NCBI GenBank assembly: GCA_965212115.1 | Contig: CBDBUR010000001.1 | Coordinates: 641,395 to 705,394 of the forward strand | Direction: 5' to 3' | Source: Alphaproteobacteria bacterium | GTDB lineage: Bacteria; Pseudomonadota; Alphaproteobacteria; JAPOUT01; G958296285 | DNA: 64,000 bases | Shown here: in pieces, positions 1 through 64,000 of the stretch | Layout: the number at the start of each line of letters is the position of its first letter | How positions within the stretch are numbered: the stretch's first letter is position 1 | The notes under the pieces: generated by a model | What the model was told of the DNA's origin: nothing | The model's database searches: none | What the model saw: only the letters and a program-made list of their open reading frames with translations | Translations under genes and position numbers: made by a program

Positions 1-2293
1 CCCACATCCTAACGCCGATCGGCTGCTTCTGTGTCGGGTCGAGACCCACAAAGGCCTTTATCAAGAACAGATCGTCTGTGGCGCGCCTAATCTGCGCGTC
101 GGACAGATCAGCGTGCTCGCGCATATTAACACCGTGATCCCGGCGAGCGGCAAAAAACTGCGCGCGGCAAAAATTCGCGGCGAAAAATCTGCCGGAATGT
201 TGTGCTCGGCGGCTGAGCTCAACATCAGCGATGAGGCGCAAGGCATTCTCGACCTCGACGCACAAACCCCGCTCGATATGGAGGTAGCGCAAGCTCTCGG
301 CTTGGACGAGGCGGTGATCCATGTTGAGATCACGCCGAACCGTCCGGATTGGGCGGGCGTGCGCGGCATTGCGCGCGATCTCGCGGCGGCGGGGCTGGGC
401 GAGCTCATTGAAAAGGAAAGAATCACTCTGCCAGAAAGCTTTACAAACCCAATTCAAATTCGACATGAATCACCTGCGGCGCAATCAGCCTGTCCGATAT
501 TTGCCGGACGCTATATTCGCGGACTCAAAAACCGCCCGTCGCCGGATTGGATGAAAAAAAGATTGATCGCGGTGGGGCTGCGTCCGATCGATGCGCTTGT
601 GGACATCAGCAATTATATTTGCCACGATCACGCGCGCCCTTTGCATATTTATGATGCGCACAGACTCGCGAAATCTCCCAACAGCGACATTCATCTGCGG
701 ATGGCGCGGACGGGTGAGAGATTTCTCGCGCTCGACGGACGGGAATATGAACTCAATCCGGCGGTCTGTGTTGTCGCCGATAGCCAACAGGCGCAAGCGA
801 TTGGCGGCGTCATCGGCGCACAGGAATCGGCGGTCAGCGACGCGACGAGCGATGTTTTCATTGAAAGCGCTTTGTTTGATCCCGCCACAACTTCTCGGAC
901 CGGTCGACGCTTAAATATAGAAAGCGCCGCCCGCTATCGCTTCGAGCGCGGCGTCGATCCGGCGTCAACAATTTCAGGATGCGATCTTGCGGCCAAAATG
1001 GTTTTGGATATTTGCGGCGGTGAAGTTAGCGCTCTTTCTGTTGCCGGTGAAGTTTCAGATGATAAGCGAATCATTCATTTTATGCCGACGCAGATTGAAA
1101 AATTAATCGGCGTTCAAGTTTCGGCGGAAAAGATAAGCGCGATTCTCGACCGTTTGGGTTTCGCGCTCGAGCGCGAAGGCAAAATCTGGCGAGCGTCACC
1201 GCCTTCATGGCGGGGCGACATTGCGCAAAGAACCAATAAAGAAGGCGTCGCCGATCTCGCTGAAGAGATTTTGCGGCTTCATGGCGTGGAGCATTTGGCT
1301 GAAGCGGTTTTATCTGTGCCGGTGATGGGCGGTCATCTTGCTGGCTCATCGCAGCGGCTTCGATTGCGCCGCGCGCGCCGCGCGCTGGCGGCGAACGGCC
1401 TGATCGAAGCGATCACTTGGTCTTTTCTGCCGCAAGAGGTCGCGCGATTGTTTATAGATGAAGATCAATGCGCTGAGTTGCGTCTTGCCAACCCGATCTC
1501 ACCGCAGCTTGCGATCATGCGCGGTCATCTATTGCCCGGTCTATTGATGAGCGTGGCGCAGAATCTAGCGAAGGGGCGTCGCGATATATCTCTTTTTGAA
1601 GCTGGCTTGATTTTTGAGGGCGGTGCGCCTGGAGAACAAAAGCAACATATTGCGGCGGTGCGTGAGGGTCGGGTTGAGACGTCGCGCTCAGGGCGCGATT
1701 GGCGCGGCGATGCGGCGGTGGCTGATATTTACGCGGCCAAAACCGATATGATGACGGCGCTCGCCGTCTGCGGCATAGACATCGCAAAATTGACGATCAC
1801 ATCTGATGTTCCCGGCTATTTTCATTCGAGCTGTGCGGGCTGTGTGATGTTGGGGAGCGACAAGCCTATCGGCTATTTTGGCGAAATTCATCCTTGGGTG
1901 CTGACAAAGCTTGATATTGACAAGAAGGTTGCGGGTTTTGAACTCAACATGGATCGTCTGCCCGTGAGGAAGAGAACAAAGACTCAAAAAACGCGATTTG
2001 ACCGCTCGCCCTTACAGGCGGTGCGACGCGATTTTGCGTTTACCGTCTCTCAAGATATTCGCGCGATGGAATTGATCGATGCGGCGCGCGCGATGCTGGC
2101 CGACTGGCAAGCGGAAGTGAAATTGTTTGATCTGTTTGAAGATGAGAAGGCATTGGGCACGGATCAGAAATCTTTGGCGATCGAAGTCAGCCTTTACCCG
2201 CACGCGACTCTGCGTGATGAGGAGATCGAAGAGATATCGCAAAAGATCATATCTCATATTGAGTCGAAAACGGGAGGACGATTGAGGCGCTAA
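1..2293 (+). CDS. pheT: phenylalanine--tRNA ligase beta subunit, 3' portion (5' end lies upstream of window)
   Basis: Reading frame 2 is open from position 2: ...HPNADRLLLCRVETHKGLYQEQIVCGAPNLRVGQISVLAHINTVIPASGKKLRAAKIRGEKSAGMLCSAAEL. This is the EMAP-type tRNA-binding domain near the PheT N-terminus. It is followed by the B3/4 and B5 regions and a C-terminal FDX-ACB-like tail (...ATLRDEEIEEISQKIISHIESKTGGRLRR). The track ORF 113..2293 is the same frame, truncated to an internal GTG. TAA stop at 2291-2293. Confidence 0.9.
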   Translation, partial: PHPNADRLLLCRVETHKGLYQEQIVCGAPNLRVGQISVLAHINTVIPASGKKLRAAKIRGEKSAGMLCSAAELNISDEAQGILDLDAQTPLDMEVAQALGLDEAVIHVEITPNRPDWAGVRGIARDLAAAGLGELIEKERITLPESFTNPIQIRHESPAAQSACPIFAGRYIRGLKNRPSPDWMKKRLIAVGLRPIDALVDISNYICHDHARPLHIYDAHRLAKSPNSDIHLRMARTGERFLALDGREYELNPAVCVVADSQQAQAIGGVIGAQESAVSDATSDVFIESALFDPATTSRTGRRLNIESAARYRFERGVDPASTISGCDLAAKMVLDICGGEVSALSVAGEVSDDKRIIHFMPTQIEKLIGVQVSAEKISAILDRLGFALEREGKIWRASPPSWRGDIAQRTNKEGVADLAEEILRLHGVEHLAEAVLSVPVMGGHLAGSSQRLRLRRARRALAANGLIEAITWSFLPQEVARLFIDEDQCAELRLANPISPQLAIMRGHLLPGLLMSVAQNLAKGRRDISLFEAGLIFEGGAPGEQKQHIAAVREGRVETSRSGRDWRGDAAVADIYAAKTDMMTALAVCGIDIAKLTITSDVPGYFHSSCAGCVMLGSDKPIGYFGEIHPWVLTKLDIDKKVAGFELNMDRLPVRKRTKTQKTRFDRSPLQAVRRDFAFTVSQDIRAMELIDAARAMLADWQAEVKLFDLFEDEKALGTDQKSLAIEVSLYPHATLRDEEIEEISQKIISHIESKTGGRLRR

Positions 2294-4093
2294 ATGGTGG
2301 ATGTGAGTCATATACGCAATTTTGCGCTGATCGCGCATATAGATCACGGCAAGTCGACTTTGGCGGATCGCCTGATACAAAAGACCGGGGGCCTCAGCGA
2401 GCGAGAGATGCGCGCGCAAGTTCTCGACAATATGGAGCTAGAGCGCGAACGCGGCATTACAATCAAAGCGCAGACGGTGCGGCTGCATTATCGTCGCGGC
2501 GATGAGGATTATATTTTGAATCTGATCGACACGCCCGGTCATGTTGATTTTTCTTATGAAGTGAGTCGCTCGCTGCAAGCGTGTGAGGGCGCACTGCTTT
2601 TGGTCGATGCGGCGCAAGGTGTTGAGGCGCAAACTTTAGCCAATAGCTGGGCGGCGTTGGAAGCTGATCTTGAGATTTTGCCGGTGATCAACAAGATCGA
2701 TCTGCCCGCGGCGGATCCAGTGATGGCGATGGCGCAAATAGAAGATGTGATCGGGCTTGAAACACACCATGCGCTAGAGATTTCGGCCAAGAGCGGACGA
2801 GGCGTTGAGGCTTTGCTCGAGGCGATGATTACGCACCTGCCGCCGCCGCAAGGGAATCGCGCGGCTTCGTTGAAAATGCTGCTGATTGATAGCTGGTATG
2901 ATTCTTATTTGGGAGTTGTGGTTTTGGTTCGGATTTTGGACGGCGTTGTGCGCAAGGGGATGAACATTCATATGATGGGCGCGGGTCAGAGCTATCTCAT
3001 TGATGAAGTTGGTGTTTTCGAGCCAAAAAAAAGACCTGTGGCCAAGCTGGGTGCTGGAGAGATCGGCTATTTCACCGCATCGATTCGCGAGGTGGCGGAC
3101 GCGAGCATTGGCGACACAATCATAGCGCACGAAGATGTGAGCAGCGGTCTTGAGGCTTTGCCTGGGTTTCGCCCGACGCAGTCGGTAGTTTTTTGCGCGC
3201 TCTACCCGGAGGACAGTTCGCGGTTTGACGATTTACGAGAAGCGATGGGTCGATTGCATTTGAACGATGCCGCGTTTCAGTTTGAGCCGGAGACGAGCGC
3301 GGCTCTGGGGCTAGGATTTCGCTGCGGCTTTTTAGGCTTGCTGCATATGGACATCATCACCGAGCGGCTTGAGCGCGAATTTGGGATTGATCTAGTCTCG
3401 ACAGCGCCCGGCGTGATCTACCGCCTGACACTGACAAATAATAATGAGCTTGAATTGCATAATCCGGCGGACATGCCGGACTGGCAGAAGATCACCAGGA
3501 TTGAAGAGCCTTGGGTGCGCGTAAATATATTAACGCCGGAGAAGAACCTGGGTGCGGCGATTTCTTTATGCGAGAACCGCCGCGGACGGCAGCATGATCT
3601 AGTTTATATGTCGACGCGAATCATGGCGATTTATGATTTGCCTTTGAGTGAGATTATTTTTAACTTTCACGATCAACTAAAATCCGTGAGTCGCGGCTTT
3701 GCGAGTTTTGACTACCAGCCTTTGGGCTATCAGGAGGGTGATTTGGTTCGTTTATCTATATTGGTCAACAATGAGCCGGTGGATGCGCTTTTTTCGATCG
3801 TGCACCGCTCGCGCGCCGAGATGCGCGGTCGTGCCATGTGCAAAACTTTAAAAGAAGAAATACCACGACATTTATTTAAGGTTCCGCTTCAAGCAGCGAT
3901 CGGAGGGCGGATTGTCGCACGCGAAACGATTCCGGCACTGCGCAAAGATGTGACAGCAAAATGTTATGGCGGTGACATTACACGCAAGCGTAAATTATTG
4001 GAAAAGCAGAAGGCCGGAAAGAAAAAGATGCGTCAGTTTGGACAGGTCGAGATTCCACATCGTGCATTTTTAGCAGTGCTGAAAGAGGACTAG
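2294..4093 (+). CDS. lepA: elongation factor 4 (translational GTPase LepA)
   Basis: 599 aa. The N-terminal G-domain is [54 protein letters not shown], and the DTPGHVDF and NKIDL GTPase motifs are present. The C-terminus (...[39 protein letters not shown]) is typical of LepA. The ATG immediately follows the pheT TAA (..GAGGcgcTAAATG), with a GAGG Shine-Dalgarno ~7 nt upstream. Confidence 0.95.
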
Positions 4094-4118
4094 AGCTCAC
4101 TCGCCTCATTGTGAGTTC
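4093..4118. terminator. possible bidirectional terminator hairpin between convergent lepA and giant gene 1
   Basis: Imperfect inverted repeat GAGCTCAC (4093-4100), 10-nt loop, GTGAGTTC (4111-4118). This gives an 8-bp stem with one G-U wobble. There is no strong U-tract on the plus side. The minus-strand side is followed by CUAGUCCUCUUUC. The 50-bp gap between the convergent stop codons leaves little room for anything else. Confidence 0.25.
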
Positions 4119-4143
4119 ATCAGCACACAACAACCTAAGAACT

Positions 4144-7100
4144 TTAGTTTGAGGGCACCAGCGGGGTTGCGATACGACACCGGGGGATTACACAGTGGAA
4201 GTCAATATCAAAACTCGCCGCACTCAGCGTCGCGCCGCCGTTGAACACCGGAACAGCACCGCCAGTGTCAATCCCTAAAATGCCGCTCGCTGTCAATGAG
4301 GTCGATAACGACAAACCGCCCGTCACCGCAATAAATAAATTCGTCGCAGACGATGCAGACGATGAACCCGCCTCTAGCGTCAGCATCCGCGCCGAAAGCC
4401 TCACCACATCCGCGCTAAAATCTAAAGCGCCCGACGCATCCAATTCTAAATTATGCACGCCCGCTTCAATGTTCCCATTAACATCAATCATCATGGCATC
4501 CACCATCACACTCCCATTCACCACGCCCCCATCCGTAAAAGTAAAACGCGTCGCACCCGACGCGCCCAGCGTCAACGAACCCGTGCCAAAATTATACGAC
4601 GCCGTCCCACCGCTCGAACTCGACGCAAATATAATGTCCCCAAACACCTCCGTCGATAAACTTAAATCACGATTCAACGCTATCATCCAATCCCGAACCG
4701 TCAGCAATGATGAACGACGCGTCGCAATCGAAACAGCCGCAGTAGACGACAACACAAATGAATCCTCAACCGCAAAATCCTCCGTCTGATCTAAAAATAT
4801 ACTCCCCGCTGTCAATGTCGGTGAACCCGTCGCGCTAATGCCGCCCGAACCCAACTCCGTCACCGATCGACCACGCACAGTCCTCGTGACGTCAATACCC
4901 GCCGTGATCCACAGCACGCTCGACGCGCCGCTTACCGTGATCGCATCGTTGATCGTTACATCTCCACGACCCTCAATCCGCAGATTAACCGTTGACATCA
5001 CAACCTCCGAACCACTGCTATCACTATCGCTCGTCACAATAATATCGTTGCCACGAACAAAACGCTCACCGCTCGCCCCCGTGAACGATAATCCACCCGC
5101 CGCTGACAAAGTCAAATTACCCGTGCCTGTATCAATATTACGCCCGACAACCAAAACACCGCTAGACACAATCTCTACATCAATACCCGAACGAACCATC
5201 CACCCCTCAACCTCCTGCATCCCCGCACCGCTATAATTCACAGCCAGACCTGTCAAACCCCCGCGAAAAATAACAGGCACCGTTCCATCAAAAACTTCCC
5301 CCTGACTAAATGACAGCTCACCCGCCGTTATCGATAACGTCGGCGTCGTCACACCCCGACGCGTCCGCGTCGGAAAATCAAGCGCGCCCGCAGCCGTAAA
5401 AGACACAGAGCCCGAACCCACATTCAGCAGCGCACGAACCATCAAATCGCCCGACGACACAACACGCACCGCTTGATCACTACCACGCCGCGGCGCACGA
5501 CGCGATGTCATAGATACTTCAGCACCACTTAAATCAATCGACCGCGTCGACGAAAACCTCAACTCGCTGCGACTGCCCGACGCCGTTAAAGTTAAATCTC
5601 CCGCCGTTAGCAAACTCGTACCCACCGTCAAATTGCCCGTCGCAATGATCGATACCGCCAAAGTCCCCACACTCGGCTCAAGACGAGTCGTCCCATCAGA
5701 ACCAAACTCGTCCGCTGTCAAAACTACGCTCACACCACGCAACTCCGTCGCCAGCGCCGTCCCTACAGTGATAACTCCAAAATTCTCCTCAACATTCGTC
5801 ACTGCCATCCCGTCCATCATCGTCTCGACCGTCTCCGACGCGCCCGCCTCTAAAGTCAGATTGCCACGACCCGATGTCAGAGGACCATTCAATGTCAAGT
5901 TCCCTCTCGCACGTACGGTCACATTCTCACGACGACGGTGCGTCTCAAGATCCCCAGTACTCCTCAAACTGATGTTCTCTCCGCGCAATGTCCGTGAACC
6001 GCTAAATCTCACCCGATCCGCCGTCAAAACTAAATCACCTGTCGCTTCAATGTTCGTGCCAATCGTGAGATCACCTGACGCTTCAACCGTTAAAGCCTCC
6101 GCCATCACTGCGTTGCCAAGTAAATTAATGCCAGCACCGCCTAATGTCCGCGTCCCCGTCAAAACGACGTCGCCATTATTCGCCAATGTCCGCGTCCGGC
6201 GACCCACACGCGCGCGACGCGTCCCAAAACCCGCCTCCAAACGCAAATTACCCGTCCCAGAATTGAGGTGCGCCCCAATCGTCAGATCAAACGAAGTCCG
6301 TACAACAACATCACCCGCCAAACCCGTCGCTGTCGGCCCATCGCCAAACAACATGATCGTCTCCGCATCCAACTCAACCGTTTCAATGAAATTGATCGTC
6401 CCTGAATTGCTCGTCCCCGAGTCAGGGACATCATAACCCGCTTCAAGAATCAATGAACGACCATTGCTCCGTAAGCCTCGAAGATCCGTCGAAACCAAAA
6501 CAAGATTGCCGCTCACCGATAAATCCCCTGACGCACGAACCACCAAACGCGCGCCTGACACCACCATCCAAGCCCCAACCGGCTGCGACGACGACGACAA
6601 CGCGTTGAATTCAAGCTCCGCAACATTGGGCTCAAAATTAGTAAAATTAGCCGCTTCAAAAGGAAGCATCGAAATTAAGCGCAGCCCCAAGCCAGACATA
6701 ACATTCGAGACGCCATCCCCCGCTACCATGAAACTATTCGCCCTCAAAACAACCGCACGTGATCCCTGACCATCAAAACGCAGCTCCCCTGTCTCTCCCG
6801 CTACCGTGCTCGCGCCTGCCGTCAGCCCCAAAACCCCCGACGTCGATATGTCCGCATTTACTTCTAAATCGCCCTGCGCCGTGATCGTTAAGTTTTGACC
6901 AAACGGCGATGACACCGCTCCATGCGCGTCCAAAATAATATCACCGCCGCTCAATACAAGCGGCGCCGGGCCAGTGAAATTGATCAAACCGGGATTGCGA
7001 ACCTGAACTTCAACCTGCTCACCCATTTCGTTCGTCATCATCATCGCCATCGTGCCCCGTCCAGCCTCAAGCGTTAGGTCCCCTGCGCCAAGCGCAAGCG

Positions 7101-10100
7101 AGCTGCCCACCACCACATTGCCCCGCGCGCGAACCCCTAGACCAGCGTCGCCCGAAGACGTCGCCAACGTCACCATCCAATCATGAACCGTCTGATCCGA
7201 AGTCGATGTCGTCACAAACTCTATCTGACCAACAGACGTCGTCGTCGTCGTCTTAAATGGATTCGTCGCCGAAGCCGCCGCCCAAACACTCGACGACACC
7301 AATCGCAATGTCTGACCGCTCGACGCCGCTGGCGATGATGTCGCCGTCAAGCTCAACGCCCCTCCAGTCAAAACCGTCAGACGCGATGAATTGAAATTGA
7401 TCGCACCCGCCGACGCCGTCAGACTTATATTGTTCGAACCCGCATTAATATCGCTGTTGACATTTACATCGCCCGTCAAAGCCGTGATCGAAACCACCCC
7501 GGCGCTCTGCTCAGGCGCTAAATCACCCGTCAATGTCACACTCGACCCGCTCAATGTCCGCGCCCCCGTCAACGTCAACGCGCCATCATTCGCTACACTG
7601 CGCGTCCGACCGCGAACACGAACACGACGCGTCCCAAAGCCCGCTTCCAAAGTCAGCGCTCCATCTCCTGTTAGATCAGCACCAACCGTTAGATCGCCTC
7701 GCGCTCTGATCCTCAACGCAAAACCGCTCGGCGATGACGCCCGCGTCGAAAGCAACGTCACTTCCGAACCCTCCAGCGCGCGAACCATATCTGCGTCCAC
7801 CGTCCCAAAAGTGATCGCACCCGTGCCCCCATTATAGCCCGCTTCCAAAATTAAACCCCGTCCATAGATCAAATCATTCGCTACAACAACATCGCCCGCG
7901 CCGCGAACCGCTAGCGCTGATCCCGAAGAATTCGCTCGCGATACCATCCACGCCTGAACCCCCTGCGCCGCTGTCGCCGTCGTGATGAACTCCAGCTGGC
8001 CAACATTCGTGGCAACATTAAATGGATCAGACGCCACTGCCTCTTCCCATACCGTCGCGCGACGCAGCCCAACTCCTCGACCCTCTACACTCGGCCGACG
8101 ATCAGCCGTCAGCTCCAGCGCCGAGCCCGTCAACGTCACCAGGCGATCAGGACTGAAACGAATCTGACCCGAACGCGCCGAACGCGTCGCCGTCCCTGCC
8201 GTCAAGCTCAAGGCCCCCGCGCCCGCATCAATATCGGCATGGACAAGCAAGTTGCCCCCTGCCGTGATCGTTAAATCTTGACCAAACGGGGCCGGTGCCT
8301 TCACGCCGCCATCAACAGCTAAACCAGCCGTCAAGGACACATCATTGCCGATCAATGTCAGCGCCGATGATCCCGTGAAATTAATCGCCCCTGACCCATC
8401 CCCCATGCCCGCCTCCAACGTCAGGTTGCGCGCAGACGCCAGCTCAATCGATACACCAACATTTACATCGCCCACGGCGCGAATAATTAAATGCTGCGCG
8501 CTCACCGCTGATACCATCCAAGGCTGAACAACTAATGCCGACGAGGACGTCGAAACCAATTCCAACGTCCCCCCAGAGGGCAACGTCACAACACCAAAGC
8601 GATTGCTCGTCACAAACACCGACGCCTGCGCTAAGCTGATACGACCCGCCGAAAGCGACGAACCCGGCGCCGAAGAACTCAAAACCTCGCCAATGCCCGC
8701 CGTCAAAACCAAATTGCCGCGCAAAACACTCCGCCGAGAAACACGCCGAACTAGATTAAGCGCCGCGCTCACCTGCAATGTCCCCAATGCCGTGATCGTC
8801 AAAGAACGACCACTGCCCGCTTCCGCCGATGCCTCCGCAATCGTCGTCACATTCGAAGTTAACGCGATATTCGTGCCTCTCAAACTCGTCGTCCGGCTCC
8901 TCCCAAAACTAATCGCGCCGCCGGTCGTGCTCACCATCAAATTCCCCGCGCCTACATCTATGCTCGTGGCAATCGAAACAGCCCCTGTCCCTGTCACAGT
9001 CAAATCTTGGCCGCTCGGCTGATCCAACAAATCACGCGACGAGGTCAGCGAAATCGCCGCCCCTGACAAGGACGACGCCTGATCTGACGACCACATAATC
9101 CGACCTGTTCTCCGCCGCGCCGAGGCCGAAAGCGTTAAATCGCCCGCACCCGCATTGACACGCGCCCCAATCGTCAGATCTCCCGACAAAGCCCTGATCG
9201 TAATGTCAAAATTGTTGATGCCTGCCGCTGGCGTCGCCGCTCCTTTATCTGACAGCAAATTCACATTGTTTCCCTCTAAACGGCGCGTCTCGCCAGTCGC
9301 CGCCATGAAGTTTAGCGCTCCCGTCGTGCTGCCATCACCGGCAACCAAAACCAAATCACGCCCTCCAAGCACAACGTCGCGATCCACCACCAGATCTCCG
9401 CCCGTGCGCACCGTCAAATGACGACGCCTGGAAGTCCGACGATCGCTCACCAAAGACACCATCCACTCGTGCAGCGTCTGCGACGCGCTCGACGCCGATA
9501 TAAACTCAACCCCGCCGGTGTTCAGCCTAATATTCATGAAAGGATTGCTCGCGCCAAAACCTGCCGCCTGCCTCAAACGCAACGTCCCAACCGAAAGAAC
9601 CGTGTTCGAACCTTCGATCGTATTGCTGCCGGCGCTTAAATCTAAAGTGCCGCGACCCAAATTTAAATTGGCTGACAAGGTCATCGTCCCCGACGCCACA
9701 ATCGTCAAATTACCATTGCTGCCGCGACCCGGCAAAGCGCCATCCGATGTCAGAATAATATCAGCTCCGCTCAAAACCGCGCCGCTGCCAAAACTGAGAA
9801 CGCCCGTCTCGCGCGTGCCTGTCCCCGCTCCAGCCTCAAGCATCAAATTGCCGCTGCCCGCATTCATATGCGTGTTCACTCGTAAACCGCGCAGCGCCAC
9901 AACTCTCAACAAAGCATCGCTCGCCGAAGGCATCTCAACTGCGCCCGCTTCATCACGAACCGTGTCACCGGTTAAAGTGATGACATCCCCGGTCAAGAGA
10001 CGCGCCCCTGCAAAATTGATCACACCAATATTCCCAACACGGCGACGACCAACACGCGTCGTCCCCGTGCCTGCTGTCAAAACCAAATCTCCTGTCCCCG

Positions 10101-12308
10101 TATCGAGGTCAACCCCCACTTCAATATCGCCGAGCGCGATTACGCGCAAACGCCGACCGCTCGCAGGCGACGCCGCTCCGCCTTGCAGCTGAACATCATC
10201 TCCGCGAACCTCTACATCTCGCGCCGTGCTCAGCAAGATCGTCCCGCCTGCCGTCAAAACTACATCCCCCGTACCCGCGTTTAAGTGCGCCGCTAACGTT
10301 AAATCTCCCGAAGCCTCAACTGTCAAATCCTGATTGCTCGCCGCAGGCAGCGCTCCGCGACGCGGATCCGCACTCAACTCTATCATCGCACCCGTCAAAC
10401 GCGTCGCCGCATCCCGGCGCAGCTGCAAAACACCCATGTCGCGGCTGCCCAAACCCGCGCCCGCTGACAAAACTAGATCCCCGCTCGTCAATATATCCGT
10501 GCTCACACTCAATCCGCGACGCGCCACAACACTCACCGACTCCGTGCTCGCGCGAGATGTGCCGCCCGCATCCCCGATCAACACGATGTTCAAACCATTG
10601 AGAACCGTCTCAACAGAATCCCCCGCGCTCGAAACACCCAAATACAGCGAACCCGCATTCACCTGCGTCGTGCGGCCCACGCGCGTGTTCAAACCTCCGA
10701 TCAAAGTCAAACTCCCCGTCCCCGCATTCAAATGACCCAGAACCGTCAGATCATTGCGCGCCCGAACCGTCAATGAGCGGTTCGACGCCGATGCCGGCGC
10801 ACCGCGACCCGTCAACATGATCTCCCCGCCATTCACAACCCGCGTCGCGCCGCCAAATACCAATGTCGCGCCGCTCAAAGCAACCTGACCTGTCCCTGCA
10901 TTGACGCTCGCATCAATCCGCAAATCGCCCGTCGCCGCAATCGTCAAATCACGACCGCCCGTCGTGATCGTCCCCGATGATACCAACGTAATGTCAGCGC
11001 CGACAAAACGATCCGCTGCCGTCTCTAGAATGATCAACCGACGCCGCGACGCCGCTCTCAACGTCAAAGACCCAGCTCCTAGGTCAATCGCCGCGTCCAA
11101 AATAATGTTGCCTCCTGTAGATTCCAGCCACAATGACCGATCCATAACTGACCCCATCCACGCATAATAACGCTGGTTGCCTGTCGCAATCACACGAAGC
11201 TCTCCAGACACAAAACTCGCCGGCTGTTGATCTGTAAACAGCGATCCATCCTGACGCACAATAATCTGATCTGCCGCCATCACTCGATCGCCGGCTACTT
11301 CTATTGTCCGCGCGCGCAGCGAAAGAACTGAACTCATCTCATCTCCAGACATCGAACCCAAACGCAGATCCGAACTGATCTCCAGATTGGTAAACGCCCG
11401 GATCGTCAAATTATGCGACCCCGCCATGCTCACCGACGCATCCCCGTCGCTTTCAAAAATGATGTTCCTGCCCGTCAGTTCAACCGGCGCGCTCGTCGCA
11501 AACGACAGCCCTCCAACACCCACGCTCGACGCCACACCCGCGCGCAACGTCAAAACGCCCGCGCGGCTGCGCGACGTGCTCGCGCCCGTGTGCAAAGACG
11601 CATTGACAACCAAATCCCTCTGCGCTGAAACCGTCAATGACTGACGACCCGCCCGAGGCAACGACGACGACGTCAGCATGATGTTATCGCCTGACAATTG
11701 CGTCGCCCTATTCGTCCTAAACTGCAGCGCACCCCCTGAGGCCAACGTCAGATCCCCAGCAGCGCCGGTATCTATGTTCGTGTTGATGGTCAAATTACCC
11801 GTGGCCGTGACCGTCAAAGCCTGATTGCTCGCCGTCGGGTTAGCCCCACCGGTCAAAGTGATCACAGAACCGCTCAACACCACCGCACCATTGCGAACTG
11901 TCGTGTCAGAGGCTGTGCCGCCGCCAAAATTTAAAGCACCCCCAGCGATTAAGCTCAGATTGCCTTCCCCAGTGCCAAAACTGCCGGTCAAGGTCAAGCC
12001 GCCGCGCGCACGGATCAACGCCGCGCCCATATTATCGCTCGCTAGATCCACCGCGCCCGCCGTCAGCCTGACGACACCTCCGTTCAACGTGATCGAACGC
12101 TGCGCATCAAAGTCTATCCCGCCGACCGCCGCCAATGTCAAATTGCCCGCCCGAGTGTCAAGACGCCCTCGGCTGTCAAGGCCAATGCTCGTGTTTAGGA
12201 GAATATTACCTGTCGCTGTCAACGTCACAGCGCGGCGGTTCGTCGAAATGCCGCCGCGTGAACCCGTCGTCAACGTGATGTCCGCTGCTAAAATCTCCGT
12301 CGCCGCAG
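4144..12308 (-). repeat. copy A of a ~8.2 kb near-identical direct repeat (3' end of gene 1), paired with 53949-62086
   Basis: Track ORFs on the mirror strand match copy B at a constant offset of 49,778 nt. ORFs 6464, 7391, 7982, 8603, 9155, 9418, 9518, 10334, 11387 and 11413 are letter-for-letter identical to 56242, 57169, 57760, 58381, 58933, 59196, 59296, 60112, 61165 and 61191. Scattered substitutions occur near both ends of the repeat. A 9-bp indel and different C-terminal tails shift the offset to 49,805 nt at the stop codons. Confidence 0.85.
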
Positions 12309-15300
12309 ACCCAAACACAATATTGTTCCCCTCTAAAACTAAAGACCGAGACCCAACAGCCACACTCTCAGCAGAAACCACAACACTGCGATTGACTGAA
12401 ACTACCCGAACAATAAACGAACTCGAGTCGCTTGACACAGGCGCAAGAAGTGTCGCATGCAAAGTCTGATTGCTCGTCCCTGTCGAAATGAACGAAACTC
12501 CAGCGCGCGCCGATAACACCGCCCCTAGTGCTCCACTGCCAAAAGACGCCTGCTGGCGCAACGTGATCATACCACCGCTCAGCGTCAGCGTAGCCCCAGG
12601 CGTCGAGGCTGTAAACATGATCGCGCCACGACGCGACGTTAGAGACAAAGAACCCGTCCCAACATCAATGTTGCCTGTAATCGTCAGGCTGTCTGCCGCA
12701 AACGTCAGATCATAATTGTTCGCGCTCGTATCAAGTGCACCCAAAGTCAGAGCCTCAAGACTCCCCGCCACTAAACCCGCGCTGCCCGTGTAAGTCGGAA
12801 CCACACCCCCCAACGTCAAAGCGCCGCGACCTACATCAATGAGCGCGCCAAGATTGAGCGTCGCAACCGAAAGCGTCAGATCCGCGTCGCTCGGCTCCGG
12901 CGCTGCGTTCGCTACAAGCGTCAACGCCGCCGCCGTCAAAGTCGTCGGGCGCGATGAATTGAAATTGATCGATCCTTCATTGTTTGTCCCTGATCCCGCC
13001 GTCAACGCCAAATCACCCGTCCCAACATTAATATCAGTGTTGATGTTCAAATCCCCCGAAGCCGTCACCGTTAAAGCGTTGTTGCTCACCGTCGGTGCCG
13101 CATCCCCCGTCAACGTGATCGCACCACCGATTAAACTCGAGGCCGTACTCACCGTCGCATCAAAATTGACCACACCTGTATCATTGCCATTACCCGCCTC
13201 CAACGTCACAGCCCCCGAACCAAAATCTCGCGCTCCGCTCAAGGTCACATCACCCGCCGCGCGCAATACAAAATCAGAGCCCGAACTCGTCGCCAAAGTC
13301 GGCATCCAGGCTTGTACCGCCTGCGATCCGCTCGCCGTCGTGATGAACTCAAGATCACTCGCCGACGTCGACGCATGACCAACAAAAGGACTGCTCGAGC
13401 CAAACAAAATGCCTGACATCAATGTCAGACTCTGCGCACGCGACGCTGGGGCTGTGTCCGATGTCAATGTCAGCGCACCGCCTGAAGTCAGCACCACCGC
13501 GCGCGACGCATCAAACTCGATCGCACCCGTCGTCGTCCCCATGCCTGCCGTGAGCGCAAGCGTCGCCGCGCTCAAGTTCGTGTTGAGGTTGATCGCGCCG
13601 CTCGCCGTCAGCGTGAGCCCCCGCGTCCCCAGATTAACCGTCGCAACCGCCGTGTTCGTCAACGTGATCGACGACGCTGTGATCGTCGTCGACGCGCCGG
13701 TCGCAAATGTGATGTTCCGATTGCGCGTACGACGATTGGTGTTTTGTCCTGCAACCAACTCAAGCGCTCCCGTGCCAAAATCAAGCGCGCTCGCAGCCAC
13801 ATTCAGCTGACCCCCAACCTCCAGCGACAAACCCCGACCCAAAACCACCATCCACGCAAGCAAATCTTGTCGGCTGCGACCACCATACAATAAACTCAAA
13901 GAGCCTACCGTTAAAGTCGACGCCGGAGACCGCACAAAAGGCTGATCCGACATGAACTCTAAACTCAGCGCTGTCAACGTGCGGCCGCTGCCAAAATTCG
14001 TGTTCCTATTACTTTCAAAATTCACCGTGCGCAATGACAACACTCCGCCCGCTCGACCAACATTAATGTCTGCGTCGATCAACAAAGCGCGGCGCGCACG
14101 GATCGCCACCATGATCGCTTCGCTCGGCGCTGTCGGCTGACCCACAGCAAGCAAAGAAACATTGTTCGCGTCTATGCTCGTCGCGCCCGTGAAGTTGATC
14201 GAACCGCCTGCAAAAACCACCGGCGTCGTCGTCGCGGCCGCTGGTGCGCTCAAAGTGAGATTATGGCGGCTTGGATTGCCAGCAACAAAATCCCCGCTAA
14301 GCGACAAAGCTCCGACCGTCGCTGTCAGACGCAGGTTGCGATTGAAACTCACACTCTGCGCGCTGATCGAAAGTACTCCCGCCGAAATAACTCCCAGCGC
14401 GCCGCCCAAAGTCAGCTCTCCATCTGCCATGATCGTCAGCGCGCGAGATCCAATAGACACGCTGCCCGCGATGATCGAAATCTCCGACGCTTCTATCACA
14501 ATCTCTCCGTCGCCCGCAAAAGACAAAACACCCGAACCCGCATTTAACTCAATCCTCTCACTCGCGCGAAGCTCCGAAGGCGCCACAAATGATCCCCCAG
14601 GAATCAGCGCAATCTCTTCTGCTATCAAATCAACCAGCTCAAACCAAGCGTGATCAGTCTGGTCAGCTTCGCCCCTATAAAAAACAAGCGGCAGAACATC
14701 GGTAGGAAGCGTGAAAGTCGCCGGCGCGCTCGGGCCAAAGAGAGCTTGCTGCTGTATCAAAAGAACCTGCGCCGCTTCGATCTCCACCCCGGAGCGGAAA
14801 GCAATGGCAGTGTCACCTCCCCCTTCAAGAGTGAGTTCGCCGTCACCGATGGCAATGTCATCCACAGTCAAATCGTTCGCCGCAGTAATCGTGAGGTTGG
14901 CACCATCGCTTCTCGTGATCGCACTGGTGATGGTAATGTCGGTGGCGCGCAACTGACGGACAGCGCCGATGATCTCAATGAAGGTGCCGCTTACCGCCGC
15001 CGATAAGGTGAGATCGCCGTCGCCGAGATCTATATCGCCATTGATCTTTATCGTGCTGTTATTTGCAGGCGTAGTCGCATCCACAGCGCCATCAACCACG
15101 ATGACCAGATTTGCCGCCGTCGTCGTCGTGATGTCACCGGTGAGATCAACCCGATCGGCAGATAATGTCACCGTCGCTGCCACCAGCGAGGAGGAAGTCC
15201 CTGTCATCGGCGCGGTGAGCACGACCCTCCTGCCGCCCAAAGTGATGACGCCTGCGCTTCTCGTGAGGTTGCCCCCAACCATAATCGGGCAACTCGCGCA

Positions 15301-18300
15301 GGTGATGCTCAAATCGCTCGTCAAAGGCGCATTGGCGATATCATTATTCGTTGACAGCCAAGCCTGAACCTCCTGCGCCGCAGTGACGCTCAAAACCAAA
15401 GCTATGTCTAAAGCTATGTCCAAATTGCCAAAATTGAACAGCCGCGCAGAACCAAACGCACCCGACGTTTGCGTGAAGGTTAAACTCGCGGCAGTTAAAG
15501 TCGGAACATTGCCGTCGGCATTATCAGAATCCAAATCCGTAGTGGTGATGGTGCCCGCCGTCGCCTCAATGACGATGCTCTGCCCCGCATAGGTGATCGC
15601 GTTGGCGGCCAGAGACACCGCCGCGCCCGAAAGTGTGATCGCGCTCGTGCCGCTCAACGCGATCGTCGGTGCCGACAAAGCAACGCCCTGCTCGCCCGCC
15701 ATGATATTATCGCTCAGCGTGATCGACGCCGCGCTCGTCAGACTCAAACCGAGACCATCAACTAACATCCACGCATAAACCATCTGTGCCGCTTGGGTAT
15801 CCAAGATCAGCGAGTTCGTCGCCGCGCCAAGTGTAAATACGTCGAAGGCAAAAACCGCATTCTGCTCAAGCGTGATCACACTGCCAGAAAGCTCGCGCGT
15901 CGTGCCCCCATTGCTAATGACGCCGCATGCTGAAGCGCTATCACTGCCGCAGGTCGAGACCGTGGCGCGTGCCCTCATCACCAGCGCGCCAGCGCCAACA
16001 TCCACATTGCCTGCCAAAGTCAAAAGGCCTTCCGTCGCTTCCAAAGTAAGATCACCGCCCTCAACGGTTGTGATTCTTGGAGCATTCAGCGTCAACGTTT
16101 TGGCCTTTATCGAAGGCGCTACACCAATGACCATCAAATTCGCAGCCGAGATCCGCAAAGCGCCGCCCGCGCTACCGGAAATGTCGAGAGCAGAGTCAAG
16201 CCTCATCGTGAGCCTAGCTCCTTGCGCGATGATCTCTAAGCCGGGGTTGTTGCCCAAATTAATCGCGCCCGCGTTAATCGTGATCGCCGCCGAGCTCAGA
16301 ATGATGTTCGTGTTGCCGTCGCCGTCGGCGAAAGTCAACGTGCGAGAACCAACATCAAGAATGATGCTGTCTTTTGTTTCAATCAGCACGTCCACATTAG
16401 GATTATCTTCAGGATGGGTATAGGTGGCGGATAGTATGGTGAGATCGTGAAACCATGCTCGCTCAGCGATGTCACCCAAAGCGCGACCAGTGACAACAGG
16501 CAATCTGCCCGCATTTAGGATAAACGTCGCCGGCCCCGGGTCTTCAACAAAAGCGCTGCGATCCTGCGCTAGATTCGCCGCAAACGCCGTCACCGTGATA
16601 TTGCTGCCCCATATGATGTCGCCGGTTGATACTCCTGTTGCGTCATCAAATCCGGCCTCAAGCACAAGCGCGGCGTTGCCAACATCATTGCTGTCATCAA
16701 TATCGCCATCATCAGCGACAAGAGATATATTGCCACCGATCGTCAGATCACCACGCGCGCGCGCAATCAGTTTTTTGCCCAGCGTGCTTTTGAGCGCAGA
16801 CATAAAATTGATGTTGTCGGCCTGCACAGTAAAAAGATTTACAGTGTTGGAAATATCATCCATCAAAGCGATGGGCGCTGTGCCGTTCACATCTAGAACG
16901 AGATCGCCGCTGCCGATGTCAAAGCTATTGGTGATCAAGATTCTCCGATTGCTCGTAATGCTCAAATCGCGGTTCACTGCGATCATCCAATTATAGATTC
17001 CTTGGAAGCCGCTGTTCGGGATAGTTGTGGCAGTGAAACTCACAAAATCAACAGCAGCCGCGAAGTTAAACAGGATGTCAGAGCCAAACGCATTATCTTG
17101 CGAAAGGCTTATTGTGCTGGCAAGCAGCGTCGGCGCGACAAAGTCGTCCGTCACAGGAAAAGGCGCGCCGTTTGAGATATTGTCATCATCGCAACTATCT
17201 GGACCAGTGCAGCCCGTCAGAATGCCCGCCGTGAGCGTGAGATCGCCCCGCTGCATCGTTGTGCCGCCGCCGCCGCCATCTTCCATCGAAAACTCCGCGA
17301 CCGTGACGCTGCCACTAACGGTCAAATCTCTCGAGGCGTTCACGACGAGACTGCCGCCATTGACAGTCGTTTCGCCGCTGATGGTGATGTTTTGCCCAGT
17401 GATCGTGAGCGTCCGGTCTGCGGCATCCACAGAAACATTGATGTTGATCGTGCTCGTCATCAGCGAAACATCTCCGGTGTTGGCGGCGTTGAGGTCGGTG
17501 TTAATTGTGGCGCTTAACCCAATTATGATGGAGTTCCTGTCCGAAACGACCATCCAAGCAGGATAAATCGTCTGGTCGACGCGCGCGTTCAATTGCAAAG
17601 TGCTCACATCCGTAAATGCCGTCGCCGGAGACGCGGCGGTAAACGCGCTATCTTGCGCGAGAGTTATTTTCCTTGCAGTGAGCACACCAATTTGACTGCC
17701 AATGCCGCCCACATTCAACATGATATTGCCGGTATTAACTATTGGATTGTTGCCATCGTCCATCGTATCAACGCCGGCTTCCAGCGTTAAATCTGTGTCG
17801 GGGGCCGTCATGCCATCATCCCTAAGAGTTATGAAAACGACGCTGCTCTCAAAGATCAAATTGCCTTTGGCGCGGATGGTTAAATTTCTATTTGCGGCAC
17901 CAGAAAAATCAATTGCGCCGCCCTTAAACCTAATTTCACCGCCTTCCAATATGATCGTGTCAGCAATGCCACTGCTTGCGCTTGAAATGAAGCCAGCACC
18001 AAAATCTACCATAGCATTTAGGGTGATATCGCCATTGCCATTATCCAACATCTCGCCACCCTCATGAGCAAGCTCAATAGAGCCGACCATATTGGTGAGG
18101 GTTAAATCTCTGCCTGTGCCACCATTTGCGTTTTTATCCAACATCCACAGCCAGACCCTCTGACTGAGGCTTTCTGTCACATTAATCTTCAAAGTCTTCA
18201 CATTGCTGGAAAAATTAGGCCCGCCGTCTTTCCCAAAGCCGCTGCTATTATTCGTCAAAGTGATGTTATCGGCAGAGAGCATGGCAGAATCAGCAAAAAT

Positions 18301-21300
18301 GAAATCGTTGGCCGACATAAGAAACATAAGACCATCACCGCTCGTCCCAACATTTATGCTGCCGTTCAAGGTAATCTCATCCTTCGTTTCAATGGCGAGG
18401 CTGCTGTCAGAGACCGCAGGCGCGTTGAGCATGAAATCGCCCGCCATGATCTTGATGAGCGCCACATCAGCACGCGTTTCATCTTTGCCTTTAAACACGA
18501 TCGAGCGCATCTCGCTCGCCGTGTTCGTGTTTGACAAGATTAAACCACCGCTGCCGAAATCAATGACGCCATCGGCGAACAAAGTGGCGTCAAGAGTGAT
18601 GACGCTGCTGGAGCTGTCCGCGGTGTTGATGATCAAACCCCTGCCTGCCGCGACCATCCAAGTCTGAAGCGTCTGTGCGGTGATACTCGCGGGGAGATCA
18701 ATTTGCAGACCGCTGGCTTCAAGAGTGAATGGGAAAAAAGAGGTGAACGCCATACTCTGCTCGATGATGATGTCTTCTGCGATCAAGGTGGGCGTTGCAT
18801 CGGAAGCGAAACTGCTCCCGGCCTTCAAAAGAAGAGCGGTGTCTGCAGCGCGAGCAAACGAGACATCGTCGTTGATTTTGATCGCATTGGCGCTTGAAAG
18901 CGAAATCATCGCAATGGCGGAAGTCGCAGAGATGTCGCCCGTGATCGTGATCGCCTTGCCTACAAACGAGACGCTAGAACCCGATAACGCATCAAGTCTA
19001 ATGCCCCCCGGCGCCGACAAGGTTAGGTCGGAAGAGGTGAATCCGATATCGCTCGCCGAAACCGCCATGATCCTGAGCGCGTGGCTGGCAATGGTGCTGT
19101 CAACTTCCAGCGTGAGGTTGCGGTTCGCAACCACCATCCAGTCTTGAAGGGTTTGCGCCGAGTCTGTCTTAAGGCTCAAATCGGAGGTCATCAACACAAA
19201 GAGCTGGTCGCTGCCAAAAACGAGATCCTGCGAAAGGGTGATCTCGCTTGCGGTCAAGGTTCGCTGTGTGCCGCTGTTTTTGATGCTGCATGACTCAGTG
19301 CCGCTGCCGCAGGTTCTGGCTTCCGCCATGATTACGAGCGCATTCGCACCGACATTGGCATTGCTCATCAAATTGACATCTCCGGCTTTGGCCTCCAAAG
19401 TGAGGTTGATGTCAGCGTCTGTGATTTCATCCGTCTCAGTATTCGTGTTGATGGTGGTGATCATGCCTGCGATCAAAGTAAGCTCCGCGCCCGACAAAGC
19501 GCGATTTCCACTGCCGGTAAAATTAATCGTGCCGCTCGCGCCAGTGTTAATGATGAGATCGCTACTAACATTGAGGTCAGCGTTAAGCGTGATCGTGCCC
19601 CCGCTCGCCTGTATCGTCAAGGAGCTGCCGCCCGTGCGCGCAAAGGCGACCATCCCTGCCATGATCGAGATGGTCGGCGCATCCAAAGTAATCGCAGCGA
19701 GGTCAGGGAAAGTGAGCGTCCCTGCGCCGACGTCCAACGTAATGCTATCTATGCGACTTAGCGCACCGTTGAGAAAAAGCCCGCTGGGCAGATCGTAATT
19801 TTGATCGACTCTGTTGAGGCTGCCAGAGATCGTCGGCTCGTTCGCGCCGATCGCGGGGATAACATAAAAGCCCGGTGGCGGCACGATAAGCCAAATTCGT
19901 GTCATGGCGTCGGTCGGACCCACATGGCTCACAGCTTGTGGCAGAGGGGCATCCGCTGACGCAATCACAAAAGTCGCCGGCCCCAAAGGCGCACTAGCTC
20001 TGTCGGGAGCAAAAGGCATATTCTGCGCCAGTTCCACCGAAAACGCTGTGACCGTGACACTCGGCGTTGTCGGGTTGATTTTTGGCATATCATCATCGCT
20101 ATCGGCCCATAAGATGTCGCCGCCTGCAATGTTGTCGGAGTCGGCCACAAGCCGGAGCTTGTTAGTCGCGCCGCTGCCGATGTTTATATTGCCATGAATC
20201 GTCAAATTGCCGCGTGCAGAGATCGTCACGGGAATGTTGAAAGGATTGTTGAAAGCGCCCTTCAAATCGATGTTTCCAGCACTCATGGTAAAGCTGGTTA
20301 GAGGGGTGTTGCCGGGAAACTGTAACAGCCCGATGACCCTATTGATGTTGCTCACCTCCAAAGTGAGGTTGCCACTGCCGATATCAATTTCCGAAAGTGT
20401 CATAACAATCGATGGTCCAATAAAGAAGGCGCCAGTTTCGCTCTTGATTGTCAAACTGCGATCCCTTTCAATCATCCACGGTCGGACGAATATCGCGGCG
20501 TTCGTGACAGTGAAGCTTACGAGATCAACTTCAGCACCGAAGTCAAACACACGGGACTCATTATAATTGTCAGCTTGCGAGAGAAAAATTGAAGCGGCGC
20601 TCAGCGTCGGCGTGACACTCACAATATCGACAAGCTTGCCATTGTTATCCCTGTCCTTGTCCGCCGTGAGCGTGAGATTACCCTTCTTCGTTATCATATT
20701 GTTGCTGTTATCGGGGTCAGACATGATGAAATCTTCAACCGTGATGTTGCCATAGACTGAGATGTCATTAGCGGCCTCCACGACAAAGCTACCGCCGTTC
20801 ACCGTGATCGTGCCATCACGCGACATGCCGCTACCCTCCAGCGAGTGGCCAAAAATGAGTTCTCCCATGCTGCTGATCGTGAGCGTGTTGTCAGCGGCGT
20901 CAGCAGGGACCATGACGTTGATTTCATCAATGTGCAGCTGCGTCAGAACGGGATTGACGAAGGCGAGGTCCGCATTGATGGTGGTGCTTGGCGCGGATAT
21001 GACCAAAGCTGAGATCGGAAAAGTCAGCCAATCAGTATGGATTATCTGGTCAGAACCTGCAAGCAAGCCAAGTGAATATGTGGACGTTCCGATCCTAGAG
21101 GTGATTGTGCTGGCAAACGCGCCGGGCTGAACGAGTAGCACAAATATCCCAGTGAGCGTCACACTGCCCAGCATGAAATTGCCTTCTCCGCTCCCCTCGC
21201 CCGCTTCCAGAATTAAAAAATTGGCCGCTTCAGTGTTGAGCGTTATATTACTGTTGATGGTCAAATTGCCTTTGGCCTTGATGGATAGACTTTTTCTGCC

Positions 21301-24300
21301 GCTATTTTTATCCGTGCTGCCGCTCTCATCAAGCACACCCGTGAGCGTGATCGCGCCGCCGGACATAACACTCATCTCGCCATCGCTGTTATTTCCATCT
21401 AAAGAGAGCGTGGCGGCGTTTAAGGTGATATCGCCCATGCCATTATCAAGAGGAGCGGTGTCAATATGAGAAATGGAAATGGAACCGCCCTCATTGTTGA
21501 GAACGATATCTCTATCGTTTGAACCGTCGCGCATCATCCAGCCATGAAGCCTCTGATTTTCATCGCTGCTCGTGATTGTCAGCGTCAGACTTGTCACCGA
21601 TGCGGCGAACATTACAGGCGCGGGGCTCTCAAATGTGGCACGCTGCGACAAAACGAGTTCACCGGCGGTGAGCAGGGCGCTACTGCCAAATCCAACTCTG
21701 CTGATCTCATCACCATGGCTGTCAGCGATCAGCGTGAGCCGATGCGCGCCGACATTGGCAGTGTTGATATCTATTTCTCCCGAAACCTGGATGGTGAGAT
21801 CTCCTGTGACGGCTGTTATTGATGCCCCGCTGCCGATTTGAAGTGATGCTTCCACGCTTGCCGAACCTAAAAAGATTTCACGAGCGCCGCCGGTGAATTC
21901 GAGCTGGCTGTTATTCCCTGAAGTGGGCAGCAAAACTAAAGAGCTTGCAGACATAATATCGCGCTCAATGACCAGTTTAGAATTATTACGCGCCATATTT
22001 AGAGCAAGGCCGCTAACATCACCATTTGTCATCCATGGATGGAGCGTTTGCGCGGCAACATCAGCGTTTAAGTTAATCGTTAAACTCGGCTTTGATCCTA
22101 CTCCTTCTCTTGCAAAGGCGAACGGGAAAGGATTTACCGCATCATCTTTGGCGGTGAACGCCTGCCCCTGCCGCAGAGTGATTTCATCTGCGGTCAAAGT
22201 GACGGAGCTCATGCTAGAGAGAATACGCCCGCCCCCACTCGTATGCGTTCGCAACACAATGGAAGACGCATCACTGCCATCAGCGCTGCCCATATTGATG
22301 TTGCCATTGATGACAATATCAAAGCCATTATTAAGCTCCGATCCGAGAGCGAGGTCGATTCCGCTTAAGCCTTCAGCCGCGGAGATGTTGCTATTGATTG
22401 TGAGTCCAGCGTTGGCAACTATGGCTTGATCTCCGTTGATAGAAACTCCTCCCATCCTGCCCTCCAAAATGAGCGCTTTTTGGATGTAGAAAGAAGCATG
22501 GAAATTCAATGCCCCTCCCTCGCTGATTAAAGAGAGATTGCTGCTCAAATCATTGACATCCACAACTACCGACGTATTAATCTCGATGGAAGCGTTAACG
22601 GCGGTAAGCGTCGTATTTGCCGCGCTGTCAACCATCATCCACCGATGAAGAGGCTGCCCGCCCGCCGCCTGCGATGTGAGCGTTCTCAGATTCAACTGAG
22701 TGACGGTGCTGTCGTTATCGGTGAAGTCGAAATGCTGTTCGGCAATAAACTGGCGTCGCTGCGAAAGTGTAACCATTCTAGCAATCAAAGTGTGAGACCC
22801 TGATGAGCCAGAAGAATTCTCATAATCTTGATTTCTGATGCGGCACAAGCCGGTGGAGCTGGATAGAGACGGACAATTCGTGCTGTTCTCTTTCTCCGCT
22901 ACAACCGCAAGCGCGTTCGTGCCGACATCGACATCGCTGTTCAAATTGATGTCGCCTGTGAGGGCAATCAAAAAGAGATCTTGGTCAGCGGTGGTCTGGC
23001 TCGCGTCCAGCGTAAGCTCGCCGCCCGCCTGCAAAGTGTAAGCGCCGCCGCCGCCTGTAAAAACGACCGTCCCCGCACCCGCATCGACAATGAGATCACC
23101 AGAAGCCTCAATGCTCGCATTGAGCGTCAGCGTCAGTACGCCGCCGCTCGAAGTGAGCGTCAGTGAATCGTTAGATGATGGAATCGTGATTGTCCCTGCC
23201 CTGATGGTGATGGTCGGTGCGTCCAGCGTTATCGACGTCAGATCAGGGAAGGTCAGTGTCCCTGTGCCGACATCTAACGTGATGCTCGATGAACGCTCCA
23301 GCAGACCATTTTCAAAACTGGCCGCCGGAATCGTGTAGTCTGCGTTTGTGCCGGGTCTTTCGGCTGTGTTATCAGCGGGCGTGCTATAGGTGAGCGGCGC
23401 GGGATCGTCAAACCATGTTTGCGTCGCGGGATCGAGACTCGTTGCGCCGCGACCGTGAGGCCTCGCACTCCCCGACAGGATGAACGTCGCCGGACCCGGA
23501 TCGCTTGCTAAGGCCGAGCCATCCTGCGACAGACTCACCGACAGCGCCTTCACCGTGACCGTCGGCATTGCTGGCATTGTGCTTGCGGTGGCGTCCGTAG
23601 CGCCATCGGCCCAGAGGATGTCGCCGGTGCTGTCATCGCCGTGCCCTGCACTGAGCCTCAGCGCTGCATTCCCGACATCTAATTCATCAACAAGCAATAT
23701 ATCGCCGCCGATCGTCAAATCGCCGCGGGCGACGATCTCAACAGGAATGTCGGCAGTGCTTTTGAAAGCGCCGAGCAAATTGATGTTGCCAGCACTCAAA
23801 GTGAGGCTGGCGGGCAGAGCGGTGTCAGCGTTAGGGGAAAGAATTTTGATGAAAAAATTTTTCACCTCCAAAGTGAAATCACGGCTGCCGAGATCAATGT
23901 CAAAGTAAATGCCAATGGCTGAGCTTGTAATTTTCAAGTTGAAATTTCCTTCAAGCATCCAAGAATTAATGAACATGCTGCTTTCGGTGGTTAAGTGCAA
24001 TAGATCAGCATTTTGAAAGTTAAACTCACGTTCATCAAAATCTCCATCTTGTGAGAGAAAAATTGAAGCGGCGCTTAGCGTCGGCATGGTGGCGGCGATT
24101 GCGCGAATATCATGGTTGGTGTCATCATCCGCACCCGCCGTGAGCGTCAGAGCACCGCCATCATTGACCGTGATGTCGCTAATGACTTCGATGGTTTCGT
24201 TGGCCTCTACGACGAGGCTGCCATTATTTACGATGATCGTGCCATCTCGATCGTTGAAGAATTGCGTGCCACCAGTAAAGAGCTCGCCGCCAAATCGGAT

Positions 24301-27300
24301 ACTGCCATTGCTTGTGATCCTGAGCGTGTGTTCAGAAACAGGCGTCGCGGCATCTTCATCATCAGGAACATTGATGATGATTTCGCCAAAGTGCAAGATA
24401 ACCCCCGCCCCAGTATTAGCAAAAGCGAGGGTCTCAGTAATGACGGCTTTTGGCGCACTGATGATAACGTTGATTGCGCCGCTAAATTCGGTCATCCAAG
24501 AGTGGATCGGCTGCGCTGCGCTGGAATCCGTGCGCAAGACTAAAGTTCCATTTGTTAAATCGTATGATTCCGCAGTGCCTGTGATGGTGATGGTCGCCAG
24601 AGCTGTGTCGCCAAACAGCCCATCTTGCGCAAGAAAGATACTCTCTCCGGAGAGCTGAACATCATTCGCCAGCATGAAACTGCCAGTATTAACTCTTACC
24701 AGAGAGCCGCTATCGCCATTTTCTTCCCCTCTTATATCAACCCCCGCTTCCAGACGAAGTTTTTTGTCCTCTTTGAGCCTGATATGACTGTTGATGATCA
24801 AATTGCCTTTAGCGCGGATGGACAAATGTTTATCACCGCTGGCACGATCAGCGGCTGCCCTTTCATCAAGCGCACCCGTGAGCGTGATCGCACCACCTAA
24901 CAATGCGGAAGTGCTGCTGTCGGCAGCATCTCCATCTAAAGAGAGCGTGGCGGCGTTTAAGGTGATGTCGCCAGTGCCATTATCGAAAGAATTATCGGAA
25001 ACAGCTCCCGAATGGGTAATGCGAATGGAGCCGTCCTCATTGTTGAGAACGAGCGCTCTTGTGCCTGAAATGCCGCCCATCATCCAGGGATGGATTCTCT
25101 GGTCGACGCCACTGCCAATGATCGTCAGTGCCAGCGTCGCCACCGAAGAGGCAAAACTATACCCGCTGCTTTCAAATGCGCTGCTTTGCGTCAAAACGAT
25201 CTCGTCGGCGGTGAGCATCGTCGCAGAAAGTGAAAGCCCACCGCTCCCATTGCCGTCATTGTCGGCGGTCAGCGTGAGCTTGTTGCTCCCAACATCTACC
25301 GAGCTATTTGCAAAAGTTATGCTGCCATCCACGATAATCGTGAGATCGCTGTCAGACGCGGAGTCGAGTGTCGCGGGCTTAAACAAGCTGAAAGAGCCAG
25401 CCTTGATCCGAACAGCCTTCCCCATGACCACGTTGCCGCTTTCATCAACGAACGGGTCTCCACGCCCATCAAAGAGCCGGACATCTTCTTTCCCCCGAAA
25501 CTCAATCTGGGCATTCGCCCCTCCTCCAGATGCAGAAGCGAGAAGCAGCTGCACCACACCGCGACCAAAATTAATTCCTAAATCCGGGAACAAGCTGGCG
25601 TCAACGATCAATTTGGCGTTCGTATGCGCCATGACAATGTCTAAATTCCTATTTTCCTCGACCATCCAAGTTTGAAGCGTCTGCACGGCAACAGCATTGT
25701 TTAATTCAATCAGTAAAACAGGTGATTTTGCCCCCTCCGATGCGAGAGTGAATGGGAAATCATCGGAGAATGCCTCCCCTTGCCGCAGGATGATCGCGTC
25801 CGCGGTCAAAGTGTAGTTCCCACTAGAATTGATTTTTCCGCTTCCACTTATATGCGTTTGCAAGACAAGGGAAGTTGCATCAATATCACTAGGATCTGTG
25901 GTGTCGGCGATGCCCAGATCGATGTCGCCATTGATGATGAGATCAGCGCCCCCGCTCGACGACGTGTTGATTTCGAGGTCGGCGCCGTTGACAGTCACAG
26001 AGACGGGGCTTATGAGCTTGACTGACCTGCCGCCTCGCAAGAATACGTCTTCTGATGTGGAAATAACAATCCCACCGACTTCGCCCTGCAAAACAAGCGA
26101 ACCTCTGATCTCGATAGAGCCGACTTCGAGGCCGCCCTCTGCATTGACTCTTTGGGTGAAATTCACCGATCCGCCTATGCTTCTTAAAAAAAGGCTGCCT
26201 CTTTTATCGCCAGAAGCTGTGCTGCCGATAAGGCCCCCGATCGTTATCTCGCCGCGCGCAGTGAGCAACGTGCTTGAACCGTTGTCATTGATCACCATCC
26301 AAGGCCAAACCGTCTGCGCCGACACCGTGAAAAGGTCCAATGTTCTGACGAATTTGATCCCATTGTCAAAAGCAAAAAGCTGGGTGCCATTAAACTGGCG
26401 ATTCTGCCTAAAAGAGACTATGTTTCCAAGCAAAGTATAGCCTCTTTCGCCTGCGCCGCTATTTCTGATGCGGCAGCTGTTGTCCTCACAGCCGGAGCTG
26501 CTGCTCTCTGCTATGAGCAGAAGCGCGTTCGCGCCAACATCGACATTGCTGGCCAGATTGATATCGTTGCTCGAGGCAGTCAAATTGAGGTTTTGGTCAG
26601 AAATGATCTCGCTTGCGATCAAAGTAAGCTCTCTACCGGCCAGCAACGTGTAAGCGCTGCCGCCGCCCACCAGATTGATTGTCCCCGCCACCCCCGCATT
26701 GATCGTGAGATCGCCAGCCACCTCAATGCTCGCGTTGAGCATGAAGTTCAACGTCCCGCTGCCCGACTGGATCGTCAGCGAGGTTGTGCTTCCCGCAAAT
26801 GCAATTGTCCCTGCTGTGATGTTGATCACCGGTGCGTCGAGCGTCAGTGTCGAGGCGCCGGAAATATCAGGAAAAGTCAGCATCCCCGTGCCGACAGCAA
26901 GTGTAATGCGCTCTTCGCGCACAAGCATGCCCTGTGGGAAAAGAGTCGCCGGAAGCACATAGCTTCCGTCAGCAGCTTTTTCATCGGCGGGGATGTCATA
27001 TTTCGGATCGGGCAGAAGCGTGAACCAAGTGCAGGCCGGGAGCGTGTCGGCTTCGCAAGGAGGCTGCGTCGTTTCATCCCCAGTATATAAAACATCGGCC
27101 ACAACGAGGCTGTCTTCTTGATCCTTGAAGGCCGCGATCCGATGATCATCATCAGGGTTAAAAATCCCGCCGCTCTGCTCTAACCTCACGGAACTCGCAG
27201 TGACAGGCGAGTTTGTAATTGTGATAACGCCCGTCGGATCCGTCGTGCCGGCCTCTATTGTGAGATTTCCGCTCGCAATATTTATTCCGCCCACACTCAT

Positions 27301-29967
27301 ATGACGCTGTGCGCGCAATGTCAAATCAGATCCCCCTGCCTCAGACTCGATCCCTGCGCTCAGTTCGATGTCATGGGCGTCGATTGTTGCAGCATTGCCG
27401 CTGATGCTAATCTCTTCATTCGAAAAAATGGAGAAATCTCCCATGCCAAAATTCAACGTGCCGCTTAAAACAGAGGCCCCGACATTCAACGTCAAGCTGC
27501 GATCTTGTCGGACCATCCAGCCCTGAATTTCCTGCGTTTGGCTGTCAGGCTGGACTAAAGTGATTTTGAGCGCGCCAACATTATCAGTTTGAAGACTTAC
27601 CTCATTTCTAAAATTGTTGGCACCTTGCCTGAGCTCCACAACACCAAAATTTTTAACTTTCAAGCTGCTTGTTTGTAGGCTTCTAATCACTCCTCTGCGG
27701 CGACTGCTGCCAGGTTCTTCTTTTGTGCTGTCATCGACAGCTGCCTCAAAAGTGAGCTTGCATGTCGTGCAACCCTCAAAAAACCCTAAATTCGCATTAT
27801 CGGGCCCAAAGTTCATGCCGAGTTCGTTCGTAGAAGAAAAAGTGAGATCATCATCGGCAATGATTCGGTTAAAATTTACCTGACGAGCATCAAAAAACAC
27901 CTCATCATTGGCAGCAAAGCGGCGCGCGCCTCCCTTAAAGCGAATTTCCCTCACGCCAAGGCCAAAAGTGATGCTTAGCGGCAAATCGGTGACATCCCCC
28001 CAGAATGTGATTCTGCCCTCAGAGCCGGTCAACTTGATGACTATGCTTACATCAGATCGCTTAGCTATTAAATTTATGAGCGGCGCATCAAACACAATCT
28101 CTTTTGCCGTGATCAAAAACAAACATGCATCAATGGAAGAAAGTGCAAAATTAGAAAAATCAATCTCTTCCTCATCTTGGAATGTGAGGACTCCTGCTAC
28201 AGTCAATTCCACATCTTCTAGACCTATGAGGCTTAAACCCGCAAGTCCGCTATTATTGACCGTCATATCGCCGACCGCGCTTGGCGGCGCAGACGGCGTC
28301 TCGCACGAAACGCAGACATAAGTTGGCGAAAAATTCACCGCGGCGCTAGTCTGGAAAAGCACATGAGACAGACTCTCCCGAACATGATTGAGACCAGGTG
28401 TCTTGTAATTGATGGCAACGTTGTTCGGCAGTGCCACAATTTTTGCAAGTTGGCTGGCTATGAAGGTGTTCGCTTCTAGCGTTAGTGTGTTGCTGCTGCT
28501 GCCTAAACTAATCAGGCTGTTAATCTCTATGATTCCCTCATTTTCTTCTATCCCCGCCTCCAATGTCAAATCGCCCGCCTGATATATAATGTCTGCATTC
28601 ACCGTGATGCGCTCGCGCGCCGCAATCATGACATTGCCGCTTAAATCATCGAACGATGAAACATTAATTTCCAGATCGACGCCAGCATCTCCTGTCGTGC
28701 CGAGAAAAGCATCATCAGCAGCAGCGATGGCAACTGCCCCTGTCGGCGAAATACCGCTTCCTGAAACAAAAGTCACAGTGGCCGGATCAAGCAGCAATGT
28801 CCCCGTCGCACCGACTTCAATTCCTGCGAGGTTGATCGCCGCTAGACTCTCCTTGCCTGAAACTTCGGCAAACCCGCCCGGCGCGTTGAGCTGGCCGTGA
28901 AACCATGTCGTTTCATCCGCCCAGACAATGATGCGGCCTTTATCTCCAGCGTCAAGCAGCGCGTCGTTCTCAACGAAGGTGCGCTGTGCTGTTTGCACTT
29001 CGCCCTGACCTTTATGATCGCCGCCCACAAGAACCTCCGGTGCTTTAAGCGCCGCGCCTCTTTTGACCAAAACATAGCGCCCGGTTGCTTGAACCTTCTC
29101 ATCGGCTTGAACATCGCCCGAAACTTCATTGACACCTTCATCACCTCCCGACAGATACACCACGCCGCCGCGCCGCTCGATCTTCGTCGCCTTGATAATT
29201 CCGCCAGCCGAAACGACATTCGCGCGAATCTCTTGTGCCTCTTGTGCCGAGAGCTTCACGATCCCGCCTTGCGCCTCAATTGTCCCTTGATTGACAAGCG
29301 CCGCGCCCGAAACCGCTTTCTTGACCTCAAACCCGACAAGCGCGCCTGCAAAATTTACCGTAAAGGCCTCACCCGCGCCCAGCGCGACATTACCGCCAGT
29401 GGCGGTGATCTTGCCAGTATTCTCAACCCGAATTGCCGCTAACACCACGCCACCTGCGTCTGCCTTGACGTTCCCATGGTTGACTATCGCGCCGCCTGCG
29501 CCATTCAACTGCCAGCTTGAGCCGCCCACGCCAGAAAGGCGCGCGCTTGTCGCCAAAAGGCCGCCAACATTGACAACAGCACCTTGACTAAACTGAATGC
29601 CGTTCTGATTTTCTATAATTGTGATGCCGTTGGAAATGTAGCTTCCGGCGATGTTCGTGGCCCCCGCGCCTTCGACGCGAACAAGAAGTCGTGAGGTGGA
29701 GCGCGGCTGATGCGCTTGCACACTCTCGTGGCTGGCGATGTTAAAGCTCGACCATTGGGTTGCCAGAAAATCGCTGTTTTGATGAATATCAGTCCGTGTG
29801 CCGGAATGCTCGATGCGGCCCTGCCCTTGCGTGATCCGCCCGCCCTGCGGCGCAGCGCCCACCGCTGTGCCCAGCGTCAGCGTCATCACAACCGCGCTTA
29901 AAGACGATAAAAACTTTATACGATTATTATATATATTATATAAGGACAAGAAGCTCAAACTCCCCAC
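4144..29967 (-). CDS. giant two-partner-secretion exoprotein (TpsA / filamentous-haemagglutinin-like adhesin), 8,607 aa
   Basis: Single uninterrupted 25.8 kb ORF. N-terminus: a candidate signal peptide (..RIKFLSSLSAVVMTLTLGTAVGAAP), then a TPS secretion domain (QGGRITQGQGRIEHSG..DIHQNSDFLATQWSSFNIA..NGITIIENQNGIQFSQGAVVNVGGLLATSA..). The remainder is Gly/Thr/Ala/Leu/Asn-rich, Cys-poor beta-helix-type repeats of the kind xLTLxAxGxIxIxxxIxxG. GTG start at 29967, with a possible alternative ATG at 29886. TAA stop at 4144-4146. Confidence 0.85.
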   Translation of the reverse strand: MGSLSFLSLYNIYNNRIKFLSSLSAVVMTLTLGTAVGAAPQGGRITQGQGRIEHSGTRTDIHQNSDFLATQWSSFNIASHESVQAHQPRSTSRLLVRVEGAGATNIAGSYISNGITIIENQNGIQFSQGAVVNVGGLLATSARLSGVGGSSWQLNGAGGAIVNHGNVKADAGGVVLAAIRVENTGKITATGGNVALGAGEAFTVNFAGALVGFEVKKAVSGAALVNQGTIEAQGGIVKLSAQEAQEIRANVVSAGGIIKATKIERRGGVVYLSGGDEGVNEVSGDVQADEKVQATGRYVLVKRGAALKAPEVLVGGDHKGQGEVQTAQRTFVENDALLDAGDKGRIIVWADETTWFHGQLNAPGGFAEVSGKESLAAINLAGIEVGATGTLLLDPATVTFVSGSGISPTGAVAIAAADDAFLGTTGDAGVDLEINVSSFDDLSGNVMIAARERITVNADIIYQAGDLTLEAGIEENEGIIEINSLISLGSSSNTLTLEANTFIASQLAKIVALPNNVAINYKTPGLNHVRESLSHVLFQTSAAVNFSPTYVCVSCETPSAPPSAVGDMTVNNSGLAGLSLIGLEDVELTVAGVLTFQDEEEIDFSNFALSSIDACLFLITAKEIVFDAPLINLIAKRSDVSIVIKLTGSEGRITFWGDVTDLPLSITFGLGVREIRFKGGARRFAANDEVFFDARQVNFNRIIADDDLTFSSTNELGMNFGPDNANLGFFEGCTTCKLTFEAAVDDSTKEEPGSSRRRGVIRSLQTSSLKVKNFGVVELRQGANNFRNEVSLQTDNVGALKITLVQPDSQTQEIQGWMVRQDRSLTLNVGASVLSGTLNFGMGDFSIFSNEEISISGNAATIDAHDIELSAGIESEAGGSDLTLRAQRHMSVGGINIASGNLTIEAGTTDPTGVITITNSPVTASSVRLEQSGGIFNPDDDHRIAAFKDQEDSLVVADVLYTGDETTQPPCEADTLPACTWFTLLPDPKYDIPADEKAADGSYVLPATLFPQGMLVREERITLAVGTGMLTFPDISGASTLTLDAPVINITAGTIAFAGSTTSLTIQSGSGTLNFMLNASIEVAGDLTINAGVAGTINLVGGGSAYTLLAGRELTLIASEIISDQNLNLTASSNDINLASNVDVGANALLLIAESSSSGCEDNSCRIRNSGAGERGYTLLGNIVSFRQNRQFNGTQLFAFDNGIKFVRTLDLFTVSAQTVWPWMVINDNGSSTLLTARGEITIGGLIGSTASGDKRGSLFLRSIGGSVNFTQRVNAEGGLEVGSIEIRGSLVLQGEVGGIVISTSEDVFLRGGRSVKLISPVSVTVNGADLEINTSSSGGADLIINGDIDLGIADTTDPSDIDATSLVLQTHISGSGKINSSGNYTLTADAIILRQGEAFSDDFPFTLASEGAKSPVLLIELNNAVAVQTLQTWMVEENRNLDIVMAHTNAKLIVDASLFPDLGINFGRGVVQLLLASASGGGANAQIEFRGKEDVRLFDGRGDPFVDESGNVVMGKAVRIKAGSFSLFKPATLDSASDSDLTIIVDGSITFANSSVDVGSNKLTLTADNDGNGSGGLSLSATMLTADEIVLTQSSAFESSGYSFASSVATLALTIIGSGVDQRIHPWMMGGISGTRALVLNNEDGSIRITHSGAVSDNSFDNGTGDITLNAATLSLDGDAADSSTSALLGGAITLTGALDERAAADRASGDKHLSIRAKGNLIINSHIRLKEDKKLRLEAGVDIRGEENGDSGSLVRVNTGSFMLANDVQLSGESIFLAQDGLFGDTALATITITGTAESYDLTNGTLVLRTDSSAAQPIHSWMTEFSGAINVIISAPKAVITETLAFANTGAGVILHFGEIIINVPDDEDAATPVSEHTLRITSNGSIRFGGELFTGGTQFFNDRDGTIIVNNGSLVVEANETIEVISDITVNDGGALTLTAGADDDTNHDIRAIAATMPTLSAASIFLSQDGDFDEREFNFQNADLLHLTTESSMFINSWMLEGNFNLKITSSAIGIYFDIDLGSRDFTLEVKNFFIKILSPNADTALPASLTLSAGNINLLGAFKSTADIPVEIVARGDLTIGGDILLVDELDVGNAALRLSAGHGDDSTGDILWADGATDATASTMPAMPTVTVKALSVSLSQDGSALASDPGPATFILSGSARPHGRGATSLDPATQTWFDDPAPLTYSTPADNTAERPGTNADYTIPAASFENGLLERSSSITLDVGTGTLTFPDLTSITLDAPTITIRAGTITIPSSNDSLTLTSSGGVLTLTLNASIEASGDLIVDAGAGTVVFTGGGGAYTLQAGGELTLDASQTTADQDLFLIALTGDINLNSDVDVGTNALAVVAEKENSTNCPSLSSSTGLCRIRNQDYENSSGSSGSHTLIARMVTLSQRRQFIAEQHFDFTDNDSTVTQLNLRTLTSQAAGGQPLHRWMMVDSAANTTLTAVNASIEINTSVVVDVNDLSSNLSLISEGGALNFHASFYIQKALILEGRMGGVSINGDQAIVANAGLTINSNISAAEGLSGIDLALGSELNNGFDIVINGNINMGSADGSDASSIVLRTHTSGGGRILSSMSSVTLTADEITLRQGQAFTAKDDAVNPFPFAFAREGVGSKPSLTINLNADVAAQTLHPWMTNGDVSGLALNMARNNSKLVIERDIMSASSLVLLPTSGNNSQLEFTGGAREIFLGSASVEASLQIGSGASITAVTGDLTIQVSGEIDINTANVGAHRLTLIADSHGDEISRVGFGSSALLTAGELVLSQRATFESPAPVMFAASVTSLTLTITSSDENQRLHGWMMRDGSNDRDIVLNNEGGSISISHIDTAPLDNGMGDITLNAATLSLDGNNSDGEMSVMSGGAITLTGVLDESGSTDKNSGRKSLSIKAKGNLTINSNITLNTEAANFLILEAGEGSGEGNFMLGSVTLTGIFVLLVQPGAFASTITSRIGTSTYSLGLLAGSDQIIHTDWLTFPISALVISAPSTTINADLAFVNPVLTQLHIDEINVMVPADAADNTLTISSMGELIFGHSLEGSGMSRDGTITVNGGSFVVEAANDISVYGNITVEDFIMSDPDNSNNMITKKGNLTLTADKDRDNNGKLVDIVSVTPTLSAASIFLSQADNYNESRVFDFGAEVDLVSFTVTNAAIFVRPWMIERDRSLTIKSETGAFFIGPSIVMTLSEIDIGSGNLTLEVSNINRVIGLLQFPGNTPLTSFTMSAGNIDLKGAFNNPFNIPVTISARGNLTIHGNINIGSGATNKLRLVADSDNIAGGDILWADSDDDMPKINPTTPSVTVTAFSVELAQNMPFAPDRASAPLGPATFVIASADAPLPQAVSHVGPTDAMTRIWLIVPPPGFYVIPAIGANEPTISGSLNRVDQNYDLPSGLFLNGALSRIDSITLDVGAGTLTFPDLAAITLDAPTISIMAGMVAFARTGGSSLTIQASGGTITLNADLNVSSDLIINTGASGTINFTGSGNRALSGAELTLIAGMITTINTNTETDEITDADINLTLEAKAGDVNLMSNANVGANALVIMAEARTCGSGTESCSIKNSGTQRTLTASEITLSQDLVFGSDQLFVLMTSDLSLKTDSAQTLQDWMVVANRNLTLEVDSTIASHALRIMAVSASDIGFTSSDLTLSAPGGIRLDALSGSSVSFVGKAITITGDISATSAIAMISLSSANAIKINDDVSFARAADTALLLKAGSSFASDATPTLIAEDIIIEQSMAFTSFFPFTLEASGLQIDLPASITAQTLQTWMVAAGRGLIINTADSSSSVITLDATLFADGVIDFGSGGLILSNTNTASEMRSIVFKGKDETRADVALIKIMAGDFMLNAPAVSDSSLAIETKDEITLNGSINVGTSGDGLMFLMSANDFIFADSAMLSADNITLTNNSSGFGKDGGPNFSSNVKTLKINVTESLSQRVWLWMLDKNANGGTGRDLTLTNMVGSIELAHEGGEMLDNGNGDITLNAMVDFGAGFISSASSGIADTIILEGGEIRFKGGAIDFSGAANRNLTIRAKGNLIFESSVVFITLRDDGMTAPDTDLTLEAGVDTMDDGNNPIVNTGNIMLNVGGIGSQIGVLTARKITLAQDSAFTAASPATAFTDVSTLQLNARVDQTIYPAWMVVSDRNSIIIGLSATINTDLNAANTGDVSLMTSTININVSVDAADRTLTITGQNITISGETTVNGGSLVVNASRDLTVSGSVTVAEFSMEDGGGGGTTMQRGDLTLTAGILTGCTGPDSCDDDNISNGAPFPVTDDFVAPTLLASTISLSQDNAFGSDILFNFAAAVDFVSFTATTIPNSGFQGIYNWMIAVNRDLSITSNRRILITNSFDIGSGDLVLDVNGTAPIALMDDISNTVNLFTVQADNINFMSALKSTLGKKLIARARGDLTIGGNISLVADDGDIDDSNDVGNAALVLEAGFDDATGVSTGDIIWGSNITVTAFAANLAQDRSAFVEDPGPATFILNAGRLPVVTGRALGDIAERAWFHDLTILSATYTHPEDNPNVDVLIETKDSIILDVGSRTLTFADGDGNTNIILSSAAITINAGAINLGNNPGLEIIAQGARLTMRLDSALDISGSAGGALRISAANLMVIGVAPSIKAKTLTLNAPRITTVEGGDLTLEATEGLLTLAGNVDVGAGALVMRARATVSTCGSDSASACGVISNGGTTRELSGSVITLEQNAVFAFDVFTLGAATNSLILDTQAAQMVYAWMLVDGLGLSLTSAASITLSDNIMAGEQGVALSAPTIALSGTSAITLSGAAVSLAANAITYAGQSIVIEATAGTITTTDLDSDNADGNVPTLTAASLTFTQTSGAFGSARLFNFGNLDIALDIALVLSVTAAQEVQAWLSTNNDIANAPLTSDLSITCASCPIMVGGNLTRSAGVITLGGRRVVLTAPMTGTSSSLVAATVTLSADRVDLTGDITTTTAANLVIVVDGAVDATTPANNSTIKINGDIDLGDGDLTLSAAVSGTFIEIIGAVRQLRATDITITSAITRSDGANLTITAANDLTVDDIAIGDGELTLEGGGDTAIAFRSGVEIEAAQVLLIQQQALFGPSAPATFTLPTDVLPLVFYRGEADQTDHAWFELVDLIAEEIALIPGGSFVAPSELRASERIELNAGSGVLSFAGDGEIVIEASEISIIAGSVSIGSRALTIMADGELTLGGALGVISAGVLSISAQSVSFNRNLRLTATVGALSLSGDFVAGNPSRHNLTLSAPAAATTTPVVFAGGSINFTGATSIDANNVSLLAVGQPTAPSEAIMVAIRARRALLIDADINVGRAGGVLSLRTVNFESNRNTNFGSGRTLTALSLEFMSDQPFVRSPASTLTVGSLSLLYGGRSRQDLLAWMVVLGRGLSLEVGGQLNVAASALDFGTGALELVAGQNTNRRTRNRNITFATGASTTITASSITLTNTAVATVNLGTRGLTLTASGAINLNTNLSAATLALTAGMGTTTGAIEFDASRAVVLTSGGALTLTSDTAPASRAQSLTLMSGILFGSSSPFVGHASTSASDLEFITTASGSQAVQAWMPTLATSSGSDFVLRAAGDVTLSGARDFGSGAVTLEAGNGNDTGVVNFDATVSTASSLIGGAITLTGDAAPTVSNNALTVTASGDLNINTDINVGTGDLALTAGSGTNNEGSINFNSSRPTTLTAAALTLVANAAPEPSDADLTLSVATLNLGALIDVGRGALTLGGVVPTYTGSAGLVAGSLEALTLGALDTSANNYDLTFAADSLTITGNIDVGTGSLSLTSRRGAIMFTASTPGATLTLSGGMITLRQQASFGSGALGAVLSARAGVSFISTGTSNQTLHATLLAPVSSDSSSFIVRVVSVNRSVVVSAESVAVGSRSLVLEGNNIVFGSAATEILAADITLTTGSRGGISTNRRAVTLTATGNILLNTSIGLDSRGRLDTRAGNLTLAAVGGIDFDAQRSITLNGGVVRLTAGAVDLASDNMGAALIRARGGLTLTGSFGTGEGNLSLIAGGALNFGGGTASDTTVRNGAVVLSGSVITLTGGANPTASNQALTVTATGNLTINTNIDTGAAGDLTLASGGALQFRTNRATQLSGDNIMLTSSSLPRAGRQSLTVSAQRDLVVNASLHTGASTSRSRAGVLTLRAGVASSVGVGGLSFATSAPVELTGRNIIFESDGDASVSMAGSHNLTIRAFTNLEISSDLRLGSMSGDEMSSVLSLRARTIEVAGDRVMAADQIIVRQDGSLFTDQQPASFVSGELRVIATGNQRYYAWMGSVMDRSLWLESTGGNIILDAAIDLGAGSLTLRAASRRRLIILETAADRFVGADITLVSSGTITTGGRDLTIAATGDLRIDASVNAGTGQVALSGATLVFGGATRVVNGGEIMLTGRGAPASASNRSLTVRARNDLTVLGHLNAGTGSLTLIGGLNTRVGRTTQVNAGSLYLGVSSAGDSVETVLNGLNIVLIGDAGGTSRASTESVSVVARRGLSVSTDILTSGDLVLSAGAGLGSRDMGVLQLRRDAATRLTGAMIELSADPRRGALPAASNQDLTVEASGDLTLAAHLNAGTGDVVLTAGGTILLSTARDVEVRGDDVQLQGGAASPASGRRLRVIALGDIEVGVDLDTGTGDLVLTAGTGTTRVGRRRVGNIGVINFAGARLLTGDVITLTGDTVRDEAGAVEMPSASDALLRVVALRGLRVNTHMNAGSGNLMLEAGAGTGTRETGVLSFGSGAVLSGADIILTSDGALPGRGSNGNLTIVASGTMTLSANLNLGRGTLDLSAGSNTIEGSNTVLSVGTLRLRQAAGFGASNPFMNIRLNTGGVEFISASSASQTLHEWMVSLVSDRRTSRRRHLTVRTGGDLVVDRDVVLGGRDLVLVAGDGSTTGALNFMAATGETRRLEGNNVNLLSDKGAATPAAGINNFDITIRALSGDLTIGARVNAGAGDLTLSASARRRTGRIMWSSDQASSLSGAAISLTSSRDLLDQPSGQDLTVTGTGAVSIATSIDVGAGNLMVSTTGGAISFGRSRTTSLRGTNIALTSNVTTIAEASAEAGSGRSLTITALGTLQVSAALNLVRRVSRRSVLRGNLVLTAGIGEVLSSSAPGSSLSAGRISLAQASVFVTSNRFGVVTLPSGGTLELVSTSSSALVVQPWMVSAVSAQHLIIRAVGDVNVGVSIELASARNLTLEAGMGDGSGAINFTGSSALTLIGNDVSLTAGLAVDGGVKAPAPFGQDLTITAGGNLLVHADIDAGAGALSLTAGTATRSARSGQIRFSPDRLVTLTGSALELTADRRPSVEGRGVGLRRATVWEEAVASDPFNVATNVGQLEFITTATAAQGVQAWMVSRANSSGSALAVRGAGDVVVANDLIYGRGLILEAGYNGGTGAITFGTVDADMVRALEGSEVTLLSTRASSPSGFALRIRARGDLTVGADLTGDGALTLEAGFGTRRVRVRGRTRSVANDGALTLTGARTLSGSSVTLTGDLAPEQSAGVVSITALTGDVNVNSDINAGSNNISLTASAGAINFNSSRLTVLTGGALSLTATSSPAASSGQTLRLVSSSVWAAASATNPFKTTTTTSVGQIEFVTTSTSDQTVHDWMVTLATSSGDAGLGVRARGNVVVGSSLALGAGDLTLEAGRGTMAMMMTNEMGEQVEVQVRNPGLINFTGPAPLVLSGGDIILDAHGAVSSPFGQNLTITAQGDLEVNADISTSGVLGLTAGASTVAGETGELRFDGQGSRAVVLRANSFMVAGDGVSNVMSGLGLRLISMLPFEAANFTNFEPNVAELEFNALSSSSQPVGAWMVVSGARLVVRASGDLSVSGNLVLVSTDLRGLRSNGRSLILEAGYDVPDSGTSNSGTINFIETVELDAETIMLFGDGPTATGLAGDVVVRTSFDLTIGAHLNSGTGNLRLEAGFGTRRARVGRRTRTLANNGDVVLTGTRTLGGAGINLLGNAVMAEALTVEASGDLTIGTNIEATGDLVLTADRVRFSGSRTLRGENISLRSTGDLETHRRRENVTVRARGNLTLNGPLTSGRGNLTLEAGASETVETMMDGMAVTNVEENFGVITVGTALATELRGVSVVLTADEFGSDGTTRLEPSVGTLAVSIIATGNLTVGTSLLTAGDLTLTASGSRSELRFSSTRSIDLSGAEVSMTSRRAPRRGSDQAVRVVSSGDLMVRALLNVGSGSVSFTAAGALDFPTRTRRGVTTPTLSITAGELSFSQGEVFDGTVPVIFRGGLTGLAVNYSGAGMQEVEGWMVRSGIDVEIVSSGVLVVGRNIDTGTGNLTLSAAGGLSFTGASGERFVRGNDIIVTSDSDSSGSEVVMSTVNLRIEGRGDVTINDAITVSGASSVLWITAGIDVTRTVRGRSVTELGSGGISATGSPTLTAGSIFLDQTEDFAVEDSFVLSSTAAVSIATRRSSLLTVRDWMIALNRDLSLSTEVFGDIIFASSSSGGTASYNFGTGSLTLGASGATRFTFTDGGVVNGSVMVDAMMIDVNGNIEAGVHNLELDASGALDFSADVVRLSARMLTLEAGSSSASSATNLFIAVTGGLSLSTSLTASGILGIDTGGAVPVFNGGATLSAASFDIDFHCVIPRCRIATPLVPSN
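12900..26880 (-). repeat. intragenic tandem repeats in gene 1: three full units of ~3.4-3.6 kb (~1,150-1,200 aa) and a degenerate fourth
   Basis: The landmark GTLTFPD (mirror frame RSGKVSVP) recurs at ~26875, ~23255, ~19715 and, degenerate as TLTFADGDG, at ~16340. Each unit also carries a paired-Cys loop ending C[RS]I[RKS]N, at 26461-26500, ~22830-22900, ~19260-19330 and ~15910-15975. Mirror-strand track ORFs recur at the same spacing: 24791 / 21152 / 17702, 24086 / 20762, and 26675 / 23090 / 19238 / 15872. Confidence 0.75.
28775..29862 (-). other. signal peptide plus TPS (haemagglutination-activity) secretion domain and conserved N-terminal extension of gene 1
   Basis: Residues ~35-400 of gene 1 align with the N-terminus of gene 2 at roughly 75-80% identity by eye, down to the shared LLLDP (about 28790-28805). 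The NQNGIQF and VVNVGGLLATSA motifs are characteristic of TpsA domains. Similarity between the two genes ends abruptly after LLLDP. Confidence 0.8.
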
Positions 29968-29987
29968 CTCTCTCGATCCCTATTTTG

Positions 29988-30016
29988 ACTATAGCCGTTA
30001 TTGATCGCCGAGTCAA
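29988..30016 (-). promoter_or_regulatory. candidate sigma70-type promoter for gene 1 in the 134-bp gap between genes 2 and 1
   Basis: On the minus strand, -35 TTGACT (plus 30011-30016), a 17-nt spacer, then -10 TATAGT (plus 29988-29993). The predicted transcription start is ~13-20 nt upstream of the GTG at 29967. The surrounding intergenic sequence is AT-rich. Confidence 0.35.
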
Positions 30017-30101
30017 AGAAAATGTAAAAACTTGAATTTTCTAAAAGACAAAAAAATGATTTCATAAAGTTCAAACTCCAAACAATTCAGCGCGCTACGA
30101 C

Positions 30102-33100
30102 TTAATCCGTCTGGGTGAGGCATTGCGTGTTCTGACACGGAAAATCAACATCAAAACGCGGCGCGCGCAGCGAATTCCTCTTCAAATTAAAGATCTTTAC
30201 AGTGCCAACTCCTCTTTTGCCGTTGTCGATCGCAAGCACACGGCTCGCCGCCAGCGAAGTGCCTGTCCCCAAAGTCAGAGAAGCGCGCGCTTCGATAAAC
30301 AAATTGTGTGCTCGTGTTGAACCCGCCGTGAGCGTCAGCGCTCTGCCCGACACTTTCACCGTTTCGGCGTCAAAATTCAACGCCTCGGTTGCCTCCACCG
30401 TCAGCGCGCTGGCCCCGGCGTCGATGTCGCTATTGACCGTTATGCGACCTGCTCTTAACGCTGCGGTGCCCTCAAACTTCGTTGCGCGCGCCGGTGAAAG
30501 CACAAGCTCACCTCTAGGTCCTAAATCATGCTCGCCTGTGCCAAAAGTGATATCCCCAGATCGCGTCGTCAAACTCAGTTTTTGCCCCTCTGTCACCATC
30601 CAGTCTTGAACCCGCTGTGATCTCCTTGTTGTGATCGACACATCTTTCGACAAATCGAATGGCCGCGTCGCGCTAAATTCATCTGCTTGCTCAAGAGACA
30701 CATGACTAGCTGTTAAACTCGGCGCGGTCTTGCCGTCATGCGCCGGCGTCTCCACTTTGCCCGACCCGTCCGCACCCGCTCTGATTTCAAGCACACGCCC
30801 TATCCCATCCAGCGCAATATCATTATTGATCCTCACATCACCACGCGCATCAATGGTCAGATCATGCGCCGATGATGAAATCATCGTCGTGCTCGAGCCG
30901 CTTGTCAAAGCAATCGACGCAGCTGCCAAACGCCGCTCATCACCTTCACCCGCAAAAGCCATCCCGCGCGCCGCCGATAAAGCCAGAGCGCCTGCGCCGA
31001 CTTCAATATCGCGCTCAACGTCCAATGATCCATCCGAAGTAATTTTCAGATCAATGCCTGAACGCAAAACCATCCAATCTTGAACAGCTTGGGCATCGTT
31101 GCCATCATAATTAACTGTCAAAGATTCCACTCTTCGCGCGAACCTCACTGGCGGTGCTGAATCAAAAACCTCCTCATCCTGCGACAAAGTCACCGAAGCC
31201 GCTGCCAGCGTCTGAGATGGCCGATCGCGGCGGTCACGGCGGAAATTGAGCACCCCGACATTATTCGCCTGTGTGTTTCGGCCTGCGGTCAGGACCAGCG
31301 CACCTGAACCTAGATTGATGTCTGTGTCAACATTCAAATCATCTGCAGCCTCAACTGTCAGGCTTCGGTCGCTGCCGCGCGAAGGCGCGCGATCAGACGC
31401 CAGTGTAACTTCTTTGCCGCTTAAAATAATCTCCCGTGATCTGCTAAATCTCAACTCACCATTTCTAGCCGCCGTGCCCGCCATCAAAGCGAGATCGTTC
31501 ACCGTCATAATATCCACATCCAGCGTCAAATGGCGCCTCGCCTCAATGGTTACGGCTTGACTGCCTGTCATCGGTCTCATTGCGCGGCCATTATTGTCAG
31601 TGGCATCCGCGCTCAGAGTGACATGATTGCCTTTCAATATCGTCGCAACAGATGCGCCCACATTGATTACGCCTATATTCTGCGCGCCAAATCCGGCGGC
31701 CAACACTAGATTCCCTCGACCTGCTGTTAACTGACCATTCAACGACAGATCTCCCGTTGCGCGAACGATCACATTGCCCGTCCGGCGATGCGCACTATTT
31801 GGTAGCGTGGCATCTGTTGTCAATTTGATATCATGACCACTCAAAGTGATTGCGCGGCCACTAGAAAAGCGCAAAGCGCCTGTCGTGGAATCACCCATCC
31901 CCGCCGTCAAGGATAACGCGCCCGTCACCAAAAGACTCATATTGACATGGATGTCGCGCATCGCAATAGCTTTCAAGCTCGATGCGCTCTGATTTTGCGA
32001 AGGCGTCCTATCAGCTGCAAGCATGATGTTCATGCCACTCAATATTCTCTCACCAGCCAAAATCAACACGCCTGTATTCGCGCGCATCCGCCTGCCCGAA
32101 CGCCTCCTGCCAAAACCCGCTTCCAATCTTAAATCTCCTGCTCCCGCATTCAGATCAGCCCCAACATCAACATTGAACGAAGACCTGATTACAACATCGC
32201 CGCTGCCGCGCGGCGCTGAACCATCTGCCCGCAGGGTGATCGTGTTTGCATCCAATGTTGCTGCTGTGTCAAAATTGATTGTTCCGGTATCCGCAGCCGA
32301 CAACCCTCGCCCTGCTTCAAGTGTCAAGTCTCGTCTGCTGCTTCGTGCGCCTCTTCGAGTCGTCACAAGAATAAGATCACCTCTGATATTTAAGTCGCGC
32401 GCCGCACGAATTACCAGATGAGCATTCGATCTCACCGCCAAAGCCGCCATCCAAGATTGAAGCGTTTGATCCATCTGTGACGTCGTGATCAATTCAATCT
32501 CCCTCACATTGGTTCTAAAGTCTCCAAAAGGATCGTCCTCCGCATACTGATCTGACGAAATCAACGTCAGAGCGCGCCCCCGCACATTCTGAGATGCCCG
32601 ATCAGCCGTCAGTGTGAACTGACGTGCCGTCAAAATAACGCGCCGCGACGGACTCAAACGCATCTCTCCTGTCTCAACAGCCATCCCTGCCCCCGCCATC
32701 AAAGACAGCGCGCCCGTCATCGAAAGATTCGCATTCAACATCAGATGACGCTGCGCTTCAATCTTTACATCTTGATTGAACAACGGCGGCGTTTTGATCG
32801 CGCTACCGCCATCATCGAAGCCGGGATCAGCGCTCAAAGTGATGTCATGGCCGCTCAATGTGATCGCCGCGCCCCCCATAAAACGAATTACGCCCACAGC
32901 ATCAGGCGCCTCGCCATAACCGGCCTCAAGCGTCAAATTCCTCTCTCCAAGATCAATCGCGCCGACCACCATCACATCGCCCGCCGCACGAACCGCTAGA
33001 TGAGCGCTTAAATGCGCGGCTAAGCCAACAATCCAATCGTAAACGGGCTGATCGACAGACGATGTCGCAATAAATTCAATTTCTCTGACATCTGGGTTTG

Positions 33101-36100
33101 CGCCTGCAAAAGGCGTTGTGGCCCAAACCTCCGACGAGCGCAAAACAAGCGGCTGACCACTTGCCGTTGGCTTCATGGCTGCCGTTAAACTCATCGTCCC
33201 GCCGGTCAAAGCTGTCATGCGCTGCGTGTTGAAATTGATTGCGCCGCCATTGGCCGTTAGCCTCAAATCGCCTGCGCCCGCATTGATGTCGCTGTTGACA
33301 TTGATGCTGCCTTCAGCCGTGATCGTTATACTGCCTGCGCTTTGTAAAGGTGCGAGATCACCCATCAGCGTGATCATATTGCCGCTCAAATTCCGATCAC
33401 CTTTCAAAGTCAGCGCTCCAATGTTTTCTTGTCTCCGGCCACGTGCGCGCCTTGTGCTAAAGCCTGCTTCAAAAGTCAAATCGCCTGTGCCTGCATTGGC
33501 GTCGGCGCCAACATTGAGATGGCGCGCTGCCCTGATCGTCACATTCACATCATTGCCGTGCTTGAGAGTCCCATCAGCCTCCAAAGTCACGCTGCGGCCA
33601 CTCACAATCGAAGCTGCTGTGAAGTCGATCACGCCTGTGCTGCCATCACCCAGACCTGCCTCAAAAATCAAATCCCGCTCAAACACCACATCGCCTGCAA
33701 TAACAATGTCTCCCGCAGAGCGAACCGCCAAATTAGCTTGCGACCTCGCTGCCAAACTGATCATCCAATCATGAACTTTTTGAGCCTCATTCGCCATCGT
33801 GATGAACTCAATCTGATTTATACGGCTGAGCCGTGCTCCAATGAAAGGGCTGGCTGCCCAAACAGACGCCGAACGCAAAGCCAGACCATATCCTCGCACA
33901 CGCGGTGTGCGGTCGGCATTCAAAGTTATTGCGTCGCCCGAAAGCGTGACCATCCGCGCGGTGCTGAAGCGAATCTCGCCTGTTGATGTCCCTGTGCCTG
34001 CCGTTAAACTCAAATTGCCTGCGCCCGCATCAATATCCGCATTGATCAACAAATCTGCCCACGCTGAAAGAGCCACAGCTACATTATGGGTTGTTGGTGT
34101 GCCATCCGCCGTCAACGTTATGTTATTCGCGCTCAAAGAAACCTCATTTGTAAAATGGATCGCGCCGGTGCTCTTGCCCTGTCCAGCCTCAAGCGTGAGA
34201 TTGCTGCTCGACGCTAGTTCAATATCTCGATCAACAATAATGTCTCCTGCTGAGCGAATGGTCAAATGCGCATAAACATTTTCATTTTCTGTCAGCATCA
34301 CCATCCATGGATAAACCCGCTGCACAGCAGACGCCGAAGTGGCAGCAAATTCGATCAGGCGGCTCAACACCACATGATCGCCAAACGGGTTTTCGTGAGC
34401 AAATGCCGCCGCCTGCGTCAGACGGATCACCCTCGCCGTCAGCGCGGCACCGCTGCTCACAATCGCGCCGCGACCTGCTGTCAGCCTGAGTTCACCGCGC
34501 AAAATCCGGCGCCCAGCGCGGCGGACAAGATTGATCGCAGCACTTACCTCCAAAGCCCCTGCAGCAATGACAGTCAAAGCTTGACCGCTGCCACGCGGCA
34601 GTTCGCCAGAAACTAAAGCAATATCATGGCCGCTCAATGTCACGGCCGCGTTTGTCTTGAAATTCAACGCGCCGCCCGCTACCACGCTCACATCCCCTGC
34701 GCCTGCGATAATGTTTGTGTTGATATCGACATTCCCCAGAGCCTCAATCGTCAGGTTTTGATCGCTTGCCGCCGACGGATTGCGCGCTGCCGTCAAAGTG
34801 ATGTTGTTGCCGTTCAATCTCGATGTTCGCGTCAAAACGATTCGCCCTGTCGTGCGGCGCCTCGTCGCCACTGCTGACAAAGTCAGATCGCCAGTGCCCA
34901 CATTGATGTCTGCGCCAACAACTAAATTGCCTGATGTCGCGCTGATGGCAATGTCGAAATTATTCACTCTGCTCGCGCTCAAGGCCGCCGCCCCGGTGGA
35001 CAATAAAGCAATGTTGCTGGCTCGCAAAGTTATTGACGGGTCATCGTCTTCAGCCATGAAGTTGATCGCGCCGATGCCATCATCATAGCCCGCCTCTAAA
35101 ACCAAATTCTGACCGCGCAAATCAATATTTGTGCTCAACAAAAGATTGCCGCCGACGCGCACCGTCAGATGACGACGCCGACGCAGTTGACGATGCGATG
35201 CCAAATCCAGCATCCAAGTTTGAAACGTTTGATCCGCGCTCGACGTCACAATGAACTCAACCTGTGTCCCGCGCAAGGTGATTCCGCTAAAGGGACTCGT
35301 CGCGCCAAAAACATCTTCCTGTATCAAGCGAATGACACCGGCAGCGAAAACGCTTCCACTGCCTTCAATCGCTCCGCTAATTGTATTCAGCGTTAAAGCC
35401 CCTCTGCCGACATTAAGATTGGAAGACGCTGTTAAAGTGCCCAAAGAGGTGATCATCAAATTGTGATGGCTAGCGCGCGGCGATGCGTTCGCATTCAACA
35501 CAATATGATTGCCTTTCAAAGCGACTGCGTGCCGTGTGCTAAATTGAATTACTCTCGCCACCAATGTTAAATTACCGCCTAAATTATTCCCTGGGGCAAT
35601 ATCGATGTTTGTATTGATATTAACGCTGCCCCGCGCGACGATCATCAAATCAGCTGCATTTTGATCAGGTGCTGTGTCGGCTGTTAAAGTGATATCATCA
35701 CCGCTCAAGCGCCGCGCGCCCACAAAATTTATCGCGCCCGTGTTCGACACTCTCCTGCCCCTCACGCGCCGCGCGCCATTGCCGACCGTGAGAACCAAAT
35801 CACCCGCGCCGGTGTTGATATCAGCTCCAATAACAGCATCACCACGCGCCGTGATGCGCAGAGTCCGGTTGCTCGCCTGAGGTGCTGCATCCGCCGCCAG
35901 CAAAATATCATTGCCGCTCACAGAAACATTGCGCGTCGCACTAAACTCGATAGCCCCGCCCGCCATCAAGGCCACATCGCCGACACCAGCGTCGATGGCC
36001 GCACCAATGACCAAAGCGCCGATCGCAGAGATCGTCAAAGCACGATGGCTTGCCCGCGGTGATGCATCGGCGCTCAATTTAATCGCCGCGGCGCTCAAAA

Positions 36101-38800
36101 ATGTCGCCACATTTGTCCGAAATTGCAGCGCGCCAACATCACGATTGCCTGTCCCCGCGCCCGCCTCTAATGTCAGAGCGCCCGTGCCAACATTGATATT
36201 TACGTTGATATTCAAACCCCGCCGCGCAATCACACGCACCGCAGAATCACTTGCCATCGGCATAAGCACTTTGCCATCGGTGTCAACCGCGTCGTCGCCG
36301 GTCAAAGTGATGTGATTGCCATTGAGCATCGTCTCGCCATCAAAGATGAGCGACCCAACACCTTTATATCCTGCAATCAGCGCCAAATCGCCCACACCTG
36401 TGTTCAAATGACCTCTCACCCTCAAATCATTTTTTGCCCTGATCGCCACCGCTCGATGAATCACATCAGTCGGTGCATTCATCGCTGTCAGCATAATCGC
36501 GCCGCCATCGACGAATCGCGTTCTCACATTGCCGCCAAACATGATCGTCCGGCCTTCTAGATTTAGCGTTCCGGTGTTTGTGTTGATGTTTGCGTCAATT
36601 CTCAAATCACCTGCTGCCACGATCTCCAGATTTCGATCATTTGTCGTAATTGTTCTTGCGGCGGCCAAAGTAATGTCGCCGCCTGCCAAGCGGATATTGC
36701 GATCGAACATCAAACTAGAAAACCTAATTGTGCGCCGTGATGCTCTTAAAGTCAGTGCACCCGTGCCTAGATCAATATTCTCGCTCAACACAATACCGCC
36801 TTTAGATTCCAAAGATAAGGATCGATCGCTTACACCCATCCACGAATGATAAGCCTGATCGGCTGTGCTCATGCTGGAAAGCACAAGCTCATCGGCTGTC
36901 AAATCCGCTGGTGCCCGCGCGCCAAAGACCTCGCCATCTTGACGCAAGATGATCCGATTCGCCGTCAAAGCGCGGTCACCAAAAATGCGCACCAGGCCGG
37001 TCTCCGAACCCAAACCCGCCTCCAACAAAAGCTCAGAGGTTTCATCTTCATTTGACGAGATGTTTTCATCTGGTTGTCTCGTCCCACGCAGCAAGTTGAC
37101 ATCAGTATAAATATCCAGATTGCCGCGCGCACGGATCGTCAAATCATGGGGCATTGTCCCGACGGCTGTCGAATCCCCATCACCTTCAAGCAGAATATCT
37201 CCTCCGAGCAATTGGATCGACGCGCGCGGCGCCAAAAACAGACTGCCCTCGCCCGCACCTGCCGCTAGGCCAGCCTTCAACGTTAAATCGCCGCGGCCTG
37301 TATTCAAACTGCTGCTCACTGTTAGATTGCCCTGCGCCTCAATCGTCACAGAACGCTGGCCGACGCGCGGCATCGCGTCGGCTATCAACGTGATATTGTT
37401 GCCCTGCAATTTTGTTGCCGCGTTGGTCTGGAACTGGAGCGCGCCGATGCTTGCGCCAGCGCCGGCTTCCAGCGTGAGATTTCCCATACCTATATCTAGA
37501 TCCGTATTGATATTGATATCATCGCGCGCGATCACCGTCAGGTCCTGACTGCTCGGCGACGGCACTTGATTGCCCGTCAGCGTGATCACATTGCCGCTCA
37601 ACATCACAGCTCCGGGACTAAAGTTGAGTCCGCCATGAGTGTCGCTTGTGCCTGCCTCAAGCGACAGATTGCCAGCGCCCGCATCAAAACTTCCCCCCAA
37701 GGTCAGGTTCGCGCGGGCGCGAATCGACACATTTTGATCACTTGCCTCAGGCATCATATTTGCCACCAGCCTGATGTTATTGCCGCTCAGCTTGATCGGA
37801 CGCATCTTTGCAAAATTGATCGCGCCTGCCACTGTCAAGCTCAGATCACCTGCACCGATAGCCATATCCGCATTGATGGTGATGTCGCCCTGCGCTGTCA
37901 GCGTCAGAGCGCGATCACCCGTTGAAATCGAATTGTTCGCGCCTGTAGTCAATGTGATATCACCAGCTTCAATGATCGTCGCATTGGTGAAAACAATCCC
38001 CCGGGCGGCCTCAGCGGTGAAATCGCCAGCGCCAAAATTGTTCATCGCCGCCGTTATGCGGATATCGCGGCCTGAACGAACCGCTAGATCACGGCCTGAA
38101 GCAATCATCCAATTATGAATCGCCTGATCGTGCACCGCGCGGCTAAATAGGCTGAGTGAGTTCGTCATCAATGTCAAAGACCCGGTGGTGCCGCCGCCAA
38201 AAACCTGATTTTGAGTGAGGGCGACACGCGCTGCTGTCACCAACGGTGCGCCGGTCGCAACGATTCTGCTTGCTGTCAACGTCAGAGCGCCCGAACCCAG
38301 ATTGATCGCCGCAGCAACATTGATATTACCTGTCGCAATAAGCGTCAAATCAGAATTGCTCGGTGAAATCGGCGCTGTGTCAGCCGTCAACCTAATTGCG
38401 CTGCCGCTTAAACTGCGCGCGCCGCTAAACATCAGCGCCCCTGTCGCTGCCGCAGCGCCTGCCTCCAGCGATAGTTCATATCGAAGAGCAAAATCAGCTG
38501 CAATCTTCAAAGTGCCAGCCGCGATCATGATCACATCACCCGCACCTGTGATCGCCGACATCGAAGTCAGACTCACCGCCGCGCCAGAAATTGTGCGCGC
38601 GCCGCCTGCAAAAACAATCTTTTCCGCCGACAAAGTGATGTTTGCTGTGCTCGTCAGGTCCGTATTCAAAGTCAGCGTGCCACCTGAAGCGGTGATCGTT
38701 AAAACACGCGTGCCAAGATCAATGTCTCCAGCGATGATCTTGACCGTCCGCGCTTCCAAAATGATTGCCCCTATGCCGCTGAAAGCAATCGCCCCCGCGC
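30102..38800 (-). other. C-terminal ~2,900-aa module of gene 2, a diverged homolog of the cassette shared by genes 1 and 3 (upper boundary approximate)
   Basis: Starts near ..GIVFTNATIIEAGDITLTTGANNSISTGDRALTLTAQGDITIN. This aligns with the gene 1/3 segment ..ATEILAADITLTTGSRGGISTNRRAVTLTATGNILLN, and co-linear similarity runs to the C-terminus. Periodic Arg-rich patches (e.g. RRVRGRRVSNTG, RRARGRRQENIG) occur in both. Ends ..RFDVDFPCQNTQCLTQTD. Confidence 0.6.
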
Positions 38801-41800
38801 CCGCATCCAGCGTGATTGATCTAAACCGCCGGATCGCATTGCCCGCTTCAAGCTGCACCAGCAAATTGCCTTGAGCATCCCTGTTGTCTTCTCCTCTCAA
38901 AAAATTCGTCGGCTGACCAACGGTGAACCACGCCATTGGAGCAGCAATTGTCGTTATCCCATCATCAATTTCAGGCTTGCCATTATTACCCCCAATGGCG
39001 AAGATTACATTCGCAGGCGGCGCGGCTTCATCAAATTGACTGTCTTGCTCCAACCGAACAGATCTAGCCGCAATGGTTGGGGTGCCACGAAATGTGATAT
39101 CCCCAATTGTGCTGCCATCGCCTGCGGTCAAGACCAGCGCGCCGTTATCGAGATTGATCGCCTCGATGGTCAAATTGCGCAAAGCGCGCATGGTCAGATT
39201 TGTGCTGGCCGTCGTGCTGACAGCGCCTGTCAGCGTGATCGCATTGCCGCTCAAAGTTTGCCGCGAACCGCCTAAGGAAATCTCTTGCGCGCCCGTCAGC
39301 GTGAGCGCCCCTGTGCCCGCCGCAACATCATGATTCAGCGTTAAAATGCCCATAGCCTCGAAAGTCAACGCTGTATTGTCTGCTGTCGCCGCGCCAGTGA
39401 GAGAGATATTCATGCCGCTCAATGTTGCCGCAGCGTTGAATGTCAACGCGCTGCCCGACAATGACAAATCGCCCGTGCCTGTCTCAACATCACCTGCGAC
39501 TATAATTTCGTGCGTGCTCGCCAAAGACAAAGATCGGTTATTCGCCGCGGCTATCATCCATGCATGAACTGTTTGCGCCGCTTGAGTCTCCAAAGTCAAT
39601 GAGGACACAATGTCAGCAAGATCAAACACTGTGGCATCAAACGACCCATTTTGAGTCATATTGATGCTTGCTGCCGTCAACGTCGGCGTGTTGATTGAAG
39701 TGATATTGCCCGAAGCAATCAAAGTCAGCGCGCCGCCGCCGACATGAATCGCCGCGCGCACATGAATATCATCGTGTGCTGTCAAAATCAGATCAGCGCT
39801 GCTTGCCTGCTCCTTATCTGGCGCGGCGTCGGCTGTCAAAGTGATTTCTTTAGCGCTGATCATCCGTGTCCCCAAAAAAATCAACGCGCCTTGCGTTTTG
39901 ATTGTTTGTCTTCTCACCCGGCGATCTTGTCCTGCCGTCAAAGTTAAATTGTCCGCAAGCGCAAAATCAGCTCCAATCGTCAAGTCGTGATAGGCAATCA
40001 GCGCAACATTGTGCGCGCTCGTCACATTGGCCGCAGCAACGCGGACATTTCCGCCCGTCACAGAGCGATTGACATTGCCGACAAAGGCAATCTCATCAGC
40101 CGACAAAAAGATGTCGCCGCTGGTGCCGATAATGTTCGCATTTAAGGTCAGCGTCCCGCGATCGGCCATGATCGTCAAAGCGCGCCTGCCAATATCCATC
40201 CTCCGCGCGGTGATCGTGATCTGTGGCGCTGCCAGAACAATTGGACCGAATCCTCTGAACTTTATTGTCCCGCGCGCGCCCGCGTTTAAGGTGATGCTCT
40301 GTGAACGGCGAATGTTCGCAGTCGGGACCACAAAGCTGCGCCGCGGAATTCTTGAATAGGCGGCATTCAAGACAATATCATACCAGCTGCTCATCACAGC
40401 TTGGATTCTTGTTCCGTCAAAAACAATTCTAGGGCGAATGACATCGCCAGCTTCATTTTGGAAAGCTACTGGCCGCTCATCCGAGAAAAGCGCGCCATCT
40501 TGCGTCAGCCTCACGAGAGCGGCTATCATGGTCATCGCGGGCGTTGTCGAGAGATCGCGGGTCAGCCTTTGCCTAACGACAGACTCTTGATTGGTCTGCA
40601 TGTTTTCTCTGACATTAACGGGCCATAAAATCTCGCCGGTTTGGCCATCACCCGACCCTTCTGCCCGCCCCGCGGCAATCACCAGAGCGCCACGGCGAAT
40701 GTTGACCTCATTGTTGATCCTCACATTGTGTTGCGCGATGATCGTGAGATTCGTGCTGATGCCTTGCGGCGTCGCTATAGCGCCCGTGAGCGCGACCTTA
40801 TAGCCGCTTAAGATCAGACGCGGCGCGCGCAGCGAGATGCCCCCCATCGCCGCCGACAAACTCAGCGCATTCAGATCACCGGCAGCTATGCTCACAACGC
40901 CGCTTTCGAGGGTTAAAGCGTTTGCTGGTGTGCCAGTTGCTCTTACGATCAAAGCAACCTCGGATGTGATCGCGCCGTTCAATGTGATTGTCCTGCCGCT
41001 TAATGCGCCGCCGCCCGTGATCGAAAGGCGTGAGCCTCTCAAAGTGAGCGCGCCCGTGCCGGTGTCGATATTATTGCTAATCGTGATCTGGCCTGTGCTC
41101 GTGACTGACAAAGTTTGGTTATGCACGGTGATGCCGTCAATCATCCAGCTATGGATCGTTTGATCCGCGCCTGTTTCAATTTCGAGCGATGGACGCGCGC
41201 CGCTCAATGTCAAATTAAAAGGCGCGATTGAAGTAAACGCCCGGTCTTGCGCGAGCTTGATTGAGCCCGCGGTCAACGCGAATGCGGTGCGATCGACATT
41301 GATCGTCTCTCCGGCTAAAATCAGAGCGCCGCTGCCGACCGAAATATCATTCATTAGCGTCAAAGCGCCTGAAGCGATGATTGTCAAATCAAAATCGCCT
41401 GCAACATTGGAACCATCAATGCGCGGCAGCGCTGAGATTCTGATTTCATCGGCAGCAGTCGCATGAAGGCTGATATTGTTGCCAGACAATATGCGCGGAT
41501 TGTTCGGATCGCCTTCAAATCTGATCTCAGTTCCCTTCAAATTGATGTCTCTCGCGCCGGTGATATGATTGCCGCTGATTAAAATCGCGCCGACGCTGTC
41601 GAGCGTGAAATCATGATGCGCCATCACCATCCAAGGCCAAATCACTTGCGGATCGGCTATATTGATGCGCGGATTTCTTGCCTCAATCTTGAGTTCCAGC
41701 GCCTTCGCCGCAAACGTAAAGCGCTGCTCGGAGGCAAAAAGATCAGCTTGCGCGAGCGTCAAAGCGCCTGCCGCGAGCGCGCGAACAGCGCCGCCATTGC

Positions 41801-44800
41801 CGATGGCGCCCTCCTCAACATCCAAAGTGAGCACCGCGTTCACCCCGCTTAAAGTGATATCGTGGACCGTCAGTGTGCTTGCGGCCTTGAAGGTGAGATC
41901 AACATCGGATTCTACCGCGCTGTTCAGCGTGATGCTGTCGGCAGATATTGTCCGCACCCCAAAAAAAACAATTCTGTAGCCGGCCTCGAAAACCAAGCTG
42001 TTTGCGCCAAGATCAATATCACGGACAATCCTCAGCTGGGCAGAAGCTCCGCTCATCGCAATCGTGAGGCCTCTGCCCTCGGCGAACAGCCAGCCATACC
42101 GATGATCGATCAACTGCCGCTCAACACGCGGTGCTAAAGTGATTGTCAAATTATTGGCGGCTTCGATAATGAATGGAAAATCAGGCCTAAACTCTGTGCC
42201 TTGTGTTAGACTGAGCGTCTCAGCGATGAGTGTCGGCGTCGCGCGCGACGATATGTCGCCCGAAGCCGCGCTCAGACTTAGAGCCGCGGCGCCAGTCGAA
42301 AGATCATTATCAAGCGTCAAAGCGCCTGCCGCATCGATCGTCAGCGCAAAATCGCCCGGAGTGAAACCGCTGCCATCATCAAACCTCCCAATCCTGATGC
42401 CCTCCGCGCCGCGCGCCGTGAGGCCGATATTCCCGCCCGACAATGAACGCGCTCTTTGCGCTTCGCCTTCAATGTTGATCTGTGCCGCAGACAAAATAAG
42501 ATCGCCTGCGCCGATGTCGATGTCGCGCCGAATCACAATCTCCGCCGCGCTCATCAAAGACAAAGACATCCCGCTTTGAACCATCCAGTCATGGACAATC
42601 TGTGTCTCTTGAGTCGTTAACACAAGCGCGCCCACAAAACTCAACGTGAATAAATCATCGGCGAAAGCGGCGTTGTGCGTGAGACTGACCGTCCCTGCCG
42701 TGAGTTTGCGCGCAGTGCTGTCAGCGATGATCAAGCCGCTGTCTGCCGTCAAGGTGAGCTTGCCCGTGCCAATATATATGCCGATATTGAAACTGCCCGT
42801 GAGCGTCACATCACGCGACGCAATAAGCGTAAGGTCAGTATTATTTGCATAAACCGCACCTGAAAACGCAATATGATCAGCACTCAACGCGCGCGCGCCG
42901 CTAAAAGTGATTCTTCTGCTGCCATTCAAAGCGAGCGCGCCGCCGATCGTGATATCTGAACCGATCTGAACTTCGCTGGTTGCGCTCGTCAAAGTGAGGC
43001 CGCCCGCCGCACGATTATTGATCCGTGTCTCGACTTTCACCACACCGCCTCTGCTCGTGAGTGCCAAAGTCCTGCCATCGGCGATCATCCAATCGTGAAC
43101 CGCCTGATCGACACTCGTGCTGAGAGTGAGTGAAGCGACATCCATCAATGTCATCGGTACGCGCGCAGCGAATTCTTCGTTTTGCGCAATATCGAGACGA
43201 GGCACATTGATGATCGGAACCACATCGCCTGCAACATCGAAAATGGTCGAGCCATCCGCAAGAATGATCGGACCGGCAGAAGCGCCGACCGTGTCGGCTG
43301 TGAGCGTGAGCGCGCCCGTGCCGATGATCGTCATGCCGGTCAGGCCACCGCCATTAAGCGTGAGCTGGCCTGCGCTCGCGACGATCGTCAAAGAACGCGC
43401 ACCGAAATCAATCGCGCTCGCAATGAGGGTGACGACCCCCGATTTGATCGTCAGCACCGCATCTTCGGGAATCTCACTGGAAAAAGTGATCGCGCGCGCA
43501 CCGGCATTCAACATGATGCTTTCTATCGCACTCAGTATGCCATTTGGAAAATCAGCGCGCGTGAGCATGATTTCAGCGCTGCCATCGCCTCTTTCAAGAA
43601 TATCCGGAACTATGATCGCCCATTCAACCGACTTTTGCTTTTCACCGCCTTCATAAATAATGACAATATCCGTGACCGCTGCCTGATCGCCTTGCTCATT
43701 GATAAGAAAATTCGCAGGCCGATTTTCGGCTTCAACCGGAAAAAGCGCGCCGTCTTGAAATAGCTGGTAAAAACTCGCTGTGATATTCGTCGCAAGCCCC
43801 TGGGTAAAGCTGATGACGCCGCCGTGACGCCGACCTTGTCCGGCTTTGAGCACAAGCACACTCCCTCTGACATCAAAGCTCGCGCTGTCGATCGTCAAGT
43901 TTTCATCGGCCTCCAAAGTGAACCTTTCGATGCTGCTAGGAAACCTCTCGTAATCGGCGTAGAGAACTAAACCGCTTTGCGCGTTCAATGTGCTGGCAAT
44001 CATGCCCACTTCCACGGTGCCGGTCAGGCTGATCTCCCTCGCCGAGAGCGTGAAAGAATCCCTCTCCGGAAAGACCCGAACGCCATCATTCGACGAATCA
44101 GCGAAAAAAATTTCATCGCTCGACACGCTCAACGCACCCGCGCCGAGATCAACATCACCGCCAAAAATAACTCTGGACACGATATGAGGATCGTCATTAC
44201 CCACGATAACGGTGAGATCATTGTCTCCTGTGATGTTGCCCATCAGGTAGATATAACCCGCTTTCGCTTTGACATCTTTGGTCAAGGCAATCATCGGCGC
44301 GCGCAAAATAAAATATCTGATGCCGCTCGCTGACAGATCGCGTCCGAGCTCGATGCGGGCTGATGCGCGGGCGTTCAGAATTAAAGCCTCAAACCCTGTC
44401 GCCGGATCCATCCAATCATGGACGGGCTGAACTTGATCCGTGCGCGTCGTAAGACTTAATAAATTGACAGATGAAGCCAAAGAAAAAATTCTCTCTGTGC
44501 CAAACGAATCATCCTGCGTCATCACGATGTGCGAGGTTTTCAGCTCTGGGAGCGCGCCGCCGCTGCCGTCAATTGCTGGTGTGATGATATTGCCGACTGT
44601 GCTGTCGCTGATGCCCGCAGCCAAAACAATCTGCCACCGCAAGAAAGACTCGGAAGCCGGAGGCGAAGGAAGAGCATCAATGCTGTCATTGAGCGTCAAA
44701 TCGTGCTGCGCCAATATAAAAAGACTTGTGTTGACTGTATTCGATTTGCTGATCGCGCCCGTGATCGTGATGTGGCCGCCGCTGAATCTCGCCGTGCTGG

Positions 44801-47800
44801 CGAGAGACAAAGAAATGCCGTCCATTCCAGTCAATATCAGATCGCCGCCACCGACGTCGATCGTGCCGCCCAGTGTCAAAACGCCGTCGGCAGTGATGGT
44901 CAAAGAAAAATTGCCTTCGCCGTCCTTAACCGCGGTGAAGGTGGCGTCAGAGCTAATCACGCCGATTGCGATGTCACCACTGAGGTTAACCTCATTGCCC
45001 GTTAACAAGCGCCTATTGTTGGCAGCGCCTTCAACGCGGATCCTGAGCCCCGCCAGAGTGAGATCACCGCTGCCCAGCTCAATGTCTGACCTAATCGTGA
45101 TGACACCCTCACTCGCAAGATCAAGACCTCTGCCATCTTTAACCATCCAAGCCAAGACGGTCTGCGCTTCATCGGTGTCAAGTTCAAGAAGGCTCACGAA
45201 AGCCAAAGAGAATAGATCGCCGCCAAACGCCACATCCTGCGTCAGATGCACCTTCTCTGCAGTGAGTGTCGGAGTCGCCGCGCCGAAGATAAGCGCGCCG
45301 TCCGCCTCATCTTGATCTGAATCCGCCGTCAAAGTCAGCGCGCCGCCGCCGATATTAATGTCGCTGTTGAGCGTCAAATCGCCGCCCGAAAGAATCGTCA
45401 AAGAATGGCCATCATCGGTCGTGATATTTCCAGCGGTGAGAACAATATCAAGATCACCCATGCCGCTAATCACGCGGTCAGCGCCGGTGAAAGCTAATGT
45501 GGCGACGCCGACATCAACCACCGACGCTTCTGTGATGTCCGCCGCGATCGTCAACGCGCCGCCGCTGCCCGTGACAACGATCGTCAAGCGATCACCCCCA
45601 AGATTGAAACTTCCTGCTGTGATCTCAATCACATTTGCGCGCAAAATCACCGCGCCCGAAGTCGCCGCAAAAGAAATGTCTCCTGCGCCCGCGTTGAAAA
45701 TGATCTTCCCTGAACGCTCAATGAAGCCCGTGCCGGGTACCACAAGATCTTTATCGTTTTGCGTTTGCAACATAAAGTTTTCCGCCAGCCTCAGGACGAA
45801 CCAATCTTCATCCGTTTGCTCCCCGTTCAGTCCGGTATAAACGACAATAATGTCATCCTCCTCTAAAGCAGCGGCGGCGCTGTTTTGGAAGGCCGCAAGC
45901 TCCGACGATACCGCAGGAAAAACCGCACCGCCTTTCTCCAGCAAAACAGAAATCGCCGTGATGACACGACCCATCCCAAAGTCAATTTCGCCTCTGAAAT
46001 CCGCGCGCCCAGCCACAAGCGACAGCGCGCCGTCATGGACATTAACATTGCCTCCCAAAGTCAAATTGCCGCGCGCGATGATCTCAAGGTTGAAATTTCC
46101 GCCTGTCGTGTCAAAATCGCCGGTGATCTTGTTGAATGTCCCGGTGTTGATGCCACCGACAGCAATGAGGCTGACGACATTGCCGGATAATATCCGCGCG
46201 CTGCCGTTAGCTGCGCCTATAATCTGAATCGCCGCTGCCGACAAAGTAAAATCGCGCGCGCCGGTCTTGATATCGCTTTTGATCTCTATGACGGCGCTGT
46301 CGGCGGTCAGCACAAAAGCCCTATCAGCAACAGGAGAACCTCTTGCGGCTTGGTCATTTAACATCCACTGATGAACGCCTTGCGTGGTCTCGCCATTGAC
46401 CGTCCCATTAACCGTCAAAGTCAGCGCACCGACGGAAGCAGGCAGATTAAATAATTCATCGGCAAAAGCGACATCGTGCGTCAGTATCACTGAAGCCGCC
46501 CTGAGTACGCGAACAGCACTGCCTCTTGAAATGGCATCACCTGCCGAAAGCCGCAGCGCGCCAGCGCCAATATCAACATCTCCCGCAACGATCAAATCGC
46601 CTTGCGCGCTGATCGTGAGGTCAAAATCATCTCCTACAGCTTTGTCGAAGGCGCTTATTTCGCCCAATAGATTGTCGCGTGTGATCGTTCCAATGAAAAT
46701 CCCCGCGCGCGCCGTAAGACTGACAGCAGCACCCGACAAAATGCGCGCGCGCCCAATCGCGCCACCAATGTTGATGCGCGCCGCCGATAAAATAAGAGCG
46801 CCGCGCCCAAGCTCAATGTCATCGTCAATGACAACCGGGCGCGCCGACGAAAGAGACAAGGCTCTATCATTAACCGCCATCCAATCATAGACTTCCTGCG
46901 AGCCTGCCGCCGCGCTGGTCGTCAACTCCAATGTTGTCGTGCCATTGAAGCCCGCAAAGGGCGCAGCACTGCCAAACAGATTCACTTGAGCGAGGCGGAT
47001 CGTCAAGGCGGTTAAGTCTCTAGCGCCGATCACGGCGATCGCTCCTGCGCCTGTGGTCAAGGTGATCGCGCTTGCATTGATATTCGCCGCGAGCGTCAGC
47101 GCGCCGCTCGCCCTGACAACAAGACTATGATCGTCTAAATCTATCAAAGTCGCGGAATCTATTGAAATATCGCCCGCTTCGATCATCAAGTTGCGGCTGG
47201 CATGATCGACGCCGCGCGCCTTGAGCATGAAGTCGCCCGTGATCGCAATATCATCTCCAATGCGCACCACGCCGTCAGATGTAAGAGAGAGGTTTCTCGC
47301 TTGAGGCGTCAACATCCAATTTTGGACATTTTGAACCGTTGACAACCCCGCATGAGTGATCAATTTCAAAGTGCCCACAGCGGAGAGATCATAAAGGGCA
47401 CCTTCAGCAAATAGGGCATCTTGTTGCGTGATCGAAACGACCGCCGCAGTGATAACACTTCCAGCGCGCGGAGTCAGAGTCTGGCCTTCCAAAGTGAGCG
47501 TGGCTGACCCGCGGCGGCCTAAATCAACATCGGCATTGAGATCCAAAGAAACTCCGTTTGAAACACCGCTTGCCATGAGCGAAAGATCAAAATTGCCCAC
47601 CAAAGCAGCGACAAAAACATTATTGCGGCCAAACTGCCCCGTCGCAACGCCATGCGGCGCGGTGATCTGAACGCTTCGGCCTGATAATATGCGCGCCTCT
47701 GTCTCGCTGCCTGCGATTTGAATTTGATCCGCTGACAAAATGAGGCCGCGGTTTGCACCGGTTATAATGTTGCGCTTGATCGCGATCTTGGCGCTGTCGG

Positions 47801-50800
47801 CGGTGAGACTCAGTCCTCGATCTTCTTCATTCAACATCCAGTCGCTCACGGGCTGGGTGCCGGAGGCGGCCGTTGTCGTCAGCGTCAGCTGGCCGACGCC
47901 CGTAAGATCGAATATCCCGCCTGCAAACAAACTGCCTTGCGTGAGCGAAACCAATGCCTGCGAAGTCAGCGTCGGTATCGTGCCATTGCCAAAGATGCTG
48001 CCTTGTCTTGCTACTACGACAAATTCACCATCCGTTCCATCGTCGCCGTTGATTTTAATCGCTGCCACGCGGCTCTCGAAGCTCACATCGCCGGTCATTG
48101 CCGTCAGAGTGAGATTGACGCCATCAGACGACGCAACATGAGTGCCATTGAGAATTATCGTAGCGCCTTGCAATGCCAATGTCATGCCGCTTGAGCCCAA
48201 GAAATCAATCGCTGTGCGGCTATTCAAAGTGAGCGCGCCACCGATCGTGATGTTTGCGCCGATCTCGATTTTATTGATCGCGCTGGTCAAAGTGAGAGCA
48301 CCAAAACTTTCATCATTGATCACCGCTGCGTCCGCGACAAAAACTTTGCCGCTCGTATTGGTGAGCGTCAAATCCCGGTTGGCGGCGAGCATCCAAGAGG
48401 GATGAACTCGCTGCCCCGCCACCGCCGTTTTAAGAGTGAGCTTGGCGACAGTTCCAATACCGTCAGGATGGCTAAACTTGAACGGCGTGGTTGAAGCAAA
48501 AGCGCCGCTTTGCGTGATCGAAACACTGGGCACATTTAATCTCGGCGCGCCCGCGCCGCTGCCTGCCTCGATGGCCATCGCCTGCAATTCTAGTCCGTGC
48601 GCGCCAATCGGATTGGCCGTGCCAAAGATTCGCAAGCCATCGACACCGCCATCGAGCGTGATCACACCGCCCGCAGCGATGAGCTTCAAAACACGGCCAC
48701 CAAGATCAAAACTCGCCGCAGTAATCAAAATAGCCTGTGCAGTCAATGTGATCACCGCATCGTCGGCGATATCATCGTTAAAAGTGATCCCATGCGCTCC
48801 AGCATTGAGCACAATGCCTATCGAGCTTTCAATCCTGCCCGCGCCATCGCTCAATGCGCCGCCCTCAAGATCGCTAAGCCCAATCTCTAGCGCCCATCCC
48901 GCGCCCAAAGTCCGCGTGAGGCCGGGCAGGGTCAGCCATGACGGCAAGGCTGTGATCTTCGGGATATGGCGATCGTCTCCAGTAAAAAAACCTTCCGGCA
49001 CAATCGCGCCGAAGCTCACCCGCTCCGGCTGCGTCATCGAGAAAAACGTCTCATCCTGCGTCAAAGTGATCGACGAAGCCGTCAGCGCGAGCAGCGCGGC
49101 ACTAAAAGAGTTTGCAAAAGTGATGGCACCGATTTGCGCCGCCTGTTCACCTTCGCCCGCCGTCAGCCTGAGCACACCCGCGCCGATATCAAAGCTTGCC
49201 ATATCTAAGCTTAAATCGCGGCCTGCCTTGATCGTGATGTTCTGACCATCGTGGGTTGTCGCATTGGAGGTCAGGCTGACCATATTGCCAGACAGCACGC
49301 GCGCGCCACCGCTGAATGCGATCGTCATGCCCTTCAAAGTAAGGTTGCGAGTGATATTGATGTCGCGCCCAATCGTGATCGTCGTGTCGGTCGCGGTGAA
49401 AGAAAAAGATCGGTTGAGAACCGCCGCACCGTCCGCCGTGCTGCCATTCAACATCCATGCCTTGACGCTCTGCGCCGCGCTGCCATTTGCCTTCAGAGTC
49501 AATAAAAAAGCCTGATTCGGCAGAATGAACAGATCATCAGCAAACGTGCCGGTCTGCTCCAAGGTCAGGCTTCTGGTGGTCACGGTCGGGGCGCTGTTGC
49601 CCTCTTCGGTGAAGTTCGTTGTGGTAATCGCGCCATGCGCCGCTGTGACACGAATCAATCCGTTGGGATTATAGATCGCGTTGGTTTTGAAGTTCAACGT
49701 CGCGCCCGACAAAGTGCGCGCAGAGTTAGAGCCAAAATCGATCGAGCCAGCCTTTAAGATGATCGCGCCGCTGCCGACATCAATGTTCTGATGAGAGATG
49801 ATCTCACAGCTTGCGCACGTAATGAGCGTCAAATTCATGCCGCTGACACCCATCCAGTCGTGGAAGATTTGATTTTTTTCGGTGGTAAGCTCTAGCGCAG
49901 CGGCGGTAAATGAAAATGCAGGTGTGTCTGGATTTTCAAACGCGGCCTGCTGAAGAAGCTTCACCGTCGCGGCGGTGAGTATGCGAGTCGTCGTGCCATT
50001 TCTAGCGATTGTGCCGTTGGTGATGGCGGCATGATTGTCGCCTCTGGCCGCCATCAGCGTGAGGCGGCCCGCAGCGCCGACATTGATGTCGTTTTTAATC
50101 GTTAAATCGCTATTTGTTGCAGAGATGGTCAGATGGATATTATTGCCATTTGCGGTTATTTGATCAGCCGCCGCGATATCGACGCTGGCACCCTGCAACA
50201 AAGTGACTCCTGTGCCAAGCTCAATAGAGCTCACGCCCGTCTTCAAAGTGAGCACGCCGCGTGTTTTGATGTTCGCATTGACGGCAATCTTGCCGAGTCC
50301 CGAATTAAATATAAGATCGGCATCACCAACCTTGCGCGCTGCGTTTGGCTCGCCATCGGCGACGATTGCGCTGTCGATCGTTATGCTGCCATAGAGGCGC
50401 GTCTGGTTGGTTAAAGTCAGATCTCGATTGAAGCCGAGCATCCAATCTGCCACATTCTGATTATTTGCTGAGACTGTCAGCTCGAGCGCGCCTGCATCTC
50501 GAAAAACAAAAACTTCTGTAGAAGAAAACTTGCTCTGCTGAATCAGCTTGATCGTTGCTGCGGTCAAAATCGGAATGTCGTTCGTTGAGGGCTTGCTGTC
50601 ATTGCTCGCGGTCAAGATAGCGCCTATGGTGAGGAGCGATAAGCTGTCGCGCGCGCCCGCGCTCAGAGTGAGAACACCTCTGCCGATATTGATGTCGGCA
50701 TATAGGCTCAAATTGATTGGCCGCGCATCGCCGAGCGTGGCGATGGTCAGATCATGATTGTCGCTTGTCGTAATTTCCGCTGCAGAAATGGCGACCGAAA

Positions 50801-53567
50801 CACCGCTCTGGCCGATGATCTCGCGCGCGCCGCCGATAAACGCGAGCGTGGCATCGCCCGCGCCATCGCTTCTGCCAACATTGATCCCGCGTGCGCCTTT
50901 GATGTCGGCCGAAAGCGTGAAAGTGCCGCTAGATATGATGGCCTTGAAGTTGCGACCACCGAAATCAATATGCGTCGCAGTGATCGTCAGAGCAGGTGCT
51001 TCAAGCGTTATTTCATCTGAACCGGAAAAGTTCACGCTGTCCGTTGCATTGATGGTCAGAGGCTGCTCCCCTGTTGAAGCAGCAGGCAGCGTGACGCGAT
51101 GACCACTGAATGCGCGCCCGCCGATCACATTCATCGCACCATTGCCTAAAATGAGATCGCCCGCGCCGGTCGTGATACTGCCGCTGATTGTCAAAACACC
51201 GCTAGCCGTGACGCACAGATCAACATCGGCGGGAACAAAAGCGCCGCTGCTGACAATTCCCGTTGTGATATGATTGCCATCGAAGCGGGTCGCCGTGAGG
51301 CTGATCGCTGCGCCTGACAATTCGCGCAACCCGCCCGCTACGCCAACGATATTGATTTCTGTTCCCGACAGAGCAAGATCGCCCGGCCCGGTGTTGATGT
51401 CGCGATTGAGCGTGATCGCGCCGCCGCTAGTGAAACTCAAACCGCGACCGGGTGCGATCATCCACCCATAGACCTCATGCGCTATCTTTGTGTTTGCGGA
51501 CAAATGCAGCTCATCCACCGCCAGCTCCAATGGAAGGCCCGTGGGGCTAAATTTTCCTCTTTGCTCAAAGGTTGCTTTCTTTGCGGTCAGCGTGAGGCGG
51601 TCGCCGTTTTCTGGAACGCCAATGTTACCTGCCTCGCTGATGCCGGTTTTCATAATGATTTCATTGTCCTCCCAGAGGATATTGCCGCCCAGCACGATAG
51701 TGCGATGTGCGGCAAGCAGCAGTATGAGTCCGCGAGGAGCATCATCATCTATAACCTGCGAAACTGCGCCGATGAGCCGGATGTTTTTGCCCCTTAACTC
51801 AATGCTGTTGGAGAAAAAGATATTTTGACCTTCAAGCCTAATGTCTTTATCCTTGCCAACACTCATGTCCTGCTCAACAGTGATTGAAGACCCTGTGGCA
51901 ACCAGATTCAAACTTCTATTTTCAACCACCATCCAAGGGCGAACGGTCTGATTCCTTGTTGTGGTCAAGGATAATTTTTGAACTGAGGAATCAAAATTAA
52001 ATAAAACCTCAGAAAACGTGCGATTTCCTTGTTTGAGATAAATCTCGCTTGCAGTCAGCGTTATGTTTTCGCCGGTGATCAAACGATTTGCCGTCATCCG
52101 CAACAGGCCGATGCCGACATTAATCGGCTGATTGACCTCTATATTGCCTGCAGTGACCCGCAGCGTCAAATCGATATTGTGAGTATTGGTAATCGCAAAA
52201 TCGACAATGAGCCGCTCGGTTGCCTCAAGCCTCAACGTGCCGCCCGTCCACGCTGAGATCAAAGACGCGTTGATGTAAAGTGTCTGAGGTCCTGGCAAGA
52301 GGGAATCTATTGGAAGGTTCGTTAACTGATTCGGGCCAGACCATGTCGCAGTTCCTGGGGGAGGGCTAGATGGCCCTTGTTCGACAATTAAAATCCTCCG
52401 CGGATCCAGCAATAACGCGCCGTCCACGCCGACATCAATGCCAGCAAGATTGACCGCCGCGAGATTCACTTTGCCCGAAACTTCAGCAAAGCCGTTGGGC
52501 GCTTTGATCTTGCCATGAAACCATGTTGTCTCATCCGACCAGACAATCACACGGCCTTTCTCTCCGGCGTCGAGCAGCGCATTGGGTTCAACGAGGGTGC
52601 GCTGCGCGTTTTGAACCGCCGCGTTGCCGCCTTTGTAATCGCCGCCGACGAGAATCTCGCTCGCTTTGATGCGCGCGGCGCTCTTGACTGCGACATAGCG
52701 GCCTGTGGTTTCAACCTTTTCATCGGCCTCAACTTGCGCCGACACTTCGTTGATCCCTTCGCCGCCGCCAGAAAGATACACAACACCGCCGCGGCGCTCC
52801 AGCTTCGTCGCCTTGACAACGCCGCCAACCGATACGACATTCGCTCGAACTGCTTGCGCCTCTTGTGCCGTGAGTTTCACGATCCCACCTTGCGCTTCAA
52901 CTCGTCCTTCATTGACAAGCGCAGCGCCCACCGCGCCTGTTTTGACCTCAAATCCGACAAGACCTCCAGCAAAATCCACCGTAAAGGCCTCACCTGCCCC
53001 CAACGCCACATCGCCGCCGGTAGAAGTGATCGTGCCGGTATTTTCAACCCGAACCGCCGCGAGCACCGCGCCGCCGGCCCCTGCCGTGATCGTCCCGTGA
53101 TTGACAACCGCACCCCCCGTACCATCAAGCATCCATTTTGACCTCGTAATGCCCTTTATACGCGCGCTTGTCGCGAGCAGGCCGCCGACATTAACGACAG
53201 CGCCGCGACTAAACTGGACGCCGTTTTGATTCTCTATGATCGTGATACCGTTGGAGGTATAACTTCCAGAGATATTCGTTGGCCCTGCGCCATCTATACG
53301 AATCAGCAACCGCGAGGCCGCGCGCGGCTGATGAGCCTGTGCGCTTTCATGTTTCGCAATATTAAAGCTCGACCACTGGGTCGCGAGAAAATCGCTGTTT
53401 TGATGGATGTCGGTGTGGCTGCCCGACTGTTCGATGTATCCTGAGCCCTGCGTGATTCGCCCACCCTGCGGCATAGCCATCACCGCCGCGCTCAGCATGA
53501 GCGCGATTGCAAAACTGCCTAATTGCATCAAGAATTCTATACGACCAAATATCAACAAGAGATTCAA
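30102..53567 (-). CDS. giant two-partner-secretion exoprotein (TpsA / filamentous-haemagglutinin-like), 7,821 aa, paralog of gene 1
   Basis: Uninterrupted 23.5 kb ORF. The TTG start at 53567 is preceded by a strong Shine-Dalgarno (gAAGGAGaggagtTTG), and an alternative ATG lies at 53528. Signal peptide (..RIEFLMQLGSFAIALMLSAAVMAMP), then a TPS domain (QGGRITQGSGYIEQSGSHTDIHQNSDFLATQWSSFNIA..NGITIIENQNGVQFSRGAVVNVGGLLATSA). The central region is a distinct set of ~330-400-aa repeats carrying a recurring A(R/N)ILSG..(V/I)(S/N)L motif. The C-terminal ~2,900 aa are homologous to, but not identical with, the gene 1/3 C-terminal module. TAA stop at 30102-30104. Confidence 0.85.
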   Translation of the reverse strand: MNLLLIFGRIEFLMQLGSFAIALMLSAAVMAMPQGGRITQGSGYIEQSGSHTDIHQNSDFLATQWSSFNIAKHESAQAHQPRAASRLLIRIDGAGPTNISGSYTSNGITIIENQNGVQFSRGAVVNVGGLLATSARIKGITRSKWMLDGTGGAVVNHGTITAGAGGAVLAAVRVENTGTITSTGGDVALGAGEAFTVDFAGGLVGFEVKTGAVGAALVNEGRVEAQGGIVKLTAQEAQAVRANVVSVGGVVKATKLERRGGVVYLSGGGEGINEVSAQVEADEKVETTGRYVAVKSAARIKASEILVGGDYKGGNAAVQNAQRTLVEPNALLDAGEKGRVIVWSDETTWFHGKIKAPNGFAEVSGKVNLAAVNLAGIDVGVDGALLLDPRRILIVEQGPSSPPPGTATWSGPNQLTNLPIDSLLPGPQTLYINASLISAWTGGTLRLEATERLIVDFAITNTHNIDLTLRVTAGNIEVNQPINVGIGLLRMTANRLITGENITLTASEIYLKQGNRTFSEVLFNFDSSVQKLSLTTTRNQTVRPWMVVENRSLNLVATGSSITVEQDMSVGKDKDIRLEGQNIFFSNSIELRGKNIRLIGAVSQVIDDDAPRGLILLLAAHRTIVLGGNILWEDNEIIMKTGISEAGNIGVPENGDRLTLTAKKATFEQRGKFSPTGLPLELAVDELHLSANTKIAHEVYGWMIAPGRGLSFTSGGAITLNRDINTGPGDLALSGTEINIVGVAGGLRELSGAAISLTATRFDGNHITTGIVSSGAFVPADVDLCVTASGVLTISGSITTGAGDLILGNGAMNVIGGRAFSGHRVTLPAASTGEQPLTINATDSVNFSGSDEITLEAPALTITATHIDFGGRNFKAIISSGTFTLSADIKGARGINVGRSDGAGDATLAFIGGAREIIGQSGVSVAISAAEITTSDNHDLTIATLGDARPINLSLYADINIGRGVLTLSAGARDSLSLLTIGAILTASNDSKPSTNDIPILTAATIKLIQQSKFSSTEVFVFRDAGALELTVSANNQNVADWMLGFNRDLTLTNQTRLYGSITIDSAIVADGEPNAARKVGDADLIFNSGLGKIAVNANIKTRGVLTLKTGVSSIELGTGVTLLQGASVDIAAADQITANGNNIHLTISATNSDLTIKNDINVGAAGRLTLMAARGDNHAAITNGTIARNGTTTRILTAATVKLLQQAAFENPDTPAFSFTAAALELTTEKNQIFHDWMGVSGMNLTLITCASCEIISHQNIDVGSGAIILKAGSIDFGSNSARTLSGATLNFKTNAIYNPNGLIRVTAAHGAITTTNFTEEGNSAPTVTTRSLTLEQTGTFADDLFILPNQAFLLTLKANGSAAQSVKAWMLNGSTADGAAVLNRSFSFTATDTTITIGRDINITRNLTLKGMTIAFSGGARVLSGNMVSLTSNATTHDGQNITIKAGRDLSLDMASFDIGAGVLRLTAGEGEQAAQIGAITFANSFSAALLALTASSITLTQDETFFSMTQPERVSFGAIVPEGFFTGDDRHIPKITALPSWLTLPGLTRTLGAGWALEIGLSDLEGGALSDGAGRIESSIGIVLNAGAHGITFNDDIADDAVITLTAQAILITAASFDLGGRVLKLIAAGGVITLDGGVDGLRIFGTANPIGAHGLELQAMAIEAGSGAGAPRLNVPSVSITQSGAFASTTPFKFSHPDGIGTVAKLTLKTAVAGQRVHPSWMLAANRDLTLTNTSGKVFVADAAVINDESFGALTLTSAINKIEIGANITIGGALTLNSRTAIDFLGSSGMTLALQGATIILNGTHVASSDGVNLTLTAMTGDVSFESRVAAIKINGDDGTDGEFVVVARQGSIFGNGTIPTLTSQALVSLTQGSLFAGGIFDLTGVGQLTLTTTAASGTQPVSDWMLNEEDRGLSLTADSAKIAIKRNIITGANRGLILSADQIQIAGSETEARILSGRSVQITAPHGVATGQFGRNNVFVAALVGNFDLSLMASGVSNGVSLDLNADVDLGRRGSATLTLEGQTLTPRAGSVITAAVVSITQQDALFAEGALYDLSAVGTLKLITHAGLSTVQNVQNWMLTPQARNLSLTSDGVVRIGDDIAITGDFMLKARGVDHASRNLMIEAGDISIDSATLIDLDDHSLVVRASGALTLAANINASAITLTTGAGAIAVIGARDLTALTIRLAQVNLFGSAAPFAGFNGTTTLELTTSAAAGSQEVYDWMAVNDRALSLSSARPVVIDDDIELGRGALILSAARINIGGAIGRARILSGAAVSLTARAGIFIGTITRDNLLGEISAFDKAVGDDFDLTISAQGDLIVAGDVDIGAGALRLSAGDAISRGSAVRVLRAASVILTHDVAFADELFNLPASVGALTLTVNGTVNGETTQGVHQWMLNDQAARGSPVADRAFVLTADSAVIEIKSDIKTGARDFTLSAAAIQIIGAANGSARILSGNVVSLIAVGGINTGTFNKITGDFDTTGGNFNLEIIARGNLTLGGNVNVHDGALSLVAGRADFRGEIDFGMGRVITAISVLLEKGGAVFPAVSSELAAFQNSAAAALEEDDIIVVYTGLNGEQTDEDWFVLRLAENFMLQTQNDKDLVVPGTGFIERSGKIIFNAGAGDISFAATSGAVILRANVIEITAGSFNLGGDRLTIVVTGSGGALTIAADITEASVVDVGVATLAFTGADRVISGMGDLDIVLTAGNITTDDGHSLTILSGGDLTLNSDINIGGGALTLTADSDQDEADGALIFGAATPTLTAEKVHLTQDVAFGGDLFSLAFVSLLELDTDEAQTVLAWMVKDGRGLDLASEGVITIRSDIELGSGDLTLAGLRIRVEGAANNRRLLTGNEVNLSGDIAIGVISSDATFTAVKDGEGNFSLTITADGVLTLGGTIDVGGGDLILTGMDGISLSLASTARFSGGHITITGAISKSNTVNTSLFILAQHDLTLNDSIDALPSPPASESFLRWQIVLAAGISDSTVGNIITPAIDGSGGALPELKTSHIVMTQDDSFGTERIFSLASSVNLLSLTTRTDQVQPVHDWMDPATGFEALILNARASARIELGRDLSASGIRYFILRAPMIALTKDVKAKAGYIYLMGNITGDNDLTVIVGNDDPHIVSRVIFGGDVDLGAGALSVSSDEIFFADSSNDGVRVFPERDSFTLSAREISLTGTVEVGMIASTLNAQSGLVLYADYERFPSSIERFTLEADENLTIDSASFDVRGSVLVLKAGQGRRHGGVISFTQGLATNITASFYQLFQDGALFPVEAENRPANFLINEQGDQAAVTDIVIIYEGGEKQKSVEWAIIVPDILERGDGSAEIMLTRADFPNGILSAIESIMLNAGARAITFSSEIPEDAVLTIKSGVVTLIASAIDFGARSLTIVASAGQLTLNGGGLTGMTIIGTGALTLTADTVGASAGPIILADGSTIFDVAGDVVPIINVPRLDIAQNEEFAARVPMTLMDVASLTLSTSVDQAVHDWMIADGRTLALTSRGGVVKVETRINNRAAGGLTLTSATSEVQIGSDITIGGALALNGSRRITFSGARALSADHIAFSGAVYANNTDLTLIASRDVTLTGSFNIGIYIGTGKLTLTADSGLIIADSTARKLTAGTVSLTHNAAFADDLFTLSFVGALVLTTQETQIVHDWMVQSGMSLSLMSAAEIVIRRDIDIGAGDLILSAAQINIEGEAQRARSLSGGNIGLTARGAEGIRIGRFDDGSGFTPGDFALTIDAAGALTLDNDLSTGAAALSLSAASGDISSRATPTLIAETLSLTQGTEFRPDFPFIIEAANNLTITLAPRVERQLIDHRYGWLFAEGRGLTIAMSGASAQLRIVRDIDLGANSLVFEAGYRIVFFGVRTISADSITLNSAVESDVDLTFKAASTLTVHDITLSGVNAVLTLDVEEGAIGNGGAVRALAAGALTLAQADLFASEQRFTFAAKALELKIEARNPRINIADPQVIWPWMVMAHHDFTLDSVGAILISGNHITGARDINLKGTEIRFEGDPNNPRILSGNNISLHATAADEIRISALPRIDGSNVAGDFDLTIIASGALTLMNDISVGSGALILAGETINVDRTAFALTAGSIKLAQDRAFTSIAPFNLTLSGARPSLEIETGADQTIHSWMIDGITVHNQTLSVTSTGQITISNNIDTGTGALTLRGSRLSITGGGALSGRTITLNGAITSEVALIVRATGTPANALTLESGVVSIAAGDLNALSLSAAMGGISLRAPRLILSGYKVALTGAIATPQGISTNLTIIAQHNVRINNEVNIRRGALVIAAGRAEGSGDGQTGEILWPVNVRENMQTNQESVVRQRLTRDLSTTPAMTMIAALVRLTQDGALFSDERPVAFQNEAGDVIRPRIVFDGTRIQAVMSSWYDIVLNAAYSRIPRRSFVVPTANIRRSQSITLNAGARGTIKFRGFGPIVLAAPQITITARRMDIGRRALTIMADRGTLTLNANIIGTSGDIFLSADEIAFVGNVNRSVTGGNVRVAAANVTSAHNVALIAYHDLTIGADFALADNLTLTAGQDRRVRRQTIKTQGALIFLGTRMISAKEITLTADAAPDKEQASSADLILTAHDDIHVRAAIHVGGGALTLIASGNITSINTPTLTAASINMTQNGSFDATVFDLADIVSSLTLETQAAQTVHAWMIAAANNRSLSLASTHEIIVAGDVETGTGDLSLSGSALTFNAAATLSGMNISLTGAATADNTALTFEAMGILTLNHDVAAGTGALTLTGAQEISLGGSRQTLSGNAITLTGAVSTTASTNLTMRALRNLTIEAINLDNGALVLTAGDGSTIGDITFRGTPTIAARSVRLEQDSQFDEAAPPANVIFAIGGNNGKPEIDDGITTIAAPMAWFTVGQPTNFLRGEDNRDAQGNLLVQLEAGNAIRRFRSITLDAGAGAIAFSGIGAIILEARTVKIIAGDIDLGTRVLTITASGGTLTLNTDLTSTANITLSAEKIVFAGGARTISGAAVSLTSMSAITGAGDVIMIAAGTLKIAADFALRYELSLEAGAAAATGALMFSGARSLSGSAIRLTADTAPISPSNSDLTLIATGNINVAAAINLGSGALTLTASRIVATGAPLVTAARVALTQNQVFGGGTTGSLTLMTNSLSLFSRAVHDQAIHNWMIASGRDLAVRSGRDIRITAAMNNFGAGDFTAEAARGIVFTNATIIEAGDITLTTGANNSISTGDRALTLTAQGDITINADMAIGAGDLSLTVAGAINFAKMRPIKLSGNNIRLVANMMPEASDQNVSIRARANLTLGGSFDAGAGNLSLEAGTSDTHGGLNFSPGAVMLSGNVITLTGNQVPSPSSQDLTVIARDDININTDLDIGMGNLTLEAGAGASIGALQFQTNAATKLQGNNITLIADAMPRVGQRSVTIEAQGNLTVSSSLNTGRGDLTLKAGLAAGAGEGSLFLAPRASIQLLGGDILLEGDGDSTAVGTMPHDLTIRARGNLDIYTDVNLLRGTRQPDENISSNEDETSELLLEAGLGSETGLVRIFGDRALTANRIILRQDGEVFGARAPADLTADELVLSSMSTADQAYHSWMGVSDRSLSLESKGGIVLSENIDLGTGALTLRASRRTIRFSSLMFDRNIRLAGGDITLAAARTITTNDRNLEIVAAGDLRIDANINTNTGTLNLEGRTIMFGGNVRTRFVDGGAIMLTAMNAPTDVIHRAVAIRAKNDLRVRGHLNTGVGDLALIAGYKGVGSLIFDGETMLNGNHITLTGDDAVDTDGKVLMPMASDSAVRVIARRGLNINVNINVGTGALTLEAGAGTGNRDVGALQFRTNVATFLSAAAIKLSADASPRASHRALTISAIGALVIGAAIDAGVGDVALMAGGAIEFSATRNVSVSGNDILLAADAAPQASNRTLRITARGDAVIGADINTGAGDLVLTVGNGARRVRGRRVSNTGAINFVGARRLSGDDITLTADTAPDQNAADLMIVARGSVNINTNIDIAPGNNLGGNLTLVARVIQFSTRHAVALKGNHIVLNANASPRASHHNLMITSLGTLTASSNLNVGRGALTLNTISGAIEGSGSVFAAGVIRLIQEDVFGATSPFSGITLRGTQVEFIVTSSADQTFQTWMLDLASHRQLRRRRHLTVRVGGNLLLSTNIDLRGQNLVLEAGYDDGIGAINFMAEDDDPSITLRASNIALLSTGAAALSASRVNNFDIAISATSGNLVVGADINVGTGDLTLSAVATRRRTTGRIVLTRTSRLNGNNITLTAARNPSAASDQNLTIEALGNVDINTNIIAGAGDVSVVAGGALNFKTNAAVTLSGHDIALVSGELPRGSGQALTVIAAGALEVSAAINLVRRAGRRILRGELRLTAGRGAIVSSGAALTARVIRLTQAAAFAHENPFGDHVVLSRLIEFAATSASAVQRVYPWMVMLTENENVYAHLTIRSAGDIIVDRDIELASSSNLTLEAGQGKSTGAIHFTNEVSLSANNITLTADGTPTTHNVAVALSAWADLLINADIDAGAGNLSLTAGTGTSTGEIRFSTARMVTLSGDAITLNADRTPRVRGYGLALRSASVWAASPFIGARLSRINQIEFITMANEAQKVHDWMISLAARSQANLAVRSAGDIVIAGDVVFERDLIFEAGLGDGSTGVIDFTAASIVSGRSVTLEADGTLKHGNDVNVTIRAARHLNVGADANAGTGDLTFEAGFSTRRARGRRQENIGALTLKGDRNLSGNMITLMGDLAPLQSAGSITITAEGSINVNSDINAGAGDLRLTANGGAINFNTQRMTALTGGTMSLTAAMKPTASGQPLVLRSSEVWATTPFAGANPDVREIEFIATSSVDQPVYDWIVGLAAHLSAHLAVRAAGDVMVVGAIDLGERNLTLEAGYGEAPDAVGVIRFMGGAAITLSGHDITLSADPGFDDGGSAIKTPPLFNQDVKIEAQRHLMLNANLSMTGALSLMAGAGMAVETGEMRLSPSRRVILTARQFTLTADRASQNVRGRALTLISSDQYAEDDPFGDFRTNVREIELITTSQMDQTLQSWMAALAVRSNAHLVIRAARDLNIRGDLILVTTRRGARSSRRDLTLEAGRGLSAADTGTINFDTAATLDANTITLRADGSAPRGSGDVVIRSSFNVDVGADLNAGAGDLRLEAGFGRRRSGRRMRANTGVLILAGERILSGMNIMLAADRTPSQNQSASSLKAIAMRDIHVNMSLLVTGALSLTAGMGDSTTGALRFSSGRAITLSGHDIKLTTDATLPNSAHRRTGNVIVRATGDLSLNGQLTAGRGNLVLAAGFGAQNIGVINVGASVATILKGNHVTLSADATDNNGRAMRPMTGSQAVTIEARRHLTLDVDIMTVNDLALMAGTAARNGELRFSRSREIILSGKEVTLASDRAPSRGSDRSLTVEAADDLNVDTDINLGSGALVLTAGRNTQANNVGVLNFRRDRRDRPSQTLAAASVTLSQDEEVFDSAPPVRFARRVESLTVNYDGNDAQAVQDWMVLRSGIDLKITSDGSLDVERDIEVGAGALALSAARGMAFAGEGDERRLAAASIALTSGSSTTMISSSAHDLTIDARGDVRINNDIALDGIGRVLEIRAGADGSGKVETPAHDGKTAPSLTASHVSLEQADEFSATRPFDLSKDVSITTRRSQRVQDWMVTEGQKLSLTTRSGDITFGTGEHDLGPRGELVLSPARATKFEGTAALRAGRITVNSDIDAGASALTVEATEALNFDAETVKVSGRALTLTAGSTRAHNLFIEARASLTLGTGTSLAASRVLAIDNGKRGVGTVKIFNLKRNSLRAPRFDVDFPCQNTQCLTQTD
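52400..53477 (-). other. signal peptide plus TPS secretion domain and conserved N-terminal extension of gene 2
   Basis: Residue-by-residue similarity to the gene 1 N-terminus through ...DETTWFHGKIKAPNGFAEVSGKVNLAAVNLAGIDVGVDGALLLDP (about 52400-52425). Beyond that the genes diverge; in gene 2 a Pro-rich linker (EQGPSSPPPGTATWSGP) follows. Confidence 0.8.
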
Positions 53568-53948
53568 ACTCCTCTCCTTCTCTTTGAGATATTATTCATA
53601 CTCATCCCTCATCGGAAGATAAGTCAAGAAAGATAGGGGCACTTCTCAAAGAAGTGATTGTGTCGTTGGATGAATCAAAAAATAAAAATAGTTTGCAAAA
53701 AGGTGATCGCACTAAAGTGATTGCTATACTCTCATAGATATAATTCGATTGACTTGGCGTCGAAATTTCATACCCTTGAGATCAGCGCTATCGGAAGATT
53801 TAGAGCATAAGAAGCGATGTTCAAGCTTTGCAATATGGCTTGTTGGATAAAATGATATATTTGATACCTACAAGGAGTCAAAGGGTGGTGGCGTGAACAC
53901 ACAGCGCACCGACGCCATTCGCCCTCATTGCATTGATTTTTCCCTGGA
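53568..53948 (-). promoter_or_regulatory. AT-rich 381-bp intergenic region upstream of gene 2 with a probable promoter and ribosome-binding site
   Basis: Strong Shine-Dalgarno AAGGAGAGGAG directly upstream of the TTG at 53567. Several TTGACT / TTGCAA and TATA-like elements lie on the minus strand, but none has ideal 17-bp spacing. No ORF of 60 aa or more falls in this region. Confidence 0.3.
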
Positions 53949-56900
53949 TTAGGGCGTTGTGATGCTGCATTGGGTCATGCAGTGGAAGTCAATATCAAAA
54001 CTCGTAGCGCTCAGCGTCGCGCCGCCATTGAACATCGGAACAGCACCACCAGTGTCAATCCCTAAAATGCCGCTCGCTGTCAATGAGGTCGATAACGACA
54101 AACCGCTCGTCGCCACAACAAATAAATTAACCGCAGACGATGAACCCGCCTCGAGCGTCAGCATCCGCGCCGAAAGCCTCACCACATCCGCGCTAAAATC
54201 TAAAGCGCCCGACGCATCCAATTCTAAATTATGCACGCCCGCTTCAATGTTCCCATTAACCTCAATCATCATGGCATCCACCATCACACTCCCATTCACC
54301 ACGCTCGCATCCGTAAAAGTAAAACGCGTCGCACCCGACGCAGCCAACGTCAGCGAACCCGTGCCAAAATTATACGACGCCGTCCCAACGCTCGAACTCG
54401 ACGCAAATATAATGTCCCCAAACACCTCCGTCGATAAACTTAAATCACGATTCAACGCTATCATCCAATCTCGAACCGTCAGCAATGATGAACGACGCGT
54501 CGTAATCGAAACAGCCGCAGTAGACGACAGCACAAATGAATCCTCAACCGCAAAATCCTCCGTCTGATCTAAAAATATACTCCCCGCTGTCAATGCCGGT
54601 GAACCCGTCGCGCTAATGCCGCCCGAACCAAACTCCGTCACCGATCGACCACGCACAGTCCTCGTGACGTCAAAACCCGCCGTGATCCGCAACTCGCTCG
54701 ACGCGCCGCTCACCGTGATCGCATCGTTGATCGTGACATCTCCACGACCCTCAATCCGCAGATTAACCGATGACATCACAACCTCCGAACCACTGCTATC
54801 ACTATCGCTCGTCACAATAATATCGTTGCCACGAACAAAACGCTCACCGCTCGTCCCCGTGAACGATAATCCACCCGCCGCTGATAAAGTCAAATTACCC
54901 GTGCCTGTATCAATATTACGCCCGATAACCAAAACACCGCTAGACACAATCTCTACATCAATACCCGAACGAACCATCCACCCCTCAACCTCCTGCATCC
55001 CCGCACCGCTATAATTCACAGCCAGACCTGTCAAACCCCCGCGAAAAATAACAGGCACCGTTCCATCAAAAACTTCCCCCTGACTAAATGACAGCTCACC
55101 CGCCGTTATCGATAACGTCGGCGTCGTCACACCCCGACGCGTCCGCGTCGGAAAATCAAGCGCGCCCGCAGCCGTAAAAGACACAGAGCCCGAACCCACA
55201 TTCAGCAGCGCGCGAACCATCAAATCGCCCGACGACACAACACGCACCGCTTGATCACTACCACGCCGCGGCGCACGACGCGATGTCATAGATACTTCAG
55301 CACCACTTAAATCAATCGACCGCGTCGACGAAAACCTCAACTCGCTGCGACTGCCCGACGCCGTCAAAGTTAAATCTCCCGCCGTTAGCAAACTCGTACC
55401 CACCGTCAAATTGCCCGTCGCAATGATCAATACCGCCAAAGTCCCCACACTCGGCTCAAGACGAGTCGTCCCATCAGAACCAAACTCGTCCGCTGTCAAA
55501 ACTACGCTCACACCACGCAACTCCGTCGCCAGCGCCGTCCCTACAGTGATAACTCCAAAATTCTCCTCAACATTCGTCACAGCCATCCCGTCCATCATCG
55601 TCTCGACCGTCTCCGACGCGCCCGCCTCTAAAGTCAGATTGCCACGACCCGATGTCAGAGGACCATTCAATGTCAAGTTCCCTCTCGCACGTACGGTCAC
55701 ATTCTCACGACGACGGTGCGTCTCAAGATCCCCAGTACTCCTCAAACTGATGTTCTCTCCGCGCAATGTCCGTGAACCGCTAAATCTCACCCGATCCGCC
55801 GTCAAAACTAAATCACCTGTCGCTTCAATGTTCGTGCCAATCGTGAGATCACCTGACGCTTCAACCGTTAAAGCCTCCGCCATCACTGCGTTGCCAAGTA
55901 AATTAATGCCAGCACCGCCTAATGTCCGCGTCCCCGTCAAAACGACGTCGCCATTATTCGCCAATGTCCGCGTCCGGCGACCCACACGCGCGCGACGCGT
56001 CCCAAAACCCGCCTCCAAACGCAAATTACCCGTCCCAGAATTGAGGTGCGCCCCAATCGTCAGATCAAACGAAGTCCGTACAACAACATCACCCGCCAAA
56101 CCCGTCGCTGTCGGCCCATCGCCAAACAACATGATCGTCTCCGCATCCAACTCAACCGTTTCAATGAAATTGATCGTCCCTGAATTGCTCGTCCCCGAGT
56201 CAGGGACATCATAACCCGCTTCAAGAATCAATGAACGACCATTGCTCCGTAAGCCTCGAAGATCCGTCGAAACCAAAACAAGATTGCCGCTCACCGATAA
56301 ATCCCCTGACGCACGAACCACCAAACGCGCGCCTGACACCACCATCCAAGCCCCAACCGGCTGCGACGACGACGACAACGCGTTGAATTCAAGCTCCGCA
56401 ACATTGGGCTCAAAATTAGTAAAATTAGCCGCTTCAAAAGGAAGCATCGAAATTAAGCGCAGCCCCAAGCCAGACATAACATTCGAGACGCCATCCCCCG
56501 CTACCATGAAACTATTCGCCCTCAAAACAACCGCACGTGATCCCTGACCATCAAAACGCAGCTCCCCTGTCTCTCCCGCTACCGTGCTCGCGCCTGCCGT
56601 CAGCCCCAAAACCCCCGACGTCGATATGTCCGCATTTACTTCTAAATCGCCCTGCGCCGTGATCGTTAAGTTTTGACCAAACGGCGATGACACCGCTCCA
56701 TGCGCGTCCAAAATAATATCACCGCCGCTCAATACAAGCGGCGCCGGGCCAGTGAAATTGATCAAACCGGGATTGCGAACCTGAACTTCAACCTGCTCAC
56801 CCATTTCGTTCGTCATCATCATCGCCATCGTGCCCCGTCCAGCCTCAAGCGTTAGGTCCCCTGCGCCAAGCGCAAGCGAGCTGCCCACCACCACATTGCC

Positions 56901-59900
56901 CCGCGCGCGAACCCCTAGACCAGCGTCGCCCGAAGACGTCGCCAACGTCACCATCCAATCATGAACCGTCTGATCCGAAGTCGATGTCGTCACAAACTCT
57001 ATCTGACCAACAGACGTCGTCGTCGTCGTCTTAAATGGATTCGTCGCCGAAGCCGCCGCCCAAACACTCGACGACACCAATCGCAATGTCTGACCGCTCG
57101 ACGCCGCTGGCGATGATGTCGCCGTCAAGCTCAACGCCCCTCCAGTCAAAACCGTCAGACGCGATGAATTGAAATTGATCGCACCCGCCGACGCCGTCAG
57201 ACTTATATTGTTCGAACCCGCATTAATATCGCTGTTGACATTTACATCGCCCGTCAAAGCCGTGATCGAAACCACCCCGGCGCTCTGCTCAGGCGCTAAA
57301 TCACCCGTCAATGTCACACTCGACCCGCTCAATGTCCGCGCCCCCGTCAACGTCAACGCGCCATCATTCGCTACACTGCGCGTCCGACCGCGAACACGAA
57401 CACGACGCGTCCCAAAGCCCGCTTCCAAAGTCAGCGCTCCATCTCCTGTTAGATCAGCACCAACCGTTAGATCGCCTCGCGCTCTGATCCTCAACGCAAA
57501 ACCGCTCGGCGATGACGCCCGCGTCGAAAGCAACGTCACTTCCGAACCCTCCAGCGCGCGAACCATATCTGCGTCCACCGTCCCAAAAGTGATCGCACCC
57601 GTGCCCCCATTATAGCCCGCTTCCAAAATTAAACCCCGTCCATAGATCAAATCATTCGCTACAACAACATCGCCCGCGCCGCGAACCGCTAGCGCTGATC
57701 CCGAAGAATTCGCTCGCGATACCATCCACGCCTGAACCGCCTGCGCCGCTGTCGCCGTCGTGATGAACTCCAGCTGGCCAACATTCGTGGCAACATTAAA
57801 TGGATCAGACGCCACTGCCTCTTCCCATACCGTCGCGCGACGCAGCCCAACTCCTCGACCCTCTACACTCGGCCGACGATCAGCCGTCAGCTCCAGCGCC
57901 GAGCCCGTCAACGTCACCAGGCGATCAGGACTGAAACGAATCTGACCCGAACGCGCCGAACGTGTCGCCGTCCCTGCCGTCAAGCTCAAGGCCCCCGCGC
58001 CCGCATCAATATCGGCATGGACAAGCAAGTTGCCCCCTGCCGTGATCGTTAAATCTTGGCCAAACGGGGCCGGTGCCTTCACGCCGCCATCAACAGCTAA
58101 ACCAGCCGTCAAGGACACATCATTGCCGATCAATGTCAGCGCCGATGATCCCGTGAAATTAATCGCCCCTGACCCATCCCCCATGCCCGCCTCCAACGTC
58201 AGGTTGCGCGCAGACGCCAGCTCAATCGATACACCAACATTCACATCGCCCACGGCGCGAATAATTAAATGCTGCGCGCTCACCGCTGATACCATCCAAG
58301 GCTGAACAACTAATGCCGACGAGGACGTCGAAACCAATTCCAACGTCCCCCCAGAGGGCAACGTCACAACACCAAAGCGATTGCTCGTCACAAACACCGA
58401 CGCCTGCGCTAAGCTGATACGACCCGCCGAAAGCGACGAACCCGGCGCCGAAGAACTCAAAACCTCGCCAATGCCCGCCGTCAAAACCAAATTGCCGCGC
58501 AAAACACTCCGCCGAGAAACACGCCGAACTAGATTAAGCGCCGCGCTCACCTGCAATGTCCCCAATGCCGTGATCGTCAAAGAACGACCACTGCCCGCTT
58601 CCGCCGATGCCTCCGCAATCGTCGTCACATTCGAAGTTAACGCGATATTCGTGCCTCTCAAACTCGTCGTCCGGCTCCTCCCAAAACTAATCGCGCCGCC
58701 GGTCGTGCTCACCATCAAATTCCCCGCGCCTACATCTATGCTCGTGGCAATCGAAACAGCCCCTGTCCCTGTCACAGTCAAATCTTGGCCGCTCGGCTGA
58801 TCCAACAAATCACGCGACGAGGTCAGCGAAATCGCCGCCCCTGACAAGGACGACGCCTGATCTGACGACCACATAATCCGACCTGTTCTCCGCCGCGCCG
58901 AGGCCGAAAGCGTTAAATCGCCCGCACCCGCATTGACACGCGCCCCAATCGTCAGATCTCCCGACAAAGCCCTGATCGTAATGTCAAAATTGTTGATGCC
59001 TGCCGCTGGCGTCGCCGCTCCTTTATCTGACAGCAAATTCACATTGTTTCCCTCTAAACGGCGCGTCTCGCCAGTCGCCGCCATGAAGTTTAGCGCTCCC
59101 GTCGTGCTGCCATCACCGGCAACCAAAACCAAATCACGCCCTCCAAGCACAACGTCGCGATCCACCACCAGATCTCCGCCCGTGCGCACCGTCAAATGAC
59201 GACGCCTGGAAGTCCGACGATCGCTCACCAAAGACACCATCCACTCGTGCAGCGTCTGCGACGCGCTCGACGCCGATATAAACTCAACCCCGCCGGTGTT
59301 CAGCCTAATATTCATGAAAGGATTGCTCGCGCCAAAACCTGCCGCCTGCCTCAAACGCAACGTCCCAACCGAAAGAACCGTGTTCGAACCTTCGATCGTA
59401 TTGCTGCCGGCGCTTAAATCTAAAGTGCCGCGACCCAAATTTAAATTGGCTGACAAGGTCATCGTCCCCGACGCCACAATCGTCAAATTACCATTGCTGC
59501 CGCGACCCGGCAAAGCGCCATCCGATGTCAGAATAATATCAGCTCCGCTCAAAACCGCGCCGCTGCCAAAACTGAGAACGCCCGTCTCGCGCGTGCCTGT
59601 CCCCGCTCCAGCCTCAAGCATCAAATTGCCGCTGCCCGCATTCATATGCGTGTTCACTCGTAAACCGCGCAGCGCCACAACTCTCAACAAAGCATCGCTC
59701 GCCGAAGGCATCTCAACTGCGCCCGCTTCATCACGAACCGTGTCACCGGTTAAAGTGATGACATCCCCGGTCAAGAGACGCGCCCCTGCAAAATTGATCA
59801 CACCAATATTCCCAACACGGCGACGACCAACACGCGTCGTCCCCGTGCCTGCTGTCAAAACCAAATCTCCTGTCCCCGTATCGAGGTCAACCCCCACTTC

Positions 59901-62086
59901 AATATCGCCGAGCGCGATTACGCGCAAACGCCGACCGCTCGCAGGCGACGCCGCTCCGCCTTGCAGCTGAACATCATCTCCGCGAACCTCTACATCTCGC
60001 GCCGTGCTCAGCAAGATCGTCCCGCCTGCCGTCAAAACTACATCCCCCGTACCCGCGTTTAAGTGCGCCGCTAACGTTAAATCTCCCGAAGCCTCAACTG
60101 TCAAATCCTGATTGCTCGCCGCAGGCAGCGCTCCGCGACGCGGATCCGCGCTCAACTCTATCATCGCACCCGTCAAACGCGTCGCCGCATCCCGGCGCAG
60201 CTGCAAAACACCCATGTCGCGGCTGCCCAAACCCGCGCCCGCTGACAAAACTAGATCCCCGCTCGTCAATATATCCGTGCTCACACTCAATCCGCGACGC
60301 GCCACAACACTCACCGACTCCGTGCTCGCGCGAGATGTGCCGCCCGCATCCCCGATCAACACGATGTTCAAACCATTGAGAACCGTCTCAACAGAATCCC
60401 CCGCGCTCGAAACACCCAAATACAGCGAACCCGCATTCACCTGCGTCGTGCGTCCCACGCGCGTGTTCAAACCTCCGATCAAAGTCAAACTCCCCGTCCC
60501 CGCATTCAAATGACCCAGAACCGTCAGATCATTGCGCGCCCGAACCGTCAATGAGCGGTTCGACGCCGATGCCGGCGCACCGCGACCCGTCAACATGATC
60601 TCCCCGCCATTCACAACCCGCGTCGCGCCGCCAAATACCAATGTCGCGCCGCTCAAAGCAACCTGACCTGTCCCTGCATTGACGCTCGCATCAATCCGCA
60701 AATCGCCCGTCGCCGCAATCGTCAAATCACGACCGCCCGTCGTGATCGTCCCCGATGATACCAACGTAATGTCCGCGCCGACAAAACGATCCGCTGCCGT
60801 CTCTAGAATGATCAACCGACGCCGCGACGCCGCTCTCAACGTCAAAGACCCAGCTCCTAGGTCAATCGCCGCGTCCAAAATAATGTTGCCACTTCTAGAT
60901 TCCAGCCACAATGACCGATCCGCGACTGACCCCATCCACGCATAATAACGCTGGTTGCCTGTCGCAATCACACGAAGCTCTCCAGACACAAAACTCGCCG
61001 GCTGTTGATCTGTAAACAGCGATCCATCCTGACGCACAATAATCTGATCTGCCGCCATCACTCGATCGCCGGCTACTTCTATTGTCCGCGCGCGCAGCGA
61101 AAGAACTGAACTCATCTCATCTCCAGACATCGAACCCAAACGCAGATCCGAACTGATCTCCAGATTGGTAAACGCCCGGATCGTCAAATTATGCGACCCC
61201 GCCATGCTCACCGACGCATCCCCGTCGCTTTCAAAAATGATGTTCCTGCCCGTCAGTTCAACCGGCGCGCTCGTCGCAAACGACAGCCCTCCAACACCCA
61301 CGCTCGACGCCACACCCGCGCGCAACGTCAAAACGCCCGCGCGGCTGCGCGACGTGCTCGCGCCCGTGTGCAAAGACGCATTGACAACCAAATCCCTCTG
61401 CGCTGAAACCGTCAATGACTGACGACCCGCCCGAGGCAACGACGACGACGTCAGCATGATGTTATCGCCTGACAATTGCGTCGCCCTATTCGTCCTAAAC
61501 TGCAGCGCACCCCCTGAGGCCAACGTCAGATCCCCAGCAGCGCCGGTATCTATGTTCGTGTTGATGGTCAAATTACCCGTGGCCGTGACCGTCAAAGCCT
61601 GATTGCTCGCCGTCGGGTTAGCCCCACCGGTCAAAGTGATCACAGAACCGCTCAACACCACCGCACCATTGCGAGATGTCGTGTCAGAGGCTGTGCCGCC
61701 GCCAAAATTTAAAGCACCCCCAGCGATTAAGCTCAGATTGCCTTCCCCAGTGCCAAAACTGCCGGTCAAGGTCAAGCCGCCGCGCGCACGGATCACCGCC
61801 GTGCCCATATTATCGCTCGCTAGATCCACCGCGCCCGCCGTCAGCCTGACGACACCCCCATTCAACGTGATCGAACGCTGCGCATCAAAGTCTATCCCGC
61901 CGACCGCCGCCAATGTCAAATTGCCCGCCCGAGCATCAAGACGCCCTCGGCTGTCAAGGCCAATGCTCGTGTTCAGGAGAATATTACCTGTCGCTGTCAA
62001 CGTCACAGCGCGGCGGTTCGTCGAAATGCCGCCGCGTGAACCCGTCGTCAACGTGATGTCCGCTGCTAAAATCTCCGTCGCCGCAT
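53949..62086 (-). repeat. copy B of the ~8.2 kb near-identical direct repeat (3' end of gene 3)
   Basis: See copy A. The identity boundary on the mirror strand is at about 62086, where track ORF 61603..62223 diverges from ORF 11825..12469 after 161 identical or near-identical residues. Confidence 0.85.
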
Positions 62087-64000
62087 TGGTGAAAACTATC
62101 GTCCCAGAGGCAGACGCAGTGAAACTACCCAAACCAAAATTATTCGTCGCCGTCGTAATACGGATGTTGCGACCCGAATTCACTGCCAGACTGCGGCCAG
62201 CAACAACCATCCAAGTATTATGAACCGTCTGATCCGATGACGCGCGGCTTGTTAAACTTAATGAGCCCGTCTGCGGCAAGCCCAACGGTGCCGTCATGCC
62301 AAAAACCCCATCCTGTGACAGCGCCACGCGCAACGCCGTTATCGTCGGTACGCCGGTCGCAAAACCGTTGACAATATTACCCGCCGCGCCTTCGCCCGCT
62401 GTCAGGGTCAAGACACCCGTGCCAATATTGATCGCCGTGCCAATATTAATATCGCCGCGCGCGATCAAAGTGAGATTTGCATTGTTGACCTCTCCCGCCA
62501 CCTGCAGATCCGGCGCGACGGCGGCCGTCAAAGTAATCTCCCCAGCGCTGAGCCTCCGATCTCCAGAAAAAATTAACGCCATGCCCGCTGCCAACTCCAG
62601 ATCGTTAGCAACATCAAAATCAGCCGCAATAACCAAATTGCCAGTCGCCATAACGCTCGCTCCATCGCTCAGAATCTCCGCCGCCATCAACGTGATGTTC
62701 GCCGCTGTATTCAGCCCAACCAAGTTCGCATTCAAAGTCACCGCGCCTCCCGCAGCTCTGATCTCCAACCCGCGGCCATCAAGCATAACCATGCCTGCAA
62801 TGATCGAAATCTCCGGCGCTTCCAGAACAATCGTCTCTCCTGTGCCGCCGCCCGCGAACTCGATATTTAGAGCGCCCGCATCTAAAACAATGCTTCTAGA
62901 TGCCTGAATCGTCGAATTAGACCTCCCAGACAAATCAATCGTAAGAACAGTATCGCCATCACCAGGAACAAACACTTCATTTGTCTTCCGCCCCACGGTG
63001 AACCAAACCCCATCACTTGTTGTTGTCCCATCATAAACTTGAGGCTGCGCACCGCCATCAATCATGAAAGTCACACCCACAGGCGGCGTGCTGGGGGTAA
63101 AAGGCGTCGCATCCTGTTCCAAACGAATAAAGCGCGCGATGAAAGCCCGGGTGCCGCTAAAGGTGATCGTGCCGGTCATCGCGCCATCGCCCGCCGTCAA
63201 AACCAGACCGCCATCGCTTGCACTCGCCCCTACACTGTTCACATCGCCCAAATCGATGTCTCCTGCAACTGTCAAATCGCCCGAAGCCTCAACCGTCAAA
63301 TCCGTGTTCATCGTCGTTGTTATAGCGCCTGTCAACACGATATCGCCGCCGTCCAAAATGACCCGCTGCCTGCCTAAAACTATGCCCACTGTCCCGGTTA
63401 TCATGAGCGCGCCTGTGCCAACTTCAACATCACTATTCAGCGTCAAAGTGCCCAATGCCGTGAGCGTCAAAGCAAAATCGCCTGCTGTGAAATCGCCGCT
63501 ATTATCAAACGCACCGATCCTCACGCTATTCGTGCCGCTCGGCGTCATAACGATATTCCCGCCCGACAATATACGCGCCGCAGCCGCCGCGCCGACAATG
63601 TTGACCTCTGTCCCCGTCAAAATGAGATTGCCCGTGCCGAGCGCAATGTCGCTATCAATCGCAATCGCTGCCGCGCTCGTCAAAGTCAAAGACAGCCCGT
63701 CTTCAGACATCCAATCGTAGATGGTTTGCGCCGCGCCGGTGACCAGCTCAAGCTCATTGACCGTGCGCGTGCGCGCAGCAGGGGAAGTCGTCACAGCAGC
63801 CAACGTGAACAAATTATCCGCAAAAGCGCCATCTTGCGTGAGGCTCACACTGTCGGCGGTCAGCATCGGCGCCGTCGTGCCCGTGAGCAAAATGATGTTG
63901 CCGGTCGTGCTGCCGCTGCCCGCCAAAAGCGTCAGGGCACCGCCTGCACCAACATTGATCCCCTCAACGCCCACACTAATATTGCCGGTCGCTTCCAAAA
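53949..64000 (-). CDS. giant TpsA-family exoprotein, C-terminal >=3,349 aa (N-terminus and TPS domain lie beyond the window end); chimera of gene-2-like body and gene-1-type C-terminal cassette
   Basis: Open minus-strand frame from the window edge to a TAA at 53949-53951. The first ~640 visible residues resemble the gene 2 central repeats (IYDWMSEDGLSLTLTSAAAIAIDSDIALGTGNLILTGTEVNIVGAAAAARILSGGNIVMT versus gene 2 IVHDWMVQSGMSLSLMSAAEIVIRRDIDIGAGDLILSAAQINIEGEAQRARSLSGGNIGLT). The last ~2,710 residues are near-identical to gene 1. Ends ..FDIDFHCMTQCSITTP. Confidence 0.85.
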   Translation of the reverse strand, partial: LEATGNISVGVEGINVGAGGALTLLAGSGSTTGNIILLTGTTAPMLTADSVSLTQDGAFADNLFTLAAVTTSPAARTRTVNELELVTGAAQTIYDWMSEDGLSLTLTSAAAIAIDSDIALGTGNLILTGTEVNIVGAAAAARILSGGNIVMTPSGTNSVRIGAFDNSGDFTAGDFALTLTALGTLTLNSDVEVGTGALMITGTVGIVLGRQRVILDGGDIVLTGAITTTMNTDLTVEASGDLTVAGDIDLGDVNSVGASASDGGLVLTAGDGAMTGTITFSGTRAFIARFIRLEQDATPFTPSTPPVGVTFMIDGGAQPQVYDGTTTSDGVWFTVGRKTNEVFVPGDGDTVLTIDLSGRSNSTIQASRSIVLDAGALNIEFAGGGTGETIVLEAPEISIIAGMVMLDGRGLEIRAAGGAVTLNANLVGLNTAANITLMAAEILSDGASVMATGNLVIAADFDVANDLELAAGMALIFSGDRRLSAGEITLTAAVAPDLQVAGEVNNANLTLIARGDINIGTAINIGTGVLTLTAGEGAAGNIVNGFATGVPTITALRVALSQDGVFGMTAPLGLPQTGSLSLTSRASSDQTVHNTWMVVAGRSLAVNSGRNIRITTATNNFGLGSFTASASGTIVFTNAATEILAADITLTTGSRGGISTNRRAVTLTATGNILLNTSIGLDSRGRLDARAGNLTLAAVGGIDFDAQRSITLNGGVVRLTAGAVDLASDNMGTAVIRARGGLTLTGSFGTGEGNLSLIAGGALNFGGGTASDTTSRNGAVVLSGSVITLTGGANPTASNQALTVTATGNLTINTNIDTGAAGDLTLASGGALQFRTNRATQLSGDNIMLTSSSLPRAGRQSLTVSAQRDLVVNASLHTGASTSRSRAGVLTLRAGVASSVGVGGLSFATSAPVELTGRNIIFESDGDASVSMAGSHNLTIRAFTNLEISSDLRLGSMSGDEMSSVLSLRARTIEVAGDRVMAADQIIVRQDGSLFTDQQPASFVSGELRVIATGNQRYYAWMGSVADRSLWLESRSGNIILDAAIDLGAGSLTLRAASRRRLIILETAADRFVGADITLVSSGTITTGGRDLTIAATGDLRIDASVNAGTGQVALSGATLVFGGATRVVNGGEIMLTGRGAPASASNRSLTVRARNDLTVLGHLNAGTGSLTLIGGLNTRVGRTTQVNAGSLYLGVSSAGDSVETVLNGLNIVLIGDAGGTSRASTESVSVVARRGLSVSTDILTSGDLVLSAGAGLGSRDMGVLQLRRDAATRLTGAMIELSADPRRGALPAASNQDLTVEASGDLTLAAHLNAGTGDVVLTAGGTILLSTARDVEVRGDDVQLQGGAASPASGRRLRVIALGDIEVGVDLDTGTGDLVLTAGTGTTRVGRRRVGNIGVINFAGARLLTGDVITLTGDTVRDEAGAVEMPSASDALLRVVALRGLRVNTHMNAGSGNLMLEAGAGTGTRETGVLSFGSGAVLSGADIILTSDGALPGRGSNGNLTIVASGTMTLSANLNLGRGTLDLSAGSNTIEGSNTVLSVGTLRLRQAAGFGASNPFMNIRLNTGGVEFISASSASQTLHEWMVSLVSDRRTSRRRHLTVRTGGDLVVDRDVVLGGRDLVLVAGDGSTTGALNFMAATGETRRLEGNNVNLLSDKGAATPAAGINNFDITIRALSGDLTIGARVNAGAGDLTLSASARRRTGRIMWSSDQASSLSGAAISLTSSRDLLDQPSGQDLTVTGTGAVSIATSIDVGAGNLMVSTTGGAISFGRSRTTSLRGTNIALTSNVTTIAEASAEAGSGRSLTITALGTLQVSAALNLVRRVSRRSVLRGNLVLTAGIGEVLSSSAPGSSLSAGRISLAQASVFVTSNRFGVVTLPSGGTLELVSTSSSALVVQPWMVSAVSAQHLIIRAVGDVNVGVSIELASARNLTLEAGMGDGSGAINFTGSSALTLIGNDVSLTAGLAVDGGVKAPAPFGQDLTITAGGNLLVHADIDAGAGALSLTAGTATRSARSGQIRFSPDRLVTLTGSALELTADRRPSVEGRGVGLRRATVWEEAVASDPFNVATNVGQLEFITTATAAQAVQAWMVSRANSSGSALAVRGAGDVVVANDLIYGRGLILEAGYNGGTGAITFGTVDADMVRALEGSEVTLLSTRASSPSGFALRIRARGDLTVGADLTGDGALTLEAGFGTRRVRVRGRTRSVANDGALTLTGARTLSGSSVTLTGDLAPEQSAGVVSITALTGDVNVNSDINAGSNNISLTASAGAINFNSSRLTVLTGGALSLTATSSPAASSGQTLRLVSSSVWAAASATNPFKTTTTTSVGQIEFVTTSTSDQTVHDWMVTLATSSGDAGLGVRARGNVVVGSSLALGAGDLTLEAGRGTMAMMMTNEMGEQVEVQVRNPGLINFTGPAPLVLSGGDIILDAHGAVSSPFGQNLTITAQGDLEVNADISTSGVLGLTAGASTVAGETGELRFDGQGSRAVVLRANSFMVAGDGVSNVMSGLGLRLISMLPFEAANFTNFEPNVAELEFNALSSSSQPVGAWMVVSGARLVVRASGDLSVSGNLVLVSTDLRGLRSNGRSLILEAGYDVPDSGTSNSGTINFIETVELDAETIMLFGDGPTATGLAGDVVVRTSFDLTIGAHLNSGTGNLRLEAGFGTRRARVGRRTRTLANNGDVVLTGTRTLGGAGINLLGNAVMAEALTVEASGDLTIGTNIEATGDLVLTADRVRFSGSRTLRGENISLRSTGDLETHRRRENVTVRARGNLTLNGPLTSGRGNLTLEAGASETVETMMDGMAVTNVEENFGVITVGTALATELRGVSVVLTADEFGSDGTTRLEPSVGTLAVLIIATGNLTVGTSLLTAGDLTLTASGSRSELRFSSTRSIDLSGAEVSMTSRRAPRRGSDQAVRVVSSGDLMVRALLNVGSGSVSFTAAGALDFPTRTRRGVTTPTLSITAGELSFSQGEVFDGTVPVIFRGGLTGLAVNYSGAGMQEVEGWMVRSGIDVEIVSSGVLVIGRNIDTGTGNLTLSAAGGLSFTGTSGERFVRGNDIIVTSDSDSSGSEVVMSSVNLRIEGRGDVTINDAITVSGASSELRITAGFDVTRTVRGRSVTEFGSGGISATGSPALTAGSIFLDQTEDFAVEDSFVLSSTAAVSITTRRSSLLTVRDWMIALNRDLSLSTEVFGDIIFASSSSVGTASYNFGTGSLTLAASGATRFTFTDASVVNGSVMVDAMMIEVNGNIEAGVHNLELDASGALDFSADVVRLSARMLTLEAGSSSAVNLFVVATSGLSLSTSLTASGILGIDTGGAVPMFNGGATLSATSFDIDFHCMTQCSITTP

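Follow-up and report, generated by a model that had tools for sequence, protein, structure and literature searches.

Gene 1 of a head-to-tail array of three giant genes is probably a mosaic. We put at roughly 0.7 the probability that the array is a TpsA array in which the 8.1-kb block common to genes 1 and 3 belonged originally to the lineage of gene 2 and gene 3, that gene 1 received this block through a non-homologous joint, and that gene conversion between the copies followed. This reading corrects the identity of the recombinant, which the first-pass annotation of the same DNA had taken to be gene 3, and it bears on both the annotation and the evolutionary interpretation of the locus.

The window (the whole stretch of DNA that was analysed, 64 kb) contains the three giant open reading frames, all on the minus strand, and only two other genes, pheT and lepA:

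113-2293, plus strand: pheT (open reading frame list, domain search).
2294-4093, plus strand: lepA (open reading frame list, domain search).
4144-29967, minus strand: gene 1, a giant TpsA-type open reading frame of 8,607 aa, composed of a TPS domain, a gene-1-specific repeat body and the shared 3′ block, a probable mosaic (open reading frame list, TPS domain, windowed comparison with gene 2).
30102-53567, minus strand: gene 2, a giant TpsA-type open reading frame of 7,821 aa, used as the outgroup paralog (open reading frame list, TPS domain).
53949 to beyond 64000, minus strand: gene 3, the last 10 kb of a giant paralog that runs past the window end, with 3,349 aa visible.

The 3′ end of gene 1 lies 50 nt from the convergent lepA, so its terminus adjoins unique sequence. 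In the source genome gene 3 is called with a product of 4,937 aa, P0020, of which the window spans aa 1589-4937; the 5′ part of gene 3 is outside the window. We found a TPS domain (PF05860) at aa 38-280 of gene 1 (E=7.5e-18; TIGR01901 also matched) and at aa 32-269 of gene 2 (E=1.6e-18). The presence of this secretion domain at the start of both proteins marks them, as judged from sequence, as putative TpsA-type exoproteins of two-partner (type Vb) secretion. A search of P0020 returned no TPS domain. No gene for an Omp85-type transporter (tpsB) is present within the 64-kb window; it could sit upstream of gene 3, beyond the window.

Neither Pfam nor NCBIfam has a family for the repeat region, about 8,200 aa long. 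We noted that the proteins are built of modules of variable length, each marked by the landmark L.L.T....Q.VH.WM, which occurs 24 times in gene 1, 25 times in gene 2 and 8 times in the visible part of gene 3; self-similarity offsets revealed no fixed repeat period. The first-pass annotation had described IVF..A as a repeat motif. In its strict form, I[VIL]F..A, the motif occurs only once or twice per protein and hence is not a repeat, but a degenerate element, h-x-F ... h-x-[AGS]-x-x-h-x-h, is repeated, with 31 occurrences in gene 1, 42 in gene 2 and 19 in gene 3, mostly 41-55 aa C-terminal of the Q.VH.WM landmark. An AF2 model of 400 aa over the gene 1 joint was all-beta with short strands (pLDDT 67, with the highest values, 74-84, around the joint). 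The top matches of this model in a Foldseek search against the PDB were beta-solenoids (CsgA, tapirin, EtpA, HMW1 and HxuA), none of them significant (E of at least 0.23). The genes of the array consist of long degenerate modules for which an all-beta structure is predicted, and would represent an uncharacterised family of TpsA exoproteins of 5,000-8,600 aa whose repeats are invisible to Pfam and NCBIfam.

Comparison of gene 3 (62085..53980) with gene 1 (12307..4193) by blastn gave a single match of 8,115 nt at 99.1% identity. The shared block and its surroundings are as follows:

53980..62085, minus strand: shared block, gene 3 copy, 8.1 kb or about 2,700 codons (blastn; 98.7% amino-acid identity over 2,712 aligned residues).
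4193..12307, minus strand: shared block, gene 1 copy (blastn, global alignment).
62085..62086, minus strand: 5′ edge of the block in gene 3; gene 2 homology runs straight through, with no discontinuity for gene 3.
12307..12308, minus strand: 5′ edge of the block in gene 1, the probable chimeric joint between the gene-1-specific body and the block of gene 2/gene 3 type.
12308..14738, minus strand: gene 1 segment B, gene-1-specific and directly upstream of the joint (98.4% identical to L081, a locus of another assembly).

The two copies are direct repeats 49.8 kb apart. We rejected a simple tandem duplication, since the copy starts are separated by this distance and yet the common part is only 8.1 kb. 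Both copies are open, as intact reading frames with an in-frame 9-nt indel between them, and 46 codons differ, 23 synonymously and 23 nonsynonymously. The proteins of gene 1 and gene 3 would differ in their proximal bodies and share their C-terminal ~2,700 residues.

The 5′ edge of the block is sharp. In 30-nt windows the copies are identical at 30 of 30 positions downstream of it and at only 3-15 of 30, the random level, upstream, and the change takes place within one codon. The claim of a sharp recombination junction at ~62086 in gene 3 therefore holds, the edge falling between 62085 and 62086, as does its placement at ~12250-12350 in gene 1, where the edge of the blastn block lies between 12307 and 12308. 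A gradual decay of similarity in place of a sharp boundary was looked for and is absent. The peptide at the edge reads ..GSFTASASGTIVFTNA followed by ATEILAADITLTTG in gene 3 and ..SLVLEGNNIVFGSA followed by ATEILAADITLTTG in gene 1, and gene 2 has ..GDFTAEAARGIVFTNATIIEAGDITLTTG at the corresponding site; the peptides quoted earlier for the three genes were exact. At the other end of the block the last 10-16 codons of the copies are diverged and the flanks downstream are unrelated.

The breakpoint had also been said to sit on a conserved motif, as in homologous recombination. At the protein level the joint is at the usual position of the recurrent module element and the module register is kept. 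At the DNA level the claim is not supported. We detected no nucleotide homology between gene 1 and gene 3 upstream of the junction, and the common I-V-F codons are ATA GTT TTC in gene 3 and ATT GTG TTT in gene 1, so that all three wobble positions differ. We therefore rejected a crossover within nucleotide identity at the I-V-F motif.

Which of the two genes is the mosaic was judged by comparison with gene 2. In global alignments, gene 3 is 50.3% identical to gene 2 upstream of the junction and 48.4% downstream of it, whereas for gene 1 and gene 2 the values are 27.3% and 48.3%, with the step exactly at the junction; gene 1 and gene 3 are 32.7% identical upstream and 98.7% downstream. By BLAST, the upstream part of gene 3 matches gene 2 at 43.7% (405 bits) and gene 1 at no more than 27% (158 bits or fewer), the latter identity being the background level between any two repeat segments. 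The observation that gene 3 is gene-2-like upstream of 62086 was thus correct (50.3% against 32.7% to gene 1). In windowed comparison, gene 3 is collinear with gene 2 at 38-55% throughout its visible length, with neither a step nor an offset shift at the junction, which is crossed by a 15-nt exact match between gene 2 and gene 3, GTTTTCACCAATGCG. For gene 1, collinearity with gene 2 is confined to the TPS domain (about 75%) and the part from aa 5886 on; between the two, the matches are non-collinear and of 24-39% identity. Because identity to gene 2 steps at the junction in gene 1 and does not in gene 3, the discontinuity belongs to gene 1. The collinearity of gene 3 with gene 2 at equal identity on both sides argues that the block has its origin in the gene 2/gene 3 lineage and that gene 1 is the mosaic; the proposal that gene 3 is a chimera with a gene-1-type cassette is not supported by the same figures. 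The order of modules agrees with this. The gene 1 modules just upstream of the joint, in segment B, carry 'EFITT-type' landmarks, which in gene 2 and gene 3 are found only in the distal part of the block; the module order therefore restarts at the joint.

The polarity is based on gene 2 as the single outgroup paralog and on a single close ortholog, and we found no gene 1 ortholog with a different C-terminus. If the C-terminal module is native to the whole family, gene 1 could have had a native block of its own, ~48% similar and with the same start. Upstream of the joint, gene 1 has a weak, degenerate module in register (NQTLHATLL ... NNIVFGSA), and deep homology may exist there. The lepA loci of 80 alphaproteobacterial genomes, taken among the matches listed (LepA 68% identical or less), have no related giant gene beside lepA, and synteny was therefore unusable for polarising the event.

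The opposite polarity, in which the native cassette of gene 1 would have replaced the last 8.1 kb of a gene-2-like gene 3, with the tract ending at the conserved motif, has some points in its favour: gene 3 is gene-2-like upstream, the boundary is sharp, and the I-V-F / ATxIxAxxITL element is kept at the protein level in all family members. Moreover, conversion stops where homology ends, and this might be why the edge is found just where gene 1 begins to resemble gene 2. We nevertheless consider it unlikely. The supposedly foreign block is as gene-2-like as the body of gene 3 itself (48.4% and 50.3%), and that body joins the block with no change of offset, inside the 15-nt exact match to gene 2. 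A replacement in register would further need homology between gene 1 and gene 3 upstream of the edge, where similarity is at the random level and the wobbles all differ, and the step in similarity to the outgroup sits in gene 1.

An exhaustive HMMER search matched P0020, P0021 (which is gene 2), P0022, P0023, P0024 and P0032. P0022 (7,703 aa) is encoded on the same 711-kb contig and makes a fourth paralog, and P0023, P0024 and P0032 are more distant relatives. The alignments of these four proteins cross the gene 3 junction point, beginning 115-190 aa upstream of it. A cluster look-up added two proteins, P0121 and P0120. P0121, of 6,333 aa, is the gene 3 ortholog in another assembly; it is 99.2% identical to P0020, includes the gene-3-type junction and follows gene 2 collinearly for about 6,300 aa. 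P0120 led to L081, of which positions 1082-11624 match window positions 14738-4193 at 99.26%. L081 holds the gene-1-type joint, identical across the 180 nt compared, and the similarity of segment B to L081 begins abruptly at 14738. The P0121 sequence is from a metagenome assembly, and the L081 contig has 5x coverage. Queried with gene 3 aa 1-1300 and with the region of the gene 1 joint, a word-indexed protein search gave only repeat-level matches of 26-35% and missed the proteins of the window itself, and no related giant gene turned up when GTDB genomes and JGI metagenomes were scanned with gene 3. The LepA of the host is 68% identical or less to those of alphaproteobacterial GTDB genomes among the matches listed; the host appears from its sequence to be an unrepresented alphaproteobacterium, with no close genome representative.

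These additional assemblies bear directly on whether one copy or one joint was made by a repeat-induced misjoin or a duplicated consensus. Repeats of 8 kb at 99% identity are hard to assemble, both comparison contigs are metagenomic, one of them at only 5x, and polishing could yield long perfect tracts. An artefact of this kind is nonetheless very improbable. The copies differ at 64 substitution sites and by the in-frame 9-nt indel, with both remaining open; misjoins form inside identical sequence, not at its edge; the terminus of gene 1 lies beside the unique lepA; and the joints were seen again independently, that of gene 1 in L081 and that of gene 3 in P0121. Since each type of joint is present in two independent assemblies, and since misassemblies do not fall at the edges of repeats, we take both joints to be real.

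Inside the block, the substitutions that separate the gene 1 and gene 3 copies are clustered, with perfect tracts of 2,157, 1,907 and 750 nt:

55582..57738, minus strand: longest identical tract, 2,157 nt (permutation test).
58243-60149: second identical tract, 1,907 nt.
53980..54926, minus strand: 3′-terminal zone of the gene 3 copy, with divergence from gene 1 of up to about 4%.

When the differences were permuted, none of 10,000 permutations reached a tract of 2,157 nt (mean of the longest tract 590 nt, maximum 1,584 nt). The first 411 nt of the two copies differ by 2.2% and the last 946 nt by 4.0%, against 0.25% for the 6.7-kb interior. Where the two copies disagree, L081 resembles now gene 1 and now gene 3, in 16 runs compared with 37.7 ± 4.2 expected (p<1e-5), and gene-3-like and gene-1-like patches also alternate in P0121 at the protein level. 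Between gene 1 and L081, divergence is 0.28% in the block interior and 1.6% in the adjacent unique segment B, and the three pairwise distances among gene 1, gene 3 and L081 in the interior are all about equal (0.25-0.28%). Clustering of differences, together with mosaicism relative to copies in another assembly, is what interlocus gene conversion typically leaves behind, as the first-pass annotation had supposed in outline, and indicates that such conversion is probably continuing. Consensus effects could account for a part of this picture: the mosaic of L081 and P0121 could partly be an artefact of collapsed repeats, and the perfect tracts of the window assembly could partly have been produced by polishing.

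Intragenomic conversion as the homogenising process is what we infer from these patterns. Exchange between strains (for example by transformation) with shuffling of alleles, or a dedicated cassette-variation system, would be an alternative to conversion between gene 1 and gene 3, and the nearly equal interior distances among gene 1, gene 3 and L081 are compatible with it. So are the common blocks, which are nested and anchored at the 3′ end with 5′ breakpoints at 12307 and 14738, and the lack of a TPS domain in gene 3 as called, which recalls silent donor cassettes. We regard this alternative as improbable, because the window holds no recombinase, invertase, DGR or immunity gene and because direct 8-kb repeats 50 kb apart suffice for RecA-dependent conversion; the comparison is also limited to two assemblies. 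The more specific proposal that the array is a large-cassette variation system for giant secreted adhesins, with gene 3, TPS-less as called, and the nested 8-10-kb, 3′-anchored blocks as donors, appears to us likewise improbable. If it were true, expressed TpsA genes would have their C-terminal ~2,700 residues replaced from the donors again and again, and strains would differ in the pairing of body and C-terminal end.

Returning to gene 1 as the mosaic, we propose that gene 1 acquired its 3′ part, the last ~2,700 codons, as a copy of the block of the gene 2/gene 3 lineage. The joint between 12307 and 12308 would have arisen in a non-homologous event, or one involving at most very short homology; a short patch of identity may have been present just downstream of the edge, in gene 1 sequence that is now replaced. 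One option would be a deletion or an unequal exchange that fused an upstream tpsA body to a gene-3-like duplicate, and another a one-sided copying event anchored by the homologous 3′ end. The joint is at the position where the recurrent element (h-x-F ... h-x-[AGS]-x-x-h-x-h) usually stands, and the degenerate landmark NQTLHATLL of gene 1 lies about 56 aa upstream of the element at the joint. Such a joint would have been kept because it is in frame and in register with the repeating module. Afterwards, RecA-type interlocus gene conversion between the direct-repeat copies would have homogenised the interior and left the edges more diverged.

The array suggests that very long open reading frames built of degenerate repeats can exchange blocks of several kilobases, and make them uniform, with no loss of the open frame or of the module register. 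Recombination of this sort is well known; the locus is a new example of it in an uncharacterised family of giant proteins, and its general significance is modest.

Interlocus gene conversion and concerted evolution of bacterial duplicates (PMC6053082, PMC3924837) resemble the present case in several respects: a long near-identical tract lies between otherwise diverged paralogs, the differences are clustered with edges more diverged than the interior, the copies are mosaic with respect to a copy from another strain, and paralogs within the block are closer than the adjacent unique segment is between assemblies. In contrast to those examples, the tract described here is unusually long (8.1 kb) and lies wholly within giant open reading frames, and one of its edges abuts non-homologous sequence. 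The founding event was therefore not a simple homologous conversion.

Recombination of TpsA-family 3′ parts among tandem paralogous copies is also known. In Neisseria meningitidis, tpsA genes swap their 3′ ends with tpsC cassettes located downstream (Arenas et al. 2013, PMC3848433), and CDI systems have orphan cdiA-CT/cdiI cassettes (reviewed in PMC5422565). As here, those arrays hold copies without the N-terminal secretion domain. The part that is swapped in them is a short variable toxin after a VENN-type motif, with an immunity gene, whereas gene 1 and gene 3 have in common ~2,700 aa of structural repeats, and it is this shared part that is conserved. We found no VENN, VDNN or ELYN/QLYN motif in the proteins of genes 1, 2 and 3, and no Pfam family match, toxin and pretoxin domains included, in the C-terminal 618 aa or in the whole block. 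The 381 nt 3′ of gene 3 contain no immunity open reading frame, only frames of 26-44 aa and one of 71 aa that is antisense and runs into the 5′ end of gene 2. With no VENN motif, toxin domain or immunity open reading frame, exchange of a toxin cassette of the CDI or tpsC type was rejected.

A further comparison is with filamentous-haemagglutinin-type genes. Bordetella reportedly carries FhaB/FhaS paralogs (Julio and Cotter 2005, cited in PMC5422565). In Bartonella, a genus of Alphaproteobacteria, fhaB/hecB 'fha-repeats' are multicopy (PMC2847970). As in the present array, such genomes have several paralogous genes each, whose copy number and content differ among close strains, and recombination between the copies has been proposed. 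The Bartonella and Bordetella proteins are of 2,000-4,000 aa and match known FHA repeat families, whereas those of the array reach 8,607 aa and have repeats absent from Pfam and NCBIfam; unlike the Bartonella and Bordetella genes, the three described here stand head to tail with no tpsB between them in 64 kb. The process at this locus is ordinary interlocus gene conversion together with segmental mosaicism among paralogous surface-protein genes, and its nearest named TpsA examples are meningococcal tpsA/tpsC and orphan cdiA-CT/cdiI, the Bartonella fha repeats being a looser parallel.

We found that the differences between gene 3 and P0121, the ortholog of its product in another, metagenomic assembly, were unevenly distributed around the junction, the 5′ edge of the 3′ block common to genes 1 and 3. 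The features concerned, in window positions unless another locus is named, are as follows.

113-4093: pheT and lepA, housekeeping genes that flank the giant-gene array
4144-4200 (gene 1), 30102-30160 (gene 2) and 53949-53990 (gene 3): 3′ ends of the three genes
4356-4364 (gene 1) versus 54143 (gene 3): in-frame 9-nt indel in the 3′ zone of the block, where the copies have diverged
14738 (gene 1 aa ~5076): point at which gene 1 abruptly begins to resemble the L081 gene, from sequence comparison
52098-53420 (gene 2 aa ~50-490), minus strand: TPS-region block common to gene 2 and P0022, from protein comparison
61674-63065 (gene 3 aa 312-775): patch rich in differences between gene 3 and P0121, straddling the junction
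L081 11758-12399: start of a further tpsA gene, after the gene with the gene-1-type joint

The patch, 464 aa long, holds 21 of the 40 amino-acid differences between gene 3 and P0121, and just 2 occur across the 1,899 aa preceding it. Moreover, at sites downstream of the junction the gene 3 of the window is the outlier relative to gene 1, P0121 and L081 (a locus of another assembly carrying a gene-1-type joint). This concentration of differences, together with the outlier position of gene 3, suggests a separate conversion, for which a third gene-3-type copy would have been the donor.

The junction is not the only sharp boundary in the family. Upstream of 14738, gene 1 resembles the L081 gene at only ~38%, out of register; 14738 is another breakpoint, and the 3′-anchored shared blocks are nested (10.5 kb and 8.1 kb). 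In the diverged 3′ zone, the 9-nt indel gives gene 1 an additional S-S-A relative to gene 3, and L081 has the gene 1 state. At the 5′ end, the proteins of gene 2 and P0022 show 96-100% identity over the N-terminal TPS (two-partner-secretion) region of gene 2, and at aa ~490-500 identity drops abruptly to background level. P0022 (7,703 aa) is a fourth paralog of the TpsA type and is encoded on the source contig as well. The region is thus a further shared block, again sharply bounded.

Gene 1 is convergent with lepA, with 50 nt between the two ends. In L081, what follows the gene carrying the gene-1-type joint is not lepA but a tpsA start, which is 84% identical in nucleotide sequence to the start of gene 2 and 73% to that of gene 1. 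Strains thus differ in gene order or paralog number. LepA is at most 68% identical to alphaproteobacterial GTDB genomes among the matches listed, and the host lineage is therefore unrepresented among them.

P0020, the product called for gene 3 in the source genome, is 4,937 aa long; it begins at an internal Met and lacks a TPS secretion domain. P0121 extends at least 1,393 residues beyond that start in the same frame. Gene 3, whose 5′ part lies beyond the window end, may be 5′-truncated or disrupted in the source genome, or simply miscalled.

All family members, including distant ones, have F-D-x-[DN]-F-x-C-x(3-5)-C at their C-terminus, followed by a short tail; the terminal cysteine pair is conserved throughout the giant TpsA family. 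Pfam and NCBIfam gave no match for ~8,200 aa of repeat sequence (repeat regions of genes 1-3, 4144-64000). The proteins of genes 1-3 consist of modules of variable length marked by the landmark Q.VH.WM, and this modular organization seems not to have been described before as a repeat architecture of TpsA passengers.
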